In this document: one piece after another, positions 1 to 54,125 of the stretch
Numbering within the stretch: position 1 is the first letter of the stretch
Layout of the letters: each line of letters starts with the position of its first letter
Assembly: GCA_039184055.1 (NCBI GenBank)
Contig: JBCDBH010000002.1
Location: 1 to 54,125 of the forward strand
DNA from: Acidobacteriota bacterium
Lineage (GTDB): Bacteria > Acidobacteriota > Thermoanaerobaculia > Multivoradales > J023
Reading direction: 5' to 3'
DNA: 54,125 nucleotides
Position numbers and translations under genes: made by a program
The notes under the pieces: generated by a model
What the model saw: the letters and a program-made list of their open reading frames with translations, nothing else
What the model was told of the DNA's origin: nothing
Databases searched by the model: none

Positions 1-14
1 CGATCACGCCGGGG

Positions 15-455
15 ATGTCGTTGCCGGAGGCGTTCGGCCGTTTCGATCTGGTCAACGCCGGCCTGCAGACCGCCGACGCCTTGCGCCGGGTCGCCGCCGA
101 AGGCGTCGAGGATCTCGCGGTGGACGGCGTGATCCACGCCGAGTTCCGGTTTGCGCCGATGCTGCACACCGGCGCCGGGCTCTCACCCGTCGAGGTGATC
201 GAGGCGGTGAGCGCCGGCTTCGACGACGCCCACGCCGCCACCGGGCTCGACGCCCGGATCATCGTGTCCCTCATGCGTGACCAGCCCGTCGAGGTGTCGC
301 TGGAAGCAGTCGAGGCCGCCATCGCCGTCGGTGGGCGCGCCGCCGGAGTCGACGTCGCGGTGGCCGGCTCGGCGGTCTTCGGCCAGTCCGATCCGCTCGC
401 CGCCATCACCGCCTTGCGACAGGAAGCGCACTCGCGCGATTCGACAGGAAGCTGA
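15..455 (+). pseudogene. Chimeric ORF: adenosine deaminase-like fragment joined to the C-terminus of ribulose-phosphate 3-epimerase (Rpe)
   Basis: N-part has the ADA-like segment EDLAVDGVIHAEFRFAP...ARIIVSLMR; C-part AGVDVAVAGSAVFGQSDPLAAITALR matches the Rpe C-terminal motif; ADA catalytic HAGE/DD motifs absent; may be open at the window edge. Confidence 0.6.
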
Positions 456-460
456 AAGCC

Positions 461-1339
461 ATGAAAAGACTCTTCTCCACCCTCTTCGCGGTCGCCTTCA
501 TCGCCGCCGCCTTGCTCAGCACCGGTTGTCGCTCGGGCTTTGCCGACGACCCGATTCTCGAGCTGTCGTCGCAGGAGGCGCTCGCCGAGGGCAAGCGTCT
601 CATGCAAGAAGAGAAATTCCGCCGCGCGCAACGTTATCTCGAGCAAGCTTTCGAAGCCTCGCCGAACTCACGCGAAGGTCGGGAGGCTCTGCTCCTGGTC
701 GCCGACGCGCTGTACTTGCGTGATAGCGAAGAGGGTTATTTGCGTTGTGAAGCGAAGTATCGGGATTTCCTCAATCGATTTCCGACCAGCGAGCGCGCCG
801 ATTACGCGCAGTATCAGACGGCGAACTGCCTGTTCTCGCGTATGGCGCGCCCGGATCGCGATCAAGAAGTCGCGACGCAGGCCCTGGGGGCCTACCAGGA
901 GCTTCTGCGGCTCTATCCGACCAGCGATTACATCGAGTCGGCACGCGAGAAGATGAGCGAGGTGCTCGAGAATCTGGCCGAAGCCGAGTTTTCGGTCGGC
1001 GCGTTCTACATTCGTTACCGGTTGTGCAGCGCGGCGATCACTCGTTTCGAGCAATTGCCGGAAACGTTTCCGTCGTATAGCTCGCAGGACAAAGCGCTCT
1101 ATCACCTGGCGCTGGCCTACGCGAATTGCCTGAAGATCGACGAAGCCCGCGAAGCGGTGGCGCTGCTCGAGAGCGACTATCCAGATAGCACGTGGCTCGC
1201 CGAGCTCGACAAGATCGACGACGCGATCCGTGATGCCGAGGAGCGTAAAGTCGAAGTCGACGCGCGCCGCGCCGAGCGTGAGCGTCTGCGCGCCGAACGC
1301 CAAGAGGCGGCGGAGGACGAAGGGAGCGATCCCTCGTGA
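461..1339 (+). CDS. bamD: Outer membrane protein assembly factor BamD (TPR lipoprotein)
   Basis: Lipobox LSTGC; FLNRFPTSERADYAQY, RDQEVATQAL, LLRLYPTSDY and LAEAEFSVGAFY motifs typical of BamD. Confidence 0.9.
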   Translation: MKRLFSTLFAVAFIAAALLSTGCRSGFADDPILELSSQEALAEGKRLMQEEKFRRAQRYLEQAFEASPNSREGREALLLVADALYLRDSEEGYLRCEAKYRDFLNRFPTSERADYAQYQTANCLFSRMARPDRDQEVATQALGAYQELLRLYPTSDYIESAREKMSEVLENLAEAEFSVGAFYIRYRLCSAAITRFEQLPETFPSYSSQDKALYHLALAYANCLKIDEAREAVALLESDYPDSTWLAELDKIDDAIRDAEERKVEVDARRAERERLRAERQEAAEDEGSDPS

Positions 1340-2169
1340 GGCTCGGATTCGCGTTTCTCATCGCCGCGTTGCTGATCCCGCTCGTCGGTTGCACCAGCCT
1401 CGGTGGCGGGGGAGCGAACCGCGACACCGAGATCGAAGCGTTGCGTCGTGACGCCACTGCCGCACGTCGGCGGGCGACCGTCGCCGAGGTCGAAAACCGT
1501 CGTCTTTTGCAGGAGATCGAACGGCTCGAGAACGAGCTCGAGGCGGCGCGACGACCGACCGTCATCGCCGAGCCGGACCGACCGACGATCCAAGTCGAGC
1601 CCGGGATCGAGAGCAGCGACATCGCCACCGAGCCGTTGACCGCTGAACCGCCACCGGCGGTACCCCCGATGGCGGTACCTCCTTCGCCGGACTCATCCTC
1701 GGCGGGTCCCCCGGTGGCCGACGCAACGACCTCGAATGATGGTGCGTCGGTTACGGGTCGCGCGCCCCAGCCGGGAGGAGCCGACGTCGTCGACGCAACC
1801 GGTCAGGCCATCTACGACGAGGGCTACACGCTCTTTCATCGCCAGCAGTACGACGGCGCCGAAGCTCGCTTCGCCGAGTTTCTCGGTGGCTGGGGGCGGA
1901 GTGACCTGGCCGACAACGCACAATTCTGGATCGGCGAGTGTCGCTATGCGCGTGACGACTACCGGGGCGCCCTCGAGGCGTTTCTCGGTGTCGTCGAGCG
2001 CTACCCGGAAGGCAACAAGGTTCCCGATGCCATGCTCAAAGCGGGTAAATCGCTCGAAGCGCTCGGTGATCCGGCTGGAGCCGCCGAAACCTACGACGAA
2101 ATCGTCAAGACCTTTCCCAATAGCGCGGCTGCCGCGATCGCTCGTGAGCTGCGAGCTTCTTTGCCCTGA
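1336..2169 (+). CDS. cpoB: Tol-Pal system protein YbgF/CpoB
   Basis: Lipobox LVGC, coiled coil, Pro-rich linker, C-terminal TPRs with LADNAQFWIGE and YPEGNKVPDAMLK; 4-nt overlap with bamD. Confidence 0.85.
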   Translation: MRLGFAFLIAALLIPLVGCTSLGGGGANRDTEIEALRRDATAARRRATVAEVENRRLLQEIERLENELEAARRPTVIAEPDRPTIQVEPGIESSDIATEPLTAEPPPAVPPMAVPPSPDSSSAGPPVADATTSNDGASVTGRAPQPGGADVVDATGQAIYDEGYTLFHRQQYDGAEARFAEFLGGWGRSDLADNAQFWIGECRYARDDYRGALEAFLGVVERYPEGNKVPDAMLKAGKSLEALGDPAGAAETYDEIVKTFPNSAAAAIARELRASLP

Positions 2170-2217
2170 AAGTCGCGTAAAACCGGCTGGTTCCGGCTTT
2201 CTCCGGCCGGTCCGTAC

Positions 2218-2247
2218 TTGACAAGAAATTGTGCATCGCGGTACGTT
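2218..2247 (+). promoter_or_regulatory. Putative sigma70 promoter of the LysM gene
   Basis: TTGACA, 18-nt spacer, TACGTT (weak -10). Confidence 0.35.
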
Positions 2248-2326
2248 GAGAGGCAAGCGTCGAATGGACGTATGGTAAGATCTCTATGTGCACTGCCCGC
2301 ATCTCGAAGGGTGCCAGGGAGGTTCC

Positions 2327-3577
2327 ATGAGCGTACGTGTTTTGCTCGCGGCATCAGCCTCGACCCTGGTGATCGCCGTGCTCGCCGGCGTTGTCGGTGC
2401 GCAACCGCCGCCGCGCGATCTCCAATTGGTCGGTGATCACTGGACGGCGTGGAATCCGCCACCGGTTCCAGAAGGTGTCGAGCCCTACATCATTCAGCCC
2501 GGAGATACCCTTTGGGATCTGGCGGGTCAGTTCTACGGCGATCCCTATTTGTGGCCGCAGCTGTGGGAACAGAACCGCTACATCTTGGATGCGCGCTGGA
2601 TTTATCCCGGTGACCCGCTGATCGTCGGGGCCGCGCCGGGACAATTCACCGACACGGTCGCTGGACCACCACTCGGTGAGGGCGATGTGGCCGAAGGGAC
2701 CGATGCCACCGCACTCGCTGACGGTGAGCTCGAAGACGATCCGTTCGCCGACATCATCGCGCCGGCCGACGAAGACATCTCGTCACGGTTGCGTAGCGAG
2801 CTGTCGGGAAGCGACGGCCCGGTGCCACTCGGTTTCGAGTCCGATATCTACTGCAGCGGTTATATCGGTCCGATCGACGAGGCTTTCCCATATCGGGTGA
2901 GCGGCTCCGAATACGATTTCCAGGTACCTGATCTCAGTCCTCAAGAAGGCAAAGCCATCGAGGGCATTTACGGTCGTACCGATCTCGCGAAATACGGTCT
3001 CTCGATGGGCGATGTGGTGTACATCGACCGGGGTCGCGCCGATGGTGTCTCAGCCGGTGAGCTGTTCACCGCGATCCTGCCCGGTGCGGTGATCCGTCAT
3101 CCCTTGACCCGCAATGCGATCGGTCGTTTCTACCAGTACGTCGGTCGGGTGCGCGTCCTGTCGACTCAAGAGACCACGTCGATCGCCGAGGTGACGCTGG
3201 CGTGCGATGGGATCCCGGTGGGTTCGATGCTCAAGGCCTTTGCGCCCGAACCGGTTCCGTTGCGCCGGCTGACACCAATGCGGCCGGTCAACTTTCCGGT
3301 CGCCACCGAGGCGCTAGTCGATGCACCGGTGATCGTGCACGCCGACGACGATCTCGTCACGTTGGCGGCAGGGCATTTGGTGTACATCGATCGCGGCATG
3401 GTCGACGATGTCGCTCCGGGTGATATCTACACCATTTATCGGCGCGCGGGAGACGATCGTCCGCCGCTCGTCTTGGGTGAAGTGGCCGTTCTTTCGGTGC
3501 ACGAAAGCACCTCGCTGGCGCGGATTCTGCGCAATCGTTTCGCGGTCTATCGAGGTGACGTCCTGCACCTCAAGTGA
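2327..3577 (+). CDS. LysM peptidoglycan-binding protein (TsaP-like architecture)
   Basis: Signal peptide; LysM YIIQPGDTLWDLAGQFYGDPYLWPQLW...WIYPGD; two repeated VYIDRG..G beta-domain motifs; GGAGG before ATG 2327. Confidence 0.8.
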   Translation: MSVRVLLAASASTLVIAVLAGVVGAQPPPRDLQLVGDHWTAWNPPPVPEGVEPYIIQPGDTLWDLAGQFYGDPYLWPQLWEQNRYILDARWIYPGDPLIVGAAPGQFTDTVAGPPLGEGDVAEGTDATALADGELEDDPFADIIAPADEDISSRLRSELSGSDGPVPLGFESDIYCSGYIGPIDEAFPYRVSGSEYDFQVPDLSPQEGKAIEGIYGRTDLAKYGLSMGDVVYIDRGRADGVSAGELFTAILPGAVIRHPLTRNAIGRFYQYVGRVRVLSTQETTSIAEVTLACDGIPVGSMLKAFAPEPVPLRRLTPMRPVNFPVATEALVDAPVIVHADDDLVTLAAGHLVYIDRGMVDDVAPGDIYTIYRRAGDDRPPLVLGEVAVLSVHESTSLARILRNRFAVYRGDVLHLK

Positions 3578-3659
3578 GCGTGCGCGTCTTTGCCAGCCCT
3601 TGCCTGTGTGGTAAGGTCTCCGTCCACGTCGATTGAAATCGGGTCGTTACGAGGGCGGT

Positions 3660-3923
3660 ATGACGCAGAAGACACTGAAAGGACGTCTGGGGAAGATCGT
3701 CAACGAGCTTGTCGAGCAAGGTTTGACTTTGGAGCAAGCCCGCAAAGAGTTCGAAAGACAGTTCATCGTCGCCTCGATTCGATCCAACGACGGCAATCTG
3801 GGCCGCTCGGCCCGCTCACTCGGTGTTCATCGCAACACCCTGAGGAACAAAGTAAGCAACCTCGGCATAGCGCTCGAGGAATACAGATTGCGCCGCTCAC
3901 GGCGCACCGAGACCAAGAGCTGA
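3660..3923 (+). CDS. Stand-alone Fis-family helix-turn-helix protein
   Basis: FERQFIVASI...GNLGRSARSLGVHRNTLRNK is a Fis/HTH_8 signature. Confidence 0.8.
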   Translation: MTQKTLKGRLGKIVNELVEQGLTLEQARKEFERQFIVASIRSNDGNLGRSARSLGVHRNTLRNKVSNLGIALEEYRLRRSRRTETKS

Positions 3924-4113
3924 TAAGCAGCTTCCTTCTGACAGACACGCACCGCTGAAACCTGGCCGACGCCGCGCCGTACTGATGGCGTGCGCTCTTC
4001 CCGCCCACGCGCCGGGTACCTCTGATCCATCTAGGACGTAAGACGTCCACCCATGCCGCGACTCGCGGCCTCATCACGAAGTTGATCAGGTGCGTCTACA
4101 CGAGGAGCTCTTC

Positions 4114-4839
4114 ATGTATAGAGCCTTACGTCGATCGGTATCGATACCGGTCGTAGCGATAGCCCTGGTGGCCATGGCCACTGTGTCTCCGGCGGGTACT
4201 GCGGTCGAAACCGACACGCTCACCGCCCTGTCCTCCGAAACCTTGACGGTTCTCGCCGAGCTCGCCGACTGGGCGGGTGAACACGGAGTCGTCCATGCCC
4301 CGGTGCTCGTCGAGTCGATGCTCGACACACCGTCTACGCCGTTTTCCGTTCCGACCCCGAGTCGCGAACAGCTCGAGCGTTTGCCTCACGGTGCCGTGAT
4401 CGGCCGAGTCGCTGATGAGCACGGGATCGATCCGTTCCTGGTCGCCGCGGTGATCGAGGTCGAATCGAACTTTCGTACCGCCGCGATCTCACCCAAAGGG
4501 GCGGTCGGTTTGATGCAGGTGATGCCGGCGACCGCACCCGAAGCGTTGCGTGAGCGGCTGTGTGAGCCCGAGGTGAATCTGGCCATCGGTGTGGCGTATC
4601 TCGCCAAGATGTTCGAACGGCACGATTACGATCTCGATTTGGCGCTGGCGGCCTACAACGCCGGTCCAACCGCCGTGCGGCGCTGGGGTGGTGTACCGCC
4701 CTATCGAGAGACCGAGCGCTACATCGAAAAGGTGACCGGTCGCTATCTCGCGCATCATCGCGAGGCGTGGCGACCCGCGAGCGACGAGGTGTGGGTGTCG
4801 GTCATCGCCAGCGACGACGAGAGCTCGACGCGCGGTTGA
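4114..4839 (+). CDS. Lytic transglycosylase (SLT domain)
   Basis: AVIEVESNF, SPKGAVGLMQVMP, ALAAYNAG, PPYRETERY motifs; signal peptide; GAGGAG upstream. Confidence 0.9.
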   Translation: MYRALRRSVSIPVVAIALVAMATVSPAGTAVETDTLTALSSETLTVLAELADWAGEHGVVHAPVLVESMLDTPSTPFSVPTPSREQLERLPHGAVIGRVADEHGIDPFLVAAVIEVESNFRTAAISPKGAVGLMQVMPATAPEALRERLCEPEVNLAIGVAYLAKMFERHDYDLDLALAAYNAGPTAVRRWGGVPPYRETERYIEKVTGRYLAHHREAWRPASDEVWVSVIASDDESSTRG

Positions 4840-4867
4840 TCATCTGCCGAGCGTCGCGCCCGAACGG

Positions 4868-4901
4868 AAAAACGCCGGCCTCGAGGCCGGCGTTTTCTTT
4901 T
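4868..4901. terminator. Bidirectional intrinsic terminator
   Basis: Perfect palindrome AAAACGCCGGCCTCGAGGCCGGCGTTTT with A/T tails, between convergent SLT and tatA. Confidence 0.8.
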
Positions 4902-4950
4902 GCCTTCGGAGGGCGGCCCGTGACCGGGCATCATGCTCTCGGTGTGATTT

Positions 4951-4995
4951 GGCCGGGGCGCGATCGGCCGCGCCGCGACAGGCCGGGCCGCGACC
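4951..4995. repeat. Three imperfect 15-bp GC-rich tandem repeats
   Basis: ggccggggcgcgatc / ggccgcgccgcgaca / ggccgggccgcgacc. Confidence 0.55.
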
Positions 4996-5005
4996 CGCGT
5001 CCAGC

Positions 5006-5191
5006 TCAGGTCGCCTGGCTGCTCTCGCCGCCTTCGACCTTGGGAGGCTCGTCGTCTTTGACGCCCTTCTTGAAATTGCGAATTCCCTCACCGAGGCCTT
5101 TACCGAGCTGAGGGAGTCGGGTGGCGCCGAACATCACGACGATGATTCCGAAGATGATCAGCAGCTCAGGGACACCTAGACTTCCGAACAT
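5006..5191 (-). CDS. tatA: Twin-arginine translocase subunit TatA
   Basis: LGVPELLIIFGIIVVMFGATRLPQLGKGLGEGIRNFKKG. Confidence 0.95.
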   Translation of the reverse strand: MFGSLGVPELLIIFGIIVVMFGATRLPQLGKGLGEGIRNFKKGVKDDEPPKVEGGESSQAT

Positions 5192-5319
5192 GGTCGACTC
5201 CTATCGGGCGGATCCAGTCGCGGATCGAGTTCCGCGGGATCTCGCCGGCACGGGCATAGTGGGCCTTGCGGGTGATCGTAAGCAAGTTGGATGCATAGCA
5301 TCCGGCTCATATTTCCAGT

Positions 5320-6264
5320 TTAACACAGGGCCTGTCGCCAGCGAGTCTCGAGGCGTGCCGCCACGTCGGTGGTTTCGGGTACGCGAAGGAGGAAATCGAT
5401 GGCGCGCGTAAAGGTCGGCTCGATCAGATTCGCGTGCCGCCCACTTCGCGCATACGTACCGACCGCCTTGAGTGTTCGTTGTGCCGCAACCCGGGCAAAG
5501 TCTTCGTGCGCGACCGGGAGATCATCGGCGATCTCGCTGGGTGGCGCGAAAAGGGTGTCGTTGAGCAACGAAGCGAGATCGTAGAGGGGTGGGCCGAGGC
5601 GCAGATCTTGGTGATCGAGAATCCCGACCTGGTGTGATGGAAGAGGAACCAGGTTACGGACAGTCAGATCCCGGTGACAGACGACCGGAGAGCGTTCGCC
5701 CAAGGTTCGACACAGATCGTCGAAGCTGGCACGAAGCCGGTCCTGGGTCGTGGCGTCGCCGGTGAGCTGGCGTGGCACGAAGAAGGTTTTCCAGGTGATC
5801 TCGAGCTCGCGGCGTAGCAGTGCCTCGTCGAGTGGAGGGTTGAGCCGAGCGACCCGTTCATGCGGCAGCGTCTCGAATCGATCGATCTGACGTAGGGCGT
5901 CTCGATAATAGGGTGCGAGCAGCGACCAATCGGTGGCTGTACGCATGGCGTGCTCGGCGAGGGTCGAGGGTCCGAGATCCTCGACCACCATCCAGCCCTT
6001 GCTGTACGCGCGGACCGCCGGTACCCGTACCCCGATGTCGGCGAGCCAGCTCGTGGTGGTGAGAAAACGCCGTTGGGCGTCGAGAATCTCGGTCGGGTAG
6101 ATGGCCAGCACCGCGCTCGTATCGTCGGTGAGCCAGATACGCGCATAGCGACGTGACGACACATCGCCGGCGAGCGGCTCGATGGCGTGGATGTCGACAC
6201 CGTGCTCGGCCAAGATACCCTTGTATATGGGCCAGGGATCGATCATGACGGCGCAGGCTAGCAT
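5320..6264 (-). CDS. APH-family phosphotransferase, AmgK-like (MurNAc/GlcNAc anomeric kinase)
   Basis: LAGDVSSRRYAR, VEDLG, CHRDLTVRNL, ILDHQDLRLGPPLYDLASLL, AQRTLKAVG; start may be 6246. Confidence 0.75.
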   Translation of the reverse strand: MLACAVMIDPWPIYKGILAEHGVDIHAIEPLAGDVSSRRYARIWLTDDTSAVLAIYPTEILDAQRRFLTTTSWLADIGVRVPAVRAYSKGWMVVEDLGPSTLAEHAMRTATDWSLLAPYYRDALRQIDRFETLPHERVARLNPPLDEALLRRELEITWKTFFVPRQLTGDATTQDRLRASFDDLCRTLGERSPVVCHRDLTVRNLVPLPSHQVGILDHQDLRLGPPLYDLASLLNDTLFAPPSEIADDLPVAHEDFARVAAQRTLKAVGTYARSGRHANLIEPTFTRAIDFLLRVPETTDVAARLETRWRQALC

Positions 6265-6267
6265 GGT

Positions 6268-6296
6268 TTGACAGCCTCAGGAGCAGGCGCAATAAT
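6268..6296 (+). promoter_or_regulatory. Putative sigma70 promoter
   Basis: TTGACA-N17-AATAAT about 100 nt upstream of ORF 6398. Confidence 0.55.
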
Positions 6297-6397
6297 GCCT
6301 AGAGGCGTCCCAATTATGCCGTGACGCCAAAACGGCGATGTCGCGTCAAGACGACACTTCGCTAGAACGATTACGCAGAAAACGACACTGAGTCACC

Positions 6398-6709
6398 ATG
6401 AGTCTCGAAGAACCGCAAGTCCGCCGCATGCTCAACGACCTCGGCCGTGCTCTAGTCGACGCGATCTCCGCGTCACCGCCCGTGTCCGACGCGGTGCGCC
6501 GGATGCGAGACGAAGGGTATCGCTTGCAGCTGATCCTCGATTGCAAGGAAGAGAACGGTGACGATAGCCACGGTGCCCAGCTCGAGCTCACCGCGCGTCG
6601 CCCCGCCTCCCCATCACGCGAACCCGCCTTCCGCCTCGACAATCAAGACGTCTCGTTCCTACGCGCGCTCGGTATCGACCCGACCCGGCCCGCGCGTCGT
6701 CGTCGTTAG
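6398..6709 (+). CDS. Hypothetical protein
   Basis: 103-aa ORF behind a good promoter; ends in FRLDNQDVSFLRALGIDPTR; no function recognised. Confidence 0.65.
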   Translation: MSLEEPQVRRMLNDLGRALVDAISASPPVSDAVRRMRDEGYRLQLILDCKEENGDDSHGAQLELTARRPASPSREPAFRLDNQDVSFLRALGIDPTRPARRRR

Positions 6710-6710
6710 C

Positions 6711-6854
6711 CCGCATCTCTCACCAAGCTCGCCTACTACGAAGCGACCACGCACGTCATCTCTGGGCGTGCTCAATCCTCGCTGCCCAGATCTAACGCAC
6801 CTGTCCGCTGCGTGGCGACGAGCCGCTCGCTACGGCGTTTGGTGAGAGGTGCGG
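6711..6854. repeat. Palindromic REP/MITE-like element, short copy
   Basis: Terminal inverted repeats ccgcatctctcaccaa / ttggtgagaggtgcgg (15 of 16 complementary); right arm aligns with 46328-46405. Confidence 0.7.
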
Positions 6855-6931
6855 ACCCGTCCATTCCCGTGCCCGAGACGAGCGCCCATTCACGCGATGG
6901 GTCGGTCATCGTTGTCACGTGGGCGCCCCGT

Positions 6932-7660
6932 TCAGTGGCTGGGTTTTTTCGAGCGTGAGCGGTAGCGCATGTTGAGCAGCTCGATGCTCAAGGCGAAGGC
7001 CATGGCGAAGTAGACGTAGCCTTTGTCGAAGTGCTGGCCCGTTCCTTCGGCCATCAAGAGCACACCGATCATGACCAAGAACGATAGGGCGAGGATCTTG
7101 ACGCTCGGATGACGTTCGACGAAATCGCCCACTGGGTTGGCGAAGATCACCATCACGATCATCGCCAGGACCACGGCGATCACCATGATGATCAGGTGAT
7201 CGACCATGCCGACGGCGGTGATCACCGAGTCGAGCGAAAAGACGATATCGAGCAGCATGATCTGGATCAGCACTGACGTCATGCCAGCCACCGCGACCGT
7301 TCCAGCGTGATGAGGTCCGGCTTCGCCTTCTACTTTGTCGTAGATCTCGAACGTGGCTTTGGCGATCAAGAACAAACCGCCACCGACCAGGATCAAGTCC
7401 TTGCCCGAAAATCCATGCCCGAACACGCTGAAAAGCTCGGTTTGTAGGGTCATCACCCAATTGATCGACGCCAACAGGATGAGTCGGGTGATCAAGGCCA
7501 ACGACAAGCCGAGCTGACGCGCCATCGGTCGCTTCTCTTCGGGGAGCTTGCCCGCCAGGATCGAGATGAAGACGATGTTGTCGATGCCGAGAACGATCTC
7601 GAGCACGGCAAGAGTCGCGAGGCTGATCCACGCCTCGGGCGTCTGAAAGATTTCGAACAT
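6932..7660 (-). CDS. TerC family membrane protein
   Basis: LEIVLGIDNIVFI, LDIVFSLDSVITAVG, KGYVYFAMAF. Confidence 0.92.
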   Translation of the reverse strand: MFEIFQTPEAWISLATLAVLEIVLGIDNIVFISILAGKLPEEKRPMARQLGLSLALITRLILLASINWVMTLQTELFSVFGHGFSGKDLILVGGGLFLIAKATFEIYDKVEGEAGPHHAGTVAVAGMTSVLIQIMLLDIVFSLDSVITAVGMVDHLIIMVIAVVLAMIVMVIFANPVGDFVERHPSVKILALSFLVMIGVLLMAEGTGQHFDKGYVYFAMAFALSIELLNMRYRSRSKKPSH

Positions 7661-7743
7661 GATGTTGAACGCTATGCGATTCTCCACCATCAGGCAACCG
7701 AGGTGGCAACAGCCGGCCGGGGATCAGCCCGCGGAGGTCGGGA

Positions 7744-8838
7744 TCAGCCGTAGAGGAACGGGCGGATGATCTCACTCATGGTGTCGAATTCCACCAAGAA
7801 CGCGTCGTGACCGATCGGGCTGTCGATGACGCGGTAGGTGCTCGTCTTCCCGGCTTCGACGAGCTGGAGGTGGGTGCCTTCCTGCTCGTCGACGGCGATC
7901 AAGCGATCTTGATTGACCCCGATGACGAGGAATTCGGCGTCGACCGGCGCCAGCGCGGTCGCTTTGTCGGCGTGACCACGCCACACGTCGTGTAGATCCA
8001 TCGCCAACGACAAGGTGAGATACGAGTTGGCGTCGAAGCGGTCAGCGGCCTTCTTGCCTTGGTGGTCGAGATATGACTGGACGTCGAAGGTGATGCCGTT
8101 GCGGCTCGGAGGGTGGATCGGCGTCCACGGAAAACGCTTGTTGAACTCACCCTGCGATCGGTAAAAGAGCGTGCCGAGCTCGCGCGCCAAGCGCAAGCCG
8201 TCACGCGGGCCGCTGGTTTCGTACTCGCCTCCTTGCCAAGCGGGGTCGAGGGTGATGGCCCGGCGACCGAGATGGCGGATGGCGGCGGTGTACGGGCGGG
8301 TGGCGTCCGTACCCGAGGCAGCGATGATCCGACGTGCGCGTCCGGGATGGCGGATCGCCAGCTCGACCGTTTCCATGGCGCCCAACGAGCCACCCGCGGC
8401 GGTATGCACCTGATCGATCCCGAGATGGTCGAGCAGCCGTATATGACCACCCACGATGTCGCGCACCGTGATGATCGGAAAGCGACCACGGTAGGGCGCG
8501 CCCGTCGTCGGGTCGATCGACAGCGGGCCGGTGGTACCGAACGATCCACCGATCAAGGATGGGCAGATGACGAAGAAATGATCGGTGTCGAAGACCGCTC
8601 CGGGGCCGATCATGCCTTCCCACCAGCCAGGGGCCGGGTCTTTTTCGCTCGATGCAGCGTGGCAATGAGCGGAAAAAGCCGGGCAGATCAGAACCGCGTT
8701 GTCACGCGTCGCCGACAGGCGACCCCAGGTTTCGTATGCGATATCGAGCCGTGGCAGTGGCGGCGCCATTTCGAGCTCGTAGGGTCGGTCGTCGCTGTAC
8801 CGGAGAGCGGCCGGTGGCCACCCTTTGACGGTGCTCAC
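7744..8838 (-). CDS. metX: MetX-family homoserine/serine O-acyltransferase
   Basis: AYETWG, PGWWEGMIGPG, nucleophile GGSLG, FDANSYL, SPIGHDAFL; substrate uncertain. Confidence 0.8.
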   Translation of the reverse strand: MSTVKGWPPAALRYSDDRPYELEMAPPLPRLDIAYETWGRLSATRDNAVLICPAFSAHCHAASSEKDPAPGWWEGMIGPGAVFDTDHFFVICPSLIGGSFGTTGPLSIDPTTGAPYRGRFPIITVRDIVGGHIRLLDHLGIDQVHTAAGGSLGAMETVELAIRHPGRARRIIAASGTDATRPYTAAIRHLGRRAITLDPAWQGGEYETSGPRDGLRLARELGTLFYRSQGEFNKRFPWTPIHPPSRNGITFDVQSYLDHQGKKAADRFDANSYLTLSLAMDLHDVWRGHADKATALAPVDAEFLVIGVNQDRLIAVDEQEGTHLQLVEAGKTSTYRVIDSPIGHDAFLVEFDTMSEIIRPFLYG

Positions 8839-9150
8839 CGCCTTGTCTCCTCAAATCCGCAGTGGTCGATCATGGCCTCAAAATAAATAAGAAACTGGCG
8901 AGCTTGGCAGCTTGGTGGCGGACACGATTGCCACCATTTGGCTGAGACTACCATCCTCGCGCCGCCAGAAGAATTGCACGCTTTCCTCTTGCCACGAGCC
9001 GCGTGCTAGTCTTCCAAAAGCGCGGTCGTATGTGAGCCACATCGAAAAACGCTCACGGGCCGAAGGCTCGACTTGCGGTTCGATGCCGCACATCCCTCTC
9101 CCGATCCATGTCCGTTGGGTGGCTCATCCGAGAGTCGCTAGAGAATCACC

Positions 9151-10719
9151 ATGAGCCGACGAACCAAGAAAACTCATCATTGGGCACCCTATCGCGCCGA
9201 TGAACGCGCGGTACGGCCCTTCTCGCCTCATGCCATGCACCGATTGGCGCTCGCCTATGCCAATCGGTACGAGGTCGGTATGTCGAGCCTGGGTTTTCAG
9301 CGTGTCTACGAGGTGATTCACGACACGCCGAATTGGGCATGTGAGCGTTTCTTCTCGGACGGTGTGGGCATGCCTGTGTCGGTGGAGCTCGATACTCCGC
9401 TCACCGAATTCGGAGCAGTCGCTTTCTCGGTGTCCTTCGAGGAAGACTACGTCAACCTGCTCCGTATGCTCGATCGCGCGGGGATCGCGCTGCGCCGAGA
9501 CGATCGTCAGCCATGGGATCCGATCGTCATCATGGGAGGTTCGTGCGCGGCGATCAACCCCCTACCGATGGCGGCGTTCGTCGATGTGTTCGCGCTCGGC
9601 GCGATCGAGAACCTGGCTGCCGACCTGCTCGGCGCGCTCAGCGAAGAGAGTGATCGCGACGCGGCGATCGAGCGTCTGTCGACCCGTGAAGGGTTTTTTG
9701 TTCCCGCCCATCACCGGCCCGAAAGTCAGGACGACTTCGCCAAGCTTCGCAAGCTCGAGCTGAACGGCGAGCAGATCGCCACCGGTGCGCACCTGCCCAC
9801 GAGCTGCATCATCACGCCACGCACCGAGCTGGCCGCGAAGATGCTCATCGAGATGTCACGTGGCTGTCCCGAGAAGTGCAAATACTGTTGGGCCACTTTC
9901 GGGATGGGTAAATTCCGCGCTCACCCCAAGGACACCATTCTCGCTTCGTTCGATCGCGCCCGTGGCGTCACCGACCAGCTCGGCTTCGTCGCCACCGCGG
10001 TCGGCGATCATCCTCAGATCGAGACCATCCTCGAGCAGGCGTGTGATCAGGGGTTTCGCGCCTCGGTGTCGTCGATTCGGATCCCGGCCGTCGTCCCGGG
10101 CGTGCTCGAGCCCCTCCATGCTTCCGGCGCCCGATCGATCACGCTCGCCCCCGAGACCGGTAGCGATCGTATGCGTATCTTGATGAACAAGCCGATTTCG
10201 AACGAGTTCTTGCTCGACAAAGTGCGGCTCATCTTTCGCTCCGGGTTTACCCAGCTCAAGCTTTACTTCATCGTCGGTCTGCCGCAAGAGACCATCGAAG
10301 ACGTCCATGCCATCCTGGAATTGGTATCGGCATGTCGCGACATCATGCTCGAAGAAGCCAAGAAAACCGGTGTCATCGGTCATGTCCATCTGGGAAGCAA
10401 CGTGTTGATCCCCAAACCTTACACGCCCTGGCAGCGTGAGCCGATGGACGATCCGAAGAGCTTGCGACGCAAGATCGCCCTGCTCAAAAAAGGCGTGGCG
10501 CAGCTTCCCAATGTTTCGATGAGCGCGATGTCGCCTCGTCAGGCGATCTGGCAGACCTACATCAGCCGTGGTGGTCGCGATGTCGCCGAAGCGCTCGAAC
10601 GCGCGGCGCGTGGTCAGTCGATCGCTTCTCTTCTCCGCGAACACGCCGAGCAAATCCATCCCGAAGTCTTCGCGGCCCAGCCACGCCACCTGCGTTGGCA
10701 CTTCATGCGGATGGGCTGA
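9151..10719 (+). CDS. Radical SAM protein with N-terminal B12-binding-like domain
   Basis: EMSRGCPEKCKYC (CX3CX2C), GMSSLGFQ, FSVSFEEDY, TLAPETGS, KLYFIVGLP, IPKPYTP. Confidence 0.85.
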   Translation: MSRRTKKTHHWAPYRADERAVRPFSPHAMHRLALAYANRYEVGMSSLGFQRVYEVIHDTPNWACERFFSDGVGMPVSVELDTPLTEFGAVAFSVSFEEDYVNLLRMLDRAGIALRRDDRQPWDPIVIMGGSCAAINPLPMAAFVDVFALGAIENLAADLLGALSEESDRDAAIERLSTREGFFVPAHHRPESQDDFAKLRKLELNGEQIATGAHLPTSCIITPRTELAAKMLIEMSRGCPEKCKYCWATFGMGKFRAHPKDTILASFDRARGVTDQLGFVATAVGDHPQIETILEQACDQGFRASVSSIRIPAVVPGVLEPLHASGARSITLAPETGSDRMRILMNKPISNEFLLDKVRLIFRSGFTQLKLYFIVGLPQETIEDVHAILELVSACRDIMLEEAKKTGVIGHVHLGSNVLIPKPYTPWQREPMDDPKSLRRKIALLKKGVAQLPNVSMSAMSPRQAIWQTYISRGGRDVAEALERAARGQSIASLLREHAEQIHPEVFAAQPRHLRWHFMRMG

Positions 10720-10789
10720 TCCTCACGCCAAGCCGAGCCAAGCGCCAGCTACTTCCAAGAAGAAGTTGTCGCGGTATGCGATGCTGGTG

Positions 10790-10974
10790 TGAGTTTCTGT
10801 GGGAAGTTGTCCAGTCCGCGGCAGAGGGCGCCATTTTCCGTGGAAAGTCGTCAAAAAAGCAGTTTGAAGGCGAGTTTCTGTGGGAATTGGCGTTCTCACC
10901 GGCTGAGTCGTCGAATTTCTGCAGAAATTAGCGTTTTCGCCAGCTGAGTCGCCGAATTTCCGCAGAAACTAGCG
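10790..10974. repeat. Degenerate ~41-bp tandem array with palindromic core
   Basis: Units 10890-10930 and 10931-10971 match at 35/41; gagtttctgtgggaa at 10791 and 10872; perfect palindrome aatttctgcagaaatt at 10914-10929. Confidence 0.7.
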
Positions 10975-10991
10975 AGATGTGCGACTGGCTC

Positions 10992-11867
10992 CTAGCGCAT
11001 GAGGACGCGCAGACGCTTGTTGGCGAGCCCGATGGTGATGGGTAGCGATGGATGGATGGGGTCGCCGTCCATCTGGATGGCGATGGTTTCGGGGCCGAGG
11101 ATTCGTAGCTCCCGGAAGGGGTGAAGCTCGACATCGCGGCGGCGGAGATGACGGCCGAGAGCGAGATCGCGAAGAAAGCCGGCAAGAGCCCAGCGGCCGT
11201 GACCGGTGTAGAGCACCGCTTCCAGCTGACCGTCGGTGAAGTCGGCATCGGGAGCGAGCTTGAAGGGACCACCATAGTACGGGATGTTGCACGCGGCGAC
11301 CAGGGAGACACGCCGCGGCTCGCCGTCGAGGATGATGTCGATCGGTGGGTGATCGAGCTCGAGCCAGGCCAGGAAGCCCTCCCAGGACACCGCGATTTGA
11401 CCGAGCCAGCGCTTGGCGGCGACGCCGGGCCGTGCCATGAGCGCGGCGTCCCAACCACTCGACGCCATCATCAGAAACGGGTTGCCCTGACAGAGTCCGA
11501 TGTCGATGGTGCCGGTTTGGAGCGCGCCCATGACGCGAGCGGCGGCGACGGGGCGACGAGGGATGCCGAGAACATAGGCGAGGACGTTGGCGGTGCCGCC
11601 GGGGAGACAGCCGAGGGTGGTATCGGTGTTGGCGAGACCTTCGGCGACCTCGCGTAGGGTGCCGTCGCCACCGAGCGCGAAGACGACTTCGACTCGACCG
11701 AGCGTGGCGAGCTCGGTGGCGCGAGCGGTGGTGTCACCGACTCCGGTGCTGACCACCGGATCGACCACGAAACCCGAGGCGGCGAGCGCTTCGAGGATCC
11801 GTGCCAGACGACGTGACGCGTGACGTTGACCGGCGGCCGGGTTGTACAAGAGTGCGGCGGGACGCAT
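10992..11867 (-). CDS. Diacylglycerol/lipid kinase family protein (YegS/DagK-like)
   Basis: NPAAG, GGDGTLREV, LPGGTANV, NIPYYGG, QMDGD. Confidence 0.9.
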   Translation of the reverse strand: MRPAALLYNPAAGQRHASRRLARILEALAASGFVVDPVVSTGVGDTTARATELATLGRVEVVFALGGDGTLREVAEGLANTDTTLGCLPGGTANVLAYVLGIPRRPVAAARVMGALQTGTIDIGLCQGNPFLMMASSGWDAALMARPGVAAKRWLGQIAVSWEGFLAWLELDHPPIDIILDGEPRRVSLVAACNIPYYGGPFKLAPDADFTDGQLEAVLYTGHGRWALAGFLRDLALGRHLRRRDVELHPFRELRILGPETIAIQMDGDPIHPSLPITIGLANKRLRVLMR

Positions 11868-11891
11868 GAGCGTGACGGCAGGGAAAGCCGG

Positions 11892-12926
11892 CTAGAAGAG
11901 TGTGCCGGGACGGTTGGGGTAGCCGAGATGTTCGTAGGCGCGGTGGGTGGCGATCCGGCCACGGGGCGTACGCTGGAGAAAGCCCTCCTGAATCAGAAAA
12001 GGCTCGTAGAGATCCTCGAGCGTTCCGCGATCCTCACCGATCGCGGCGGCGAGCGCCTGGATGCCGGCGGGACCGCCGTCGTAGTGCTCGATCAGCGTGC
12101 CGAGGATCTTGCGGTCGATATCGTCGAAACCGAGCTCGTCGACCTCGAGTTGCTCGAGCGCGCGCCGCGCGACGCCACGGTCGATGGCTTCAGCCTGGGC
12201 GACCTGGGCGAAATCACGCACCCGTCGCAGCAAGCGGTTGGCGATTCGAGGCGTGCCACGGCTGCGGCGGGCGATCTCGAGCGCGCCGCTCGGTTCGATC
12301 TCGATACCCAAATGACGCGCCGACCGCTCGACGATCGTGGCGAGATCCTCGGCACGATAAAAGTCGAGCCGCTGCACGATCCCGAAACGAGCGAAGAGCG
12401 GCTTGGTGATCAGCCCCGCGCGGGTGGTGGCGCCGACCAAGGTGAAGCGCGGCAAGGGGATTTCCATCGTCCGGGCCGCCGGTCCTTGACCGATCACCAG
12501 ATCGAGCTTGAAATCCTCCACCGCCGGATAGAGGGTTTCTTCGATGACCGCGTTGAGCCGGTGAATCTCATCGATGAAGAGCACTTCGCCGGGCTCGAGA
12601 TTGGTCAAGATGGCGGCCAGATCACCGGCTTTGTCGAGCGCTGGGCCGGCCGTGACCCGCAGCGGCACACCCATCTCGTTGGCGATGATGTGTGCCAGGG
12701 TGGTTTTGCCGAGCCCGGGTGGGCCAAAAAGCAGGGTGTGATCGAGCGGCTCCCCGCGCTCGCGAGCGGCGCGAATAAAGACCTCGAGATTCTCGACCAC
12801 CTTGCGCTGACCGATGTAATCGCCGAACCGTTTCGGGCGCAGGTTCGGCTCGGCTCCGAGCTCGTCGTCGAGCGCGGCGCCGTCGAGCAAACGCGAAGCG
12901 TCGAGCAATCGGGGATCGTCGATCAT
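11892..12926 (-). CDS. ruvB: Holliday junction branch migration helicase RuvB
   Basis: [54 protein letters not shown]. Confidence 0.98.
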
Positions 12927-12961
12927 GCTGTCATTCTATCCGTGGGCCTCGACCCGATGTG

Positions 12962-13549
12962 TCAGCTGCCGGACAACCAGCGTAGGGCGGCGCGCAATTG
13001 CTCGGCGAAGGGGGCGTCGGCGTGGCGGTCGCGGACGTGGTCGAGCGCGCGGGTGGCTTGGTTGGCGCGATAGCCGAGGTTGACCAGCGCCGAATGGAGA
13101 TCGTCCTCCCCCGCCGCCGGCGCTACCGTGGTCGGCAGCTCGGGCGCTGCCAATTTGTCACGTAGCTCGAGCACCATGCGCTCGGCGGTTTTCTTGCCGA
13201 CGCCGGGAATGGTGACCAGTCGACGAACGTCGCCACCACGGATCGCCGTGCTCAGGTCGGCCGGTGACATCCCCGAGAGCACCGCCTGGGCGAGCCGGGG
13301 GCCGATTCCTGAGACGGCGATCAGTTGTTCGAAGAGCTGGCGTTCGGCTTCGGTCCAGAAGCCGTAAAGCAGGAAGGCGTCCTCACGGACGTGGGTGTGG
13401 ACCCATAGACCGACACTGTCCGCGCCAGCGCGCTCGAGCTCGTAGTAGGTCGAGGTGGGGATGTGGAGGTCGTACCCCACGCCGCCGACCCCGAGCAGAA
13501 CGCGCTCGGGGGTCAGCTGTCGGACGACACCTTCGAGGTGGCCGATCAA
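12962..13549 (-). CDS. ruvA: Holliday junction branch migration protein RuvA
   Basis: MIGHLEG, VGGVGY, HVREDAFLLYGF, VSGIGPRLA, IPGVGKKTAERMVLEL. Confidence 0.97.
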   Translation of the reverse strand: MIGHLEGVVRQLTPERVLLGVGGVGYDLHIPTSTYYELERAGADSVGLWVHTHVREDAFLLYGFWTEAERQLFEQLIAVSGIGPRLAQAVLSGMSPADLSTAIRGGDVRRLVTIPGVGKKTAERMVLELRDKLAAPELPTTVAPAAGEDDLHSALVNLGYRANQATRALDHVRDRHADAPFAEQLRAALRWLSGS

Positions 13550-15510
13550 CCCTCGCTCACCGCCGACATCTCGATACCGAGATTCTGCAGCACTTCCGGG
13601 TTGTAGATGATGTCGAGGTCGCGACGGCGCCGTTCGACCAGCGATTGTTGGAGTCGCTGGAGTCGCTCGTTGCGCTGCTGCGCCAGGAGATCGTCACGGG
13701 CGTCGGCGAACGCGGTGGCGTCGAAGGTCTGGCGATCGCTCACTTCGTAGAGCACGGCATTCTGACCGACCAGCTTGGGCTCGCCGACCGCACCGACCTC
13801 GAGCTGGAACACCGACGCGAGCAGCTCGGGAGCGGCACCCAGGGTGCCCACCGTGCGATCGCGGCGACCGAGATCGTCGGCGGTCGCGACCGTGACCGCG
13901 AATTCCTCGGCGAGCAGCTCGAACGTCGCTTCACCCGACGCCAGCCGTTCCTTGGCGCGGGCCAAACGGGCGAGCGCTTCGTCCTTTTGCTTCTCCTGCA
14001 TCACCTGGGGACGGATCTCGGCGCTCACCTCGTCGAGCTCGGGAATCCGCGGTGGCCGGATCTCGGCGAGCCGCAGGATCGCCCAGCCGCGAGGAATCTT
14101 GACCGGTGCCGACACCGCGCCGGGCTCGCCGAGCGCGAAGGCGGTGGCGCTGAACTCACCCTGACCGATCCCGGGCACCACGTCGGTGGCGCCGAAGGGT
14201 TCGGTGGTCTCGAACGACAACGCATCTTCCTCGCCGGCGATCGATTCGAGCACGGCGGGGTTGTCGAGCATCTCCTGCTCGATCCGGGTCGCCAGCTCAC
14301 GTGCCTTGGATTCGGCCAGCTCCTGGGATTGCTCGCCGACTAGACGGGCACGAATCTGCGGGGTGACCTGCTCGAGCGGCCGTGGACCGCCTTCTCGTTG
14401 ATCGAGGACCTCGATCAAATGCATGCCGTATTGCGTCTGGATCGGACCGATCAGCGTTCCGGCGGTGTTGCCGAACACCGCTTCGACAAAGTCGGCGCTC
14501 CACGCGGCGCGACCGAAATAGCCGAGATCACCACCGCGATCTTTGCTGTCCGGATCCTCCGACAGCTCGCGGGCGACATCGCCGAAGTCTTCACCCAGTG
14601 CAATCCGCTCCCGCGCCTCGTTGAGCACGTTGCGTGCGTCGTCGGGGGTGCGGGTCGGTCCGAGCAGGATCAGGATGTGACGGGCGCGGACCTGCTCCTC
14701 GAGGGTGAAGGACTCGATGTTCTCTTCGTAGTAGGCCTGGATCTCCGACTCGGGCACCTCGATATCGCGACGCAATTGCAGGGCGTCCACCAGGAGGTAC
14801 TCGACCTGACGCTCCTCGGGGCGTTCGAGACCGGTCTTGTTCTCTTCGTAGTAGGCCTGGAGCTCGGCGTCGCTCACCTCGACATCGGTGATTCGGCCGA
14901 TCGGCAGCTGGAGATAGCGAATCGAGGCTTTCTCGTTCTGCTCGCGATAGGCGGTCTCGAGATCGGGCTCGGAAATATAAACCGTGGTCGCGAGCACGCG
15001 ATCGAGCTTCTCGAGCATCAGGGAGTCACGAATCTCGTTTTCGAGATCGGCCGGGCTGCGTCGAAGGTTGCGACGGACGATTTCGATATAGCGCTCGCGG
15101 CCGACAAAGCGCCCGTTCTCGTCTTGAAACGCGGGGTACGAGCGAATCGCCTCGCCGAGCTCTTTATCGGTGACGTCGAGCCCCAAGGTTCGTGCCTCGC
15201 GCAGCAAGATCTTGTTGTTGATCTCTTGATTGAGCGCTTGCGCCGGGAGATTGAGCTGCTCGAGCGTTTCGTCGGTGAGCTGATCTTGGAAGATCTGACG
15301 GTAGTAGCTCTCGATATTGCGATACGTCTGGCGCAGATCTTCGACGGTGATCGACTCGCCGCCGACCGTGGTGGCGACCGAGGTCCCGGTGCCACCGGCC
15401 TGGTTGTACCCACCCCATTCGAAAAACACCAAACCGATGAAAACGAGGATCACCAGCCAGAGAACCCAGCTGAGGTATTTCATCTGATCGCGAAGCCATC
15501 TCATAGCCAT
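13546..15510 (-). CDS. ppiD: PpiD/SurA-like periplasmic chaperone, parvulin PPIase
   Basis: N-terminal TM, SurA N-like region, VRARHILI...FGDVARELSEDPDSKDRGGDLGYF. Confidence 0.85.
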   Translation of the reverse strand: MAMRWLRDQMKYLSWVLWLVILVFIGLVFFEWGGYNQAGGTGTSVATTVGGESITVEDLRQTYRNIESYYRQIFQDQLTDETLEQLNLPAQALNQEINNKILLREARTLGLDVTDKELGEAIRSYPAFQDENGRFVGRERYIEIVRRNLRRSPADLENEIRDSLMLEKLDRVLATTVYISEPDLETAYREQNEKASIRYLQLPIGRITDVEVSDAELQAYYEENKTGLERPEERQVEYLLVDALQLRRDIEVPESEIQAYYEENIESFTLEEQVRARHILILLGPTRTPDDARNVLNEARERIALGEDFGDVARELSEDPDSKDRGGDLGYFGRAAWSADFVEAVFGNTAGTLIGPIQTQYGMHLIEVLDQREGGPRPLEQVTPQIRARLVGEQSQELAESKARELATRIEQEMLDNPAVLESIAGEEDALSFETTEPFGATDVVPGIGQGEFSATAFALGEPGAVSAPVKIPRGWAILRLAEIRPPRIPELDEVSAEIRPQVMQEKQKDEALARLARAKERLASGEATFELLAEEFAVTVATADDLGRRDRTVGTLGAAPELLASVFQLEVGAVGEPKLVGQNAVLYEVSDRQTFDATAFADARDDLLAQQRNERLQRLQQSLVERRRRDLDIIYNPEVLQNLGIEMSAVSEG

Positions 15511-15665
15511 GGTGTGTTTCTCCTTCGTGGGACCGCCATTACCGGCGTGAGGGCCGCCAAGTGGGCGGTTTCCAGTCGGCGAACCTTATCTTCTCGATCT
15601 CTTCCAGGCAACCCCACGAATAGCGAAAGCGCCTGGTTTTGCTGGACTTGTGTTATGTTTCGGCG

Positions 15666-17171
15666 ATGAGTCGGCGAGCCGAGGAGGCGCCGGGAGCGAA
15701 TCCCATGGCAGATGGACGCAAATCCCATGCCGAACCGCGTGAATGGTACAGCGTGGCGGTCAGCACGGTCCGACTATGGACCGTGTTCGCGATCTTGGTG
15801 GTCCTCACGGTGGTCGGATTCGTCGCGTTTCATCGGCTGCAGGCGGAGAATCAAGAGGCGGAGGCGGCACGGCTGATCTCGCGTGGCGACCAGCTACTCG
15901 CCCAAGTCGCGAGCCGCGCGGTCACCGACGACTGGCGCGCCGGTCATCGCGAAGCCGCGACGCTGCTCGACGACGCGCGCGGCGCCTATGCCGAGGAACG
16001 CTGGCCCGACGCTTACCAGAGCGCCAACGAAGCGGTCGGACGGATCGAAGGCCTGCTCGGGATCGGTGACGGTGGCGGAGAGATCCGCTTCGTCTATGTC
16101 CACGGTGGCGTCGAGTTCCGTCGTGGCGAGCGGGGCGCCTGGAAACGGGCGCGCAAGCACGACAGTCTCGATGCCGGTGATTGGGTGAAGACGGCCACCG
16201 ACGGCACCGCGCAGATCGCGCTGTCCGACAACTCTCTCTACACTCTCCGTCAGAACACCATGGTGCAATTGGGTGGGCTCCGCGGCCGAAACGGCACAGG
16301 TGGCGGAGGTGGCAAGGAAACCACCGAAGTGGTCTTCGGCTGGGTCGAGCTCAATACCGCGCAACGCGAGAGCCGCGTGTCGACGCCACGCTCGCAGGCC
16401 AAGGTCGATCGCAACACCGAAGCGCTGGTGGCCTACGACGCCAACGCCGAGCGATCACGATTCGCGGCCTATGAAGGCCAGCTCGAGGTGTCCTCGGACG
16501 ACGGTGAATCACGGGTGGTGAGCGCCAACGAACAGGTGGTGCAAGATGGTGACGGGCTTTCCGAGGCACAGCCTTTGCCCACTCGTCCACGTCTTTCCGG
16601 GCCCGCCGATCACTTCGAGATCGATCTCGAATCACAGGATCGTCTCCAGCTCGCCTGGGATCCGGTCGATGATGCGCGGCGCTACAAATTGCAGGTATCG
16701 TCGAACCGCCAATTCGCCACCACGATCATCGACGACGAGCGTCGGCGCACCGAAGCTACCGTCGGGATCCGGGGCGAAGGCAATTTCTACTGGCAGGTGG
16801 CGGCGGTCGATCGCTCGGGCATCCAGGGACGATGGAGCGCGCCACGCGCGTTTCGGGTCGTATCGCTACGGGGGATCCGGCAGCTGGTCGACGAAGAACC
16901 ACCGCCGCTCGACATCGACAAAGTCGATGCATTCGGTAGTCTGGCGCTGATCGAAGGCACGACCGAGCCGGGTGCGACCGTGTCGGTCAACCAGCAGCCA
17001 GTCACCGTCGGTCTCAACGGTCGCTTCAGCACCACGTTGGATTTACGATCGTTACTCGATGCCGCCGGTCTGTCCGTCGACGAGGCCAGCTTGCCCCTCG
17101 AATTCATTGCCACCGACGCGTCCGGCAACGAAACTGTCGTGACGCGTAGTCTGGCGTTGGAAGCTTACTGA
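15666..17171 (+). CDS. Membrane-anchored FecR-domain protein with FN3/Ig-like C-terminal domains
   Basis: Single TM; LDAGDWVKTATDGTAQIALSDNS FecR-like motif; LAWDPVDDARRYKLQVS...FYWQVAAVD FN3-like; IEGTTEPGATVSVN Ig-like; start may be 15705. Confidence 0.7.
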   Translation: MSRRAEEAPGANPMADGRKSHAEPREWYSVAVSTVRLWTVFAILVVLTVVGFVAFHRLQAENQEAEAARLISRGDQLLAQVASRAVTDDWRAGHREAATLLDDARGAYAEERWPDAYQSANEAVGRIEGLLGIGDGGGEIRFVYVHGGVEFRRGERGAWKRARKHDSLDAGDWVKTATDGTAQIALSDNSLYTLRQNTMVQLGGLRGRNGTGGGGGKETTEVVFGWVELNTAQRESRVSTPRSQAKVDRNTEALVAYDANAERSRFAAYEGQLEVSSDDGESRVVSANEQVVQDGDGLSEAQPLPTRPRLSGPADHFEIDLESQDRLQLAWDPVDDARRYKLQVSSNRQFATTIIDDERRRTEATVGIRGEGNFYWQVAAVDRSGIQGRWSAPRAFRVVSLRGIRQLVDEEPPPLDIDKVDAFGSLALIEGTTEPGATVSVNQQPVTVGLNGRFSTTLDLRSLLDAAGLSVDEASLPLEFIATDASGNETVVTRSLALEAY

Positions 17172-17219
17172 TCGATCTGTCGACGCTGACGCGCGACATC
17201 TTCTCGAGCTCGGAGATCC

Positions 17220-18245
17220 ATGCCCATCTCTTCGTTTCTGCGTTTGTTTTCGGACGATCTGGCGATCGACCTCGGTACCGCCAACACCCTCGTTTTCACC
17301 CGTAACGACGGCATCGTCGTCCGTGAGCCGTCGGTCGTGGTGGTCAACAAGATCACCAACAAGATCGAGGCGGTCGGCAATCAGGCCAAGGAGATGCTCG
17401 GTCGCACGCCGGGCAACATCGAGTCGGTTCGGCCGATGAAAGACGGTGTCATCGCCGATTTCGACATCACCGAGCAGATGCTCAAGTACTTCATCGCCAA
17501 GGCTCACGGGGGCAAAGGCTGGGTGCGGCCGCGGATCGTCATCGGCGTGCCCTCCGAGATCACCCCGGTCGAGAAGAAGGCGGTGCGTGACTCGGCGGAG
17601 GCCGCCGGCGCGTCCGAGGTCTACCTCGTCGATCAGGCGATGATGGCGGCGATCGGCGCCGGCCTGCCGATCACCGAGCCGTCGGGAAATATGATCGTCG
17701 ATATCGGTGGTGGTACGACCGATGTCGCGGTCATTTCGCTCGCTGGTCCGGTGTACAGCCGGTCGCTGAAGATCGCCGGCAACGAGCTCGACGAGGCGAT
17801 CACCAACTTCCTCAAGAAGGAATACTCGTTGTTGATCGGTGAACGCACCGCCGAGCACATCAAAATCGAGCTCGGTTCGGCCTACCCGCTCGCCGAGCCG
17901 ATCAGCATCGAGATCAAAGGCCGTGATCTGGTCGAAGGCGTGCCCAAGACTCTCGAAATCAGCGACGAGGAAGTGCGCCGGGCGCTCGCCGAGCCGATCT
18001 CGGCGATCGTCGAATCGGTTCGCATGGCGCTCGAGCGCACCCCGCCCGAGCTCTCCGCCGACATCATGGACAAGGGCATCGTGCTGTCGGGTGGCGGCGC
18101 TTTGATCCGTAATCTCGACCAGCGGATTCGCGAAGAAACCGGTTTGCCGGTTGTTTTGGCCGACGACCCGCTGTGCTCGGTGGTGCTCGGTACCGGTCGC
18201 CTGCTCGAGGATATCGACCTGCTCCGTAAGGTCTCGATCCGGTGA
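17220..18245 (+). CDS. mreB: Rod shape-determining protein MreB
   Basis: AIDLGTANTL, VDIGGGTTDVA, IGERTAE, GIVLSGGGAL. Confidence 0.98.
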   Translation: MPISSFLRLFSDDLAIDLGTANTLVFTRNDGIVVREPSVVVVNKITNKIEAVGNQAKEMLGRTPGNIESVRPMKDGVIADFDITEQMLKYFIAKAHGGKGWVRPRIVIGVPSEITPVEKKAVRDSAEAAGASEVYLVDQAMMAAIGAGLPITEPSGNMIVDIGGGTTDVAVISLAGPVYSRSLKIAGNELDEAITNFLKKEYSLLIGERTAEHIKIELGSAYPLAEPISIEIKGRDLVEGVPKTLEISDEEVRRALAEPISAIVESVRMALERTPPELSADIMDKGIVLSGGGALIRNLDQRIREETGLPVVLADDPLCSVVLGTGRLLEDIDLLRKVSIR

Positions 18246-19084
18246 CCATGATGCGCGAGCGGTGGCACAATCTGCTGCTCGCCGTTCTCCTGCTCAGTCA
18301 CCTCTTTCTACTCGCCAATCGACCCGACGCCGAAGACAGCCGGTTCGATCGCATGTTCTTGGCCACGGTGGCGCCGGTGGCGGATGGCGCCGTGGGGGTC
18401 GTCGACGGCATCGGTACACGCGCCAAGCGTCTCCGAACGCGATCGCAGATCATCGAGGAAAACACGCGGTTGCGTTCCGAGGTGGCCGAGCTCGAGGCCG
18501 AGCTGGTGCGTTACTCCGGGCTCGAGGCCGAGCTCGACAACCTCGAGCTGATCGCCAACGTGGCGTCCCTCGAGCGTAGCGAGGTGATCGTCGCCGATGT
18601 CGTGCTCGCCGACTACGCCACCGCCATCAAGACCTTGTTGATCGATGCTGGCAACGCCGAGCTCCGTTACAACCAAGCGGTGCGGACCACGGATGGTTTG
18701 GTCGGTCGCGTGGTGACCACCAGTGGCAGTTACGCCAAAGTCCAGCTGGTCACCGATCGCTCGGCGGCGGTCTCGGCGATGATCGCGCGCACGCGTCGCA
18801 AAGGGGTGGTCCGAGGCACCGGTGGCAGTCTGCTGGCCTTCGATTACTTACCGCGTCGCGCCAATGTGCAAAAAGGGGATCTGGTGACCACCGCGGGAAT
18901 CGACGGCATTTTCGAGCGCGGCATTCCGATCGGCACGGTGGCCGAGGTGCACGATGGCGACGATCTCTTTCATGAGATCGAGGTCATCCCCGCGGCCGAT
19001 TTCAGCCGGCTCGATCTGGTGTACGTGTTGCCGGACGATCCACTGCCCGACGAGATCGTCGAGGAGCTGGATGCCCTTCCTTAG
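18242..19084 (+). CDS. mreC: Rod shape-determining protein MreC
   Basis: TM plus coiled coil, GLVGRV, GDLVTTAGIDGIFERGIPIG; follows mreB. Confidence 0.93.
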   Translation: MTMMRERWHNLLLAVLLLSHLFLLANRPDAEDSRFDRMFLATVAPVADGAVGVVDGIGTRAKRLRTRSQIIEENTRLRSEVAELEAELVRYSGLEAELDNLELIANVASLERSEVIVADVVLADYATAIKTLLIDAGNAELRYNQAVRTTDGLVGRVVTTSGSYAKVQLVTDRSAAVSAMIARTRRKGVVRGTGGSLLAFDYLPRRANVQKGDLVTTAGIDGIFERGIPIGTVAEVHDGDDLFHEIEVIPAADFSRLDLVYVLPDDPLPDEIVEELDALP

Positions 19085-19592
19085 ATTTCTTCTCGCGTTG
19101 CTCGTTTGTATCGCGGTGTGGGCGATCGGTTTGCGCCTGTCGCCGTGGTTTCCCTGGTGGGTCGATCCTTTTTTGGTTCTGGTGATCTACGTCGGGCTAC
19201 GTGCCGCGCCCGTGTGGGGTATGGTTGCGGGCAGCATCACGGGTCTGATCGCCGACGCGATGAGTGGTGGCACCTACGGTCTGTTCGGCTTCGCGAACAC
19301 CATGGTGGCGGCCGCGTCCGACCGTTTGCGTCGACGTCTGGTGGCACAAGACACGCTACGGCTCGGATTGATCTTCGCGCTCGCCGCGGCCCTGCAGCAG
19401 GTGGTGGTGGCGGGGCTACAATTCTTCGTCTTGGCTAGTCTGCCCTTGCCGTCGCCGTTGATGGTGGCTGGCAAAGTGCTCTCGACGGCGGTGCTCGGAA
19501 CCGTGGCCATCGCGGTCACCGAGTGGGCGTCGCGGGCCTACCATCAATGGCGTGAGGCCCGTCGTCGGCGATTGGCGATCGATACACGCTGA
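19071..19592 (+). CDS. mreD: Rod shape-determining protein MreD
   Basis: Hydrophobic multi-TM protein (GLIADAMSG...GLFG) between mreC and mrdA. Confidence 0.85.
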   Translation: MPFLRFLLALLVCIAVWAIGLRLSPWFPWWVDPFLVLVIYVGLRAAPVWGMVAGSITGLIADAMSGGTYGLFGFANTMVAAASDRLRRRLVAQDTLRLGLIFALAAALQQVVVAGLQFFVLASLPLPSPLMVAGKVLSTAVLGTVAIAVTEWASRAYHQWREARRRRLAIDTR

Positions 19593-19600
19593 GCTCGAAT

Positions 19601-21376
19601 ATGGTCGAACGCAAACACAAGCAGATTTTGGTCAAGCGTCTGTGGGGCCTGACTCGACTGGCGTGGTTGGTGATGCTGGTGATTGTCGGTCGCTATTGGG
19701 CGATCCAGATCCTCGACGGCGAGCTCTATCGCGAATTGTCCGACAACAATCGGCTACGCAAACAGGAAATCCAAGCACCGCGTGGCGTCATCACCGATCG
19801 TCACGGGGTCGCGCTGGCCGAGAACGTACCGAGTTACAACCTGCTTTTCGATCGTGCCGCGAGCGCTGATCCCGAGGCCAGTCAGGCGTTCGCGGCGCGT
19901 ATTCTCGGTGTCGACGTGGCGACGCTCGACGAACCGTTCGCGGCGGCGCGGATGGCGGGCTTCAAGCCGGTACGGGTGGCCGACAATCTCTCCCTCGGTC
20001 AAGTGGCGCGTTTCGACGCGGTCCACCTCGAACGTCCCGAATTCGATGTTGCGGTGGCGCACCGCAGGCTCTATCGCTTTGGTCATCAGGTGGCGCACGT
20101 CATCGGCTATCTCGGAGAAGCGAGTCGTACCGAGGTCGAAGCTGGGCACTACAAGGTCGGTGATCGCGTCGGCAAAAAAGGGATCGAACGGCGTTTTCAA
20201 GACGAGCTTCAAGGCAGCGATGGTGAACGGGTGGTGGTGGTCGACAGCCGGGGGCGGGTGCTCGAGGAATACCACCGCGCTCCGTCGTCGGCGGGTCGGT
20301 CGATCGCGCTCACGCTCGACCTGCGTTTGCAACAGACCGCGGTGCGTCTGCTCGACGGCAAGGTCGGGTCGATCGTCGCGCTCGATCCACGGGATGGCGC
20401 GGTGCGCGCCATGGTGTCGGCGCCGAGCTTCGATCCCAACCTCTTCGCTGGACGACTCGATCGACGCGACTGGAACGCCCTGATCGAACACCCCGACGAC
20501 CCGCTCCAGAATCGCGTGGTGCAAAACGCCTACCCACCCGGCTCGGTGTTCAAATTGGTGATGGCTCTCGCCGCGTTCGACGAAGGCATGCAGCACACCC
20601 GCATCTACTGCCCGGGCTACTCGCGGATCTACAACCATCGCTTCCGCTGTTGGAAGCGGGGAGGTCACGGCGCGGTCGACTTGCGCGAGGCGCTGAAAGG
20701 CTCGTGCAATGTCTATTTTCACGAGCTCGGCCGACGGCTGGAAATCGACCGGATCGCGGAGCTGTCGAGATTCTTCGGTTTGGGTCAGGCCACCGGAATC
20801 GATCTCGATGGCGAGCGGCCCGGCTTGGTACCGAGCACGGCCTGGAGTGAGAAGACCCGTCGTCATCCGTGGTACCCGGGCGAGACCATCTCGGTCGCTA
20901 CCGGCCAAGGGCCGATTCTGACGACACCGCTCCAGGTGGCGACGATGGTCGCCGCGATCGCCAACGGTGGCGATCGAGTGCGGCCTCACCTACGACAGGA
21001 TGACGCGACGGCTGAGCGCGACAAACTACCGTTCGACGCCGCTCGCCTCGCATTTATCCGCGATGCCATGGCGGCGGTGGTCAACGAAGAGGGGGGCACC
21101 GGCCGGCAGGCTGAATTGGAGACCATGACCGTAGCGGGCAAAACCGGTACCGCGCAGGTGATCGCCCAGGAGACGTGGACCTCGAACGACGAGCTGGCGC
21201 CGGAGAATCGCGATCACGCCTGGTTCGCCTCCTTCGCCCCGGCCGAGCATCCGGAGCTCGTGGTGGTGATCATGGTGGAGCATGGTGGCGGCGGTTCGAC
21301 GGGTGCCGCGCCGTTGGCTCAGGAGCTTTATGCGACGTTTTTCGACACCGATCACGAGCACGACGGTCCTACCTGA
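19601..21376 (+). CDS. mrdA: Penicillin-binding protein 2
   Basis: APRGVITDR, YPPGSVFK (SxxK), SCNVYF (SxN), AGKTGTAQ (KTG). Confidence 0.95.
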   Translation: MVERKHKQILVKRLWGLTRLAWLVMLVIVGRYWAIQILDGELYRELSDNNRLRKQEIQAPRGVITDRHGVALAENVPSYNLLFDRAASADPEASQAFAARILGVDVATLDEPFAAARMAGFKPVRVADNLSLGQVARFDAVHLERPEFDVAVAHRRLYRFGHQVAHVIGYLGEASRTEVEAGHYKVGDRVGKKGIERRFQDELQGSDGERVVVVDSRGRVLEEYHRAPSSAGRSIALTLDLRLQQTAVRLLDGKVGSIVALDPRDGAVRAMVSAPSFDPNLFAGRLDRRDWNALIEHPDDPLQNRVVQNAYPPGSVFKLVMALAAFDEGMQHTRIYCPGYSRIYNHRFRCWKRGGHGAVDLREALKGSCNVYFHELGRRLEIDRIAELSRFFGLGQATGIDLDGERPGLVPSTAWSEKTRRHPWYPGETISVATGQGPILTTPLQVATMVAAIANGGDRVRPHLRQDDATAERDKLPFDAARLAFIRDAMAAVVNEEGGTGRQAELETMTVAGKTGTAQVIAQETWTSNDELAPENRDHAWFASFAPAEHPELVVVIMVEHGGGGSTGAAPLAQELYATFFDTDHEHDGPT

Positions 21377-22472
21377 GCCGCGTTCGCTGGTTGCGCGGCT
21401 GGGCACCGTCAACTGGACGCCGCTGGCGGCGGCGTTGGTGCTGTCGGTGATCGGCATGGCCACCGTGCATAGCGCCAGTGCCGAGCTGCCGGTGGACTAT
21501 CTGCCGCGGCAAATCGCTTGGGTGGTGATCGGCTTGGCGCTCGTCGCGCTGATGTTGGCGATCGACTACCACGCGCTGGTCGACCAGTCGCCGCTCTATT
21601 ACGGTGTGTCCCTGGCGCTCGTGGTGTTGGTGCTCGCCGTCGGTCGGGAGATCGGCGGGGCGCGTTCGTGGATCGGGATCGGTTCCTTTGGTGGTCAGCC
21701 GGCCGAGCTCGCCAAAATCGCCACCGCGTTGTTACTCGCTCGGCAATTGTCACGCGCCCACGGCGAGTTCTTGAGCTTCAAGGAGATGGTCATCGCGGTG
21801 ACGCTGGTCGGCGTACCGGTGACGTTCATCTTCTTGCAAGACGACATGGGGTCGGCGGCGATGTTCGTGCCGATGGCCGCGGCGGCGATGCTGGTCGCCG
21901 GTGTGCGTCTGCGTTGGCTGATCGCCGCGGGGCTGTTGGCGTTTTTGCTCGGCGCGGGCTTCTGGCAATTCGGTATGCAGGACTACCAGCGCGCGCGGGT
22001 GGCGAGCTTCGTATCGCCGGAGAGTGATCCGCTCGGTGCCGGTTATCAGATGCGGCAGAGCAAGATCGCGGTCGGTTCGGGACAGCTGGTCGGACGTGGC
22101 TACGGTCAAGGGACACAGAGTCAGCTACGTTTCTTGCCCGCGCGTCACACTGATTTCACCATGGCGGTCCTGGCCGAAGAGTGGGGCTTCTTCGGAGTCG
22201 TCATCGTGTTCGGCGCCTACGCGGCCTATCTGGGTTCGGCGGTGTCGATCGCGACTCGAAGTCGGGATCGCGCGGCCGTATTGTTGATCGCTGCGCTGAT
22301 CGCCCTGGTGATGTTCCACGTTCTCTACAACACGGCCATGGTGGTCGGTTTGATGCCGATCACCGGGATACCCTTGCCTTTTCTTTCGTACGGTGGTTCG
22401 TTCATGTTGATCAACTTCGCGACCGTCGGGCTTCTGATGAGCATCGATCTGAGACGTGATGCACCCCGCTGA
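21330..22472 (+). CDS. rodA: Rod shape-determining protein RodA (SEDS)
   Basis: GARSWI, QPAELAK, GYQMRQSKIAVGSG, HTDF, TGIPLPFLSYGGS; start uncertain. Confidence 0.93.
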   Translation: MRRFSTPITSTTVLPEPRSLVARLGTVNWTPLAAALVLSVIGMATVHSASAELPVDYLPRQIAWVVIGLALVALMLAIDYHALVDQSPLYYGVSLALVVLVLAVGREIGGARSWIGIGSFGGQPAELAKIATALLLARQLSRAHGEFLSFKEMVIAVTLVGVPVTFIFLQDDMGSAAMFVPMAAAAMLVAGVRLRWLIAAGLLAFLLGAGFWQFGMQDYQRARVASFVSPESDPLGAGYQMRQSKIAVGSGQLVGRGYGQGTQSQLRFLPARHTDFTMAVLAEEWGFFGVVIVFGAYAAYLGSAVSIATRSRDRAAVLLIAALIALVMFHVLYNTAMVVGLMPITGIPLPFLSYGGSFMLINFATVGLLMSIDLRRDAPR

Positions 22473-23976
22473 CGAACAGGCGCGGGTGCGCAAGACTTTA
22501 TTGGTCGAGGACGATCCGTTCGAAACCCGGGTTGCGTTGCTCGAGAACGATCGACTGGCCGAGATCTTCATCGAACGTCCCGATCGTCTGGGCTGGGTTG
22601 GCAACCTGTACAAAGGTCGGGTCAGTCGGGTCCTGCCCGGTATGCAGGCCGCCTTTGTCGATATCGGTCTCGAGCGCGACGCCTTTCTCTACGTCGGTGA
22701 GGTGGTCGACTCGTTGGCGACGGTCGAGGACGTCGAAGGAGCCGAGCCGCCATCGATCGGCGAGCTCTTGGTCCAAGGTCAGGAGCTGCTCGTTCAGGTG
22801 CTCAAAGACCCGCTGCCCAACAAAGGCGCGCGCGTCTCGACTCAGATCACCTTGCCGGGGCGTTATCTGGTGTTGCTCCCGGAGGTCGAGCAGCTCGGGA
22901 TCTCGCGGCGAATCGAAGACGACGCCGAGCGCGAACGGCTGCGTGGCGTGCTCGAAGCCATTCAACCACCAGGCTGCGGCTTGATCGTTCGCACCGCGGG
23001 GTTGGGGCAAGACGAGCCGGTGCTCCGCGGCGATCTAGTCGAGCTCGAGGCGCAGTGGCAACGGCTCCGTCAGCGTGCCGCCCAGTTGCGACCGCCGGCA
23101 TTGGTGCACCGCGATCTCGACTTGGCGGTGCGCGTGGTGCGCGACACCTTCAGCGACGACTTCGACACCGTCTGGGTCGAGGGTGACGAAGCGTACGAGA
23201 GCATCGTCGCCTTTCTTCACGCCACCGCTCCTTACCTGGCGCCACGCGTGCGGCGATGGGAAGAACCGACGCCACTCTTCGAGCATTACGCGATCGATCA
23301 AGAGCTCGACAAGGCGCTCGAGAGCCGAGTGTGGCTCAAATCGGGTGGCACGATCGTCATTCAGTCGACCGAGGCCTTGGTGGCGATCGATGTCAATACG
23401 GGCCGCTTCGTCGGTCGAGACAATCTCGAGGACACGGTGCTCGCCACCAATCTCGAGGCGGTGACCGAAATCGTGCATCAGCTCCGGCTACGCGACCTCG
23501 GCGGCATCGTGGTGATCGATTTCATCGATATGGCCGATGCCGACAATCGGGCTCGCGTGATGGCGGCGCTCGAAGCCGAGCTGGCTCGCGACCGCGCCAA
23601 GAGCAAAGTGCTGGCACTCTCAGAATTCGGGTTGGTTCAGCTGACCCGCAAACGAAGCCGTCAGAGTCTCGAACGGCAGCTCACCGCGCCGTGTCCGTAT
23701 TGCCGAGGCTCTGGCCGTGTCGCCAACGTCGAATCGATCGGTCTCGACATTCGGCGGCGGCTGGTCCGTGACCGCAGCCGCTATCGTCACGGCGCGCGAC
23801 TGGTGGTCCATCCCGATGTGGCTCGGTCGCTCGCCACCAGCCCGGTCGGATTGCTTGCCGAGCTCGAACGGCTGATCGACGCCGAGCTGATCGTCGATGA
23901 AAACGACACATTGCATCGTGAGCATTGGCAAATTGAGCCATTGACTCGTCGCGATTGGGGCGGTCCTCCGGCGTAA
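22456..23976 (+). CDS. rng: Rne/Rng family ribonuclease (RNase G)
   Basis: GNLYKGRVSRVLPGMQAAFVDIG, AIDVNTG, LRLRDLGGIVVIDFIDM, CPYCRGSG. Confidence 0.93.
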   Translation: MMHPADEQARVRKTLLVEDDPFETRVALLENDRLAEIFIERPDRLGWVGNLYKGRVSRVLPGMQAAFVDIGLERDAFLYVGEVVDSLATVEDVEGAEPPSIGELLVQGQELLVQVLKDPLPNKGARVSTQITLPGRYLVLLPEVEQLGISRRIEDDAERERLRGVLEAIQPPGCGLIVRTAGLGQDEPVLRGDLVELEAQWQRLRQRAAQLRPPALVHRDLDLAVRVVRDTFSDDFDTVWVEGDEAYESIVAFLHATAPYLAPRVRRWEEPTPLFEHYAIDQELDKALESRVWLKSGGTIVIQSTEALVAIDVNTGRFVGRDNLEDTVLATNLEAVTEIVHQLRLRDLGGIVVIDFIDMADADNRARVMAALEAELARDRAKSKVLALSEFGLVQLTRKRSRQSLERQLTAPCPYCRGSGRVANVESIGLDIRRRLVRDRSRYRHGARLVVHPDVARSLATSPVGLLAELERLIDAELIVDENDTLHREHWQIEPLTRRDWGGPPA

Positions 23977-24011
23977 GTGGCGAGCGATCTCGTATTTGGG
24001 CCTGTTTTGGG

Positions 24012-24032
24012 CAAAATCGTCAAGCGATTTTG
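24012..24032. promoter_or_regulatory. Inverted repeat, candidate operator or weak hairpin
   Basis: caaaatcg-N5-cgattttg between rng and the AraC-TPR gene. Confidence 0.35.
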
Positions 24033-24315
24033 TCGACAATTCGAATTTGGCGCTGTATTGTTTGGACACGGGGAAGTTGCCGGGCCTCGAATGCGTTCAT
24101 TCGCATCGGTCGTGTGCCCATAGTCGTGGACACCGACTGTGAGGCGCACCGTGTCGGCGGTAGATACGCTTTATCGCCGACACGTGACGCTAGGCTCGGC
24201 CCAATCTGAGTTTCGTAATCGGGATGGATGACGCGTACGTTCGGTGGCTCGAGCCACCACGATGCGTCGTACCCTGGTATCCGAAGCTCTTCGACAAGCG
24301 TAACGGGGAATTTGT

Positions 24316-26100
24316 ATGCTTGCGGGAAAGAGTCAGAGATTTCTTGAGACGGCTGCCGCCGACACACTGGCGCGGGTGAGACGAGATCGCGAGCGTGTGG
24401 GAGCGCGACTCAAGCCTCTCCTCGAACACATCGAGGCGAGCCTTTTCGATCCGGGTCTAGACGTCAATCAACTCAAACGCGCGTGTGGGGTCCGGGACAA
24501 TACGATCCCGATCCAATTCCACGCCGAGCTCGGCATGCCACCCCATGCCTACATCGAAGACTGTCGACTCAAGACCGCCTGTCGTCTTTTGTGCGACACC
24601 GATCTGAAGGTGTGGCAGATCGCCGATCTTCTTGGATATTCGAGTATTCAAGTCTTCAGCCGTGCCTTCAGCCGCTGGGCCGGGGTGCGTCCGACCGTGT
24701 ATCGCAAGCGCGAACGGCGGAACGAAGAAACGGCACCGTCACCTTTGCCCGAGGTGCCGACACTACGAGTCGAGACGTTGCGCCAAGCGCTTCGAGGGGA
24801 TCTCGACGCGGCCGGTGTCGAGTCGTTGATGCGTCGCTTGCTCGCCCTCTACCCGGCCTCGAGTCGCCGGATCGCGCTCGAAGCGTCGTCGTTGGCGGCG
24901 CGTGCCGAGAGTGTGCGACGGCCATCGCAACGTCATTCGCCGGTGCGCTCGAGTCTCGACAAAGAGCGCGTCGAGCGGGTGCGTGCCGAAGAGGTGTGGC
25001 GAGAGATGGAAGGTCGCTCGTGGGAAGAGCGGCGTGAGCTCGTGCGGCGTAAGCTCCGCTTCACTACCGCGGCGCTTTTCGAGCTCATTCACGATCAGGC
25101 GATCGAGATCGGGCGTCAGGATCGCCAAGAGGGTTTGCGTCTCGCCGAGTTGGCTCTGGAGAGCCTGGAGACGATCGACCCCGAAGCCGTCGATGCCGAG
25201 GACCGAGCCAATCTCGACGCTCGCGCGTGGGCTTGGTTGGGTAACGCACGCCGGATCGTGCTCGATTTCACCGGCGCTGAAGAGGCCTTGTCCGAGGCTG
25301 AACGTCGGCTTTCGGTACGTCGTCCCGACGTCATCGTGCAGGCCGACATTTTCAAGATCAAAGCGGCGCTCCGTTGGTTCCAGCGTCGTCTCCACGAAGC
25401 CATGGCCCTGATCAACGAGGCCATCGTGCTCTATCGCCGCGCCGACAAGAGCCACCTGCTCGGTCAGGCCATGGTGGTGCGCGCGCTGCTCCTGCTCTTG
25501 CAGGACAAGCCGGATGAGAGTCTGCCGGTGCTCGCACGTGCCATGGAGTTGATCGATCGCGAAAGCGAGCCTTGGGCGTTCCTCTCCGCGCATCAAGTTC
25601 TGATCGCCGCGTATACCTTCGCGGGTCGGTACGAGGACGCCGAATCGAGCTTGCTCGATGGCCATTCGATGGCGCGCGAGGTCGACAATCGTGACGCCGA
25701 GCTGCGGTTGCGCTGGCTCGAAGGGTTGGTGGCGCGTGAGAAGGGTTCGCTCGACCGGGCCGAGGATCATCTCAAGCCGGTCGTCGAGGAGCTGACCGCC
25801 GCGGAGCAGACCTACGACGCCGCGTTGGCATCGCTCGACTTGGCCTTGGTCTACTCGGCGCAGGGACGGGACAACGAAGTGATCGCGTTGGCGGGCGAGA
25901 TGATTCCGGTGTTCGGAGCCTTGCGGGTACACCGTGAGGGTATGGCCGCGCTCAACCTGATCCAGGCGGCGATCAAGAATCGCCAGATCACGATTGCGTC
26001 GCTGTGGGAAGCGCGTCGCCTGGTCGACCGCAGTCGCGGTCTGGCCATGCCGTGGGCGCTGCCCCTACGGGTTGCCGAGCAAGCGCGTCCAGCGGCTTGA
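24316..26100 (+). CDS. AraC-family HTH regulator fused to a C-terminal TPR-like domain
   Basis: AraC signature RLKTACRLLCDTDLKVWQIADLLGYSSIQVFSRAFSRWAGVRPTVYRK; helical repeats ARAWAWLGNARR, LRLRWLEGLV, YDAALASLDLALVY. Confidence 0.85.
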   Translation: MLAGKSQRFLETAAADTLARVRRDRERVGARLKPLLEHIEASLFDPGLDVNQLKRACGVRDNTIPIQFHAELGMPPHAYIEDCRLKTACRLLCDTDLKVWQIADLLGYSSIQVFSRAFSRWAGVRPTVYRKRERRNEETAPSPLPEVPTLRVETLRQALRGDLDAAGVESLMRRLLALYPASSRRIALEASSLAARAESVRRPSQRHSPVRSSLDKERVERVRAEEVWREMEGRSWEERRELVRRKLRFTTAALFELIHDQAIEIGRQDRQEGLRLAELALESLETIDPEAVDAEDRANLDARAWAWLGNARRIVLDFTGAEEALSEAERRLSVRRPDVIVQADIFKIKAALRWFQRRLHEAMALINEAIVLYRRADKSHLLGQAMVVRALLLLLQDKPDESLPVLARAMELIDRESEPWAFLSAHQVLIAAYTFAGRYEDAESSLLDGHSMAREVDNRDAELRLRWLEGLVAREKGSLDRAEDHLKPVVEELTAAEQTYDAALASLDLALVYSAQGRDNEVIALAGEMIPVFGALRVHREGMAALNLIQAAIKNRQITIASLWEARRLVDRSRGLAMPWALPLRVAEQARPAA

Positions 26101-26106
26101 TTCGGT

Positions 26107-26134
26107 TCGGACCGCCGTGTTCGCGGCGGTCCGA
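26107..26134. terminator. Hairpin between convergent regulator and peptide genes
   Basis: tcggaccgccg-tgttcg-cggcggtccga, 11-bp perfect stem. Confidence 0.7.
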
Positions 26135-26148
26135 TTCTCTCTCTCAGC

Positions 26149-26427
26149 TCAACCAACCGGATCGATGAATGGGCCCGAGGGCGGTGGTGGCGGCGTACAA
26201 GGCGTCGGCTGACAATCGCCTTGTCCGTTGAGAGGCTGAATCCACGGGGTCTCGTCGATCACCTGTGTGTCGTTCGGAACGAACCACTCCGTGATCGATT
26301 CGATCAGCTCCTGCCACCATGTGCCCCATGCTCCGATCTCGGCCGGGGGTGCCGCCAAAATGGGCGCCGTCAAGCAGCCGAGCAAGAGAATGAACGATAG
26401 GTAACGTGCCATAGGTTTGTCTTTCAT
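26149..26427 (-). CDS. Small secreted protein, putative signalling propeptide (92 aa)
   Basis: AAGGGAGA RBS 5 nt before ATG; Sec-type signal ending ...APILA; Trp-rich amphipathic segment; motifs TPWIQPLNG and C-terminal GPFIDPVG. Confidence 0.75.
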   Translation of the reverse strand: MKDKPMARYLSFILLLGCLTAPILAAPPAEIGAWGTWWQELIESITEWFVPNDTQVIDETPWIQPLNGQGDCQPTPCTPPPPPSGPFIDPVG

Positions 26428-26710
26428 CACGATCTCCCTTTGCGGATCGTCGCGCACCTGAATGACGAGCGACGTCCGTTCTCTCCACCAGCCTAGCGCG
26501 TGAAAGAGTAAATGCACAGTGATGAAGGTAATTCCCCTACGGAAGGTCGATGATGAGGCATGTGGGCATGCCAGAAGCTGTTGTCTATTCTGCATAAGGT
26601 GATGTGCATGCCTTCGGATCGGGTAGGTGTGCTGACATGAGTAACATACGATAATAGGTCATACACTCGTTTATTTTCTGGTATTTGATCCACTCAAGAT
26701 GAATCACCAT

Positions 26711-26735
26711 GAAAAAGGCACCGCTTTCGCGGTGC
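26711..26735 (-). terminator. Intrinsic terminator downstream of the type III PKS operon
   Basis: Minus strand GCACCGC-GAAA-GCGGTGC followed by CTTTTT. Confidence 0.65.
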
Positions 26736-26886
26736 ATCATGCGTTTCGCCACGAGGGCTAACTACCTAGATGCCTACTGAATCAGTGAAGGCTCCACGGA
26801 GTCAGTGACGACATCTGAGCAGTGAAATCATGTTATCAGCACATATCATGCTGATCAAGCATCAATAGAGCGCATTCGCGCTGACT

Positions 26887-28017
26887 TCACGCGGCCCAAA
26901 GAGCGCCAACCAGCTTTGGCGCCGTTCCAACAAGACTGTGTACGGGCCGCTCGGCTACATGTACCGCGAGGATGTGATCGAAGAGCCAGGGCTCGGCAGC
27001 CAGCGCGGCGATCAGGCGGCGTCGTAGCCATGGCCGTCGCTCGATCTGTAAGAGTACATGGGTCAACAGGTTGGGTCGTCTGGAGATCACACGATGGGCG
27101 TGTGAGTAGACCCGAAGATCACGTTCACCGATGGCTTCGGCGATTGCTTCCGCTTGGTGGAGGCCGATCGCCAAACCTTCGCCGGTGATCGCATCGACAT
27201 AGCCACTTGCGTCGCCCACCAAGGCGAGGTTTTTCGAGACCACGCCACGTGTGCGTTGGAGGAGCGGGCCGCTACCCCGATCTCGTGACGTCGCGGACGC
27301 ATCGCCGAGTCGCTCGAGAAGTCGTGGAAAACGTGCAAGGAGCGTAGGGAAATCGCTCTTGAAGCCGCTCCACAGAACCGCCACGCCGACCTCATCAGGA
27401 GCAATGGGGGTCACATAGGCTTCACAATCGCCTTGCCAATAGACCTCGACTCGGTCTGTCCATGGTGTGATGCGATAGTGGCGTCGGACTCCAAAACGTC
27501 GAACTCCAGACCGTCTTGCACGGGTCGTCGATCGCGCCGTCAGACCCACGGCTCGACGGAGGGGTGAGCGTAGACCATCGGCGGCAATCACGAAACGCGG
27601 CGTGAGAGCTCGGTCGGCAACTTCGAGACCCCAACCGCCGCCGGGCAGGGGTCGGGCCGTGACGGGATGCCCACGGTGAATCACCGCACCCAATGCGATC
27701 GCCCGTTCTTCGAGTGCGCGACCCAGCACGGTGCGACGTACACCCCGGCCGGCTCGCGATGGGAATCGGCCATCGGCGACGGTGGTGCCGTCGATCCAGC
27801 GGATCCCGGCGAAGGGCATCGAACGTGGTAGCTCCACGCCCCAGCTGTCGAGCCGTTCGACGGCATCGGGCATCAACCCTTCACCACAGGCTTTGTCGAT
27901 CGGCCCTCGGGGCTTTCGTTCGAAGACCGCTACCTCGATCCCACGTAGCCGCAGGGCGATGGCGGTGGCGAGACCCACCGGTCCCGCGCCGATCACCACG
28001 ACGTCGGGGTTCGTCAT
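26887..28017 (-). CDS. FAD-dependent oxidoreductase/monooxygenase (SrsC-like)
   Basis: VVVIGAGPVG, DKACGEGLMP, IAADGLRS, LVGDASGYVDAITGEG; ATGA overlap with FAAL. Confidence 0.88.
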   Translation of the reverse strand: MTNPDVVVIGAGPVGLATAIALRLRGIEVAVFERKPRGPIDKACGEGLMPDAVERLDSWGVELPRSMPFAGIRWIDGTTVADGRFPSRAGRGVRRTVLGRALEERAIALGAVIHRGHPVTARPLPGGGWGLEVADRALTPRFVIAADGLRSPLRRAVGLTARSTTRARRSGVRRFGVRRHYRITPWTDRVEVYWQGDCEAYVTPIAPDEVGVAVLWSGFKSDFPTLLARFPRLLERLGDASATSRDRGSGPLLQRTRGVVSKNLALVGDASGYVDAITGEGLAIGLHQAEAIAEAIGERDLRVYSHAHRVISRRPNLLTHVLLQIERRPWLRRRLIAALAAEPWLFDHILAVHVAERPVHSLVGTAPKLVGALWAA

Positions 28018-29780
28018 TCGCGACCTCGACCGAAGCGACTCACCCATGCCGAACGGGCCAGTTGGCTGGCGAGATAAAGAGGTGTGACCGCGGTCGGTGG
28101 CTCGAGCGAGCCGTCGAGATGCCGCTGCAAGGTCGTGGCGCGTCGCAGTTTGCCCGACGAGGTCCGAGGCAGGGTACCGGGAGCGAGCAGCCACACGTCG
28201 TCGGCTCGAAGTCCGGTTCGTGTCAGCACAGCTTCGCGGCACAGCGCCGGGAGCGCTTGGCGTGCTTCAGTCGAACTGTCGGCGCGGTATTCCACGAAAA
28301 GCCAGAGACGTTCGTGCTCGGCGTGTTCCGGGTGATGGCTCACCGCCACCACGCACCCACGCCGAACGCCCACCACTTCGTCGACCGCTTGTTCGATATC
28401 CGCCGGAGCGTGGTTGCGACCTCGCAAGATGATCACGTCTTTGGCGCGACCGGTGAGGAAGAGCCGGTTGTCCTGGTCGAGAAAGCCGAGGTCACCGGTA
28501 TCGAGCCAGCCGTCCCGCAGCACATCGGCGGTGGCGTCGGGACGATCGAAGTAACCACGCATCAGCGAAGGTCCACGCACCCACACATGACCGATACGTT
28601 CGGTGGCGAGAGTCCGCTGTTCAGCGTCACGGATCGCGACCAAGAACCCGGGTAGAGGTCGTCCGACCGACACCAGCTCGATGCCGTCGGAGCGGTGTTT
28701 GGCGATTCCGTGCCGACTCAGCGCCTCGCGATCGAAAGCGCGGCTCACGAACGGCGCATCGAGACGGTCGAACGTGACCGCCAAGGCCGCTTCGGAGAGT
28801 CCGTAGACAGGCGTGATCGCGTCCTCACGAAGACCATAGGGCGCAAAGCGACGGGTGAACCGTTTCAGAACAGCGGGCGAAATCGGCTCGGCACCGTTGA
28901 GAGCGACCTGCCAACCGCTCAGGTCGACTCCGTCGAGCTGATCGTCACGGATTCGATCGGCACACAGGCCGTAGGCGAAATTGGGTGCCACCGAGACCGT
29001 CGCGCGGCGTCGAGAGAGGGTGCGTAGCCAGATCGCGGGGCGCGCCACGAAGAGCTCGGGTGGAATGAGGGTCAGCTCGGAACCGGCGAAGAGCGCGGGC
29101 AGCACACAGCCGATCAGCCCCATGTCATGGTAGAGCGGCAGCCAAGAGACGCCGCTATGACGGGATCCGAGTGGTGGCGGAAAGCTACCGAGAATGACTT
29201 CGCCCTGACTCAGGAGCGCGCGATGTTCCAAGGCGACCGGTTTCGGGTCGACCGTCGTTCCCGAGGAGAATTGAATCAGGGCCAGATCGTCGGCCGATAC
29301 GGTCGTGGGCTCGAATGACTCGACGTTCGTAGGCAGCTCGTCGAGCCGGTGGAGGCCGAGCGGCACGCGAGCTCGTGCCATCGTTTCACCGAGTAGACGG
29401 CGGATACGTGGCGCGGCGAGCACCATTCGGCATCCGGCGGCGTCGAGCATGGTGGCGGTGCGCTTGTGGTACTCGTCGAGTCGGCCGAGTCGCACAGGTG
29501 GATAGAGCGGCACCGGTACGGCACCGAGCAAGACAACGCCGAAAAACGCTCGGAAAAAATCGGGTTCGGTGGCAAAGAGCAAAGCGACGCGGTCACCGGG
29601 CTCGACTCCTGACGCAACGAGTCTGGCGGCGATCGTCCGAGCTTCCCGTCGCAGGGTGAAGAAGTCGAGTGGGGTGTCGCGCTCGCGTCGATCGACGAAC
29701 CGCAGGCCGACATCGTCTCGGGGCGCGTCGCCCGCGGCGTGATCGAGCAAGGCGGCGAGCGTGGTCGGGGCGGTCGTCAT
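28014..29780 (-). CDS. Fatty acyl-AMP ligase (FAAL)
   Basis: LIQFSSGTTVDPK, SWLPLYHDMGLIG, APNFAY, NGAEPI, VYGLSEA, DTGDLG, LPRTSSGK. Confidence 0.9.
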   Translation of the reverse strand: MTTAPTTLAALLDHAAGDAPRDDVGLRFVDRRERDTPLDFFTLRREARTIAARLVASGVEPGDRVALLFATEPDFFRAFFGVVLLGAVPVPLYPPVRLGRLDEYHKRTATMLDAAGCRMVLAAPRIRRLLGETMARARVPLGLHRLDELPTNVESFEPTTVSADDLALIQFSSGTTVDPKPVALEHRALLSQGEVILGSFPPPLGSRHSGVSWLPLYHDMGLIGCVLPALFAGSELTLIPPELFVARPAIWLRTLSRRRATVSVAPNFAYGLCADRIRDDQLDGVDLSGWQVALNGAEPISPAVLKRFTRRFAPYGLREDAITPVYGLSEAALAVTFDRLDAPFVSRAFDREALSRHGIAKHRSDGIELVSVGRPLPGFLVAIRDAEQRTLATERIGHVWVRGPSLMRGYFDRPDATADVLRDGWLDTGDLGFLDQDNRLFLTGRAKDVIILRGRNHAPADIEQAVDEVVGVRRGCVVAVSHHPEHAEHERLWLFVEYRADSSTEARQALPALCREAVLTRTGLRADDVWLLAPGTLPRTSSGKLRRATTLQRHLDGSLEPPTAVTPLYLASQLARSAWVSRFGRGRE

Positions 29781-29784
29781 GACA

Positions 29785-30084
29785 TCAGGCCTGATCGAGT
29801 GCGGCGATCTTGGCCTCGATCAGAGCGACCAGATCACCGACCGTGTCGATGTGAGCTTCGTCATCCTCATCGAGGCAGATTCGGTAGTGATCCTCGACCG
29901 CCACCGCCAGGCTCAGGAGCTGGAGCGAGTCGAGAGCGAGATCTTCGACCAGCCGTTTGTCGCTCGTCACCGTCCCCTCGTAGTCCAGGTTCTCACGCGC
30001 GATCGTCGTGATGGTGTCGAGGATCGATGCCATGGAGGGTCCGCCGTTCTCTGCTTCGTCGCTGCTCATATCGTCGTCGCTCAC
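29785..30084 (-). CDS. Acyl carrier protein
   Basis: LVEDLALDSLQLLSL phosphopantetheine motif; TVGDLV; start could be 30084, 30069 or 30033. Confidence 0.88.
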   Translation of the reverse strand: MSDDDMSSDEAENGGPSMASILDTITTIARENLDYEGTVTSDKRLVEDLALDSLQLLSLAVAVEDHYRICLDEDDEAHIDTVGDLVALIEAKIAALDQA

Positions 30085-30656
30085 TCCGGCGTGTTCCCGG
30101 TGGGAAACGACGGCACGCCTGTCATCACCCGCTGCCAATCGGCGTACTCGCGCAGCGCGGCCTCCTCGACGCGGATTCTCGCTCGCAGCACGAGAAGGTT
30201 GAGTGAGCCGTACACCAACGCGGTCCACCAGGCTGTGTGAATCAGCGGCAGAGCAATGACTTCGATGATCACGGCCACGTAGTTCGGATGACGAAAGAAC
30301 TGGTAGGGACCCCGTCGGATCGCGGTTTCACCTGGAACCACCACCACGGTGGTCGTCCACCGCTCACCGAGGCTGACGATCGCCCAATAGCGCAGCATCA
30401 TGCTGAGCCCGACCAAGGCGAGCGCGGGCCAGCCGAGCCAAGGGAGAAACGGGCGATCGAACCACCACGCTTCGAGCGGGGCGACGGCGAGCAGCGAGGC
30501 ATGGAGCGCCACCATGAACGGATAGTGCCGTTGTCCGAGGATCTTGCCGCCACGGGCGAGGAGCTTGCGCGTATGTCGGCGCGTCAGCACCAGCTCGAGC
30601 AGACGCTCGATCACCACCAGCCCGATGATCACGAGAAATCCGGTGAACGTCGACAT
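30081..30656 (-). CDS. Isoprenylcysteine carboxyl methyltransferase family protein (SrsB-like O-methyltransferase)
   Basis: ERLLEL, HYPFMVALH, LGERWTT, GPYQFFRHPNYVAV, RIRVEE. Confidence 0.9.
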   Translation of the reverse strand: MSTFTGFLVIIGLVVIERLLELVLTRRHTRKLLARGGKILGQRHYPFMVALHASLLAVAPLEAWWFDRPFLPWLGWPALALVGLSMMLRYWAIVSLGERWTTTVVVVPGETAIRRGPYQFFRHPNYVAVIIEVIALPLIHTAWWTALVYGSLNLLVLRARIRVEEAALREYADWQRVMTGVPSFPTGNTPE

Positions 30657-31714
30657 CAGAAACGCAGCAGGACCAGCTCCGAGCAAAAACCCGGGCCCAT
30701 GGCCATCATCAATGCCCGATCACCCGCCGCCGGGGGTGATTCGAGAACCTCTTCGAGTACCAAGAGCACCGAGGTCGACGACAGATTGCCGACTTCGCGC
30801 AGGCTTCGCCAGGTCGGCTCGAGCGCGTCGTCGGGTAGCGCGAGGGTCGTGGCCATCGCTTCGAGCACTTTCGGGCCGCCAGGATGGGCGATCCAGCGGC
30901 TGATGTCGTCTCGGGTGAGCCCGTGGGCGCCGAGGAAGGTGTCGACGTCACGGCCGAGGTGCTCGGTCACCATCTTGGGGACGTCGGCGGACAAGACGAT
31001 GCCAAAACCTCGCTCCGAGATTTTCCAGCCCATGACGTCTTCGGTGTCGGGATAGAAAACCGAGCGGGTGTCCACCACGCGTGGGCATGGCCGGCTGCTT
31101 GCGCACGCCGCTCCACGTACGACCACTGCCGCCGCACCGTCACCGAAGAGACCCGAAGCGATCAGATTGGCGACCGACAGATCTTCTCGTTGCAAGGTGA
31201 GCGAACAGAGTTCCACCGAGAGCAGCACCGCAGTGTGCTCGGGGAACGCGCGAACATAGTCGGCCGCGCGCGCGATCCCGGCCGCGCCCGCGACACAGCC
31301 CAGGCCAAAGAGAGGGGTTCGTTTGATCCGTGGTGGGAGCCCGAGATCGTTGACCAGCCGAGCGTCGAGTGACGGTGTGGCGAGTCCGGTGACGGTGGTC
31401 GAGAAGATCGCGTCGACTTGGGATGCATCGAGCTCCGCGATGTCGAGAGCCTTGCGCAGCGCTTCTCCACCGACTCGCCGCGCGACGCGAATCCACGCGT
31501 CATTCGCTTCGCCCCAGGTGGTCAGCTCGTCGTAGGCGTCGATCGGCAAAGCCAGATGGCGACCACCCACCAGGACGTTGCGGTGCAAGCGCTCGAGACG
31601 ATCTGTGTTGTGATGTTCCCGACCCCAGACTTGTTTGAAAGCCTCGAGCAAGGTCTCTTGGTCGTAGTAGTGATCCGGAAAGGCGTGACCTACCGCGGTG
31701 ATCTGCACGCTCAA
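30656..31714 (-). CDS. Type III polyketide synthase (SrsA/FtpA-like)
   Basis: Catalytic Cys GLGCVAG, His AHPGG, Asn GNLSS; LFGDGAAA; MGPGF. Confidence 0.95.
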   Translation of the reverse strand: MSVQITAVGHAFPDHYYDQETLLEAFKQVWGREHHNTDRLERLHRNVLVGGRHLALPIDAYDELTTWGEANDAWIRVARRVGGEALRKALDIAELDASQVDAIFSTTVTGLATPSLDARLVNDLGLPPRIKRTPLFGLGCVAGAAGIARAADYVRAFPEHTAVLLSVELCSLTLQREDLSVANLIASGLFGDGAAAVVVRGAACASSRPCPRVVDTRSVFYPDTEDVMGWKISERGFGIVLSADVPKMVTEHLGRDVDTFLGAHGLTRDDISRWIAHPGGPKVLEAMATTLALPDDALEPTWRSLREVGNLSSTSVLLVLEEVLESPPAAGDRALMMAMGPGFCSELVLLRF

Positions 31715-32400
31715 TCGTCCGTCGGATCGTCGTCGTCGGAGTCGTCGTGGCCAGTAGAGCGGGTGACGCGTGAGGTCGTGGCGGGGGTCGGCGTCGACAC
31801 GGTCGGTGCCGGTGGCACGTTGTCGTAGCGCCTCCCGTCGTCGTCCCCTTCGTCGCTGTTCTCGTCTTCCCCGGCCTCGTCTTCATCGTGCGTGTCGATC
31901 GTCAGCTCGGATGGTGTGCTCGCCATCGCGTCGTCGAGATGCGAATCGGGAGGCGTCGTGATCGACGTCGCGGCCACGGTCGCCGCGCTCGCGGTTGCGC
32001 GTTTCGTCATTGGCCGGCCGAGCATCGCCAACACCAAGCCGCAGGCGGTGTAGAGACCGAACCAACCGAGGGCAAGCTGCCACCAGGGCTCGTGTGGCTG
32101 TCGCGCGGCGAGCACGATGGTGATGACCAGGAGCGGGCCTCGGAAGATCCAGGCGATCCAGCCGGTCACCAAACCGTCCAGCCACCACGTGCCACTGCGA
32201 CCCTGAAGGAGGAGAAAGAGTGCGATCAGACCGACCGCTTCGAGTAGCCAGCTACCGATGACGATCTGGCCATCGATCGGGGCGCCGAGACGAGGAATCG
32301 TGCCCGTTTCGACATCCAAGCCGCTCAGATCGACCACAAAGCCGAAAAAAGCGAAGAGCAGAAGGAGGATGGGAAACGCCAGGGCGAGAAAACGAATCAC
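31711..32400 (-). CDS. Hypothetical integral membrane protein with acidic disordered tail
   Basis: About four hydrophobic segments then a Thr/Asp/Glu-rich tail; 4-nt overlap with the PKS gene. Confidence 0.65.
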   Translation of the reverse strand: MIRFLALAFPILLLLFAFFGFVVDLSGLDVETGTIPRLGAPIDGQIVIGSWLLEAVGLIALFLLLQGRSGTWWLDGLVTGWIAWIFRGPLLVITIVLAARQPHEPWWQLALGWFGLYTACGLVLAMLGRPMTKRATASAATVAATSITTPPDSHLDDAMASTPSELTIDTHDEDEAGEDENSDEGDDDGRRYDNVPPAPTVSTPTPATTSRVTRSTGHDDSDDDDPTDD

Positions 32401-32416
32401 CCGGCGATGCTACCAG

Positions 32417-33799
32417 TTACTCGCCAGCGGAATCGATGCCGTCGAGTACCGGTGTACCCGTGGCCATGGGATCGAGCCAGTCGCGCAAGCGCGTATCGGG
32501 AGTCGGACCGTCCCAAGCCGCCGACAGCCGGCCGAACCAATCGGGCTCATCGGCGCCACACGCCGCCCAGCCGCCGTGCAGCTGGCCGATCACCCGGTGA
32601 TGCTCATCGAAGAGCGGCGCACCCGAGGAGCCTCCTTCGGTCGTGCCCAGGTCCCAGCTCGCGACCCGTAGATGGCTGCCATCGCCGGGGACGTCGTCAC
32701 CCAGATGACTGGTCGGCACCGCGCCCACGGAGCTGTAGGCGATCCGCTTGGCGTCGGTATTCGGGTGGTGAATCACCGTCGCTTCCGCGACGGCTCGATG
32801 CCGTCGATCCCATCCCGCGTAATACACCCGATGGCGGGCTTTCGGGATGTCATCGAGCTCGAGAAGAGCGAAATCCGTGTCGTCGTGCCCGGCCAGCCAC
32901 CGCGCGCCCGTTTGGAATCGGCGCAGATCACCAGCCTGGTACGAGCTGGCGCCGCGTCGACATACCCGGCTTTGGTGTCCCCAGAACACCACCACCGAAG
33001 CCGCATTGGTTTCGTCGATACCGCAATGCTTCGCGGTCAAGAAAAGCGGCCGTCCATCCTCAGCGGTGTTGTTGAGCAAGAAGCCGGTGCAGAAATGCCT
33101 GCCCGCCACCGACACCAACGCGACCGCGCGTGCCTCGTTGCGCCAGTCCGCGGCGGGAGGGCACGTCACATCGACGTTGCAGGCGCCCGAGCGTGGCTGG
33201 GGCTCACCGAATCCAGCATAGCCGTGGTTGATCCAGCTCAACTCGAGATCGTAGCGGCGTAGCTTGTTCGCCGGCAACGTGAGCTCGACGATCAGATCGT
33301 CGGTCGGCAGAGGTGGTGTCCACAGCTCACCGTGGGTTTCGTTGTCACGAGCGGTAAAGGGGCCGACCACCTGTCCTCGGCCGGTCGTGGCATAAATCCG
33401 CAACGTGCCACCCTTGGGCATGCGGTAGCGCGAAAACCCCAGATTGAGCGAGTAGGCGTCACGCGAGATCAACCGCAGTCGCCAGACCCACGAGCCATCG
33501 TCGCGTTGTTCCCACGTACCGTGACTCGAGGGCGTGATCCGTACCGCATGAGGCACCGCATAGCGCGCGGTTTGTCCCGCCTCGGTCGCCTCGAAATCCT
33601 GTCGCTTGGCGACCTCCTCGTCGACCCGTGGCAGCACCACCCGCTCGATCACCTCGACACCGAGCAACTTGGCGTCCAGACGCACTGGATCCGCCGCGAT
33701 GGCGGGCATCGCGACAAAAACAATCAGGAGGGCGAGGAGAAAATGACGGCTCACGGTCGCTAGGTACGGCTCGGGAGTTTCAGAGTTGAGGCGACGCAC
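32417..33799 (-). CDS. Secreted trypsin-like serine protease, lysyl endopeptidase family
   Basis: Signal and propeptide; CNVDVTC, FLTAKHC (His), DTDFALLEL (Asp), TEGGSSGAPLF (Ser), GQLHGG, LRDWLDP. Confidence 0.85.
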   Translation of the reverse strand: MRRLNSETPEPYLATVSRHFLLALLIVFVAMPAIAADPVRLDAKLLGVEVIERVVLPRVDEEVAKRQDFEATEAGQTARYAVPHAVRITPSSHGTWEQRDDGSWVWRLRLISRDAYSLNLGFSRYRMPKGGTLRIYATTGRGQVVGPFTARDNETHGELWTPPLPTDDLIVELTLPANKLRRYDLELSWINHGYAGFGEPQPRSGACNVDVTCPPAADWRNEARAVALVSVAGRHFCTGFLLNNTAEDGRPLFLTAKHCGIDETNAASVVVFWGHQSRVCRRGASSYQAGDLRRFQTGARWLAGHDDTDFALLELDDIPKARHRVYYAGWDRRHRAVAEATVIHHPNTDAKRIAYSSVGAVPTSHLGDDVPGDGSHLRVASWDLGTTEGGSSGAPLFDEHHRVIGQLHGGWAACGADEPDWFGRLSAAWDGPTPDTRLRDWLDPMATGTPVLDGIDSAGE

Positions 33800-33911
33800 G
33801 CCCGCTTCGGTCTCAAAAATACCATAGCTCTTCTGTTCACAACATTTCGAGCCGATGATTTACAGGATTTGTCCAGCGGCTGAACGTCCATCGCCGAGCT
33901 GATTCCACACC

Positions 33912-34490
33912 TCAGCGTGTCTGACTTTCGGCTGGAGCACCTTCCGTGGCCTCGAGCAACGAGTCGATTTCCGCGCGTAGATTCTCCGACACCTCCGTGA
34001 CCGAGCCGAAACCTTCGTGCCGAAAACGCACCGTCCCTGAAGCATCGATCACCAGCGTCGTCGGGATCTTGAAGATCCCTAGCTCCTTCGCCAGCTTCTG
34101 TGTCGTATCGAACGCCGTCGGAAACGTATAGCCGTTCTTTTGAATCAACCCTCGCGCGCGCAGAAGCGAATCGTTCCAGCCCGTGTTCAGCATCAAGAAC
34201 TCCACCTTGCCGTCGTAATGATCGTAGAGCTCCTGCAACGCCGGCATCGCATTCAGACACGGCTGACACCACGTCGCCCAGAAATCGACCACCCACACCT
34301 TGCCCGCGAAATCCTCGGAACGGACCATCGAGCCGTCAAATGCGGTGACTTGAAACGGGGCGAGCTCTTTTCCGACGAGGGTATCGGTGTCAGTGGCCTG
34401 GGCGGGAGTGAGGGCGAGCGTGAGTAGGAGGCAAAACAAGGGAAAGGGACGAAAAAAGGTCCTGCGTTCGCGGATCGAGATGCGTTTCAT
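33912..34490 (-). CDS. TlpA/ResA-family thiol-disulfide oxidoreductase
   Basis: VDFWATWCQPC, IPTTLVID; signal peptide. Confidence 0.9.
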   Translation of the reverse strand: MKRISIRERRTFFRPFPLFCLLLTLALTPAQATDTDTLVGKELAPFQVTAFDGSMVRSEDFAGKVWVVDFWATWCQPCLNAMPALQELYDHYDGKVEFLMLNTGWNDSLLRARGLIQKNGYTFPTAFDTTQKLAKELGIFKIPTTLVIDASGTVRFRHEGFGSVTEVSENLRAEIDSLLEATEGAPAESQTR

Positions 34491-34583
34491 TCCACGGATC
34501 GTAGCCGCCTACGGCCTGGACGCTTCGAATGCCGTGATTCGTTGACGTGATATTTACCTGCGACCCTGTCGGCCGCAACGCGT

Positions 34584-36542
34584 TCAGCTCCCCAGCTCCA
34601 CTCGATCGCGAAAGTACTCCAAGGCTTCGGGGTTGGCGAGGGCGTGGGCGTTGTCGACGGCGCGGCCTTCGACGACGGCTTTGACGGCGAGCTCGGTGAT
34701 TTTGCCGCTTCGTGTCCTCGGCAGGTCGTCGACTTGGAGGATGACCCTGGGCACGTGATGGGGCGAGGCGTGATGACGGACGCGGAGTTTGATCTTTTCC
34801 CGTAGGTCGTCGTCGAGTCGGTGGCCGGGCTGCATGCGTACGAAGAGGACGATGCGGACGTCGTCTTGCCAGGTCTGGCCGATGACGAGGCTTTCGAGAA
34901 TAGTGTCGAAGGTCTCGACTTGGCGATAGATCTCGGCGGTGCCGATGCGGACGCCACCGGGGTTGAGGGTGGCGTCGCTCCGACCGTGGATGATGAGGCC
35001 GCCACGTTCGGTGAGGGTGGCCCAATCGCCGTGACGCCAGATGCCTTCGAAGTGGTCGAAGTAGGCGCGGTGGTAGCGCTCGCCCTCGGGGTCGTTCCAG
35101 AAGGCGACCGGCATGGAGGGGAACGGCTTGGTGCAGCAGAGCTCGCCGGGTTCGCCGACGATCGCCTCGGTGTCGGGGTCGAGGATTTCGACGCTCATCC
35201 CGAGTCCGCGTGTCTGCAGCTCGCCTCGATGGACTGGGCCGATGGGGTTGCCGAGCGCGAAGCAGGAGACGATGTCGGTGCCGCCGCTGATCGAGGCGAG
35301 GAGAAGATCGCCTTTGATCTCGCGGTAGACGTAGTCGTAGCTTTCGGGCAGCAAGGGCGAGCCCGTGGAGAGGATGGTCTGGAGCGCGCTGAGATCGTGG
35401 TCGCGACCGGGATGGAGATCGGCTTTTTCGATCAGGGCGAGGTATTTGGCGCTGGTGCCGAAGACGGTGAGACGTTCGGTGGCGGCGAGACGCCAGAGGA
35501 TGTCGGGCTCGGGTTTGACGATGGCACCGTCGTAGAGGACGACGGTGGCGCCGACGGCGAGGGCGCTGGCGAGCCAATTCCACATCATCCAGCCACAGGT
35601 GGTCACGTAGAGGATGCGATCGTTCGCACTTAGATCGGTGTGGAGGATGTGTTCTTTGAGGTGCTGAATGAGGGTGCCACCGGCGCCGTGCACCATGCAT
35701 TTCGGGAGCCCGGTCGTACCCGAGCTGTAGAGGATGTAGAGCGGGTGGTCGAACGGTAAGGGTTCGAAAGAAAGCTCGGCGTCGCGCTGGGCAAAATCCG
35801 CCCAGGTGACGGCATTCGGGACGTCGCACGTGCTTTCGCCATAGGGGGCGATGACGACGGTCTCGACGCTCGGTAGCTTCTCGACGATCGTCGCGACTTT
35901 GCTCAACGAGTCGTACGACTTGCCACTGTAGACATAGCCCCGCGCGGTGATCAGAACCTTGGGCTCGATTTGCCCGAAGCGATCGAGCACGCCTTCGACC
36001 CCGAAGTCGGGGCTGGACGAGCTCCACACCGCGCCGAGGCTGGTGGTGGCGAGCATGGCGATGATGGCTTCGGGGATGTTGGGTAGGAAACCGGCGACAC
36101 GGTCGCCCTGCCCGACCCCAGCGGCACGCAGACCCGCGGCGAAGGCGGCGACTTCTTGGCGTAGCGCTTCCCAGGTGAGGGTGCGGTGACGACCGTTTTC
36201 GTTCCAGGCGACGATGGCTTCTTTGTCGCCGTCCTCTCCTTCACCGTCTCGCCGCAGCAGGTTCTCGGCAAAGTTGAGCCGGGCTCCGGGGAAGAAACGT
36301 GCGCTCCGTGGATCGGAACCATCGCCCGGATCAAAAACGACACTTCCCATGTCGCCGTGGATGTCTCCGAGCTCCCACATACGACGCCAGAAGTCGGCGG
36401 GATGGTCGACCGACCACTGCCATAGCGAGGCCATGTCGGTGACGTCGGCTACGTCTTTGCCGACATCACGAAGAAAGCGGCCGAGACGTGTCGCCTCGGC
36501 CCGCTCAGGCGTGGGTTGCCACAGGGGAGTGGCGTCGTTCAT
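34584..36542 (-). CDS. Acetoacetate-CoA ligase
   Basis: FFPGARLNFAENLL, YSSGTTGLPKCMVH, GWMMWNW, SISGGTD, GRSDATLNPGGVRIG, LANPEAL. Confidence 0.93.
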   Translation of the reverse strand: MNDATPLWQPTPERAEATRLGRFLRDVGKDVADVTDMASLWQWSVDHPADFWRRMWELGDIHGDMGSVVFDPGDGSDPRSARFFPGARLNFAENLLRRDGEGEDGDKEAIVAWNENGRHRTLTWEALRQEVAAFAAGLRAAGVGQGDRVAGFLPNIPEAIIAMLATTSLGAVWSSSSPDFGVEGVLDRFGQIEPKVLITARGYVYSGKSYDSLSKVATIVEKLPSVETVVIAPYGESTCDVPNAVTWADFAQRDAELSFEPLPFDHPLYILYSSGTTGLPKCMVHGAGGTLIQHLKEHILHTDLSANDRILYVTTCGWMMWNWLASALAVGATVVLYDGAIVKPEPDILWRLAATERLTVFGTSAKYLALIEKADLHPGRDHDLSALQTILSTGSPLLPESYDYVYREIKGDLLLASISGGTDIVSCFALGNPIGPVHRGELQTRGLGMSVEILDPDTEAIVGEPGELCCTKPFPSMPVAFWNDPEGERYHRAYFDHFEGIWRHGDWATLTERGGLIIHGRSDATLNPGGVRIGTAEIYRQVETFDTILESLVIGQTWQDDVRIVLFVRMQPGHRLDDDLREKIKLRVRHHASPHHVPRVILQVDDLPRTRSGKITELAVKAVVEGRAVDNAHALANPEALEYFRDRVELGS

Positions 36543-37864
36543 CGATCGAGCGCCGGCTCGACTACGCCGGTGCATTCACCAAAGCCGATCCGCACGGCCC
36601 CGTCACGCTCACAATGACCGCGCAGGGTGATCTCGTCGCCGTCCTGGAGGAAGACACGACGCTCGCCGCCGATCTCGAGTGGCTCTTTGCCGGCCCAGGC
36701 CAGCTCGAGCAGGCAACCTCGGTTGTCCTTGTCGGGACCGGAGACGGTACCGCTGGCCAGGAGGTCGCCGGGTCGAAGGTTGCAGCCATTCGAGGCGTGA
36801 TGCGTGAGCATTTGTTGCGCGGTCCAGTACATGTGACGGAAGTTGCCGTGTGACAGACGCTGGGGTGCGTCGCCTCGGTTGCGCATGGCTTCCGTACGAA
36901 TGAGGACTTCCAGCTTCATGTCGATCCCGCCGGTTTGGCGATGCTCGTCACTGTCGAGATGCGGCAGCGGCTGAGGGTCGTCGCTGGCGCGCTCGAAGGC
37001 GGGCACGCGGAACGGAGCCAAGGCGTCCCGCGTCACGATCCACGGCGAGATGCTGGTGAGAAAGCTCTTGCCGAGGAAGGGGCCCAGCGGCTGGTATTCC
37101 CATTTCTGGATGTCACGCGCCGACCAGTCGTTGACCAGGCAAAAGCCGAAGATCTGATCGCCCGCGTCGCGGAGCGAAACCGGCTCGCCGAGCGCGTTGC
37201 CCTGGCCGACCACGAAGCCGACTTCGAGCTCGTAGTCGAGCCTAACCGACGGTGCGTAGACCGGTGGTCCGTCGTCGTTCTTCAGCTGGCCGTGCGGGCG
37301 TCGCACCGAGGTGCCACTCACCACCACCGAGGAGGCCCGACCGTGGTACCCCACCGGCAGGTGCTTGTAGTTGGGCATGAGCGGGTTGTCGGGGCGAAAC
37401 ATGCTGCCGACGTTGGTGGCATGATGGATCGAGCAATAAAAGTCGGTGTAGTCACCCACCGAGATCGGCAGGTGCATCGCCGCATCGCGCATCGGAATGA
37501 GCGCTTGCTCGATCGAGCTGCGAGCATCGCCCGGTCCCCCCGCGGCGAGCAGCAGGTGAAGGCGGCGGCGCAACGCGGTCCAGTGAATCGGACCGAGCGC
37601 GAGCAGAGGGTTGAGGTCGTCTGCCTCGGAGCACACGCGGCCAGCGACTTCGGCGTCGCCTTCGCAAAGCTCGAGATCGAAGCACCGCGATAAATCGAGG
37701 ATCTGGTCGCCGATCGCGACACCGATCCGGGGCCGATCATGACTGTCGTTGCGGCGGCTGAAGACACCGAACGGAAGGTTCTGGAGTGGAAAGTCGGTGT
37801 CGGCGTGATTCGCCGATTCGATCCAGCTATGACGTCCAGGGTCGTGAGTTTCGTCGAGGCTCAT
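36539..37864 (-). CDS. fahA: Fumarylacetoacetase
   Basis: DFPLQNLPFGVF, GDYTDFY, GYHGRASS, LDYELE, NDWSARDIQKWEYQPLGPF, IGFGECTG. Confidence 0.95.
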   Translation of the reverse strand: MSLDETHDPGRHSWIESANHADTDFPLQNLPFGVFSRRNDSHDRPRIGVAIGDQILDLSRCFDLELCEGDAEVAGRVCSEADDLNPLLALGPIHWTALRRRLHLLLAAGGPGDARSSIEQALIPMRDAAMHLPISVGDYTDFYCSIHHATNVGSMFRPDNPLMPNYKHLPVGYHGRASSVVVSGTSVRRPHGQLKNDDGPPVYAPSVRLDYELEVGFVVGQGNALGEPVSLRDAGDQIFGFCLVNDWSARDIQKWEYQPLGPFLGKSFLTSISPWIVTRDALAPFRVPAFERASDDPQPLPHLDSDEHRQTGGIDMKLEVLIRTEAMRNRGDAPQRLSHGNFRHMYWTAQQMLTHHASNGCNLRPGDLLASGTVSGPDKDNRGCLLELAWAGKEPLEIGGERRVFLQDGDEITLRGHCERDGAVRIGFGECTGVVEPALDR

Positions 37865-38790
37865 CTCTCTCCTCCAATGAGATGCAGATTCCGTAGCTCG
37901 TCGGTGGGCTCGTCGAATGAGCACGAGCCGTAGCCACGGGCAAAGTGGGTGCGAGCGGTGGCGAGCTGGTCAGCGTTGAGGTGGTATGTGGTGTCGAGGT
38001 TGGCATCTCGCCAGTGAAGGCCGGCATCGAATTCGACCTGTCGACCGTCGGATGTCTCGAGCATGTCGACCACCACCGGATGATCGGCGTCGATGACACC
38101 ACCGTGAACAAAGGCCGCGGCGGTGAAGAGACCGAGGAAGCTGTGCATGGTGCCCCGCGCACTATCGGCTTCGTAGGTGAGTGGATACTCACCCCGCAGC
38201 GCATGGTGCAGACCCGCGGTGGCTTTCCAGACGGCACCCGTGCTCTGCGCCGCGCTCAGAAAACGCACCAGCTCCGAGGTGCTCGGGAAGGCATCGGTGG
38301 TGATGCCTCCGGTGCGGATCTTGGCGGCGAGGCCGGGGCGTGATCGAGCATGGTCCGCGATCGTGCCGAGCAGCGTGGTCGGGTTGTCGTCGCCACGGTA
38401 GGGAATCTCGATGAAGACTTCCGTGGCGCGACGAAACCGGCTCGCGCGGTCGGCGATGTCGTCGCCGGTGCTCGCCTTGGTTTCGATCGCTTCGATGATG
38501 AGTCGAGGGTGGGTGAAGGCCTCGATGATTGCATCGGCGCTCGCGGCATCGTCACCGGTGAGCACCGAGAGCGGCCAGGGACGAGCGTCGTGTCCCGGTG
38601 GGACGGCTTCGAGCGCGGCGACCATCTCGTCGAGACGACCGGCCGGCACCACGAAACGTCCGAGCATCCACGCATCGTCGCTGTCACGGTGCGTGGCATA
38701 TGCGGCCACGGCGCGATCCATCGGAAGACGCGCCGGTGGAAAGAGACCGGCGTAGTCGATCAAGCCGGTAAAGAGAGCGGTTGCGGTCAT
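37861..38790 (-). CDS. Conserved hypothetical protein coupled to fahA
   Basis: GLIDYAGLFPPA, AKIRTGG, KATAGLHH, YGSCSFDEP look like conserved enzyme motifs; ATGA overlap with fahA. Confidence 0.75.
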   Translation of the reverse strand: MTATALFTGLIDYAGLFPPARLPMDRAVAAYATHRDSDDAWMLGRFVVPAGRLDEMVAALEAVPPGHDARPWPLSVLTGDDAASADAIIEAFTHPRLIIEAIETKASTGDDIADRASRFRRATEVFIEIPYRGDDNPTTLLGTIADHARSRPGLAAKIRTGGITTDAFPSTSELVRFLSAAQSTGAVWKATAGLHHALRGEYPLTYEADSARGTMHSFLGLFTAAAFVHGGVIDADHPVVVDMLETSDGRQVEFDAGLHWRDANLDTTYHLNADQLATARTHFARGYGSCSFDEPTDELRNLHLIGGER

Positions 38791-38805
38791 GGGACGGTGA
38801 GGTTA

Positions 38806-39489
38806 TCAGCGGGCGCTGCGTTCGGCCTCGTGGGTGAGAGCGTCGAGGGTGGTCTCGAGACGGATACGCATCGCTTCGAGCTCATCGTCGTCGAGACCAC
38901 GAGGCACGGTGACCGGTTCGCCCACCAGAACGACGACGCGCGCAAAGGGTTTGGGAACCAGAAGCTGATCCCAGGAACGCAGCTTCCAGGAACGTGAGAC
39001 GGCGATGCCCATGGGGAGGACCGGGCGTTCGGCCATCTGTGAGAGGACGGCGACGCCGATCTTGAAGACGTTCTTCGGGCCACGCGGGCCGTCGGGGGTC
39101 ATGACGGGCGACGAGCCGGCGCGGAGACGTCGGTAGATCTTTCGTAGCCCGCTTGTGCCGCCTCGTGAAGCCGACCCGCGCACGGTGGCGATGCCCCAGC
39201 CACGTGCCAAACGGTCCATCAGCTCACCGTCTCGCGACTGGCTCACCAGCAGGGTCAGATCGATCCCGCGTCGCATCAGCTCGTGGCGGAGCACCTGGGC
39301 GGCGAGGATCGAGCGGTCATGCCAGAAGCTGATGACCATGCCACCCTCCTCGAAGCCGGCGAAATGCTCGGCGCCCCGCGCCACATCGAGTCGACAGCTC
39401 CGACCGAGGGACCCGGTGAGGAGCCGGACGATCGGTGCGCCCATGGTGAGCAGGAGCCGGCCTCGCCGGCTGTTCGGATCGACTCGCAC
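38806..39489 (-). CDS. DUF374 / lysophospholipid acyltransferase family protein (LpxJ-like)
   Basis: ISFWH, LVSQSRDGE, VRGSASRGG, TPDGPRGP, SWDQLLVPKPF. Confidence 0.85.
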   Translation of the reverse strand: MRVDPNSRRGRLLLTMGAPIVRLLTGSLGRSCRLDVARGAEHFAGFEEGGMVISFWHDRSILAAQVLRHELMRRGIDLTLLVSQSRDGELMDRLARGWGIATVRGSASRGGTSGLRKIYRRLRAGSSPVMTPDGPRGPKNVFKIGVAVLSQMAERPVLPMGIAVSRSWKLRSWDQLLVPKPFARVVVLVGEPVTVPRGLDDDELEAMRIRLETTLDALTHEAERSAR

Positions 39490-39494
39490 GATGT

Positions 39495-39731
39495 CTAGAG
39501 GGCAGCCAGATAGGCGTCGATGTCGCCCACCGAGTCGAGCTTGGCGGCGTCGTCGTCGCTGATCTCGATATCGAGACGCTCTTCGAGCGTGACGAGCAGC
39601 TGGAGTGCTTTCGGTGAGTCGAAGCCGAGGTCGGCGACCAGATCCATCGACGGTTCGAGGTTGCTGGCTTCGTGGTCCGAGAGCTCGGCGATCACCGCGC
39701 GAGCCTGTCGTTGCATCTCGTTCTTATCCAT
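39495..39731 (-). CDS. Acyl carrier protein
   Basis: DLVADLGFDSPKALQLL...LEERLDIEISDDDA; 78 aa, acidic. Confidence 0.88.
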   Translation of the reverse strand: MDKNEMQRQARAVIAELSDHEASNLEPSMDLVADLGFDSPKALQLLVTLEERLDIEISDDDAAKLDSVGDIDAYLAAL

Positions 39732-39751
39732 CCCGATTTCCTGTGTCGATC

Positions 39752-41428
39752 CTAGATCAGACGGTCGAGCGCGCCGTCGAGATAGCGCTGGCGTAGCTCG
39801 CGTCGTTTGACTTTTCCGCTGGTGGTCTTGGGGATCCGGCCGCGACGCACGAACGCCACATCGGCCACGGTCAGCGAGAGCTCGCGTCCGATCCGTTTGC
39901 GGATCTCGTGATCGGCGTCGGCGAGCCGGTCGAGATCGGTGGCCACTTCGACCACCACCACGGCCTGCTCGCCTTGGCCACCGCCGTCGATCGTAAACGC
40001 ACCGCTGCGCAGTGCGCCACCGCCACCGACGACACTTTCGGCCAGCCACTCGAGCTCGTGTGGCATGACGTTGTGGCCTCGGATGATCAGCAGATCTTTG
40101 AGTCTACCCGTGAGATAGAGCTCTCCGTCGTGGAGAAAACCGAGGTCGCCGGTGTGCAGCCAGCCATCTCGGAGAGATTCCGCGGTGGCTTCGGGGTCGT
40201 TCCAATAGCCGGCGAACACGCTCGGGCCCGAGACACAGACCTCGCCGACCGCGCCATCCGGGCACACGCCACCATCCGGTTTGCGGATTTCGATTCGGGT
40301 ATCGGCGATCGGCTCGCCCACCGACACGACGTCCTCACCGCTCGGCGAGGGTCGCCACCGCGCGCCTCGGCCCTGGATATCGAAGGTCACCGCGAGGGTG
40401 CCTTCGGCGAGACCGTAGCAAGGGCGGAAGGCCTCGGGGCGAAAACCGGCGCCGGCGAAGCGGTGTTGAAACGCCTCGATGGTCTCGGGGCGGATCATCT
40501 CGGCACCGGTCATCGCGTTGTCCCAGCCGGCAAGGTCGAGGTCGGCGAGAACAGGGTCGTCGGTTGCGAGTCGCTCGACGCAGAGCTGGTAGCCGAAGTT
40601 GGGCGCGGGCGAGAAGACCCTTCCGTTGCGGCCGAGCTCACGGAGCCAGGTTTGAGGTCGCGCGAGAAAAGCCGTCGGAGGCAACAAAACGAGCTCGAGC
40701 CCACCCATCAGCGCCATGAACAAACACCCCACGAGGCCCATGTCGTGGTTGAGCGGGAGCCAGGCGACCACCGAGTCGGCGGTGTCGAAGACCGAGCCAC
40801 CACGAGGCGCGCCGATCGCACCCGCGCTCGCGTTGTTGTTGTGAATCACCGTGCGGTGGGGAATCATCACCGCCCTCGGGTGACCCGTCGAACCGCTGGT
40901 CAACTGCAGAAAGGCGATGTCGTCGGGATGCGGGGTGGCGGCCTCGACGGACGCGGCCGGCGTCTCGGCGAAGGGCGCGGCGGCCCGCGCGCGCGCGGCG
41001 GCGGTACGGAGAGACTCGGCGATCTCGGGATGGTCGTTGGCCAGGGTCTCGGCCTCGGTCGCGAAGCGGGGCGAGGTGAGCACGGTCGTGGGACCCAGCC
41101 GCTGAACCAAGCCGGCAAGACGCTTGATATGCGCTTCGCCGCCGCCGACCGCGCCTCCAGGGGCGAGCGCCACCGGCAAGGCTCCCAGCCACACGGCGCC
41201 GAGCCACGCTTCGAGCAGAGGCCACGAGGTGTTGAGGGCGACGATCACGCGATCACCGGGTCGGATACCGAGTGCCGCCCAGCGTCCCGCGGCGGTACGC
41301 ACCGTATCGAGCAGCTCGGCGTAGGTACGTCGCTCGCCTCGCCGGCCGCGACCATCGAACACCGTGATGCCACGATCGGGGTGATCGAGCGCGACACGGG
41401 TCAGCACGTTTGGCAGGGTCGTGCTCAT
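39752..41428 (-). CDS. Fatty acyl-AMP ligase (FAAL)
   Basis: FLQLTSGSTGHPR, AWLPLNHDMGLVG, APNFGY, CYGLAE, HTGDLG, IPKTTSGK. Confidence 0.9.
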   Translation of the reverse strand: MSTTLPNVLTRVALDHPDRGITVFDGRGRRGERRTYAELLDTVRTAAGRWAALGIRPGDRVIVALNTSWPLLEAWLGAVWLGALPVALAPGGAVGGGEAHIKRLAGLVQRLGPTTVLTSPRFATEAETLANDHPEIAESLRTAAARARAAAPFAETPAASVEAATPHPDDIAFLQLTSGSTGHPRAVMIPHRTVIHNNNASAGAIGAPRGGSVFDTADSVVAWLPLNHDMGLVGCLFMALMGGLELVLLPPTAFLARPQTWLRELGRNGRVFSPAPNFGYQLCVERLATDDPVLADLDLAGWDNAMTGAEMIRPETIEAFQHRFAGAGFRPEAFRPCYGLAEGTLAVTFDIQGRGARWRPSPSGEDVVSVGEPIADTRIEIRKPDGGVCPDGAVGEVCVSGPSVFAGYWNDPEATAESLRDGWLHTGDLGFLHDGELYLTGRLKDLLIIRGHNVMPHELEWLAESVVGGGGALRSGAFTIDGGGQGEQAVVVVEVATDLDRLADADHEIRKRIGRELSLTVADVAFVRRGRIPKTTSGKVKRRELRQRYLDGALDRLI

Positions 41429-41431
41429 CGC

Positions 41432-42271
41432 TCAGGCACCGATCGTCTCGGCTTCCGCCAGCTTGCTCGCCGCTTCGCGTCCCGCGGCGACCCGCTCGCC
41501 AGCGCGAATCGACTTGTCGAGTCGCCAGGTGGCTTCGTTTTCGAGGTCATGAAGCAAACGATCACTCTCCATACCGACGTCGGCCATTTCCGTGGCGAGG
41601 GCGTCGAACATGGGTTTGACCTTGGCGAGCACACCTCGTAGGCGGCCGTGGAGGGCGGTTCCATATTCCTCGCCGGCGAGGGAATCCGTGCCGAAAAGCT
41701 CGCTGAACGTGTCTTCTAAGTAGATGTGGTTGAAGCCTAGATGGCGCGCCTCGTCGAGCAGGATGCCGTCGGCGATCTCGGAGAGGGTCGCATCGAGATC
41801 GAGACGTCTGAACTCCTCGAGCACCAGCTTGGCCAACACTTCGGATACGAGAACGCCGGCGAGCCACTCCGCTGGCTCCTTCGAAGCGATACCGCTTTGA
41901 AAAAGGTAGCCGGCTGGGAAGCGACGAATCGACATCGGCTCGCGGTCGATGCGGCCATAGAAAAGGGTGAAGAGCTCGGTGTGACGTGCTTCATCGACCG
42001 CCCAGGTCGTCAGGTAGAGCTGGCTTTCCACTTCGGCTCGTTGTCCGAGCAGCGGAATTAGGGAAGAGACCGAGTAAAGCGCCGCCTGCTCGCCCATCAA
42101 GATCGGCGTCAGGACCCGCGCCAGCTGGTCTTTGAGGTGACGTTTGGTGAGGCGAGTCTGGGGCGCTTCCCAATTGAGATCGATCGCCGACCATTGAGAG
42201 CGTAGCGCCTTGTGCCAGATTTTCATGTGGCGCTTTTTCGATAGGTCGGGAAGAACTTTGTAGATACGCAT
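41432..42271 (-). CDS. Ferritin-like diiron enzyme (AurF/acyl-ACP desaturase-like)
   Basis: Ligand pattern GEQAA...DEARH...SEVLA...DEARH (E, ExxH, E, ExxH); QWSAIDLNW N-terminal motif. Confidence 0.75.
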   Translation of the reverse strand: MRIYKVLPDLSKKRHMKIWHKALRSQWSAIDLNWEAPQTRLTKRHLKDQLARVLTPILMGEQAALYSVSSLIPLLGQRAEVESQLYLTTWAVDEARHTELFTLFYGRIDREPMSIRRFPAGYLFQSGIASKEPAEWLAGVLVSEVLAKLVLEEFRRLDLDATLSEIADGILLDEARHLGFNHIYLEDTFSELFGTDSLAGEEYGTALHGRLRGVLAKVKPMFDALATEMADVGMESDRLLHDLENEATWRLDKSIRAGERVAAGREAASKLAEAETIGA

Positions 42272-42425
42272 CCAAGCTCCTGAACGTCTCAAAGAAGACC
42301 GGCCTCGGTAAGAAGTCGAGGCGATTCGCGGTCCGACGTCACTCGGAACGAGAAGTCTACCGATTCCAGGGGGTGGGTGCTATAACACGTCCACCGCTGT
42401 TCGAGAGGGTGAGGATCAGGTCGCA

Positions 42426-45400
42426 ATGGGTTTGTTGGACTCGTACGTCTTTAAAGGCAATGAACGTTTCGAGGTGCAAGGCCACCTCGGTAGCGGTACC
42501 TCGGGCGATGTGTTCCGAGTCTTCGATCGCAAACGGCAGGCGGTTGTGGCGCTCAAGACGCTGCACAAGAGCGATCCGTCGGCGGTCATGCGATTCAAGA
42601 CCGAGTTTCGCGCCCTGACCGACGTCAACCATCCCAACCTGGTCCAGCTCTACGAGTTGCTCGCTGACGGTGATCGCTGGTACTTCACGATGGAGCTGGT
42701 CGAAGGGCTCGACTTCATCGACTATGTGCGTGCTCAACCGGCGGTCGGCGCCTACGAAACCGCGCGCTTTTATTCGATCCCCACACCCGTTGGCCCACCC
42801 GAGCCGGCGCGGCTTCGCATGGCGTTGCGACAATTGGCCGAGGGGCTCTTCGCGCTACACCGGGCGGGCAAGCTCCACTGCGACATCAAGCCATCGAATA
42901 TTCGCGTCACGCCCGATGGCCGTGTCGTGCTGCTCGACTTCGGGTTGGTCAAGGAGCTCTATGCCGGCCCCGCGGTGTACGAGACGATGGAAGGCGACAT
43001 CACCGGTACGCCCGCCTACATGTCACCCGAGCAGGCGGCGGGGCGGGAGATGACCGAGGCGAGCGACTGGTACAGCGTCGGTGTCGTGCTCTATGAAGCG
43101 CTGACCGGTCGCATTCCGTTCCGCGGTGGGTTCTTGCGGATTCTCACCGACAAACAGCGGAGCGATCCCGAGCCTCCGACGGCGGTCGCCAAGGAGGTAC
43201 CGGGCGATCTGTCCGAGCTCACCATGAGGCTGATGGCGCGGTCGGTCGACGAGCGTCTCACCGGGGTCAAGGCCTTGCGTGGTCTCGGTGCCGAGCCACC
43301 GGCTCCGTTCGACCGCATGGCCACGTCCACCCACTCGAGCAGCACCAGCGCGCCGTTCGTCGGGCGTCACCAGCAGCTCAACGTTCTGCTCGATGCGTTC
43401 GAATCAACCCGTACGGGTCGCACCGCGGTGGTCTTCGTTCACGGCAGCTCGGGTATGGGCAAGAGTGCCCTGGTGCGTCATTTCGTTCGCCAATTGAGTC
43501 AAGCGCACGACGAAGCCGTGCTGCTCACCGGTCGCTGTTACGAACGTGAGTCGGTGCCGTACAAGGCGCTCGATGCCTTGATCGATGCCCTGACGCGCTA
43601 TTTGCGCAAGCTCGAGGAGCGACAGGTCGAAGTGCTCCTGCCGACCAACGTCTTGGCGTTGGCGCGGCTCTTTCCATCTCTGCGGCGCGTTCCGGCCGTA
43701 TCAGGTTCCGAACGTCGTGTGCTCGAGATTCCCGATTCGCGCGAGCAGCGACGTCGGGCGTTTGGCGCTTTGCGTGAGCTGCTCGGTCGGCTCGCCGCGC
43801 GTGTGCCGCTGATCCTGTGGATCGATGATCTGCAATGGGGTGATCGTGACAGTGCCGCCTTGCTATCCGAGCTGTTGCGGCCACCCGATGCACCACCGCT
43901 TTTGCTCATCACCTGTTATCGCGCCGAGGAACGCGAGACGAGTCCGTTGCTCGCCAGCCTGCTCGCCGAGCGCTTCGACGATGGCGGGGCGAGCACCCTG
44001 GTGCGTGAGGTCGATCTACAAGAGTTGACGCCACCCGAGGCCGAACACCTCGCGCTCGCCCTGCTCGGCGAGGAGTCTCCAGTGGGGCGCTCGTTGGCCA
44101 AGGCCATCGGCGCCGAATCGGGTGGCAGTCCGTTCTTTATCGACGAGCTCGTGCGTTGGGCCAAGGCTGAAGCCGGATTGGACCAGGCCGGGGAGCGCAC
44201 CCTGTCGGCCGAGGTCGAGCGCGCGGTCCGGCAGCGGATGACCCTCGACAATCTCATTCAAGGTCGACTCGATCGTCTACCGTCCGAAGCACGGCGTTTG
44301 CTCACCGCGGTGGCCGTGGCGGGTCGCCCGGTCGACCTCGAAGCGGTGCGCAGTGCCGCCGAGCTCGGCAGCGAGGTCCAGGCGGCGATCGCCGCGTTGC
44401 GCGGCGCGAGCCTGGTGCGGATGCGCAGTCTTCGTGATCGCGAAGAAATCGAGCCGTACCACGATCGAATCCGCGAAACCGTGGTGCGAGGTCTCGAAGC
44501 TGAGGCGCTCGCGCACGTGCATCGTCGTTTGGCGCGTGCCCTCGAAGCCACCCGTCATGCCGATCCTGAAACCCTCGCCACCCATTATCTGGCCGCTGGG
44601 GAGCGGCAGCGGGCCGCCGAGCTGGCGGTGACCGCTGGCGACCAAGCCGCCGAGGCTCTGGCGTTCGACCGCGCGGCTCGGCTGTATCGGATCGCTCTCG
44701 ATCTCGAAGCTCACGAGCGGGACGCCCGCCGCGAGATCGAGGTCAAGCTCGGCAATGCTCTGGTCAACGCCGGTCGGGGTGCCGAGGCGGCACCGGTCTA
44801 CCTCGCCGCCGCCGAAGGCGCGCGAGCTGGCGACGCGCTCGAATGGCGTCGTCGCGCCGCCGAGCAATGGTTGATCAGTGGTCATATCGACGGCGGCATC
44901 GAGACCGTCAACACCGTTCTCTCCTTGGTCGGTATGGAGCTTCCGCCGACGCCACGGCGCACCATCTTCGCGCTCGCTGGCTTGCTCATCCGTCTCAAGT
45001 TGCGGGGGATCGATTTCGAAGAACGCGACGCCACCCAAATCGCCGCCGAGGAGCTGATCCGGATCGACACCTGCTGGTCGGTCGCGATCGGTCTCGGTTT
45101 GGTGGACACCATTCGTGGCATGGTGTTCGGCAAACGAAATCTGCTCTTGGCGCTCGAAGCCGGTGAACCGTACCGCGTGGCCCGTGCCCTCGCGATCGAG
45201 GCCGCCTATACCTCGACGGGTGGCACCAAGACCGCTGGACGTACCGAGCAGCTGGTGCGGGCATCGATGGCGCTCGCCGAGAGAGTCGGTCACCCACACG
45301 CGCTCGGTCTCGCCAACATGACCGCCGGTATGGCGGCCTATCTCGGCGGTCAGTGGAAAAAGGCGTGCGAGCTTCTCGAACGCGCCGAAGCGATCCTGCG

Positions 45401-46277
45401 TGAACGCTGCACCGGCGTCACCTGGGAGATCGACACTGCGATGTCCTTCCAGATGCGCTCGCTTCTGTTGATCGGTGACCTCGCCGAGATCAAGAAACGT
45501 CTGCCGCGCTTTCTCAAGGACGTCGCCGACAAAGGTGATCTCTACGCCGAAACCAATCTGCGTAGCCGGGCGTCATGGATGGCCATGTTGATCGAAGACC
45601 ATCACGAAGACGCCTTGGCCGAGGTCAGCGCGGCCCTCGAAGGCTGGTCCCAAGAGGGCTTTCATCTTCAACACTATTGGCGCATGACGGGAATCATCGA
45701 GATCGCGCTTTATCGAGGTGATGCGGTCGCCGCCTGGGCGCAGATCGAAGAAGACTGGCCGAAGATGGAGCGCTCGCTTTTCCTGCGGATTCAATTCACC
45801 CGTCACGAAGCCTACTTCCTTCGCGGTCGCGCCGCCCTCGCGGCGGCGGTCATCGCTGATGACGCCAAAGAGCGTGATGAGCGTTTGTCCGTGGTCGACG
45901 AAGAAATCAAACGACTGAAAAAAGAAAAGCTCTTTTGGGCCGAGCCGCTCGCTCTTTTGCTTACCGCCGGCGCGCTCACAGTGCGAGGCAAAGATGGCGC
46001 CACGGCTGTGCTCGCCGATGCCGCATCAGGCCTGGCCGCGGCCGACATGGAGCTCTACGCGACCGTCGCTCGTCGGCGTCGAGGACAGCTCCTCGGTGAT
46101 GGTCAGGGGCACCGATTGATACGTGAGTCGGACGAGTGGATGGTGAACCATGGCGTCGTCGTGCCCGAGCGGATGGCCGATGTCGTCGCGCCTGGAGTGT
46201 GGAGTAGCCCGGATGGCTCACCAGCCCGCCGTGACGACGGACCGCGGCTGCAGCGTGGAAACGCACGCAATCTCTAG
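42426..46277 (+). CDS. Hanks Ser/Thr kinase fused to P-loop NTPase (STAND-like) and helical repeats
   Basis: LGSGTSG, VALK, HCDIKPSN, DFGL, GTPAYMSPEQ; Walker A GSSGMGKS; Walker B WIDDLQW; GGSPFF; HDRIRE. Confidence 0.9.
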   Translation: MGLLDSYVFKGNERFEVQGHLGSGTSGDVFRVFDRKRQAVVALKTLHKSDPSAVMRFKTEFRALTDVNHPNLVQLYELLADGDRWYFTMELVEGLDFIDYVRAQPAVGAYETARFYSIPTPVGPPEPARLRMALRQLAEGLFALHRAGKLHCDIKPSNIRVTPDGRVVLLDFGLVKELYAGPAVYETMEGDITGTPAYMSPEQAAGREMTEASDWYSVGVVLYEALTGRIPFRGGFLRILTDKQRSDPEPPTAVAKEVPGDLSELTMRLMARSVDERLTGVKALRGLGAEPPAPFDRMATSTHSSSTSAPFVGRHQQLNVLLDAFESTRTGRTAVVFVHGSSGMGKSALVRHFVRQLSQAHDEAVLLTGRCYERESVPYKALDALIDALTRYLRKLEERQVEVLLPTNVLALARLFPSLRRVPAVSGSERRVLEIPDSREQRRRAFGALRELLGRLAARVPLILWIDDLQWGDRDSAALLSELLRPPDAPPLLLITCYRAEERETSPLLASLLAERFDDGGASTLVREVDLQELTPPEAEHLALALLGEESPVGRSLAKAIGAESGGSPFFIDELVRWAKAEAGLDQAGERTLSAEVERAVRQRMTLDNLIQGRLDRLPSEARRLLTAVAVAGRPVDLEAVRSAAELGSEVQAAIAALRGASLVRMRSLRDREEIEPYHDRIRETVVRGLEAEALAHVHRRLARALEATRHADPETLATHYLAAGERQRAAELAVTAGDQAAEALAFDRAARLYRIALDLEAHERDARREIEVKLGNALVNAGRGAEAAPVYLAAAEGARAGDALEWRRRAAEQWLISGHIDGGIETVNTVLSLVGMELPPTPRRTIFALAGLLIRLKLRGIDFEERDATQIAAEELIRIDTCWSVAIGLGLVDTIRGMVFGKRNLLLALEAGEPYRVARALAIEAAYTSTGGTKTAGRTEQLVRASMALAERVGHPHALGLANMTAGMAAYLGGQWKKACELLERAEAILRERCTGVTWEIDTAMSFQMRSLLLIGDLAEIKKRLPRFLKDVADKGDLYAETNLRSRASWMAMLIEDHHEDALAEVSAALEGWSQEGFHLQHYWRMTGIIEIALYRGDAVAAWAQIEEDWPKMERSLFLRIQFTRHEAYFLRGRAALAAAVIADDAKERDERLSVVDEEIKRLKKEKLFWAEPLALLLTAGALTVRGKDGATAVLADAASGLAAADMELYATVARRRRGQLLGDGQGHRLIRESDEWMVNHGVVVPERMADVVAPGVWSSPDGSPARRDDGPRLQRGNARNL

Positions 46278-46413
46278 GCGTGCTCGCTCTTCGCTCCCTC
46301 GACGTACCTTTGGGTATGCCTCCGGTCGCTCATCCCTGCGCTGCTCAGATCTCACGCACGTTTCCACGTCGTAGCGACGAACCGTTCGCTACAGCGGTTG
46401 GTGAGCCATCCGG
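46209..46413. repeat. Palindromic REP/MITE-like element, long copy
   Basis: ccggatggctcacca / tggtgagccatccgg perfect 15-bp inverted ends; inner gtggaaacg / cgtttccac pairing; similar to 6711-6854. Confidence 0.72.
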
Positions 46414-46415
46414 CT

Positions 46416-46877
46416 CTATCGACTGAGCAGCCGCTCGATCTGGCGTCGGTGGCGGAGCACGTGCACGATCATGTGCTCGAACATCTGTTCGAGGTCGTAG
46501 CGTTGGCCCCACATGGCGTCGATTTCGACCGTCGTCAGATCGTCATCGGTCATCGACCAACGGTCGTCGAACGTCTCAGCGGTATAGCGCAGCATGACTC
46601 GCATGTGTGTCGCGAGCTCGGTTCGTGAGATCGAGGGGACCTCGACCCGTGAGCCCTCGATCGCCAGCGCGATGCGTATGTGGTTGACGTGCGCGTAACC
46701 GGCCTGGACGACGTGGCGGACGATCGCTTGGATCGATCGAAGCTCGTCATCGACAGGGTTGAGCACGGCGAGAAAGCGGGTGTCGTCGAGCGTATCGACC
46801 ATCCCCGTCAGCTCGTGGCATGCGCGCTCGTACTCGTCCATCAACGCGCCGAGCACACCGGGTCGGCAGCTCGCCAT
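46416..46877 (-). CDS. DinB family protein
   Basis: SIQAIVRHV and C-terminal HMIVHVLRHRRQI His pattern. Confidence 0.8.
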   Translation of the reverse strand: MASCRPGVLGALMDEYERACHELTGMVDTLDDTRFLAVLNPVDDELRSIQAIVRHVVQAGYAHVNHIRIALAIEGSRVEVPSISRTELATHMRVMLRYTAETFDDRWSMTDDDLTTVEIDAMWGQRYDLEQMFEHMIVHVLRHRRQIERLLSR

Positions 46878-48496
46878 CAGCCTACACAGCCGCTGACTTG
46901 GCTGGTGGCGTCACCACGTTGAGCCCGCGGAAGGGTCTCGAGGACGCGTGCCGCTTCGTCACATTGGCCTTGTCCGACGAGAAGGGCGATCAGCCGTCGT
47001 GTCGCGGGGTGGAGGTTCGGGTCGGCCATGAGCGCCCGACGGTAGGCATCGAGCGCTTGTTCGGTGTCGCCGTTGTCCTCGAGGAGGATGCCCAGATTGG
47101 CCCAGGTAATGGCTCGGTTCGGTGCTCGCTCGACGACGGCGCGGAGTTGTTGGATGGCCGCCGTGAGCTCGTTTTCCTCGGAGAGCGCATCGGCGAGTCG
47201 AAGACGGGGTTCGAGCCAGGCTGGGTTCCGCTCGATCACCCCACGCCACATGTCGATGGCCTCCGCGTGACGATCGAGCTCGGTGAGAACGACCGCGCGA
47301 AGATGACGCGCGCCGTCGTGTCGTGGGTCGAGGTCGATGACACGGGTGAACGCGGCCTCGGCTTCGTCGAGACGACCGAGCCTGGCGAGCGCGGAGCCCA
47401 GGTTGTGATGCGCTTCGGGAAATTCCGGGGCGAGGGCGACGGCTCGTTCGAGCAGGGGGATGGCGGCCGCGGGTTGACCGGCGTTCCCGAGCCGGGAGCC
47501 ATAGTCGAAGAGCAAGCGTGGATTGTCGGGACGGAGCTCGACAGCGCGTGCGTAGGTGTCGAAGGCATCGGAGTCACCACGTCGAGCTTTGGCCTGGGCG
47601 AGATCCTGCCACGCGTCGGCGTCGTCCGGGGCGCGTTCGAGCACGGCCTCGTATCCATCGATGGCCTGATCGAGCTGATCGGCACCGAGCGCGGCGGCGG
47701 CGCGGGCTCGCAGGTTGCCAAGATCGTCATCCCGTAGTGCGCGCACCGCGTCGAGCCGTGGGTCGGCAACCGGGATTTGGCCACGTCCGGCGCGGCCGAA
47801 ATGGAATCGGGCTTTGGTGTCGTCACCCAGTTGCGCGTACGCGCCTTGGAGCTCGATATGGAGAGAGGTCGCGCCTGGCGCGGCTTCGAGAGCGGTTTCC
47901 CAAAATGCCGCGGCATCGCCCCAGCGCCCGCGGCGCGCGGCGATTCGTCCGATGGCCGCCAGCGCCGCGGCGTCGTTGGGATCCGTGGAGAGAATGTCGC
48001 GCAGCACGCTCTCGGCATCGTCGTCACGGCCGAGGTCGAGATACGCACGAGCGAGCTGGGTGCGGGCGAGTCGATCGTCGGGGGCGTGCTCGATTACACG
48101 CTCGAAGGCCCGTGCCGCGGCTTGGAGGTCGCCCCGTTGACGTTCGAGGTGGCCGAGAAGATGAGGCCATAGAGGCTCGTCGGGAGCGAGTCGGGTCGCG
48201 TTCTCGTACGCCGGCCGGGCGAGAAAGGCGAGATCGTAGGCATGAGCGAGTCGACCGAGCTCGCCGTGAGCCTCGGCGGTGCTCGCGGCGTCGAGGGCGC
48301 GCCGCCGCTCTTCGAGGCGTGCGGCGAGATCCGGAGCGAGCTGAGTGGTGTCGATGTCAGGGATGGGAAGGAGCTCGGAGGCCGTGGTCGAGGTCGGTGT
48401 GTCCGATGACGTGGCTTCCGGTACGTCTTCCGGGGCCTTGGCACATGCCATCACGATAGCGAACCAGATGAGGCACCAGGCCACGCGTACCTTCAT
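46877..48496 (-). CDS. TPR repeat lipoprotein
   Basis: Lipobox VMAC; many TPRs (AHHNLGSALARLGRLDEA, WANLGILL); ATGA overlap with the upstream gene. Confidence 0.85.
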   Translation of the reverse strand: MKVRVAWCLIWFAIVMACAKAPEDVPEATSSDTPTSTTASELLPIPDIDTTQLAPDLAARLEERRRALDAASTAEAHGELGRLAHAYDLAFLARPAYENATRLAPDEPLWPHLLGHLERQRGDLQAAARAFERVIEHAPDDRLARTQLARAYLDLGRDDDAESVLRDILSTDPNDAAALAAIGRIAARRGRWGDAAAFWETALEAAPGATSLHIELQGAYAQLGDDTKARFHFGRAGRGQIPVADPRLDAVRALRDDDLGNLRARAAAALGADQLDQAIDGYEAVLERAPDDADAWQDLAQAKARRGDSDAFDTYARAVELRPDNPRLLFDYGSRLGNAGQPAAAIPLLERAVALAPEFPEAHHNLGSALARLGRLDEAEAAFTRVIDLDPRHDGARHLRAVVLTELDRHAEAIDMWRGVIERNPAWLEPRLRLADALSEENELTAAIQQLRAVVERAPNRAITWANLGILLEDNGDTEQALDAYRRALMADPNLHPATRRLIALLVGQGQCDEAARVLETLPRAQRGDATSQVSGCVG

Positions 48497-50256
48497 GACG
48501 ACTCTCCCTGGCCACGAACGAGGGTCGTGTAGCGACCGGTCGCGACTCTTCGGAACCACTCACAGCCCCGGTGGGGCCAACATGCCTCGACGTCCACGGC
48601 TGGCGCGGCTTGGCCGAGACGGACCGTGACCCGTGGATCGGACGCCGACGCGTAGCTGCCGTCGGTGGCGACCCGGCGCAGCAGCGACGGTTGGCCGTCG
48701 CGGTGCACGCGAAGGATCGTTCCCAAGGCGTCACGCACGGCACCGTCGCCGACTGGAATCACCGCGCGAATCCCGACCCACGTCGACGGTTCGGGTTGTC
48801 CGAGCTGGATCAATGCCCGCGCGGGCCCGTGGTTGGTGGTGATGACGACGTCGACATCGCCATCGTTGTCGAGATCGCCAAAGGCGGCGCCCCGGCCCAC
48901 TTCGGAACGAGCAAACGCGGGACCGGCCGTGGCGCTGACCTCGTCGTAGACCAAGGCCTCGGCCCGACGGCGAAAGACCTGGTCGCGTTGGTGAAAGGGG
49001 AACGTATCGCCCTGGAGGAGGAGATCAGGAATCACTTTGACATCGCCGTTGACCGCCAAAATATCGAGATGACCGTCGCCATCGAAGTCGTGAAATCCGA
49101 CACCGAAGCCCGTCATGGGAAGACTCGACGCGGCGAGGCCGACAGCGTCGGTGACGTCGGTGTAGGCGACCTCGTCGTTACGGTAGAAGGTATGCGTCTC
49201 GCCATCGAGGTGCGTGAGCAGAAGGTCGAAATCGCCATCTTCATCGGCGTCCCCGACCGCGATCCCCATCGAGGCCTCGGCGGCGCCCCGGCCGTTGACG
49301 GCGAGGCCGTAGGTCGTGGCCTGGTCGACCCATGTGCCGTCCTCCCCCAGGATCCACAGCTGATTGATGAATTGATCGTTGGCGACATAGAGCGCCGGCC
49401 GGGATACGCCAGCATCGTCCGTGAGCTCGAGCGCGACCGCGCCGAGTCCGGCTAGGGGAAGGGCCGAGTCGAGGCCGGTTTTGCTGGTGATGTCTTCGAA
49501 ACGGCCGTTGCCGCGATTGTGGAAGAAACGGTCGGTTTGCGGCGTGAACACGGTGGGGTTGCAATAGTCGGGGCCACCGAGATCGGTCGTACAGCGACGG
49601 TGCAGACCGCGTGACACGTTCAAATAACGACCGACATAGAGATCGAGCAGGTCGTCGGGGTCGAGGTCGAGAAAGACCGCCGCCACGCTCCAGCCGACAT
49701 CCCCGGTCGCGCTCGTCGCAGTCGCGTTCTCGAAGGTGCCGTCACCGCGATTGCGCCACAGCTGATTGCCGGGAAGGGCTTCGCCCGGAGCGCTCCAATT
49801 GGTGACATAGAGGTCGGTCCAGCCATCGTTGTCGATATCGCCCGTCATCACGCCCATGCCATAACCACGCGCATCGATGCCGCTGCTCTGCGTCACATCG
49901 GTGAAGACTGGGCCGTCGCCGTCGAGATCATTACGCAGCAGCCGATCGACGTGCTCGGGATTGGGAACACAGTCACGGGTCAGACACCGTCCTTGCACCA
50001 GGTAGATGTCGAGATCGCCGTCGTTGTCGAAGTCGAACAGGGCGGCGCCCGCTCCATAGAGCTCGGGCATGAAATACTCGCCTGCGAAGCCGCCCTCATG
50101 GTGGAAGTCCAGGTCGAGCTCCGCGAGCAGCGTTCGAGAGGTCGAAACACTCGTAGCGGGCGATGACACCGGCTGTTCGGGAATGACGTCGCCACATGCG
50201 ATGAGGCATGCGCTGGCCGCGACCAGTGTTGGCCAAGAGGAGAGCGATAGGCTCAT
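48493..50256 (-). CDS. CRTAC1/ASPIC-UnbV family protein with FG-GAP repeats
   Basis: FDFDNDGDLDIYLV, GDIDNDGWTDLYV, GRGAAFGDLDNDGDVD, GSYASASDPR; lipobox LIAC. Confidence 0.88.
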   Translation of the reverse strand: MSLSLSSWPTLVAASACLIACGDVIPEQPVSSPATSVSTSRTLLAELDLDFHHEGGFAGEYFMPELYGAGAALFDFDNDGDLDIYLVQGRCLTRDCVPNPEHVDRLLRNDLDGDGPVFTDVTQSSGIDARGYGMGVMTGDIDNDGWTDLYVTNWSAPGEALPGNQLWRNRGDGTFENATATSATGDVGWSVAAVFLDLDPDDLLDLYVGRYLNVSRGLHRRCTTDLGGPDYCNPTVFTPQTDRFFHNRGNGRFEDITSKTGLDSALPLAGLGAVALELTDDAGVSRPALYVANDQFINQLWILGEDGTWVDQATTYGLAVNGRGAAEASMGIAVGDADEDGDFDLLLTHLDGETHTFYRNDEVAYTDVTDAVGLAASSLPMTGFGVGFHDFDGDGHLDILAVNGDVKVIPDLLLQGDTFPFHQRDQVFRRRAEALVYDEVSATAGPAFARSEVGRGAAFGDLDNDGDVDVVITTNHGPARALIQLGQPEPSTWVGIRAVIPVGDGAVRDALGTILRVHRDGQPSLLRRVATDGSYASASDPRVTVRLGQAAPAVDVEACWPHRGCEWFRRVATGRYTTLVRGQGESS

Positions 50257-51631
50257 GGCGAGAAGTATCGCACGCACGCCAGCGCGCACCAGCACGAAAG
50301 AAAAGGACCGCGCCACCGGGATCCTGGCCGATCTGCCTCGGTTCGGCCGCGGTATCGGCTTGCATCGGTCGGTCGCCTTGCTCGAGCCACTGGTCGATCA
50401 GACCTGGTGGCGACGTCTCGATGCCATCAAGGTGACCGGCTCGTACGGCAAGGGCAGCGTCGCGACGATGATCGCGGCCATTCTGCATGCCGCCGATATT
50501 CCCTGCGGTCTCTTCACCTCACCCCATTTGCGTAGCTTCGAGGAGCGAATCCAGCTCGATGGTGAACCGATCGAGCCGGCGGTGCTCGATGCTGCCGCGG
50601 GACGGCTGCGCTCCCGGCTCACCGCGTACAAAAGCGAATACCCGCAAGACAAAGTGGGGTATTTCGAAGCGCTGACCGCTTTGGCGTGTTACGCCTTCGC
50701 TGAAAAGAAGCCGGCGGCCTTGGTGGCCGAAGCAGGAATCGGTGGCCGGTTCGATCCGACGCGGGTGATTCCGGGTCAAACTACCGTTCTCACCGGTCTC
50801 GATCACGAGCATGTCGACCTTCTCGGTGGCTCGCTCGAGACCATCGCCTACGACAAGTTGGATCTCGCCAGCGCCGGCGGGACCCTTCTCACCGGACGGT
50901 TGAGCGCCGACCTGGTACGCCGGCTACGCGGGGCGGCGCAGGTTCGAGGCATCTCGCTCAAGACGCTCGACGACCTCGCCGCGAGCCGTCGTCCCCGGCT
51001 GACCTCGATTTCGACGATCGCCGACTTGACCGTCGATGGCTCGAGCTTCGAAGCTCTGGAAATCAATGCCGCCGGTGAGCACCAGATCGACAACGCGGCG
51101 TTGGCGGCGGCCGCCGCCAGTCATTGGCTACGACGCAATCATCCCGAGGTCGATATCGCCACGGCGATTCGGATCGGGCTCGGCCGCGTTCGTCTGCCGG
51201 GTCGGTTTCAGCGGGTGCATCGCGATCCGGATGTGTGGATCGATCTCGCCCACACGCCCCGCTCGATCGCGGCGAGCGCGCTCGCCGCGCATGCGGTGTT
51301 GTCACCACCGGTGATTTTGGTGACCGGTCTGTCGACGGACAAGGACTATGACGCGTTATTGAGTCCGCTTCTGCCGTTGGCGTCCAGGGTCATCGTCACG
51401 CGGGCGCGCCATCGGGGGGCTCCGGTGGGCGCGGTGGCGGCACGCGCGCACTCACTCGGTGCCAACCTGGTCGACACGGCGCCGGTGGTCGAGACGGCCC
51501 TCGCGCACGCACTGGCGCGTGCTCGCGCCGAGGATCGATCGGTATTGGTCGCGGGTGGGTTCTTTCTCGCCGCCGAGGCGCTCGCCGTGCTCGAAAAGCG
51601 CGATCCCAGCAGGTTGGCCTATCCGCGCTGA
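50255..51631 (+). CDS. Divergent FolC/Mur-ligase family protein
   Basis: KVTGSYGKGS, FTSPHL..FEERI, EAGIGGRFDPTR, HQIDNAALA, LPGRFQ, DLAHTP; start uncertain. Confidence 0.8.
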   Translation: MARSIARTPARTSTKEKDRATGILADLPRFGRGIGLHRSVALLEPLVDQTWWRRLDAIKVTGSYGKGSVATMIAAILHAADIPCGLFTSPHLRSFEERIQLDGEPIEPAVLDAAAGRLRSRLTAYKSEYPQDKVGYFEALTALACYAFAEKKPAALVAEAGIGGRFDPTRVIPGQTTVLTGLDHEHVDLLGGSLETIAYDKLDLASAGGTLLTGRLSADLVRRLRGAAQVRGISLKTLDDLAASRRPRLTSISTIADLTVDGSSFEALEINAAGEHQIDNAALAAAAASHWLRRNHPEVDIATAIRIGLGRVRLPGRFQRVHRDPDVWIDLAHTPRSIAASALAAHAVLSPPVILVTGLSTDKDYDALLSPLLPLASRVIVTRARHRGAPVGAVAARAHSLGANLVDTAPVVETALAHALARARAEDRSVLVAGGFFLAAEALAVLEKRDPSRLAYPR

Positions 51632-52626
51632 GCGTCGAGCAAAGCTTCGACGACCCGCATTTCAGCGGCGATGGCATCCTCGCGATGTTCCGTGGTGGCC
51701 ATGTGGGCGAGACTGGGTGAGGCGTTGATTTCGAGCAGCACGGCGCGCTCGGGATCGGCGTGTTCCGGATCATCGGAGTCGATTCGCCAATCGATTCCAT
51801 AGTGCCGTAGCCCGGGGCCGAGCACGGTGGCGACGCGCTTGGTGTGCTCGATCCAGCGTGCTGGAACCTCGAGCAGGCGCTCGCCGATACAGAGTCGGTT
51901 CAGGTTGAGAATGACGCCCGATAAATCGACTTCTCGGTCCGTAGAGAGCACCTGATCGAGCGCGATGCCGCTGGCTATCCACAGAGGGTCGTCGGTGAGC
52001 TCCATGAGCCGCTCATGGTCGGCGAAGCGACGGTCGGCCGAGGCGAGTAGCTCGCGCACCGTGCTGGTGCCGTTGCCGTGGAGAATCACCGGACGGCGCC
52101 GGTACGCGAAGAGAAGCTTGTCGTCGAGGATGTCGATACGCAGATCGACGCCCGGCGCCGGAGTCTGCACCAACGCCAAATAATCACGCTGCCAGATTTG
52201 TTCGATGGCCTGGGTCAAGGCGTCGGCATCGTGCACCAGCGCGATGTCTCGGCCGCGGGCCCCAGCATTGGGTTTGACCACCACCGGCCAGCCATGTGTC
52301 TCGGCGAATCGAAGACCGGGCTCGGTGCCGATCAGGGCCGGATAACGAGCGTCGGTAAAGGTGCCGGGACGGAGACAGCGCACCGACTCAGGCGTGCGAA
52401 ACCCGGCGCGCCGAGCGAGGAGCAACGTGTGGCTTTTGTCTTGGGCCAGACGCGCGGTGAGGGTGGTGTTGAGAGGTGAGAGACCGCCGAGGAGTAAGCA
52501 CTCGCTGTGCCCCCGGTGAATGCTCCACAAGAATCCGCTGTCGGGGTCCAAGCTCGTGGCCTCACAACCGAGACGCCGGGCGGCTTCGAGTCGGACGGCG
52601 AGTGGTGGTGGCGGTGGCAGGCTCAT
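51619..52626 (-). CDS. ATP-grasp ligase (resembles cyanophycin synthetase/GshAB ATP-grasp region)
   Basis: LAQDKSHT, WPVVVKPNAGARGRDI, DLRI, GNGTSTVREL, GID, LLEINASPS; ATGA overlap with folC. Confidence 0.78.
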   Translation of the reverse strand: MSLPPPPPLAVRLEAARRLGCEATSLDPDSGFLWSIHRGHSECLLLGGLSPLNTTLTARLAQDKSHTLLLARRAGFRTPESVRCLRPGTFTDARYPALIGTEPGLRFAETHGWPVVVKPNAGARGRDIALVHDADALTQAIEQIWQRDYLALVQTPAPGVDLRIDILDDKLLFAYRRRPVILHGNGTSTVRELLASADRRFADHERLMELTDDPLWIASGIALDQVLSTDREVDLSGVILNLNRLCIGERLLEVPARWIEHTKRVATVLGPGLRHYGIDWRIDSDDPEHADPERAVLLEINASPSLAHMATTEHREDAIAAEMRVVEALLDAQRG

Positions 52627-53921
52627 CGCGCGCGGGATCCACCGGCGACCTCGACCGTTTGCGTCAGGGTGTGCAGATGGGCGCGCAGCTGGCCGACAAA
52701 GGCGATCGAACCGGTCGCGACGATCGTCGTTCCCGGTGCCGCGTTGTCGAGAAGGTGATCGAGAGCCTGGCTCGGTTCGGAGATCAGGGTTGCGCTCGTG
52801 AGGCTCTTGTCGGCGTTTCGGATCGTCTCGGGATCCCATGTCCGAGGCGTATCGGGTCGGGTGAGCACCACGCGTTCGGCCCGAGGCGCCAGATGCGCCA
52901 ACATGCCTGCGGCGTCTTTGTCGGCGAGCGTGCCGAACAAAAGGTCGTACGACACCGATTCGAGCGTGTTGGCCAGAGCACGTGCCGAGGCGGGGTTGTG
53001 AGCGCCATCGAGCACCACTCGGGAATCGCCCAGGATGAACGACTCGAGTCGCGCCGGCCAGTGAACGCTCGCCGCGCCGCGGGCGATCGCGTTGGCGTCG
53101 AGTCGTGTGAAGCCATCCGTGGCCAGTTGCTCAGCGGCCAGCGTGGCGAGCGCCAGGTTGTACCGCTGGTGCCGGCCGGCGAGCGGCAACTGGAGGCGAT
53201 AGGACCGCTGCGGTGTCGAAAACGTGACTTCTTGTGCGGCTAGAGGCGGCCCCGTGCCGTCGAGATCGGTGATCACATCCGACGCCACGGTCAGCGGCAC
53301 GGCGAGAAAGAGAGCCGCCGCGCGGATCACCGCCTGAGCATCGGGTTCGAGCCAGCCACAGATCGCCGGACGCCGGGCACGCATGACACCAGCTTTTTCC
53401 TGGGCGATGGCGGCACGGGTCTCACCGAGCCATTGCTGATGATCGAGCTCGACGTTGGTGAGCACCGACAAGGTCGGCGTGGTGACGACGTTGGTCGCGT
53501 CCCGCGCCCCGCCCATTCCGACCTCGACTACCGCGAGATCGACCTCGGCGCGTGCGAACGCGACGTAGGCCGCGGCGGTGAGGGCTTCGAACGGACTGAG
53601 ACGAGGCTCGGGATCAGCCTGGTCGATGTCGTCGAGGATTCGATCGAGACCTTCACGACCGATCGCCGCGCCATCGATCGTGATCTGTTCGTGAGCCGCA
53701 CCGAGCGAGGGTGAGGAAAACGTGCCGACTCGATAGCCGGCCGCTCGCACCATCGACGCGAGCAAGGCGGACGTCGAACCTTTGCCGTTGGTGCCGGTGA
53801 CGAGCACGACCGGCATCGCATCTTGAGGCTGGTCCAGCGCACGCAACACCGGCCTGAGTCGTTCCAAGCCGAGCTCGATGACCCGTGCGGCACGCGTGGC
53901 GAGCCGATGTTCGATGGTCAA
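52623..53921 (-). CDS. folC: Folylpolyglutamate/dihydrofolate synthase family protein
   Basis: [51 protein letters not shown]. Confidence 0.85.
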
Positions 53922-54125
53922 GACTCGGCGGGCCTGGGAGTCAGGTGGCGGAGACAGCGGGCGATCGTCGTTTTCATCTGGGGACGATCGACGATCATGT
54001 CCAAAAAGCCCTTGTCGAGCAGGAATTCACTGCGCTGAAAGCCGTCCGGAAGGCTCTGTCGAATCGTCTGCTCGATGACGCGAGGACCGGCAAAACCGAT
54101 CAGCGCTCCCGGCTCGGCGATGTTC

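Follow-up and report, generated by a model that had tools for sequence, protein, structure and literature searches.

A candidate RRNPP-like peptide-receptor pair, an AraC-TPR regulator and a small xDPxG peptide gene, in a diderm Acidobacteriota lineage

Introduction

Excerpts of PMC10075063 and PMC12700828 ascribe signalling by an encoded peptide through a cytoplasmic receptor to Gram-positive Bacillota and their mobile elements, and they describe the RRNPP family from Bacillota, their conjugative elements and their phages. Neither an AraC-type HTH nor a zinc anti-sigma-like head is among the RRNPP outputs that these excerpts describe. Some RRNPP propeptides contain tandem copies of the mature peptide, as do precursors described here (excerpt of PMC11343458). 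Our literature search, which left subscription journals and supplements outside its range, found RRNPP nowhere together with Acidobacteriota or Acidobacteria. Among the matches listed, 'RRNPP-like' was used for Bacillota only, and Thermoanaerobaculia with quorum sensing gave passing mentions only, as judged from the listing.

Gram-negative quorum sensing is described mostly as small-molecule based. In the usual AraC/XylS layout, the sensor or dimerisation domain comes first and the HTH lies at the C-terminus. TPR class II chaperones of type III secretion co-activate AraC regulators after their cargo leaves (IpgC-MxiE, SicA-InvF).

Here we describe two convergent genes in a 54,125-nt stretch of an Acidobacteriota genome of the class Thermoanaerobaculia (assembly GCA_039184055.1, contig JBCDBH010000002.1, positions 1 to 54,125; hereafter the window). 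We put the probability at roughly 60% that they form a cognate peptide-receptor module working like an RRNPP system, in a diderm phylum.

Results

An N-terminal AraC domain joined to a TPR superhelix

The receptor gene (24316..26100, plus strand) encodes a 594-aa protein, as judged from the open reading frame, Pfam, the conserved start and an AlphaFold2 model. Pfam detected an AraC-type double helix-turn-helix, HTH_18, over its cut-off (E 3.1e-18) at residues 60-132 (24493..24711, plus strand), an unusual N-terminal place, and the C-terminal ends of NCBIfam AraC-family models aligned to residues ~26-137. TPR_12 matched at 28.1 bits, under its 30.1 cut-off. The AlphaFold2 model (pLDDT 89.8) contains an unbroken helical-repeat superhelix at residues 216-574 (24961..26037, plus strand), which we assign to the TPR class from its helices, VIA-align matches and the co-fold interface. 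Relatives of the receptor have the same order of N-terminal AraC domain and C-terminal TPR region, and the ATG at 24316 agrees with the N-terminus conserved among them. Neither a signal peptide nor a membrane segment was seen when the 594-aa sequence was read through. The public gene call of the receptor is 574 aa, 20 aa shorter.

A small convergent gene ending in GPFIDPVG

The second gene (26149..26427, minus strand) lies 48 bp past the receptor stop, is convergent with the receptor gene and encodes 92 aa, with an identical product in the public gene calls (P0072). By our own crude hydrophobicity heuristic its N-terminus (residues ~1-26; 26350..26427, minus strand) is signal-peptide-like, with a hydrophobic window of 2.76 and 3 K/R before it; LLLGC in the same protein could alternatively be a lipobox. 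After the signal peptide comes what reads as a Trp-rich, amphipathic, helix-like segment (residues 31-49; 26281..26337, minus strand), and W-rich segments of a similar kind occur in the partner precursors of relatives. The protein ends in SGPFIDPVG, and the octapeptide GPFIDPVG (26152..26175, minus strand), with the stop codon directly after it, is the candidate mature signal.

A Shine-Dalgarno GGGAG lies 6 nt ahead of the peptide ATG (26434..26438, minus strand), and a -10-like hexamer, TAGGCT, lies 68 nt upstream of it (26490..26495, minus strand). TA[AG]GCT was found upstream of 9 of 26 AraC-type peptide genes compared to 1.8% of control windows, with eight of ten occurrences 65-78 nt before the peptide start and the remaining two at 50 and 105. 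Among public sequencing runs no RNA run matched the stretch, and one DNA run did, a marine metagenome from what may be the sample of origin.

An exhaustive phmmer search of 1.84 billion representatives returned no homologue of the 92-aa protein. Besides the query, the one match was a 998-aa protein of cadherin-like repeats, which we rejected as spurious, its score being summed over 8 repeats. Nor does the window's own genome encode a paralogue. Look-alikes in the ESM Atlas, from clusters of 87-93 aa of Acidobacteriota and Aminicenantota, scored 0.88-0.89; as they fall short of the 0.9 bar, we take them as a lead only. The peptide's place in the family described below rests on the short motif, position and general build.

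Surroundings of the pair

Between the convergent genes lies a hairpin (26107..26134) of 12 pairs, 9 of them G-C, with a T-rich tail; it contains a perfect 11-nt inverted repeat and is terminator-like for the receptor gene. A second terminator-like hairpin (26718..26735, minus strand; 7 pairs, 6 G-C, T run), a consensus match only, follows the FAD-monooxygenase gene, so that the peptide gene would be its own transcription unit. Most of the coding sequence around the pair has a GC content of ~0.62-0.69, which falls to 0.55-0.57 at 23900-24350 and to 0.48-0.55 at 26300-26900. An RNase G gene (rng; RNase_E_G, 6e-99) lies upstream of the receptor. Downstream, on the minus strand, are genes for the FAD monooxygenase, a fatty-acyl-AMP ligase, an ICMT-type methyltransferase, a type III PKS and a trypsin-like protease. 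Rfam gave no match up to E 1 within 23900-27000, and repeats within 26100-26900 are short and two-copy only.

An earlier sequence-only reading of the window had described this arrangement: a 594-aa AraC-HTH/TPR protein, a convergent 92-aa gene with a ribosome-binding site, signal peptide and C-terminal motif, a hairpin separating them, and a lower-GC-flanked block between rng and a secondary-metabolite operon. The features given above bear out each of these points. Its further suggestion, that the pair controls the neighbouring PKS or protease genes, found no comparative support: neither rng nor the FAD gene was present within the 1.5-kb flanks of any of 19 related loci, which led us to abandon a link between the module and the PKS operon.

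The pairing is conserved among relatives

Full-length AraC-TPR relatives were found in all 23 genomes of the same family that were compared (23/23), often in many copies. The sequence-only reading had suggested testing whether TPR homologues are enriched for adjacent small signal-peptide ORFs ending in (I/W)DP.G, and small ORFs with or ending in xDPxG are indeed enriched beside them. A [ILVMFWY][DE]PxG motif was encoded on the convergent strand at most 450 bp downstream of 29 of 55 AraC-TPR paralogues from related Thermoanaerobaculia genomes, a count that overstates independence because the genomes are kin. The same motif was found on the same strand in 2/55 and upstream in 2/57 and 3/57; as a background, 85 of 1398 long ORFs of the window's own genome (6%) had it downstream. 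With a stop directly after the motif, the numbers were 18/55 for the AraC-TPR receptors and 3/1398 for the background. The motif residues I, D, P and G are encoded by varying synonymous codons among relatives. Judged from these comparisons, selection acts on the xDPxG motif at the protein level, and the receptor with its small peptide gene is a pairing conserved among Thermoanaerobaculia relatives. Nearly all candidate peptide ORFs have an ATG start behind an AGGAG/GGAG-type site. No partner was found for roughly one third to one half of the receptors; at ~8 of 30 AraC-type receptors that were unpaired under a stricter detector, the motif had a variant form, for example ADPLG, INPNG or LDLLG.

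These results bear on whether the 92-aa ORF might have arisen by chance between genes and be paired with the receptor by coincidence. The missing homologue and the GC3 of 0.68-0.70, modest for this genome, would be expected of such a frame. It would hardly account for a motif enriched at the same relative position beside relatives with negative controls, for the synonymous codon variation inside that motif or for the Shine-Dalgarno sites that recur before partner ORFs, and the co-fold and covariation described below also speak against it. We consider a chance frame highly improbable.

The same TPR domain occurs with other outputs

In other forms, the receptor's TPR domain is joined to an N-terminus of zinc anti-sigma-like (ZAS-like) type or to an XRE HTH, and these forms too adjoin secreted-type precursors, with 1-4 xDPxG repeats. 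The case is thus wider than the sequence-only reading had it. In its majority form, the TPR family carries an H-x3-C-x2-C motif at the N-terminus, with a weak zf-HC2 match. In this zinc-finger class the peptide gene lies upstream on the same strand, at 42 of 89 receptors, and a scan downstream of the receptor only gave almost no partner genes. Its peptides are mostly signal-peptide-like (40/45), and 25 of the 45 have at least two motif copies. At 20 of 30 XRE-TPR loci, which overlap and represent 14 distinct peptide genes, we found a convergent precursor with a signal-peptide-like N-terminus and Cys-flanked motif repeats. ECF sigma genes were present at 2 of 16 sampled loci, upstream of and overlapping the ZAS-like receptor gene. 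The window's own genome also holds split and divergent arrangements, among them a contig (C385) on which AraC and TPR are separate genes around a peptide gene. Tandem motif copies within precursors suggest, at the level of sequence, that the precursors are cleaved.

The AraC-type partners are different in build. By our heuristic only 6 of 28 look Sec-secreted, although the window's does, and 22 have no signal-peptide-like N-terminus; most are leaderless and 17-50 aa long, many of them 19-22 aa. Export is therefore not a general property of the AraC subclass. This raises the possibility of an intracellular partner switch, in which the TPR domain would bind the xDPxG tail before or without export and the regulator would report the unexported partner, with no re-import or cell-cell signalling, much as in the type III secretion pairs IpgC-MxiE and SicA-InvF named above. 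The many very short, leaderless partners and the separate AraC and TPR genes on contig C385 fit a switch of this kind, and the co-fold and covariation back binding and are silent on where it happens. Against it, signal-peptide-like N-termini, as in the window's peptide, most zinc-finger-class peptides and the XRE precursors, mean that those partners would be taken away from a cytoplasmic receptor. The two to four tandem motif copies with variable linkers better fit the release of several small peptides, and the Cys-flanked motifs of the XRE class suggest folding in an oxidising compartment. We regard the switch as unlikely, although it is the likeliest of the alternatives to a signalling module.

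The tandem copies also recall another class of product. The small genes could be precursors of a secreted bioactive peptide (bacteriocin-like or RiPP), with xDPxG as a processing or modification site and the TPR proteins as pathway regulators or scaffolds. Several core-like repeats within one precursor would suit this, the Trp-rich amphipathic helix resembles membrane-active peptides in our reading of the sequences, and one family member weakly matches a cyclophane RiPP TPR protein (NCBIfam E 1.2e-7, far below the cut-off). RiPP-type neighbours, however, are not conserved. None of the 16 sampled loci had a conserved maturase or exporter beside the pair, neighbours beyond the pair vary, and the same held in the window and at five further loci of its genome. 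Neither a radical-SAM enzyme, a peptidase-ABC exporter nor an immunity-like gene was conserved at the 16 sampled loci and the window; this search covered loci beside pairs, and maturases may be encoded elsewhere. The conserved unit is the peptide and the TPR protein alone, the TPR proteins have transcription-factor or anti-sigma-like heads, and the predicted contact falls on the conserved motif itself. A bioactive product appears to us improbable, more so than the partner switch.

Predicted binding, covariation and fold

We co-folded TPR residues 215-580 with peptide residues 58-92 and obtained ipSAE values of 0.76, 0.75 and 0.77, compared to 0.02 for the best of three controls. In calibration, 58 of 80 solved complexes and 2 of 110 mismatched pairs attained this level; the counts apply approximately, because our own alignment was used. 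The runs had at least 50% of contacts in common, with a low partner pLDDT of 47-51. Confident contacts in the model involve peptide residues 83 and 85-92 only, placed against N310, R464, W467 and D508. These four residues belong to the predicted peptide-binding groove of the superhelix and are conserved in the receptor family. The co-fold thus predicts that GPFIDPVG, the octapeptide that the sequence-only reading had named for this check, binds in the TPR groove.

Covariation was computed over 94 peptide-receptor pairs, with kinship controlled only by comparing columns with each other. For motif residue x, the three top-scoring receptor columns (388, 384 and 348) were predicted contacts, and contacts made up 7 of the top 20 columns versus 1.9 expected (Mann-Whitney p 0.001). 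The residue preceding D gave 5 contacts among its top 20 columns (p 0.04). Peptide and receptor thus covary preferentially at predicted contact columns.

In structural comparison by VIA-align, the TPR domain matched the phage phi3T Rap with pheromone at Z 24.4 (313 aligned, rmsd 4.5), followed by RapJ-PhrC (24.0), RapF-PhrF (23.4), NprR (22.4) and AimR (18.5). LGN reached Z 24.0, and LGN, APPBP2 and other peptide-binding TPRs were all within Z 1 of Rap. The top Foldseek matches of the domain were LGN/Pins-type eukaryotic peptide-binding TPR superhelices. With a sequence profile of the family, RapJ came up at 4e-7, behind designed TPRs, Pins and kinesin light chains (1e-24 to 1e-12). Because Rap and LGN tie in structure and generic TPR proteins come first in the profiles, the likeness to RRNPP receptors falls short of showing homology.

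Discussion

In the signalling module that we favour, the N-terminal signal sequence would export the 92-aa product, which would then be cut to a short C-terminal peptide containing GPFIDPVG. This peptide would re-enter the cytoplasm and settle in the groove on the concave face of the receptor's TPR superhelix, and its binding would make the N-terminal AraC DNA-binding domain more or less active. The promoter of the peptide gene itself would be a likely target. Passage across the outer membrane is assumed in both directions. The genome encodes four SBP_bac_5 (Opp/Dpp-type) binding proteins, which are permissive for peptide import only. The sequence-only reading had proposed an RRNPP-like system in a Gram-negative lineage. 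Pairing, co-fold and covariation speak for its peptide-receptor part, while we infer its signalling part (export, processing by cleavage, re-import and response), as well as outer-membrane passage, the sign of regulation and the regulon of the pair.

The window's pair would be one member of a class-wide Thermoanaerobaculia family, with each form beside its own xDPxG peptide gene and one TPR sensor domain wired to three outputs, an AraC HTH, an XRE HTH and a zinc anti-sigma-like domain. On a broader reading, the class would hold a large, old family of cytoplasmic TPR receptors with their own xDPxG pheromones and these three outputs. It would be the first described case of RRNPP-type peptide signalling between cells in a diderm phylum, either an independent invention or an outgroup of the Bacillota RRNPPA. 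We give this broader reading even odds.

If it is true, a peptide-receptor mechanism would extend across the monoderm/diderm divide into a mostly uncultured soil and marine class, and the question arises how short peptides cross the outer membrane both ways. One sensor domain would have been put to use with AraC, XRE and anti-sigma outputs alike. According to the excerpt of PMC12700828, the RRNPPA tree still lacks an outgroup to root it, and the Thermoanaerobaculia TPR family is one candidate for that place. The short motif common to the family offers a cheap test by synthetic peptides and a search key for more systems.

Comparison with known systems

LGN and Pins resemble the receptor in binding extended peptides in the inner groove, with the tie at Z 24.0 noted above. 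They are eukaryotic scaffolds, and what they share is repeat architecture, with no evidence of functional relatedness. ECF sigma/ZAS pairs resemble relatives of the window's protein, not the protein itself, in the H-x3-C-x2-C N-terminus and the overlap with an ECF sigma gene (2/16 loci); in contrast to those pairs, the relatives' form is a soluble protein that has a large TPR sensor and is accompanied by a partner peptide gene.

As in IpgC-MxiE and SicA-InvF, a TPR module binding a short segment of a secreted protein would control an AraC-type activator. Here, however, TPR and AraC form a single polypeptide, no secretion-system genes lie near the window's pair, and the partners are tiny, with a family-wide motif. 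The HTH_18 of the receptor aligns with the DNA-binding ends of many AraC-family models, as expected of an AraC/XylS protein. Its place is reversed relative to the usual order, with the HTH N-terminal (residues 60-132 of 594) and the TPR sensor C-terminal.

The closest likeness in organisation is to the RRNPP(A) systems (Rap-Phr, NprR-NprX, PlcR-PapR, PrgX, AimR-AimP, Rgg/ComR). In both, a cytoplasmic TPR-type receptor lies beside a small propeptide gene, the active part is, or here would be, at or near the propeptide C-terminus, and Sec-type and leaderless propeptides are both present. The sensor is joined to an HTH or a protein-binding head, with Rap resembling the anti-sigma-like form found here, and pheromone-bound Rap, NprR and AimR are among the best structural matches. 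The present family differs in that its profiles reach kinesin light chain, LGN and designed TPRs ahead of RapJ and in that its host belongs to a diderm Acidobacteriota class. RRNPP peptides differ between subfamilies, whereas here one motif, G-P-x-hydrophobic-D-P-x-G, spans the whole receptor family.

The AraC-TPR receptor and its convergent peptide gene

The receptor open frame (24316-26100, + strand, 594 aa) encodes an AraC-type HTH_18 domain at residues 60-132 (Pfam, E 3.1e-18), and the Pfam model TPR_12 scored 28.1 bits, slightly below its cut-off of 30.1. Because the C-terminal DNA-binding ends of NCBIfam AraC-family models aligned at residues ~26-137, the DNA-binding head is N-terminal here. 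Just after the receptor stop codon lies a hairpin of 12 pairs with a T-rich tail (26107-26134), followed by the open frame of the convergent peptide gene (26149-26427, - strand, 92 aa), with GGGAG 6 nt upstream of its ATG. The N-terminus of the product is basic, then hydrophobic, and signal-peptide-like by our own heuristic score; a Trp-rich helix-like segment, a Pro-rich tail and GPFIDPVG follow, ending at the stop. Two cysteines, C72 and C77, directly precede the Pro-rich tail.

The genes upstream of the receptor encode mreB, a PBP2-type transpeptidase, rodA and RNase G. Downstream of the pair, a terminator-like hairpin (26735-26718, - strand) ends an operon (26887-33799, - strand) for a trypsin-like protease, an unknown ORF, a type III PKS with chalcone/stilbene synthase domains, an ICMT-type methyltransferase, a fatty-acyl-AMP ligase and an FAD monooxygenase; the set of PKS, methyltransferase and flavoprotein hydroxylase presumably resembles srs-type alkylresorcinol/alkylquinone (phenolic lipid) operons. 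Bounded by two hairpins, the peptide gene seems to be transcribed as a separate unit, and the G+C of the flanks is reduced (0.55-0.57 and 0.48-0.55). The sequence-only reading had described this whole arrangement, from the AraC-HTH/TPR receptor and the convergent gene with its ribosome-binding site, signal-like N-terminus and terminal motif to the intervening hairpin, the lower-GC flanks and the place between rng and a secondary-metabolite operon, and we saw all of it. Elsewhere in the window, 42426-46277 (+ strand) encodes a 1283-aa protein in which a Ser/Thr protein kinase domain at the N-terminus precedes an AAA_16 (STAND-like) ATPase domain.

An AlphaFold2 model of the receptor built from an alignment of 45 relatives (mean pLDDT 89.8) placed a helical linker (152-198) and a continuous helical-repeat superhelix (216-574) after the HTH region. 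Foldseek ranked LGN/Pins first for the TPR domain (E 7e-7) and Rap proteins next. Among Foldseek's candidates, to which the VIA-align comparison was limited, the phage phi3T Rap with its pheromone gave Z 24.4 (313 aligned, rmsd 4.5), RapJ-PhrC and LGN 24.0 each, APPBP2 23.7, RapF-PhrF 23.4, NprR 22.4 and 21.9, MalT domain III 19.2 and AimR 18.5; these differences are ties at the resolution of VIA-align. The family sequence profile matched designed TPRs, Pins and kinesin light chains ahead of RapJ (4e-7). From these ties and the profile order, the TPR domain is built like those of peptide-binding TPR receptors, RRNPP ones included; descent from RRNPP receptors is neither demonstrated nor ruled against by the comparison.

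Small peptide genes recur behind AraC-type receptors

With the 92-aa protein as query, exhaustive phmmer searching of 1.84 billion representatives returned only the protein itself and one repeat protein, whose score was summed over eight repeats, and its own genome contained no paralogue. Among public sequencing runs, none of RNA contained this stretch. The nearest ESM Atlas clusters, which score 0.88-0.89 and so fall short of the tool's bar, are of unnamed proteins of 87-93 aa from Acidobacteriota and Candidatus Aminicenantota; they may be a lead toward similar peptides in a second phylum. What the window peptide shared with convergent small ORFs directly behind receptor relatives was only a motif at or near the C-terminus, as in RIDPEG-stop, LMIDPIG, LIDPSG, GIDPVG-stop and three repeats of SGIFIDPYG.

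The sequence-only reading had called for a test of whether such ORFs are enriched beside TPR homologs, and they proved to be. We scanned 40 additional paralogous loci and counted [ILVMFWY][DE]PxG on the convergent strand within 450 bp of 55 receptors with at least 300 bp downstream. The motif was present at 29/55, with the stop immediately after it in 18/55, against 85 and 3 (one of them the window's own) behind 1398 long ORFs of the same genome; these and all other counts given here come from related genomes and overstate independence. Controls at the same loci gave 2/55 on the same strand downstream, and 2/57 and 3/57 upstream. That the 92-aa frame is a chance ORF is hard to reconcile with these controls, and we consider it very improbable. 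The four fixed residues are encoded by varying synonymous codons (ATC/ATT/ATA, GAT/GAC, CCG/CCA/CCT/CCC, GGC/GGT/GGG/GGA), so conservation acts on the protein rather than on a DNA element, and AGGAG precedes the ATG start of nearly all candidate peptide ORFs.

A stricter detector, requiring a ribosome-binding site and the motif within 20 aa of the stop, found a partner at 26 of 58 AraC-type receptors. Thirty AraC-type receptors lacked a strict partner; three of these had truncated flanks, and about eight were followed by small convergent ORFs whose endings depart from the motif (for example ADPLG, INPNG, LDLLG and TPDPDG). The broader peptide consensus is G-P-x-(I/L/V)-D-P-x-G, to which GPFIDPVG conforms. 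By a heuristic, only 6 of 28 AraC-type partners looked Sec-exported; most are leaderless peptides of 17-50 aa. One 19-aa subfamily starts with MK-x-KT, has a central (R/K)AG, ends in xDPxG or variants, and shows no evident export signal (loci L134, L139, L148 with three tandem copies, L116, L124, L135, L141, L142 and L150). This scarcity of leaders would fit a switch driven by partner binding inside the cell, of the kind known from the TPR chaperone/AraC pairs of type III secretion. Leaderless peptides that leave the cell by other routes also exist among RRNPP systems, and we regard the intracellular switch as unlikely, though the most serious of the alternatives to peptide signaling.

The source assembly spans 6.2 Mb in 624 contigs and is 88.6% complete; the window is contig 2. 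Relatives of the TPR domain were found in metagenome-assembled genomes that carry the label Thermoanaerobaculia or Acidobacteriota. Among 401 sampled genomes of the phylum, strong family-profile matches occurred in 15, all Thermoanaerobaculia, and in none of the rest. Full-length relatives with 35-46% identity, often multicopy, were present in 23/23 genomes of the same family. Related loci contain LptF/LptG and outer-membrane beta-barrel genes, consistent with a diderm envelope. Many AraC-head paralogues on seven contigs of the window's genome (C116, C6, C13, C42, C285, C43 and C9; loci L002-L009), 35-50% identical over residues ~7-143, have frames of just 173-362 aa, with the long TPR part missing or split off; two further ones adjoin xDPxG peptide genes (contigs C302 and C385).

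The pairing follows the TPR domain

Searching with receptor residues 190-594 found 71 proteins. Most are ~440-460 aa long, and their N-termini carry an H-x3-C-x2-C motif of zinc anti-sigma type (weak zf-HC2 match); some, of ~495 aa, have an XRE-type HTH. Scanning genomes gave 343 encoding stretches, and the 80 best loci were kept for analysis. Over whole zinc-finger-type loci the peptide detector found 54 small ORFs in 660 kb, compared to 58 in the 6.2-Mb genome of the window. At 42 of 89 zinc-finger-type receptors the partner lay immediately upstream on the same strand; 40/45 partners were signal-peptide-like and 25/45 had at least two motif copies, the typical build being a signal peptide, a Trp-rich amphipathic helix and repeats of (K/D)EG-x-S-IDP(N/D)G. 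At E 1e-70, XRE-TPR receptors turned up in 7/7 genomes belonging to one family, and the class's 294 other sampled genomes had none. A convergent precursor of the same build accompanied 20 of 30 XRE-TPR loci (L165-L194, which overlap; 14 distinct peptide genes by our count), in which a pair of cysteines brackets each of 2-5 motif repeats, C-x-(I/L)DPxG-x-C; this hints at disulfide-closed loops following export. The peptide link tracks the TPR domain rather than the AraC head.

Other layouts exist in the window's genome. On contig C98, a TPR protein gene faces a convergent partner with a signal peptide; on C385, AraC and TPR are encoded separately, on either side of a peptide gene. On C302, a peptide gene diverges from an AraC gene that the contig end truncates, and on C173 another diverges from a 145-aa ORF, behind which a 411-aa TPR protein is encoded. 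At C222:6701-7222 (locus L157), three genes in tandem, each preceded by AGGAGG and each for a leaderless 30-aa peptide with a Trp-rich hydrophobic N-terminus and a VDPNG or VDPHG ending, diverge from an 89-aa XRE HTH gene, after which come several short unannotated ORFs.

At 16 Pfam-annotated zinc-finger-type loci, the genes beyond the pair varied freely, except for an ECF sigma gene overlapping the start of the zinc-finger-TPR gene in two (L018 and L027), which suggests peptide-controlled sigma/anti-sigma pairs. A second sigma and a peptide gene are flanked there by two TPR paralogues. No maturase or dedicated exporter recurred at the 16 loci, and this absence speaks against the small genes encoding precursors of bioactive or modified peptides, a reading to which we give little credence.

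Predicted binding of the motif in the TPR groove

Co-folding TPR residues 215-580 (45-row alignment) with peptide residues 58-92 yielded ipSAE of 0.76, 0.75 and 0.77 in three runs, compared to 0.02, 0.02 and 0.00 in three controls; in the tool's calibration, 58/80 solved complexes and 2/110 mismatched pairs reached this mark of the three runs, counts that hold only roughly because our own alignment was used. The runs shared at least half of their contacts. Partner pLDDT was 47-51, so the peptide's own fold is uncertain. Confident contacts on the peptide side were limited to P83 and G85-G92, and on the receptor side they were groove residues including the family's best-conserved N310, R464, W467 and D508, with the invariant R313 adjoining. 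The co-folding proposed by the sequence-only reading for GPFIDPVG and the TPR domain hence supports, without demonstrating, binding of the motif in the groove; part of the score may reflect likeness to TPR-peptide complexes, which are well represented among solved structures.

We also computed mutual information between receptor columns and variable peptide residues over 94 receptor-peptide pairs of all three classes, with the remaining receptor columns as internal control for shared ancestry. The three columns scoring highest for residue x of DPxG (388, 384 and 348) are all predicted contacts, and the 20 highest include 7 contacts where 1.9 were expected; over all columns, contacts ranked above the rest (p 0.001). 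At the position preceding D, contact column 460 scored best and the top 20 held 5 contacts (p 0.04). Peptides with M there, for example, pair with receptors that carry W or S at 460 together with T at 461. The next residue upstream showed no contact enrichment over the 94 pairs (p 0.62), though its best column, 391, is a contact.

A candidate signaling module and its relation to RRNPP systems

The most likely order of events is that the 92-aa product would be exported, cleaved to a short C-terminal peptide containing GPFIDPVG and returned to the cytoplasm, where the peptide would occupy the TPR groove and alter the action of the AraC head. Four Opp/Dpp-type binding proteins encoded in the genome would permit re-import. 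A -10-like hexamer, TAGGCT (26490-26495, - strand), lies 68 nt ahead of the window peptide's ATG. TA[AG]GCT occurred in 9/26 upstream regions of AraC-type peptides (loci L098-L156 and the window), compared to 1.8% of control windows, and in 1/43 zinc-finger-type regions; 8 of its 10 AraC-type occurrences lay 65-78 nt before the start, the rest at 50 and 105. This distribution suggests a putative promoter specific to the AraC-type class, and our guess is that the peptide promoter is autoregulated. The window's neighbors recurred at 0/19 related loci, so the earlier idea that the pair controls the neighboring type III PKS operon found no comparative support.

Our search of the open literature, with subscription journals and supplements outside its reach, did not find RRNPP together with Acidobacteriota or Acidobacteria. 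The RRNPP_detector paper (PMC10075063) and a 2025 structural-phylogeny paper (PMC12700828) treat RRNPP(A) as a family of Bacillota, their conjugative elements and phages, and the latter states that an outgroup for the RRNPPA tree is yet to be found. Pheromone propeptides duplicated in tandem have been described among RRNPPA systems (PMC11343458). By analogy, the module probably works like an RRNPP system, whose anatomy it has. It differs from RRNPP systems in its host, a diderm phylum, in its outputs, which include AraC and anti-sigma-like heads beside XRE, in its family-wide peptide motif, and in that common ancestry of the family here is unproven.

What the first reader, a model, noticed from the sequence alone, without database searches (positions are those of the whole stretch)
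38806..42271. Diiron enzyme-FAAL-ACP-DUF374 acyltransferase operon: candidate pathway installing a tailored fatty acid on lipid A or another lipid
Seen: four genes with gaps of 3-20 nt and no PKS/NRPS or thioesterase. Established: ligase+ACP+dimetal enzyme triads modify ACP-bound fatty acids (JamABC alkyne formation with a membrane desaturase, CylABC halogenation, soluble acyl-ACP desaturases); DUF374 includes LpxJ, a lipid A secondary acyltransferase; dedicated ACP/acyltransferase pairs exist (AcpXL/LpxXL). Inference: load, oxidise (desaturate, hydroxylate or halogenate), then transfer to an envelope lipid. I do not recognise this combination as described.
Basis: partly seen in the sequence, partly recalled or inferred. 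Interest (0 to 1): 0.75.

Follow-up and report, generated by a model that had tools for sequence, protein, structure and literature searches.

The report
Fatty-acid tailoring and lipid-acylation gene cassette
Four tightly packed genes appear to capture a free fatty acid, oxidise it with a two-iron enzyme and attach it to a cell-envelope lipid, a combination kept in three little-studied bacterial phyla and not found described in print.

Summary

Among 48 related loci with enough downstream DNA:
- 29 have FAAL directly after the diiron gene.
- 16 have the full four-gene cassette (Acidobacteriota and Verrucomicrobiota).
- 0 of 9 Planctomycetota loci have DUF374.
- 17 have the diiron gene alone.

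So the diiron-FAAL-ACP triad is the core, and DUF374 is a lineage-specific fourth partner.

The diiron protein has a 2-His/4-carboxylate site. It lacks the CylC-halogenase and AurF motifs. Its nearest solved relatives are R2lox and aldehyde-deformylating oxygenase, both of which bind long acyl chains.

DUF374 keeps all six residues needed for LpxJ activity. Relatives are fused to LpxK or WaaA. One Holophagae locus has an LpxL-type acyltransferase after FAAL-ACP instead, and Opitutaceae cassettes sit beside Mla and LpxL genes.

Best reading, inferred and untested: salvage, hydroxylation or desaturation, then transfer to lipid A or another envelope lipid. I rate it a new variant of a known kind. 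My searches found no description.

The parts
41432..42271 (-). Soluble ferritin-like diiron (or Mn/Fe) oxidase, 279 aa. It has a 2-His/4-carboxylate site: E61, E94xxH97, E144, E174xxH177.
   Evidence: Translation is. Alignment A1 shows E61, D93-E94, R96-H97, D173-E174 and R176-H177 invariant across 25 sequences; position 144 is E in close relatives and D in distant ones. Pfam AurF scores 27.5 bits, below its cut-off. NCBIfam R2lox scores 43.7 bits, far below its cut-off. A PDB profile search gives R2lox at 3e-15 and ADO at about 2e-9 as best hits. No transmembrane segment was found.
39752..41428 (-). Fatty acyl-AMP ligase (FAAL), 558 aa.
   Evidence: Pfam AMP-binding scores 204 bits. The best NCBIfam model is 'fatty acyl-AMP ligase' NF006624 at 387 bits, below its cut-off of 600. 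PDB hits: E. coli FAAL 3PBK at 2.8e-80, Legionella FAAL 3KXW at 1.8e-74, then FadD23/32/28. CoA ligases score 1e-27 or weaker.
39495..39731 (-). Dedicated acyl carrier protein, 78 aa, with phosphopantetheine serine S39 in a DSP motif.
   Evidence: Pfam PP-binding scores 40 bits. The best NCBIfam ACP model scores 48 bits, below the cut-off for AcpP-type models. D38-S39 are invariant in 24 cassette ACPs. pI is 4.05.
38806..39489 (-). DUF374 / LpxJ-family acyltransferase, 227 aa, very basic (pI 11.2), with no transmembrane segment.
   Evidence: Pfam PF04028 scores 82 bits against a cut-off of 26.8. W56, H57, D87, D133, W173 and D174 are invariant in 23 sequences. They match the six residues required in R. 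typhi LpxJ (PMC6148475 passages). The GTG start is supported by the N-terminal 'RVDP' motif shared with L009 and L007.

Best explanation
This is a self-contained operon of three to four genes that tailors a salvaged fatty acid and hands it to an envelope lipid.

Step 1 (family assignment shown, activity inferred): the FAAL adenylates a free medium- or long-chain fatty acid. It loads the acid on the phosphopantetheine arm of the dedicated ACP, bypassing CoA.

Step 2 (inferred): the soluble 2-His/4-carboxylate dimetal oxidase uses O2 and an external reductant to hydroxylate or desaturate the acyl chain. It is related to the fatty-acid-binding R2lox proteins and to aldehyde-deformylating oxygenase. 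The substrate is most likely the ACP-bound chain. Halogenation and N-oxygenation are unlikely.

Step 3 (inferred): the basic, catalytically intact LpxJ-type DUF374 acyltransferase moves the tailored acyl group from the ACP to a hydroxyl of an envelope glycolipid. The most likely acceptor is lipid A or a precursor, as a secondary acyl chain. In lineages without DUF374, another acyltransferase takes this role: an LpxL-type enzyme in one Holophagae locus, and an unlinked enzyme in Planctomycetota.

My odds are about 0.75 that diiron, FAAL and ACP work together on one fatty acyl substrate. They are about 0.5 that DUF374 takes its acyl group from this ACP, and about 0.35 that the acceptor is lipid A.
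For: Gene identities.

Operon packing:
- Gaps are 3, 20 and 5 nt in the window.
- In 18 related cassettes the gaps are mostly under 100 nt.

Synteny, for 48 close loci with at least 3600 nt downstream:
- FAAL+ACP+DUF374: 16.
- FAAL+ACP: 7.
- FAAL only: 6.
- ACP only: 2.
- None: 17.
- The full cassette occurs in Acidobacteriota or unclassified MAGs (10 loci, short ones included) and in Verrucomicrobiota (8).
- Flanks are unrelated.

Diiron chemistry:
- The 2-His/4-carboxylate set is invariant.
- There is no third His four residues before D173; that position is G169.
- PMC12101540 (passages) says most diiron hydroxylases use 2 His/4 carboxylates, CylC-type halogenases 3 His/3 Glu, and AurF 3 His/4 carboxylates.
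- Nearest solved relatives are R2lox and ADO. R2lox copurifies with C16/C18 hydroxy fatty acids (PMC9314684 passages).
- Atlas look-alikes include acyl-ACP desaturase clusters at 0.92-0.93, a lead only.

DUF374:
- All six residues needed for LpxJ are invariant.
- Of 8 longer relatives (35-46% identity), 6 are fused to LpxK (3) or the Kdo transferase WaaA (3).

Envelope context:
- L057 (Holophagae) has FAAL-ACP-LpxL-like on one strand, with the LpxL-like gene at PF03279 178 bits. The diiron gene there sits next to an O-antigen-ligase-like gene, an MsbA-like ABC transporter (491 bits) and a GT2 gene.
- Five Opitutaceae loci carry MlaA-C-D-F-E next to the cassette. Four of them also have an LpxL-like gene between the Mla genes and the cassette.
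- An LpxL-like gene lies divergent, 181 nt from the diiron gene, in L064.
- The ACP is acidic (pI 4.05) and DUF374 basic (pI 11.2).
Against: - DUF374 is missing within 8 kb in 13 of 29 FAAL-linked loci, including all 9 informative Planctomycetota loci.
- The diiron gene has none of the partners next to it in 17 of 48 loci. The partnership is therefore not obligate, or it works in trans.
- At least one MAG has two diiron paralogs, one in a cassette and one alone (L003/L033, 70% identity).
- The window has no lipid A gene near the cassette.
- Cassette DUF374s group apart from the LpxK/WaaA-fused forms, though support is only 80. Their acceptor could differ.
- R2lox and ADO bind a free fatty acid or aldehyde with its head group at the metals. 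The oxidase may therefore act before ACP loading rather than on acyl-ACP.
- No ferredoxin or reductase is encoded in the cassette.
- FAAL and ACP score below NCBIfam's curated cut-offs.
- The stretch aligned to the insertion region of E. coli FAAL is 18 residues shorter.
- The envelope-gene neighbours come from a few lineages and were not tested against chance.
- Nothing here is experimental.
Confidence: 0.4

Rival explanations
1. Reversed order. The oxidase acts first on the free fatty acid, head group at the metal site as in R2lox and ADO. It would carry out, for example, alpha/beta-hydroxylation or desaturation near C1-C3. The FAAL then activates the product, loads it on the ACP, and DUF374 or another acyltransferase uses it.
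For: The nearest solved relatives, R2lox and ADO, bind free acids or aldehydes at the dimetal centre (PMC9314684 passages). Gene order is oxidase, ligase, ACP, acyltransferase. 17 of 48 loci have the oxidase without an adjacent ACP.
Against: ACP lies next to the diiron gene without a FAAL in three loci (L044, L050, L054), which points to a direct oxidase-ACP relation. The known FAAL-ACP-dimetal triads act on the ACP thioester (NocO on NocM-bound dodecanoyl, PMC12101540 passages).
Confidence: 0.2
2. Membrane repair or recycling, like a split Aas system. FAAL plus ACP re-activate free fatty acids released in the envelope. DUF374 re-acylates a lysophospholipid or other lyso-lipid rather than lipid A. 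The oxidase conditions or marks the chain.
For: DUF374 belongs to the lysophospholipid-acyltransferase superfamily; sources name relatives that way, and there is a weak PlsC hit at E 0.054. The Mla phospholipid-trafficking genes adjoin the cassette in five Opitutaceae loci. Cassette DUF374s fall outside the LpxK/WaaA-fused group. That E. coli Aas fuses an acyl-ACP synthetase to an acyltransferase is recalled, not checked here.
Against: All characterised DUF374 enzymes named in the papers I read are lipid A acyltransferases (PMC6148475). Six of eight fused relatives are joined to lipid A enzymes. An LpxL-type enzyme substitutes for DUF374 in L057. A recycling role does not explain an O2-dependent oxidase.
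Confidence: 0.15
3. DUF374 is the housekeeping LpxJ of these genomes and only a neighbour of the triad. The triad makes a tailored fatty acid for some other product.
For: DUF374 is absent from 13 of 29 FAAL-linked loci and from all Planctomycetota loci. In L008 a DUF374 protein seems to lie on the same contig but more than 8 kb away; this rests only on equal contig lengths, P0305 versus P0079.
Against: The same tight order, with gaps mostly under 100 nt, is kept in two phyla with unrelated flanks. A different lipid A-type acyltransferase takes the same position after FAAL-ACP in L057.
Confidence: 0.15
4. A CylC-like halogenating, or secondary-metabolite, starter module feeding the nearby type III PKS.
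For: FAAL-ACP-dimetal enzyme triads start cylindrocyclophane-type pathways (PMC8406957 and PMC12101540 passages). A type III PKS cluster lies 6.4 kb away in the window and also near L003.
Against: The CylC motifs and ligand set are absent. The type III PKS cluster has its own FAAL and ACP. T3PKS occurs near the cassette in only 1 of 80 loci besides the window. No PKS, NRPS or thioesterase was found in the flank survey.
Confidence: 0.04

Closest known systems
CylA/CylB/CylC and NocL/NocM/NocO (cyanobacterial FAAL-ACP-dimetal halogenase triads)
   Same: A stand-alone FAAL, a dedicated ACP and a soluble ferritin-like dimetal enzyme are encoded together. The enzyme acts on the ACP-bound fatty acyl chain (PMC12101540 and PMC8406957 passages).
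   Different: The window protein has D-E-x-x-H twice and 2 His/4 carboxylates. It lacks QExxH, HxxDExxH and the 3 His/3 Glu set with an open halide site. It is found outside cyanobacteria. Its output is an LpxJ-type acyltransferase rather than a PKS.
JamA/JamB/JamC-type alkyne cassettes
   Same: FAAL loads a fatty acid on an ACP, and an oxidase modifies the tethered chain (FAAL review PMC11837247 passages).
   Different: That the Jam desaturase is an integral-membrane enzyme is recalled, not checked here. The window enzyme is soluble and ferritin-like with no transmembrane segment. Jam feeds a PKS/NRPS line.
LpxJ (DUF374) lipid A late acyltransferases of Helicobacter, Campylobacter, Wolinella and Rickettsia
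   Same: Same Pfam family. All six residues needed for Rickettsia LpxJ activity are conserved at nearly the same positions.
   Different: In the papers I read, the characterised LpxJ enzymes are not described with a private ACP, FAAL or oxidase. Cassette DUF374s form their own group apart from LpxK/WaaA-fused relatives, at weak support. Identity to characterised LpxJ could not be measured because no reference sequence was on hand.
   Same: A private ACP delivers a special acyl chain to a dedicated lipid A secondary acyltransferase.
   Different: There the chain is built on the ACP by dedicated FAS enzymes, and the acyltransferase is of the LpxL family. Here the chain would be salvaged by a FAAL and oxidised by a dimetal enzyme.
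[quoted passage not shown]
   Same: These are the nearest solved relatives by profile search (3e-15 and about 2e-9). They share the ferritin-like fold with 2 His/4 carboxylates and a channel for long aliphatic chains (PMC9314684 passages).
   Different: Scores are far below the family cut-offs (NCBIfam R2lox 43.7 bits against a cut-off of 194). No Tyr sits at the position aligned with the R2lox cross-link tyrosine (alignment). The family forms one isolated 50%-identity cluster.
E. coli Aas (acyl-ACP synthetase fused to a lysophospholipid acyltransferase); recalled, not checked
   Same: An AMP-forming ligase, an ACP and an LPLAT-superfamily acyltransferase re-use free fatty acids for membrane lipids.
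   Different: Aas uses the housekeeping ACP, has a PlsC-type HX4D domain and has no oxidase.

Membership tests
Fatty acyl-AMP ligase (FAAL) | ANL-superfamily adenylation fold, with best similarity to proven FAALs rather than acyl-CoA ligases | tested here: met
   Pfam AMP-binding scores 204 bits. PDB hits: EcFAAL 3PBK at 2.8e-80, LpFAAL 3KXW at 1.8e-74 and FadD23/32/28, against 1e-27 or weaker for CoA ligases. The best NCBIfam model is a FAAL, though at 387 bits against a cut-off of 600.
Fatty acyl-AMP ligase (FAAL) | FAAL-specific insertion / helix that blocks the CoA pocket (PMC8460268 passages) | tested here: inconclusive
   In the alignment to EcFAAL, the stretch over roughly residues 345-385 of EcFAAL is 18 residues shorter in the window protein. 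Without a structure I could not place the insertion or the helix.
Fatty acyl-AMP ligase (FAAL) | Transfers to holo-ACP and rejects CoA | not testable with these tools
   The only support is context: an ACP gene 20 nt downstream, and the FAAL-ACP pairing kept in 23 of 48 informative loci.
LpxJ / DUF374 lipid A late acyltransferase | PF04028 domain | tested here: met
   82 bits against a cut-off of 26.8.
LpxJ / DUF374 lipid A late acyltransferase | Six residues required for activity in R. typhi LpxJ (W60, H61, D86, D132, W172, D173) and no HX4D motif | tested here: met
   W56, H57, D87, D133, W173 and D174 are invariant in 23 aligned sequences. The residue list comes from PMC6148475 passages. 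The correspondence is by motif and position, not by direct alignment to the Rickettsia protein.
LpxJ / DUF374 lipid A late acyltransferase | [quoted passage not shown] | not testable with these tools
   Indirect only: relatives fused to LpxK or WaaA, and LPS genes near the cassette in some lineages.
CylC-type dimetal-carboxylate halogenase | QExxH and HxxDExxH motifs; 3 His/3 Glu ligand set with an open site for halide (PMC12101540 passages) | tested here: not met
   The motifs are VDEARH (93-97) and LLDEARH (171-177). Position 169, four residues before D173, is Gly. The third carboxylate E144 is present. Only H97 and H177 are invariant histidines.
AurF/CmlI-type N-oxygenase (PF11583) | Score above the Pfam cut-off, and a 3 His/4 carboxylate site | tested here: not met
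   27.5 bits against a cut-off of 29.6, covering only residues 82-191. There is no third ligand His. No AurF or CmlI chain appears among PDB hits up to E = 1.
R2-like ligand-binding oxidase | Family-level sequence match, and the Tyr-Val ether cross-link pair | tested here: not met
   The best NCBIfam R2lox model scores 43.7 bits against a cut-off of 194 and covers only residues 9-110. The column aligned with the cross-link Tyr holds A138/G139 (alignment; register uncertain by one residue).
Soluble acyl-ACP desaturase (PF03405) | Pfam FA_desaturase_2 match | tested here: not met
   No Pfam hit at E up to 0.01. The DesA2 structure 1ZA0 scores only E = 0.22. Atlas feature look-alikes at 0.92-0.93 are leads only.
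Acyl carrier protein | PP-binding fold with the conserved Asp-Ser phosphopantetheine site | tested here: met
   Pfam scores 40 bits against a cut-off of 20.8. D38-S39 are invariant in 24 sequences. The protein falls below the AcpP equivalog cut-offs, so it is a dedicated ACP and not the housekeeping one.

The most novel reading that the evidence does not exclude
The cassette is a previously unrecognised way of decorating lipid A (or a related outer-membrane glycolipid). A free fatty acid is salvaged by a FAAL onto a private ACP. It is hydroxylated or desaturated there by the first R2lox/ADO-like dimetal oxidase known to work on an acyl-ACP. It is then installed as a secondary acyl chain by an LpxJ-type enzyme (or by LpxL-type enzymes in other lineages). 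This would also give the enigmatic R2lox-like branch of ferritin-like oxidases its first physiological role.
Probability: 0.25. Interest if true: 0.75.

Novelty: new variant of a known kind. Interest (0 to 1): 0.55.

Why it matters
Lipid A acylation sets outer-membrane permeability and how LPS is sensed. The known routes use housekeeping acyl-ACP, or chains built on AcpXL (the latter recalled). A route that takes a scavenged and oxidatively tailored fatty acid would be a third logic.

It would be found in Acidobacteriota, Verrucomicrobiota and Planctomycetota, whose envelope chemistry is barely known.

The oxidase is also of interest to enzymologists. It is a compact, soluble, highly conserved family (52-78% identity across three phyla, and one isolated 50%-identity cluster among 1.84 billion representatives). 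It sits between R2lox, whose function is still open, and ADO. Its gene context offers a defined candidate substrate, which makes the chemistry directly testable.

Tried and rejected
- **OlsH/OlsI ornithine-lipid pathway.** Suggested by a weak NCBIfam ACP hit. It uses a GH3-like enzyme and an alpha/beta hydrolase, with no ACP, FAAL or DUF374 in the text (abstract and passages). Rejected.
- **CylC halogenase and AurF N-oxygenase membership.** Rejected on motifs.
- **The 309-aa protein, fumarylacetoacetase and acetoacetate-CoA ligase that follow DUF374** (15-nt gap). These are co-conserved only in the window, L002, L007 and L009. In L007 they are separated from DUF374 by another gene. Treated as a separate unit.
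- **Link to the type III PKS cluster.** Rejected.
- **Plasmid copies.** None found (tblastn).
- **Rfam families and tRNAs in the window.** None found.
- **Promoter and terminator scan.** Nothing above the shuffled background.
- **Shared upstream motif.** None was obvious by eye in 22 upstream regions.
- **Fused DUF374-FAAL or DUF374-ACP forms.** None among the 8 longer relatives found. This is weak evidence, because only 8000 candidates were scored.
- **Gene calling.** My first two home-made gene callers mis-called the window and were replaced. Even the final caller missed the diiron gene in 12 loci. All synteny counts therefore rest on six-frame HMM searches and not on gene calls.
- Complex prediction of oxidase with ACP was unavailable.
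- **Left unchecked.** Only 80 of the 238 relatives found in genome contigs could be examined.

Full report
**Observation.** The region 38806-42271 holds four genes on the minus strand:
- A 279-aa protein, 42271..41435, with AGGAG six bases before its ATG.
- A 558-aa AMP-binding enzyme, 41428..39755.
- A 78-aa carrier protein, 39731..39498.
- A 227-aa DUF374 protein, GTG 39489..38809.

The gaps are 3, 20 and 5 nt. Pfam and NCBIfam give these scores:
- AMP-binding, 204 bits. The best NCBIfam model is 'fatty acyl-AMP ligase' at 387 bits, below its cut-off of 600.
- PP-binding, 40 bits.
- DUF374, 82 bits.
- For the first protein, only weak hits: AurF at 27.5 bits (cut-off 29.6) and R2-like ligand-binding oxidase at 43.7 bits (cut-off 194).

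The window is a chromosomal stretch of a high-GC diderm bacterium. It carries mreBCD, PBP2, RodA, a BamD-like gene and a SurA-like gene. Its closest relatives are labelled Thermoanaerobaculia or Acidobacteriota.

**The oxidase.** Alignment of 25 close and distant relatives shows E61, D93-E94-x-R96-H97 and D173-E174-x-R176-H177 invariant. A carboxylate at 144 is E in close relatives and D in distant ones. This is a 2-His/4-carboxylate dimetal site. Only H97 and H177 are invariant histidines, and the position four residues before D173 is glycine.

The paper that defines CylC-type halogenases (PMC12101540, passages read) gives their signature as QExxH plus HxxDExxH, with 3 His/3 Glu and an open site. 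It gives AurF as 3 His/4 carboxylates and most diiron hydroxylases as 2 His/4 carboxylates. So halogenation and N-oxygenation are unlikely here, and C-H hydroxylation or desaturation is the default.

A profile search of all PDB sequences puts R2lox proteins first (6QRZ at 3e-15, 4HR0, 7QBK, 3EE4). Cyanobacterial aldehyde-deformylating oxygenases come second, at about 2e-9. DesA2 scores 0.22, and no AurF chain appears up to E = 1. R2lox has no established function but copurifies with C16/C18 hydroxy fatty acids (PMC9314684, passages). One abstract reports alkane hydroxylation by a Geobacillus R2lox (PMC10867098, search listing only).

The protein has no transmembrane segment.

The family is compact:
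- 442 clusters at 90% identity.
- Only one full-length cluster at 50% identity among 1.84 billion representatives.
- The next full-length relatives are at 25-37% identity.

**Ligase, ACP and acyltransferase.**
- Ligase: it matches proven FAAL structures far better than CoA ligases (3PBK at 2.8e-80 and 3KXW at 1.8e-74, against 1e-27 or weaker). The FAAL-specific insertion could not be judged, because the aligned stretch is 18 residues shorter than in E. coli FAAL.
- ACP: D38-S39 are invariant in 24 cassette ACPs. It scores below the AcpP cut-offs, so it is a dedicated carrier.
- DUF374: W56, H57, D87, D133, W173 and D174 are invariant in 23 sequences. These match, almost position for position, the six residues whose mutation abolishes Rickettsia LpxJ activity (PMC6148475, passages).
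- DUF374 is very basic (pI 11.2) and the ACP acidic (pI 4.05).

**Conservation.** One scan of genome contigs with the oxidase alignment found 238 relatives, of which 80 loci were kept:
- 65 close loci (52-78% identity), from Acidobacteriota (Thermoanaerobaculia, Holophagae), Planctomycetota and Verrucomicrobiota (Opitutaceae).
- 15 distant loci (30-38% identity), from Binatia, Bacillota and others.

I built HMMs of the four proteins from the loci and searched all six frames. Results for the 48 close loci with at least 3600 nt downstream:

| Genes downstream of the oxidase gene | Loci |
|---|---|
| FAAL+ACP+DUF374 | 16 |
| FAAL+ACP | 7 |
| FAAL only | 6 |
| ACP only | 2 |
| None | 17 |

- In two of the 17 'none' loci (L030, L057), FAAL-ACP lie 3 kb upstream on the same strand.
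- The 17 shorter loci gave 2, 3, 2, 1 and 9 in the same order.
- The full cassette is in 10 acidobacterial or unclassified loci and 8 verrucomicrobial loci.
- None of the 9 informative planctomycete loci has a DUF374 within 8 kb.
- The 15 distant loci have none of the three partners.
- Gaps inside the 18 cassettes are mostly under 100 nt.
- Flanks are unrelated from clade to clade.
- On a tree of the oxidase, context follows clades. The cassette appears in several separate clades.
- One MAG has two paralogs at 70% identity, one in a cassette and one alone.

The conserved core is therefore oxidase-FAAL-ACP, with DUF374 as a frequent, lineage-bound fourth gene.

**Which acceptor?** Several lines point to the outer-membrane glycolipid pathway, but none is proof.

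1. Among proteins longer than 398 aa related to the window DUF374 (35-46% identity), 3 of 8 are fused to LpxK and 3 of 8 to the Kdo transferase WaaA.
2. In the Holophagae locus L057 the gene right after FAAL-ACP is not DUF374 but an LpxL-type 'lipid A biosynthesis acyltransferase' (PF03279, 178 bits). The oxidase there sits beside an O-antigen-ligase-like gene, an MsbA-like exporter (491 bits, cut-off 602) and a GT2 gene.
3. In five Opitutaceae loci the cassette adjoins MlaA-C-D-F-E. In four of them an LpxL-like gene lies between the Mla genes and the cassette.
4. An LpxL-like gene lies 181 nt from the oxidase gene in a planctomycete locus. LpxL-like genes are within 8 kb in 8 of 65 loci.

Against this:
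- The window itself has no lipid A gene nearby.
- Cassette DUF374s group apart from the fused forms, at support of only 80.
- The neighbours come from few lineages, and I did not test them against chance.

**Mechanism.** My reading is salvage, tailoring, then transfer.
- FAAL loads a free fatty acid on the private ACP.
- The soluble dimetal oxidase hydroxylates or desaturates it with O2 and an unlinked reductant.
- DUF374 passes it to lipid A or another envelope lipid.
- Other acyltransferases serve in lineages that lack DUF374.

All steps after the family assignments are inferred.

The main rival keeps the parts but reverses the first two steps, with the oxidase acting on the free acid as R2lox and ADO bind their ligands. 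Others are an Aas-like lysolipid re-acylation system, and mere adjacency of a housekeeping LpxJ. A CylC-like or PKS-linked role is unlikely.

**Comparison and novelty.** The logic of the triad is that of CylABC/NocLMO and JamABC. The logic of 'private ACP plus lipid A acyltransferase' is that of AcpXL/LpxXL (recalled).

The oxidase belongs to neither the CylC, AurF, R2lox, ADO nor acyl-ACP desaturase family by the tests listed. The pairing of such a triad with an LpxJ-type enzyme was not found in print. The searches were:
- 'DUF374': 26 papers, none on FAAL.
- 'LpxJ': 35 papers, 15 listed.
- 'PF11583'.
- Two multi-term searches.
- The 2025 FAAL review, passages only.

Subscription papers and supplements were not seen. 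I rate it a new variant of a known kind, with interest 0.55.

**Limits.**
- Only 80 of 238 relatives were examined.
- No whole genomes were available, so I could not count DUF374 or LpxL/M copies.
- No characterised LpxJ or CylC sequence was on hand for direct alignment.

Noticed in passing
window 26890-32400, minus strand: A self-contained type III PKS cluster. In order it holds: an unknown 229-aa protein, a type III PKS (30659-31714), an ICMT-family methyltransferase (30084-30686), a second ACP-like ORF (about 29785-30069, DSL motif), a second FAAL (28017-29780) and a geranylgeranyl-reductase-like flavoprotein (26890-28242). It looks like an alkylresorcinol or alkylpyrone-type pathway.
   Followed up: partly
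window 34587-38790, minus strand: An unknown 309-aa protein has no Pfam or NCBIfam hit. Its Atlas look-alikes are auto-named 'transaldolase family'. It starts 15 nt after DUF374 and is followed by fumarylacetoacetase and acetoacetate-CoA ligase. The trio recurs only in L002, L007 and L009. It may be an unrecognised step of homogentisate or tyrosine breakdown.
   Followed up: partly
L066-L080 (Binatia, Bacillota, Thermodesulfobacteriota and other MAGs), around position 8000: The distant relatives of the oxidase (30-38% identity) sit next to an HMG-CoA reductase gene in 14 of 15 loci. In Binatia the next genes are a YegS-like lipid kinase, an alpha/beta hydrolase and a methyltransferase. Two loci have a CDP-alcohol phosphatidyltransferase upstream. 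This is a different, also lipid-flavoured context.
   Followed up: partly
L003:8001-8834 and L033:707-1501: Two oxidase paralogs (70% identity) occur in one MAG, one inside a full cassette and one with no partner genes nearby. L016 and L062 come from another single MAG and may be a second case.
   Followed up: partly
window 42426-46277, plus strand: A 1283-aa Ser/Thr kinase with an AAA_16/STAND-type ATPase region is transcribed divergently from the cassette. A homologous kinase holds the same place in L003 and L010 only.
   Followed up: no
L059:8001-10567 and L015:3719-5409: In L059 both the oxidase and the FAAL match their HMMs in two pieces in different frames. In L015 the FAAL is split. These are frameshifts that are either decay or assembly errors.
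   Followed up: no
L017:11639-12877 and L041:11398-12807: Mutator-family transposase genes lie within 3 kb of the oxidase gene or the triad. Together with the cross-phylum similarity of the cassette, this fits horizontal movement.
   Followed up: no
window 50069-53921: Two Mur-ligase-like genes on opposite strands flank an ATP-grasp-like gene. The order is unusual for peptidoglycan synthesis genes, and I did not look further.
   Followed up: no
L019:11467-13182 and the cluster mate in L023: In planctomycete loci that lack DUF374, a PMT_2-family (ArnT-like) membrane glycosyltransferase lies about 600 nt after the ACP gene. It is another envelope-glycolipid type of neighbour.
   Followed up: no
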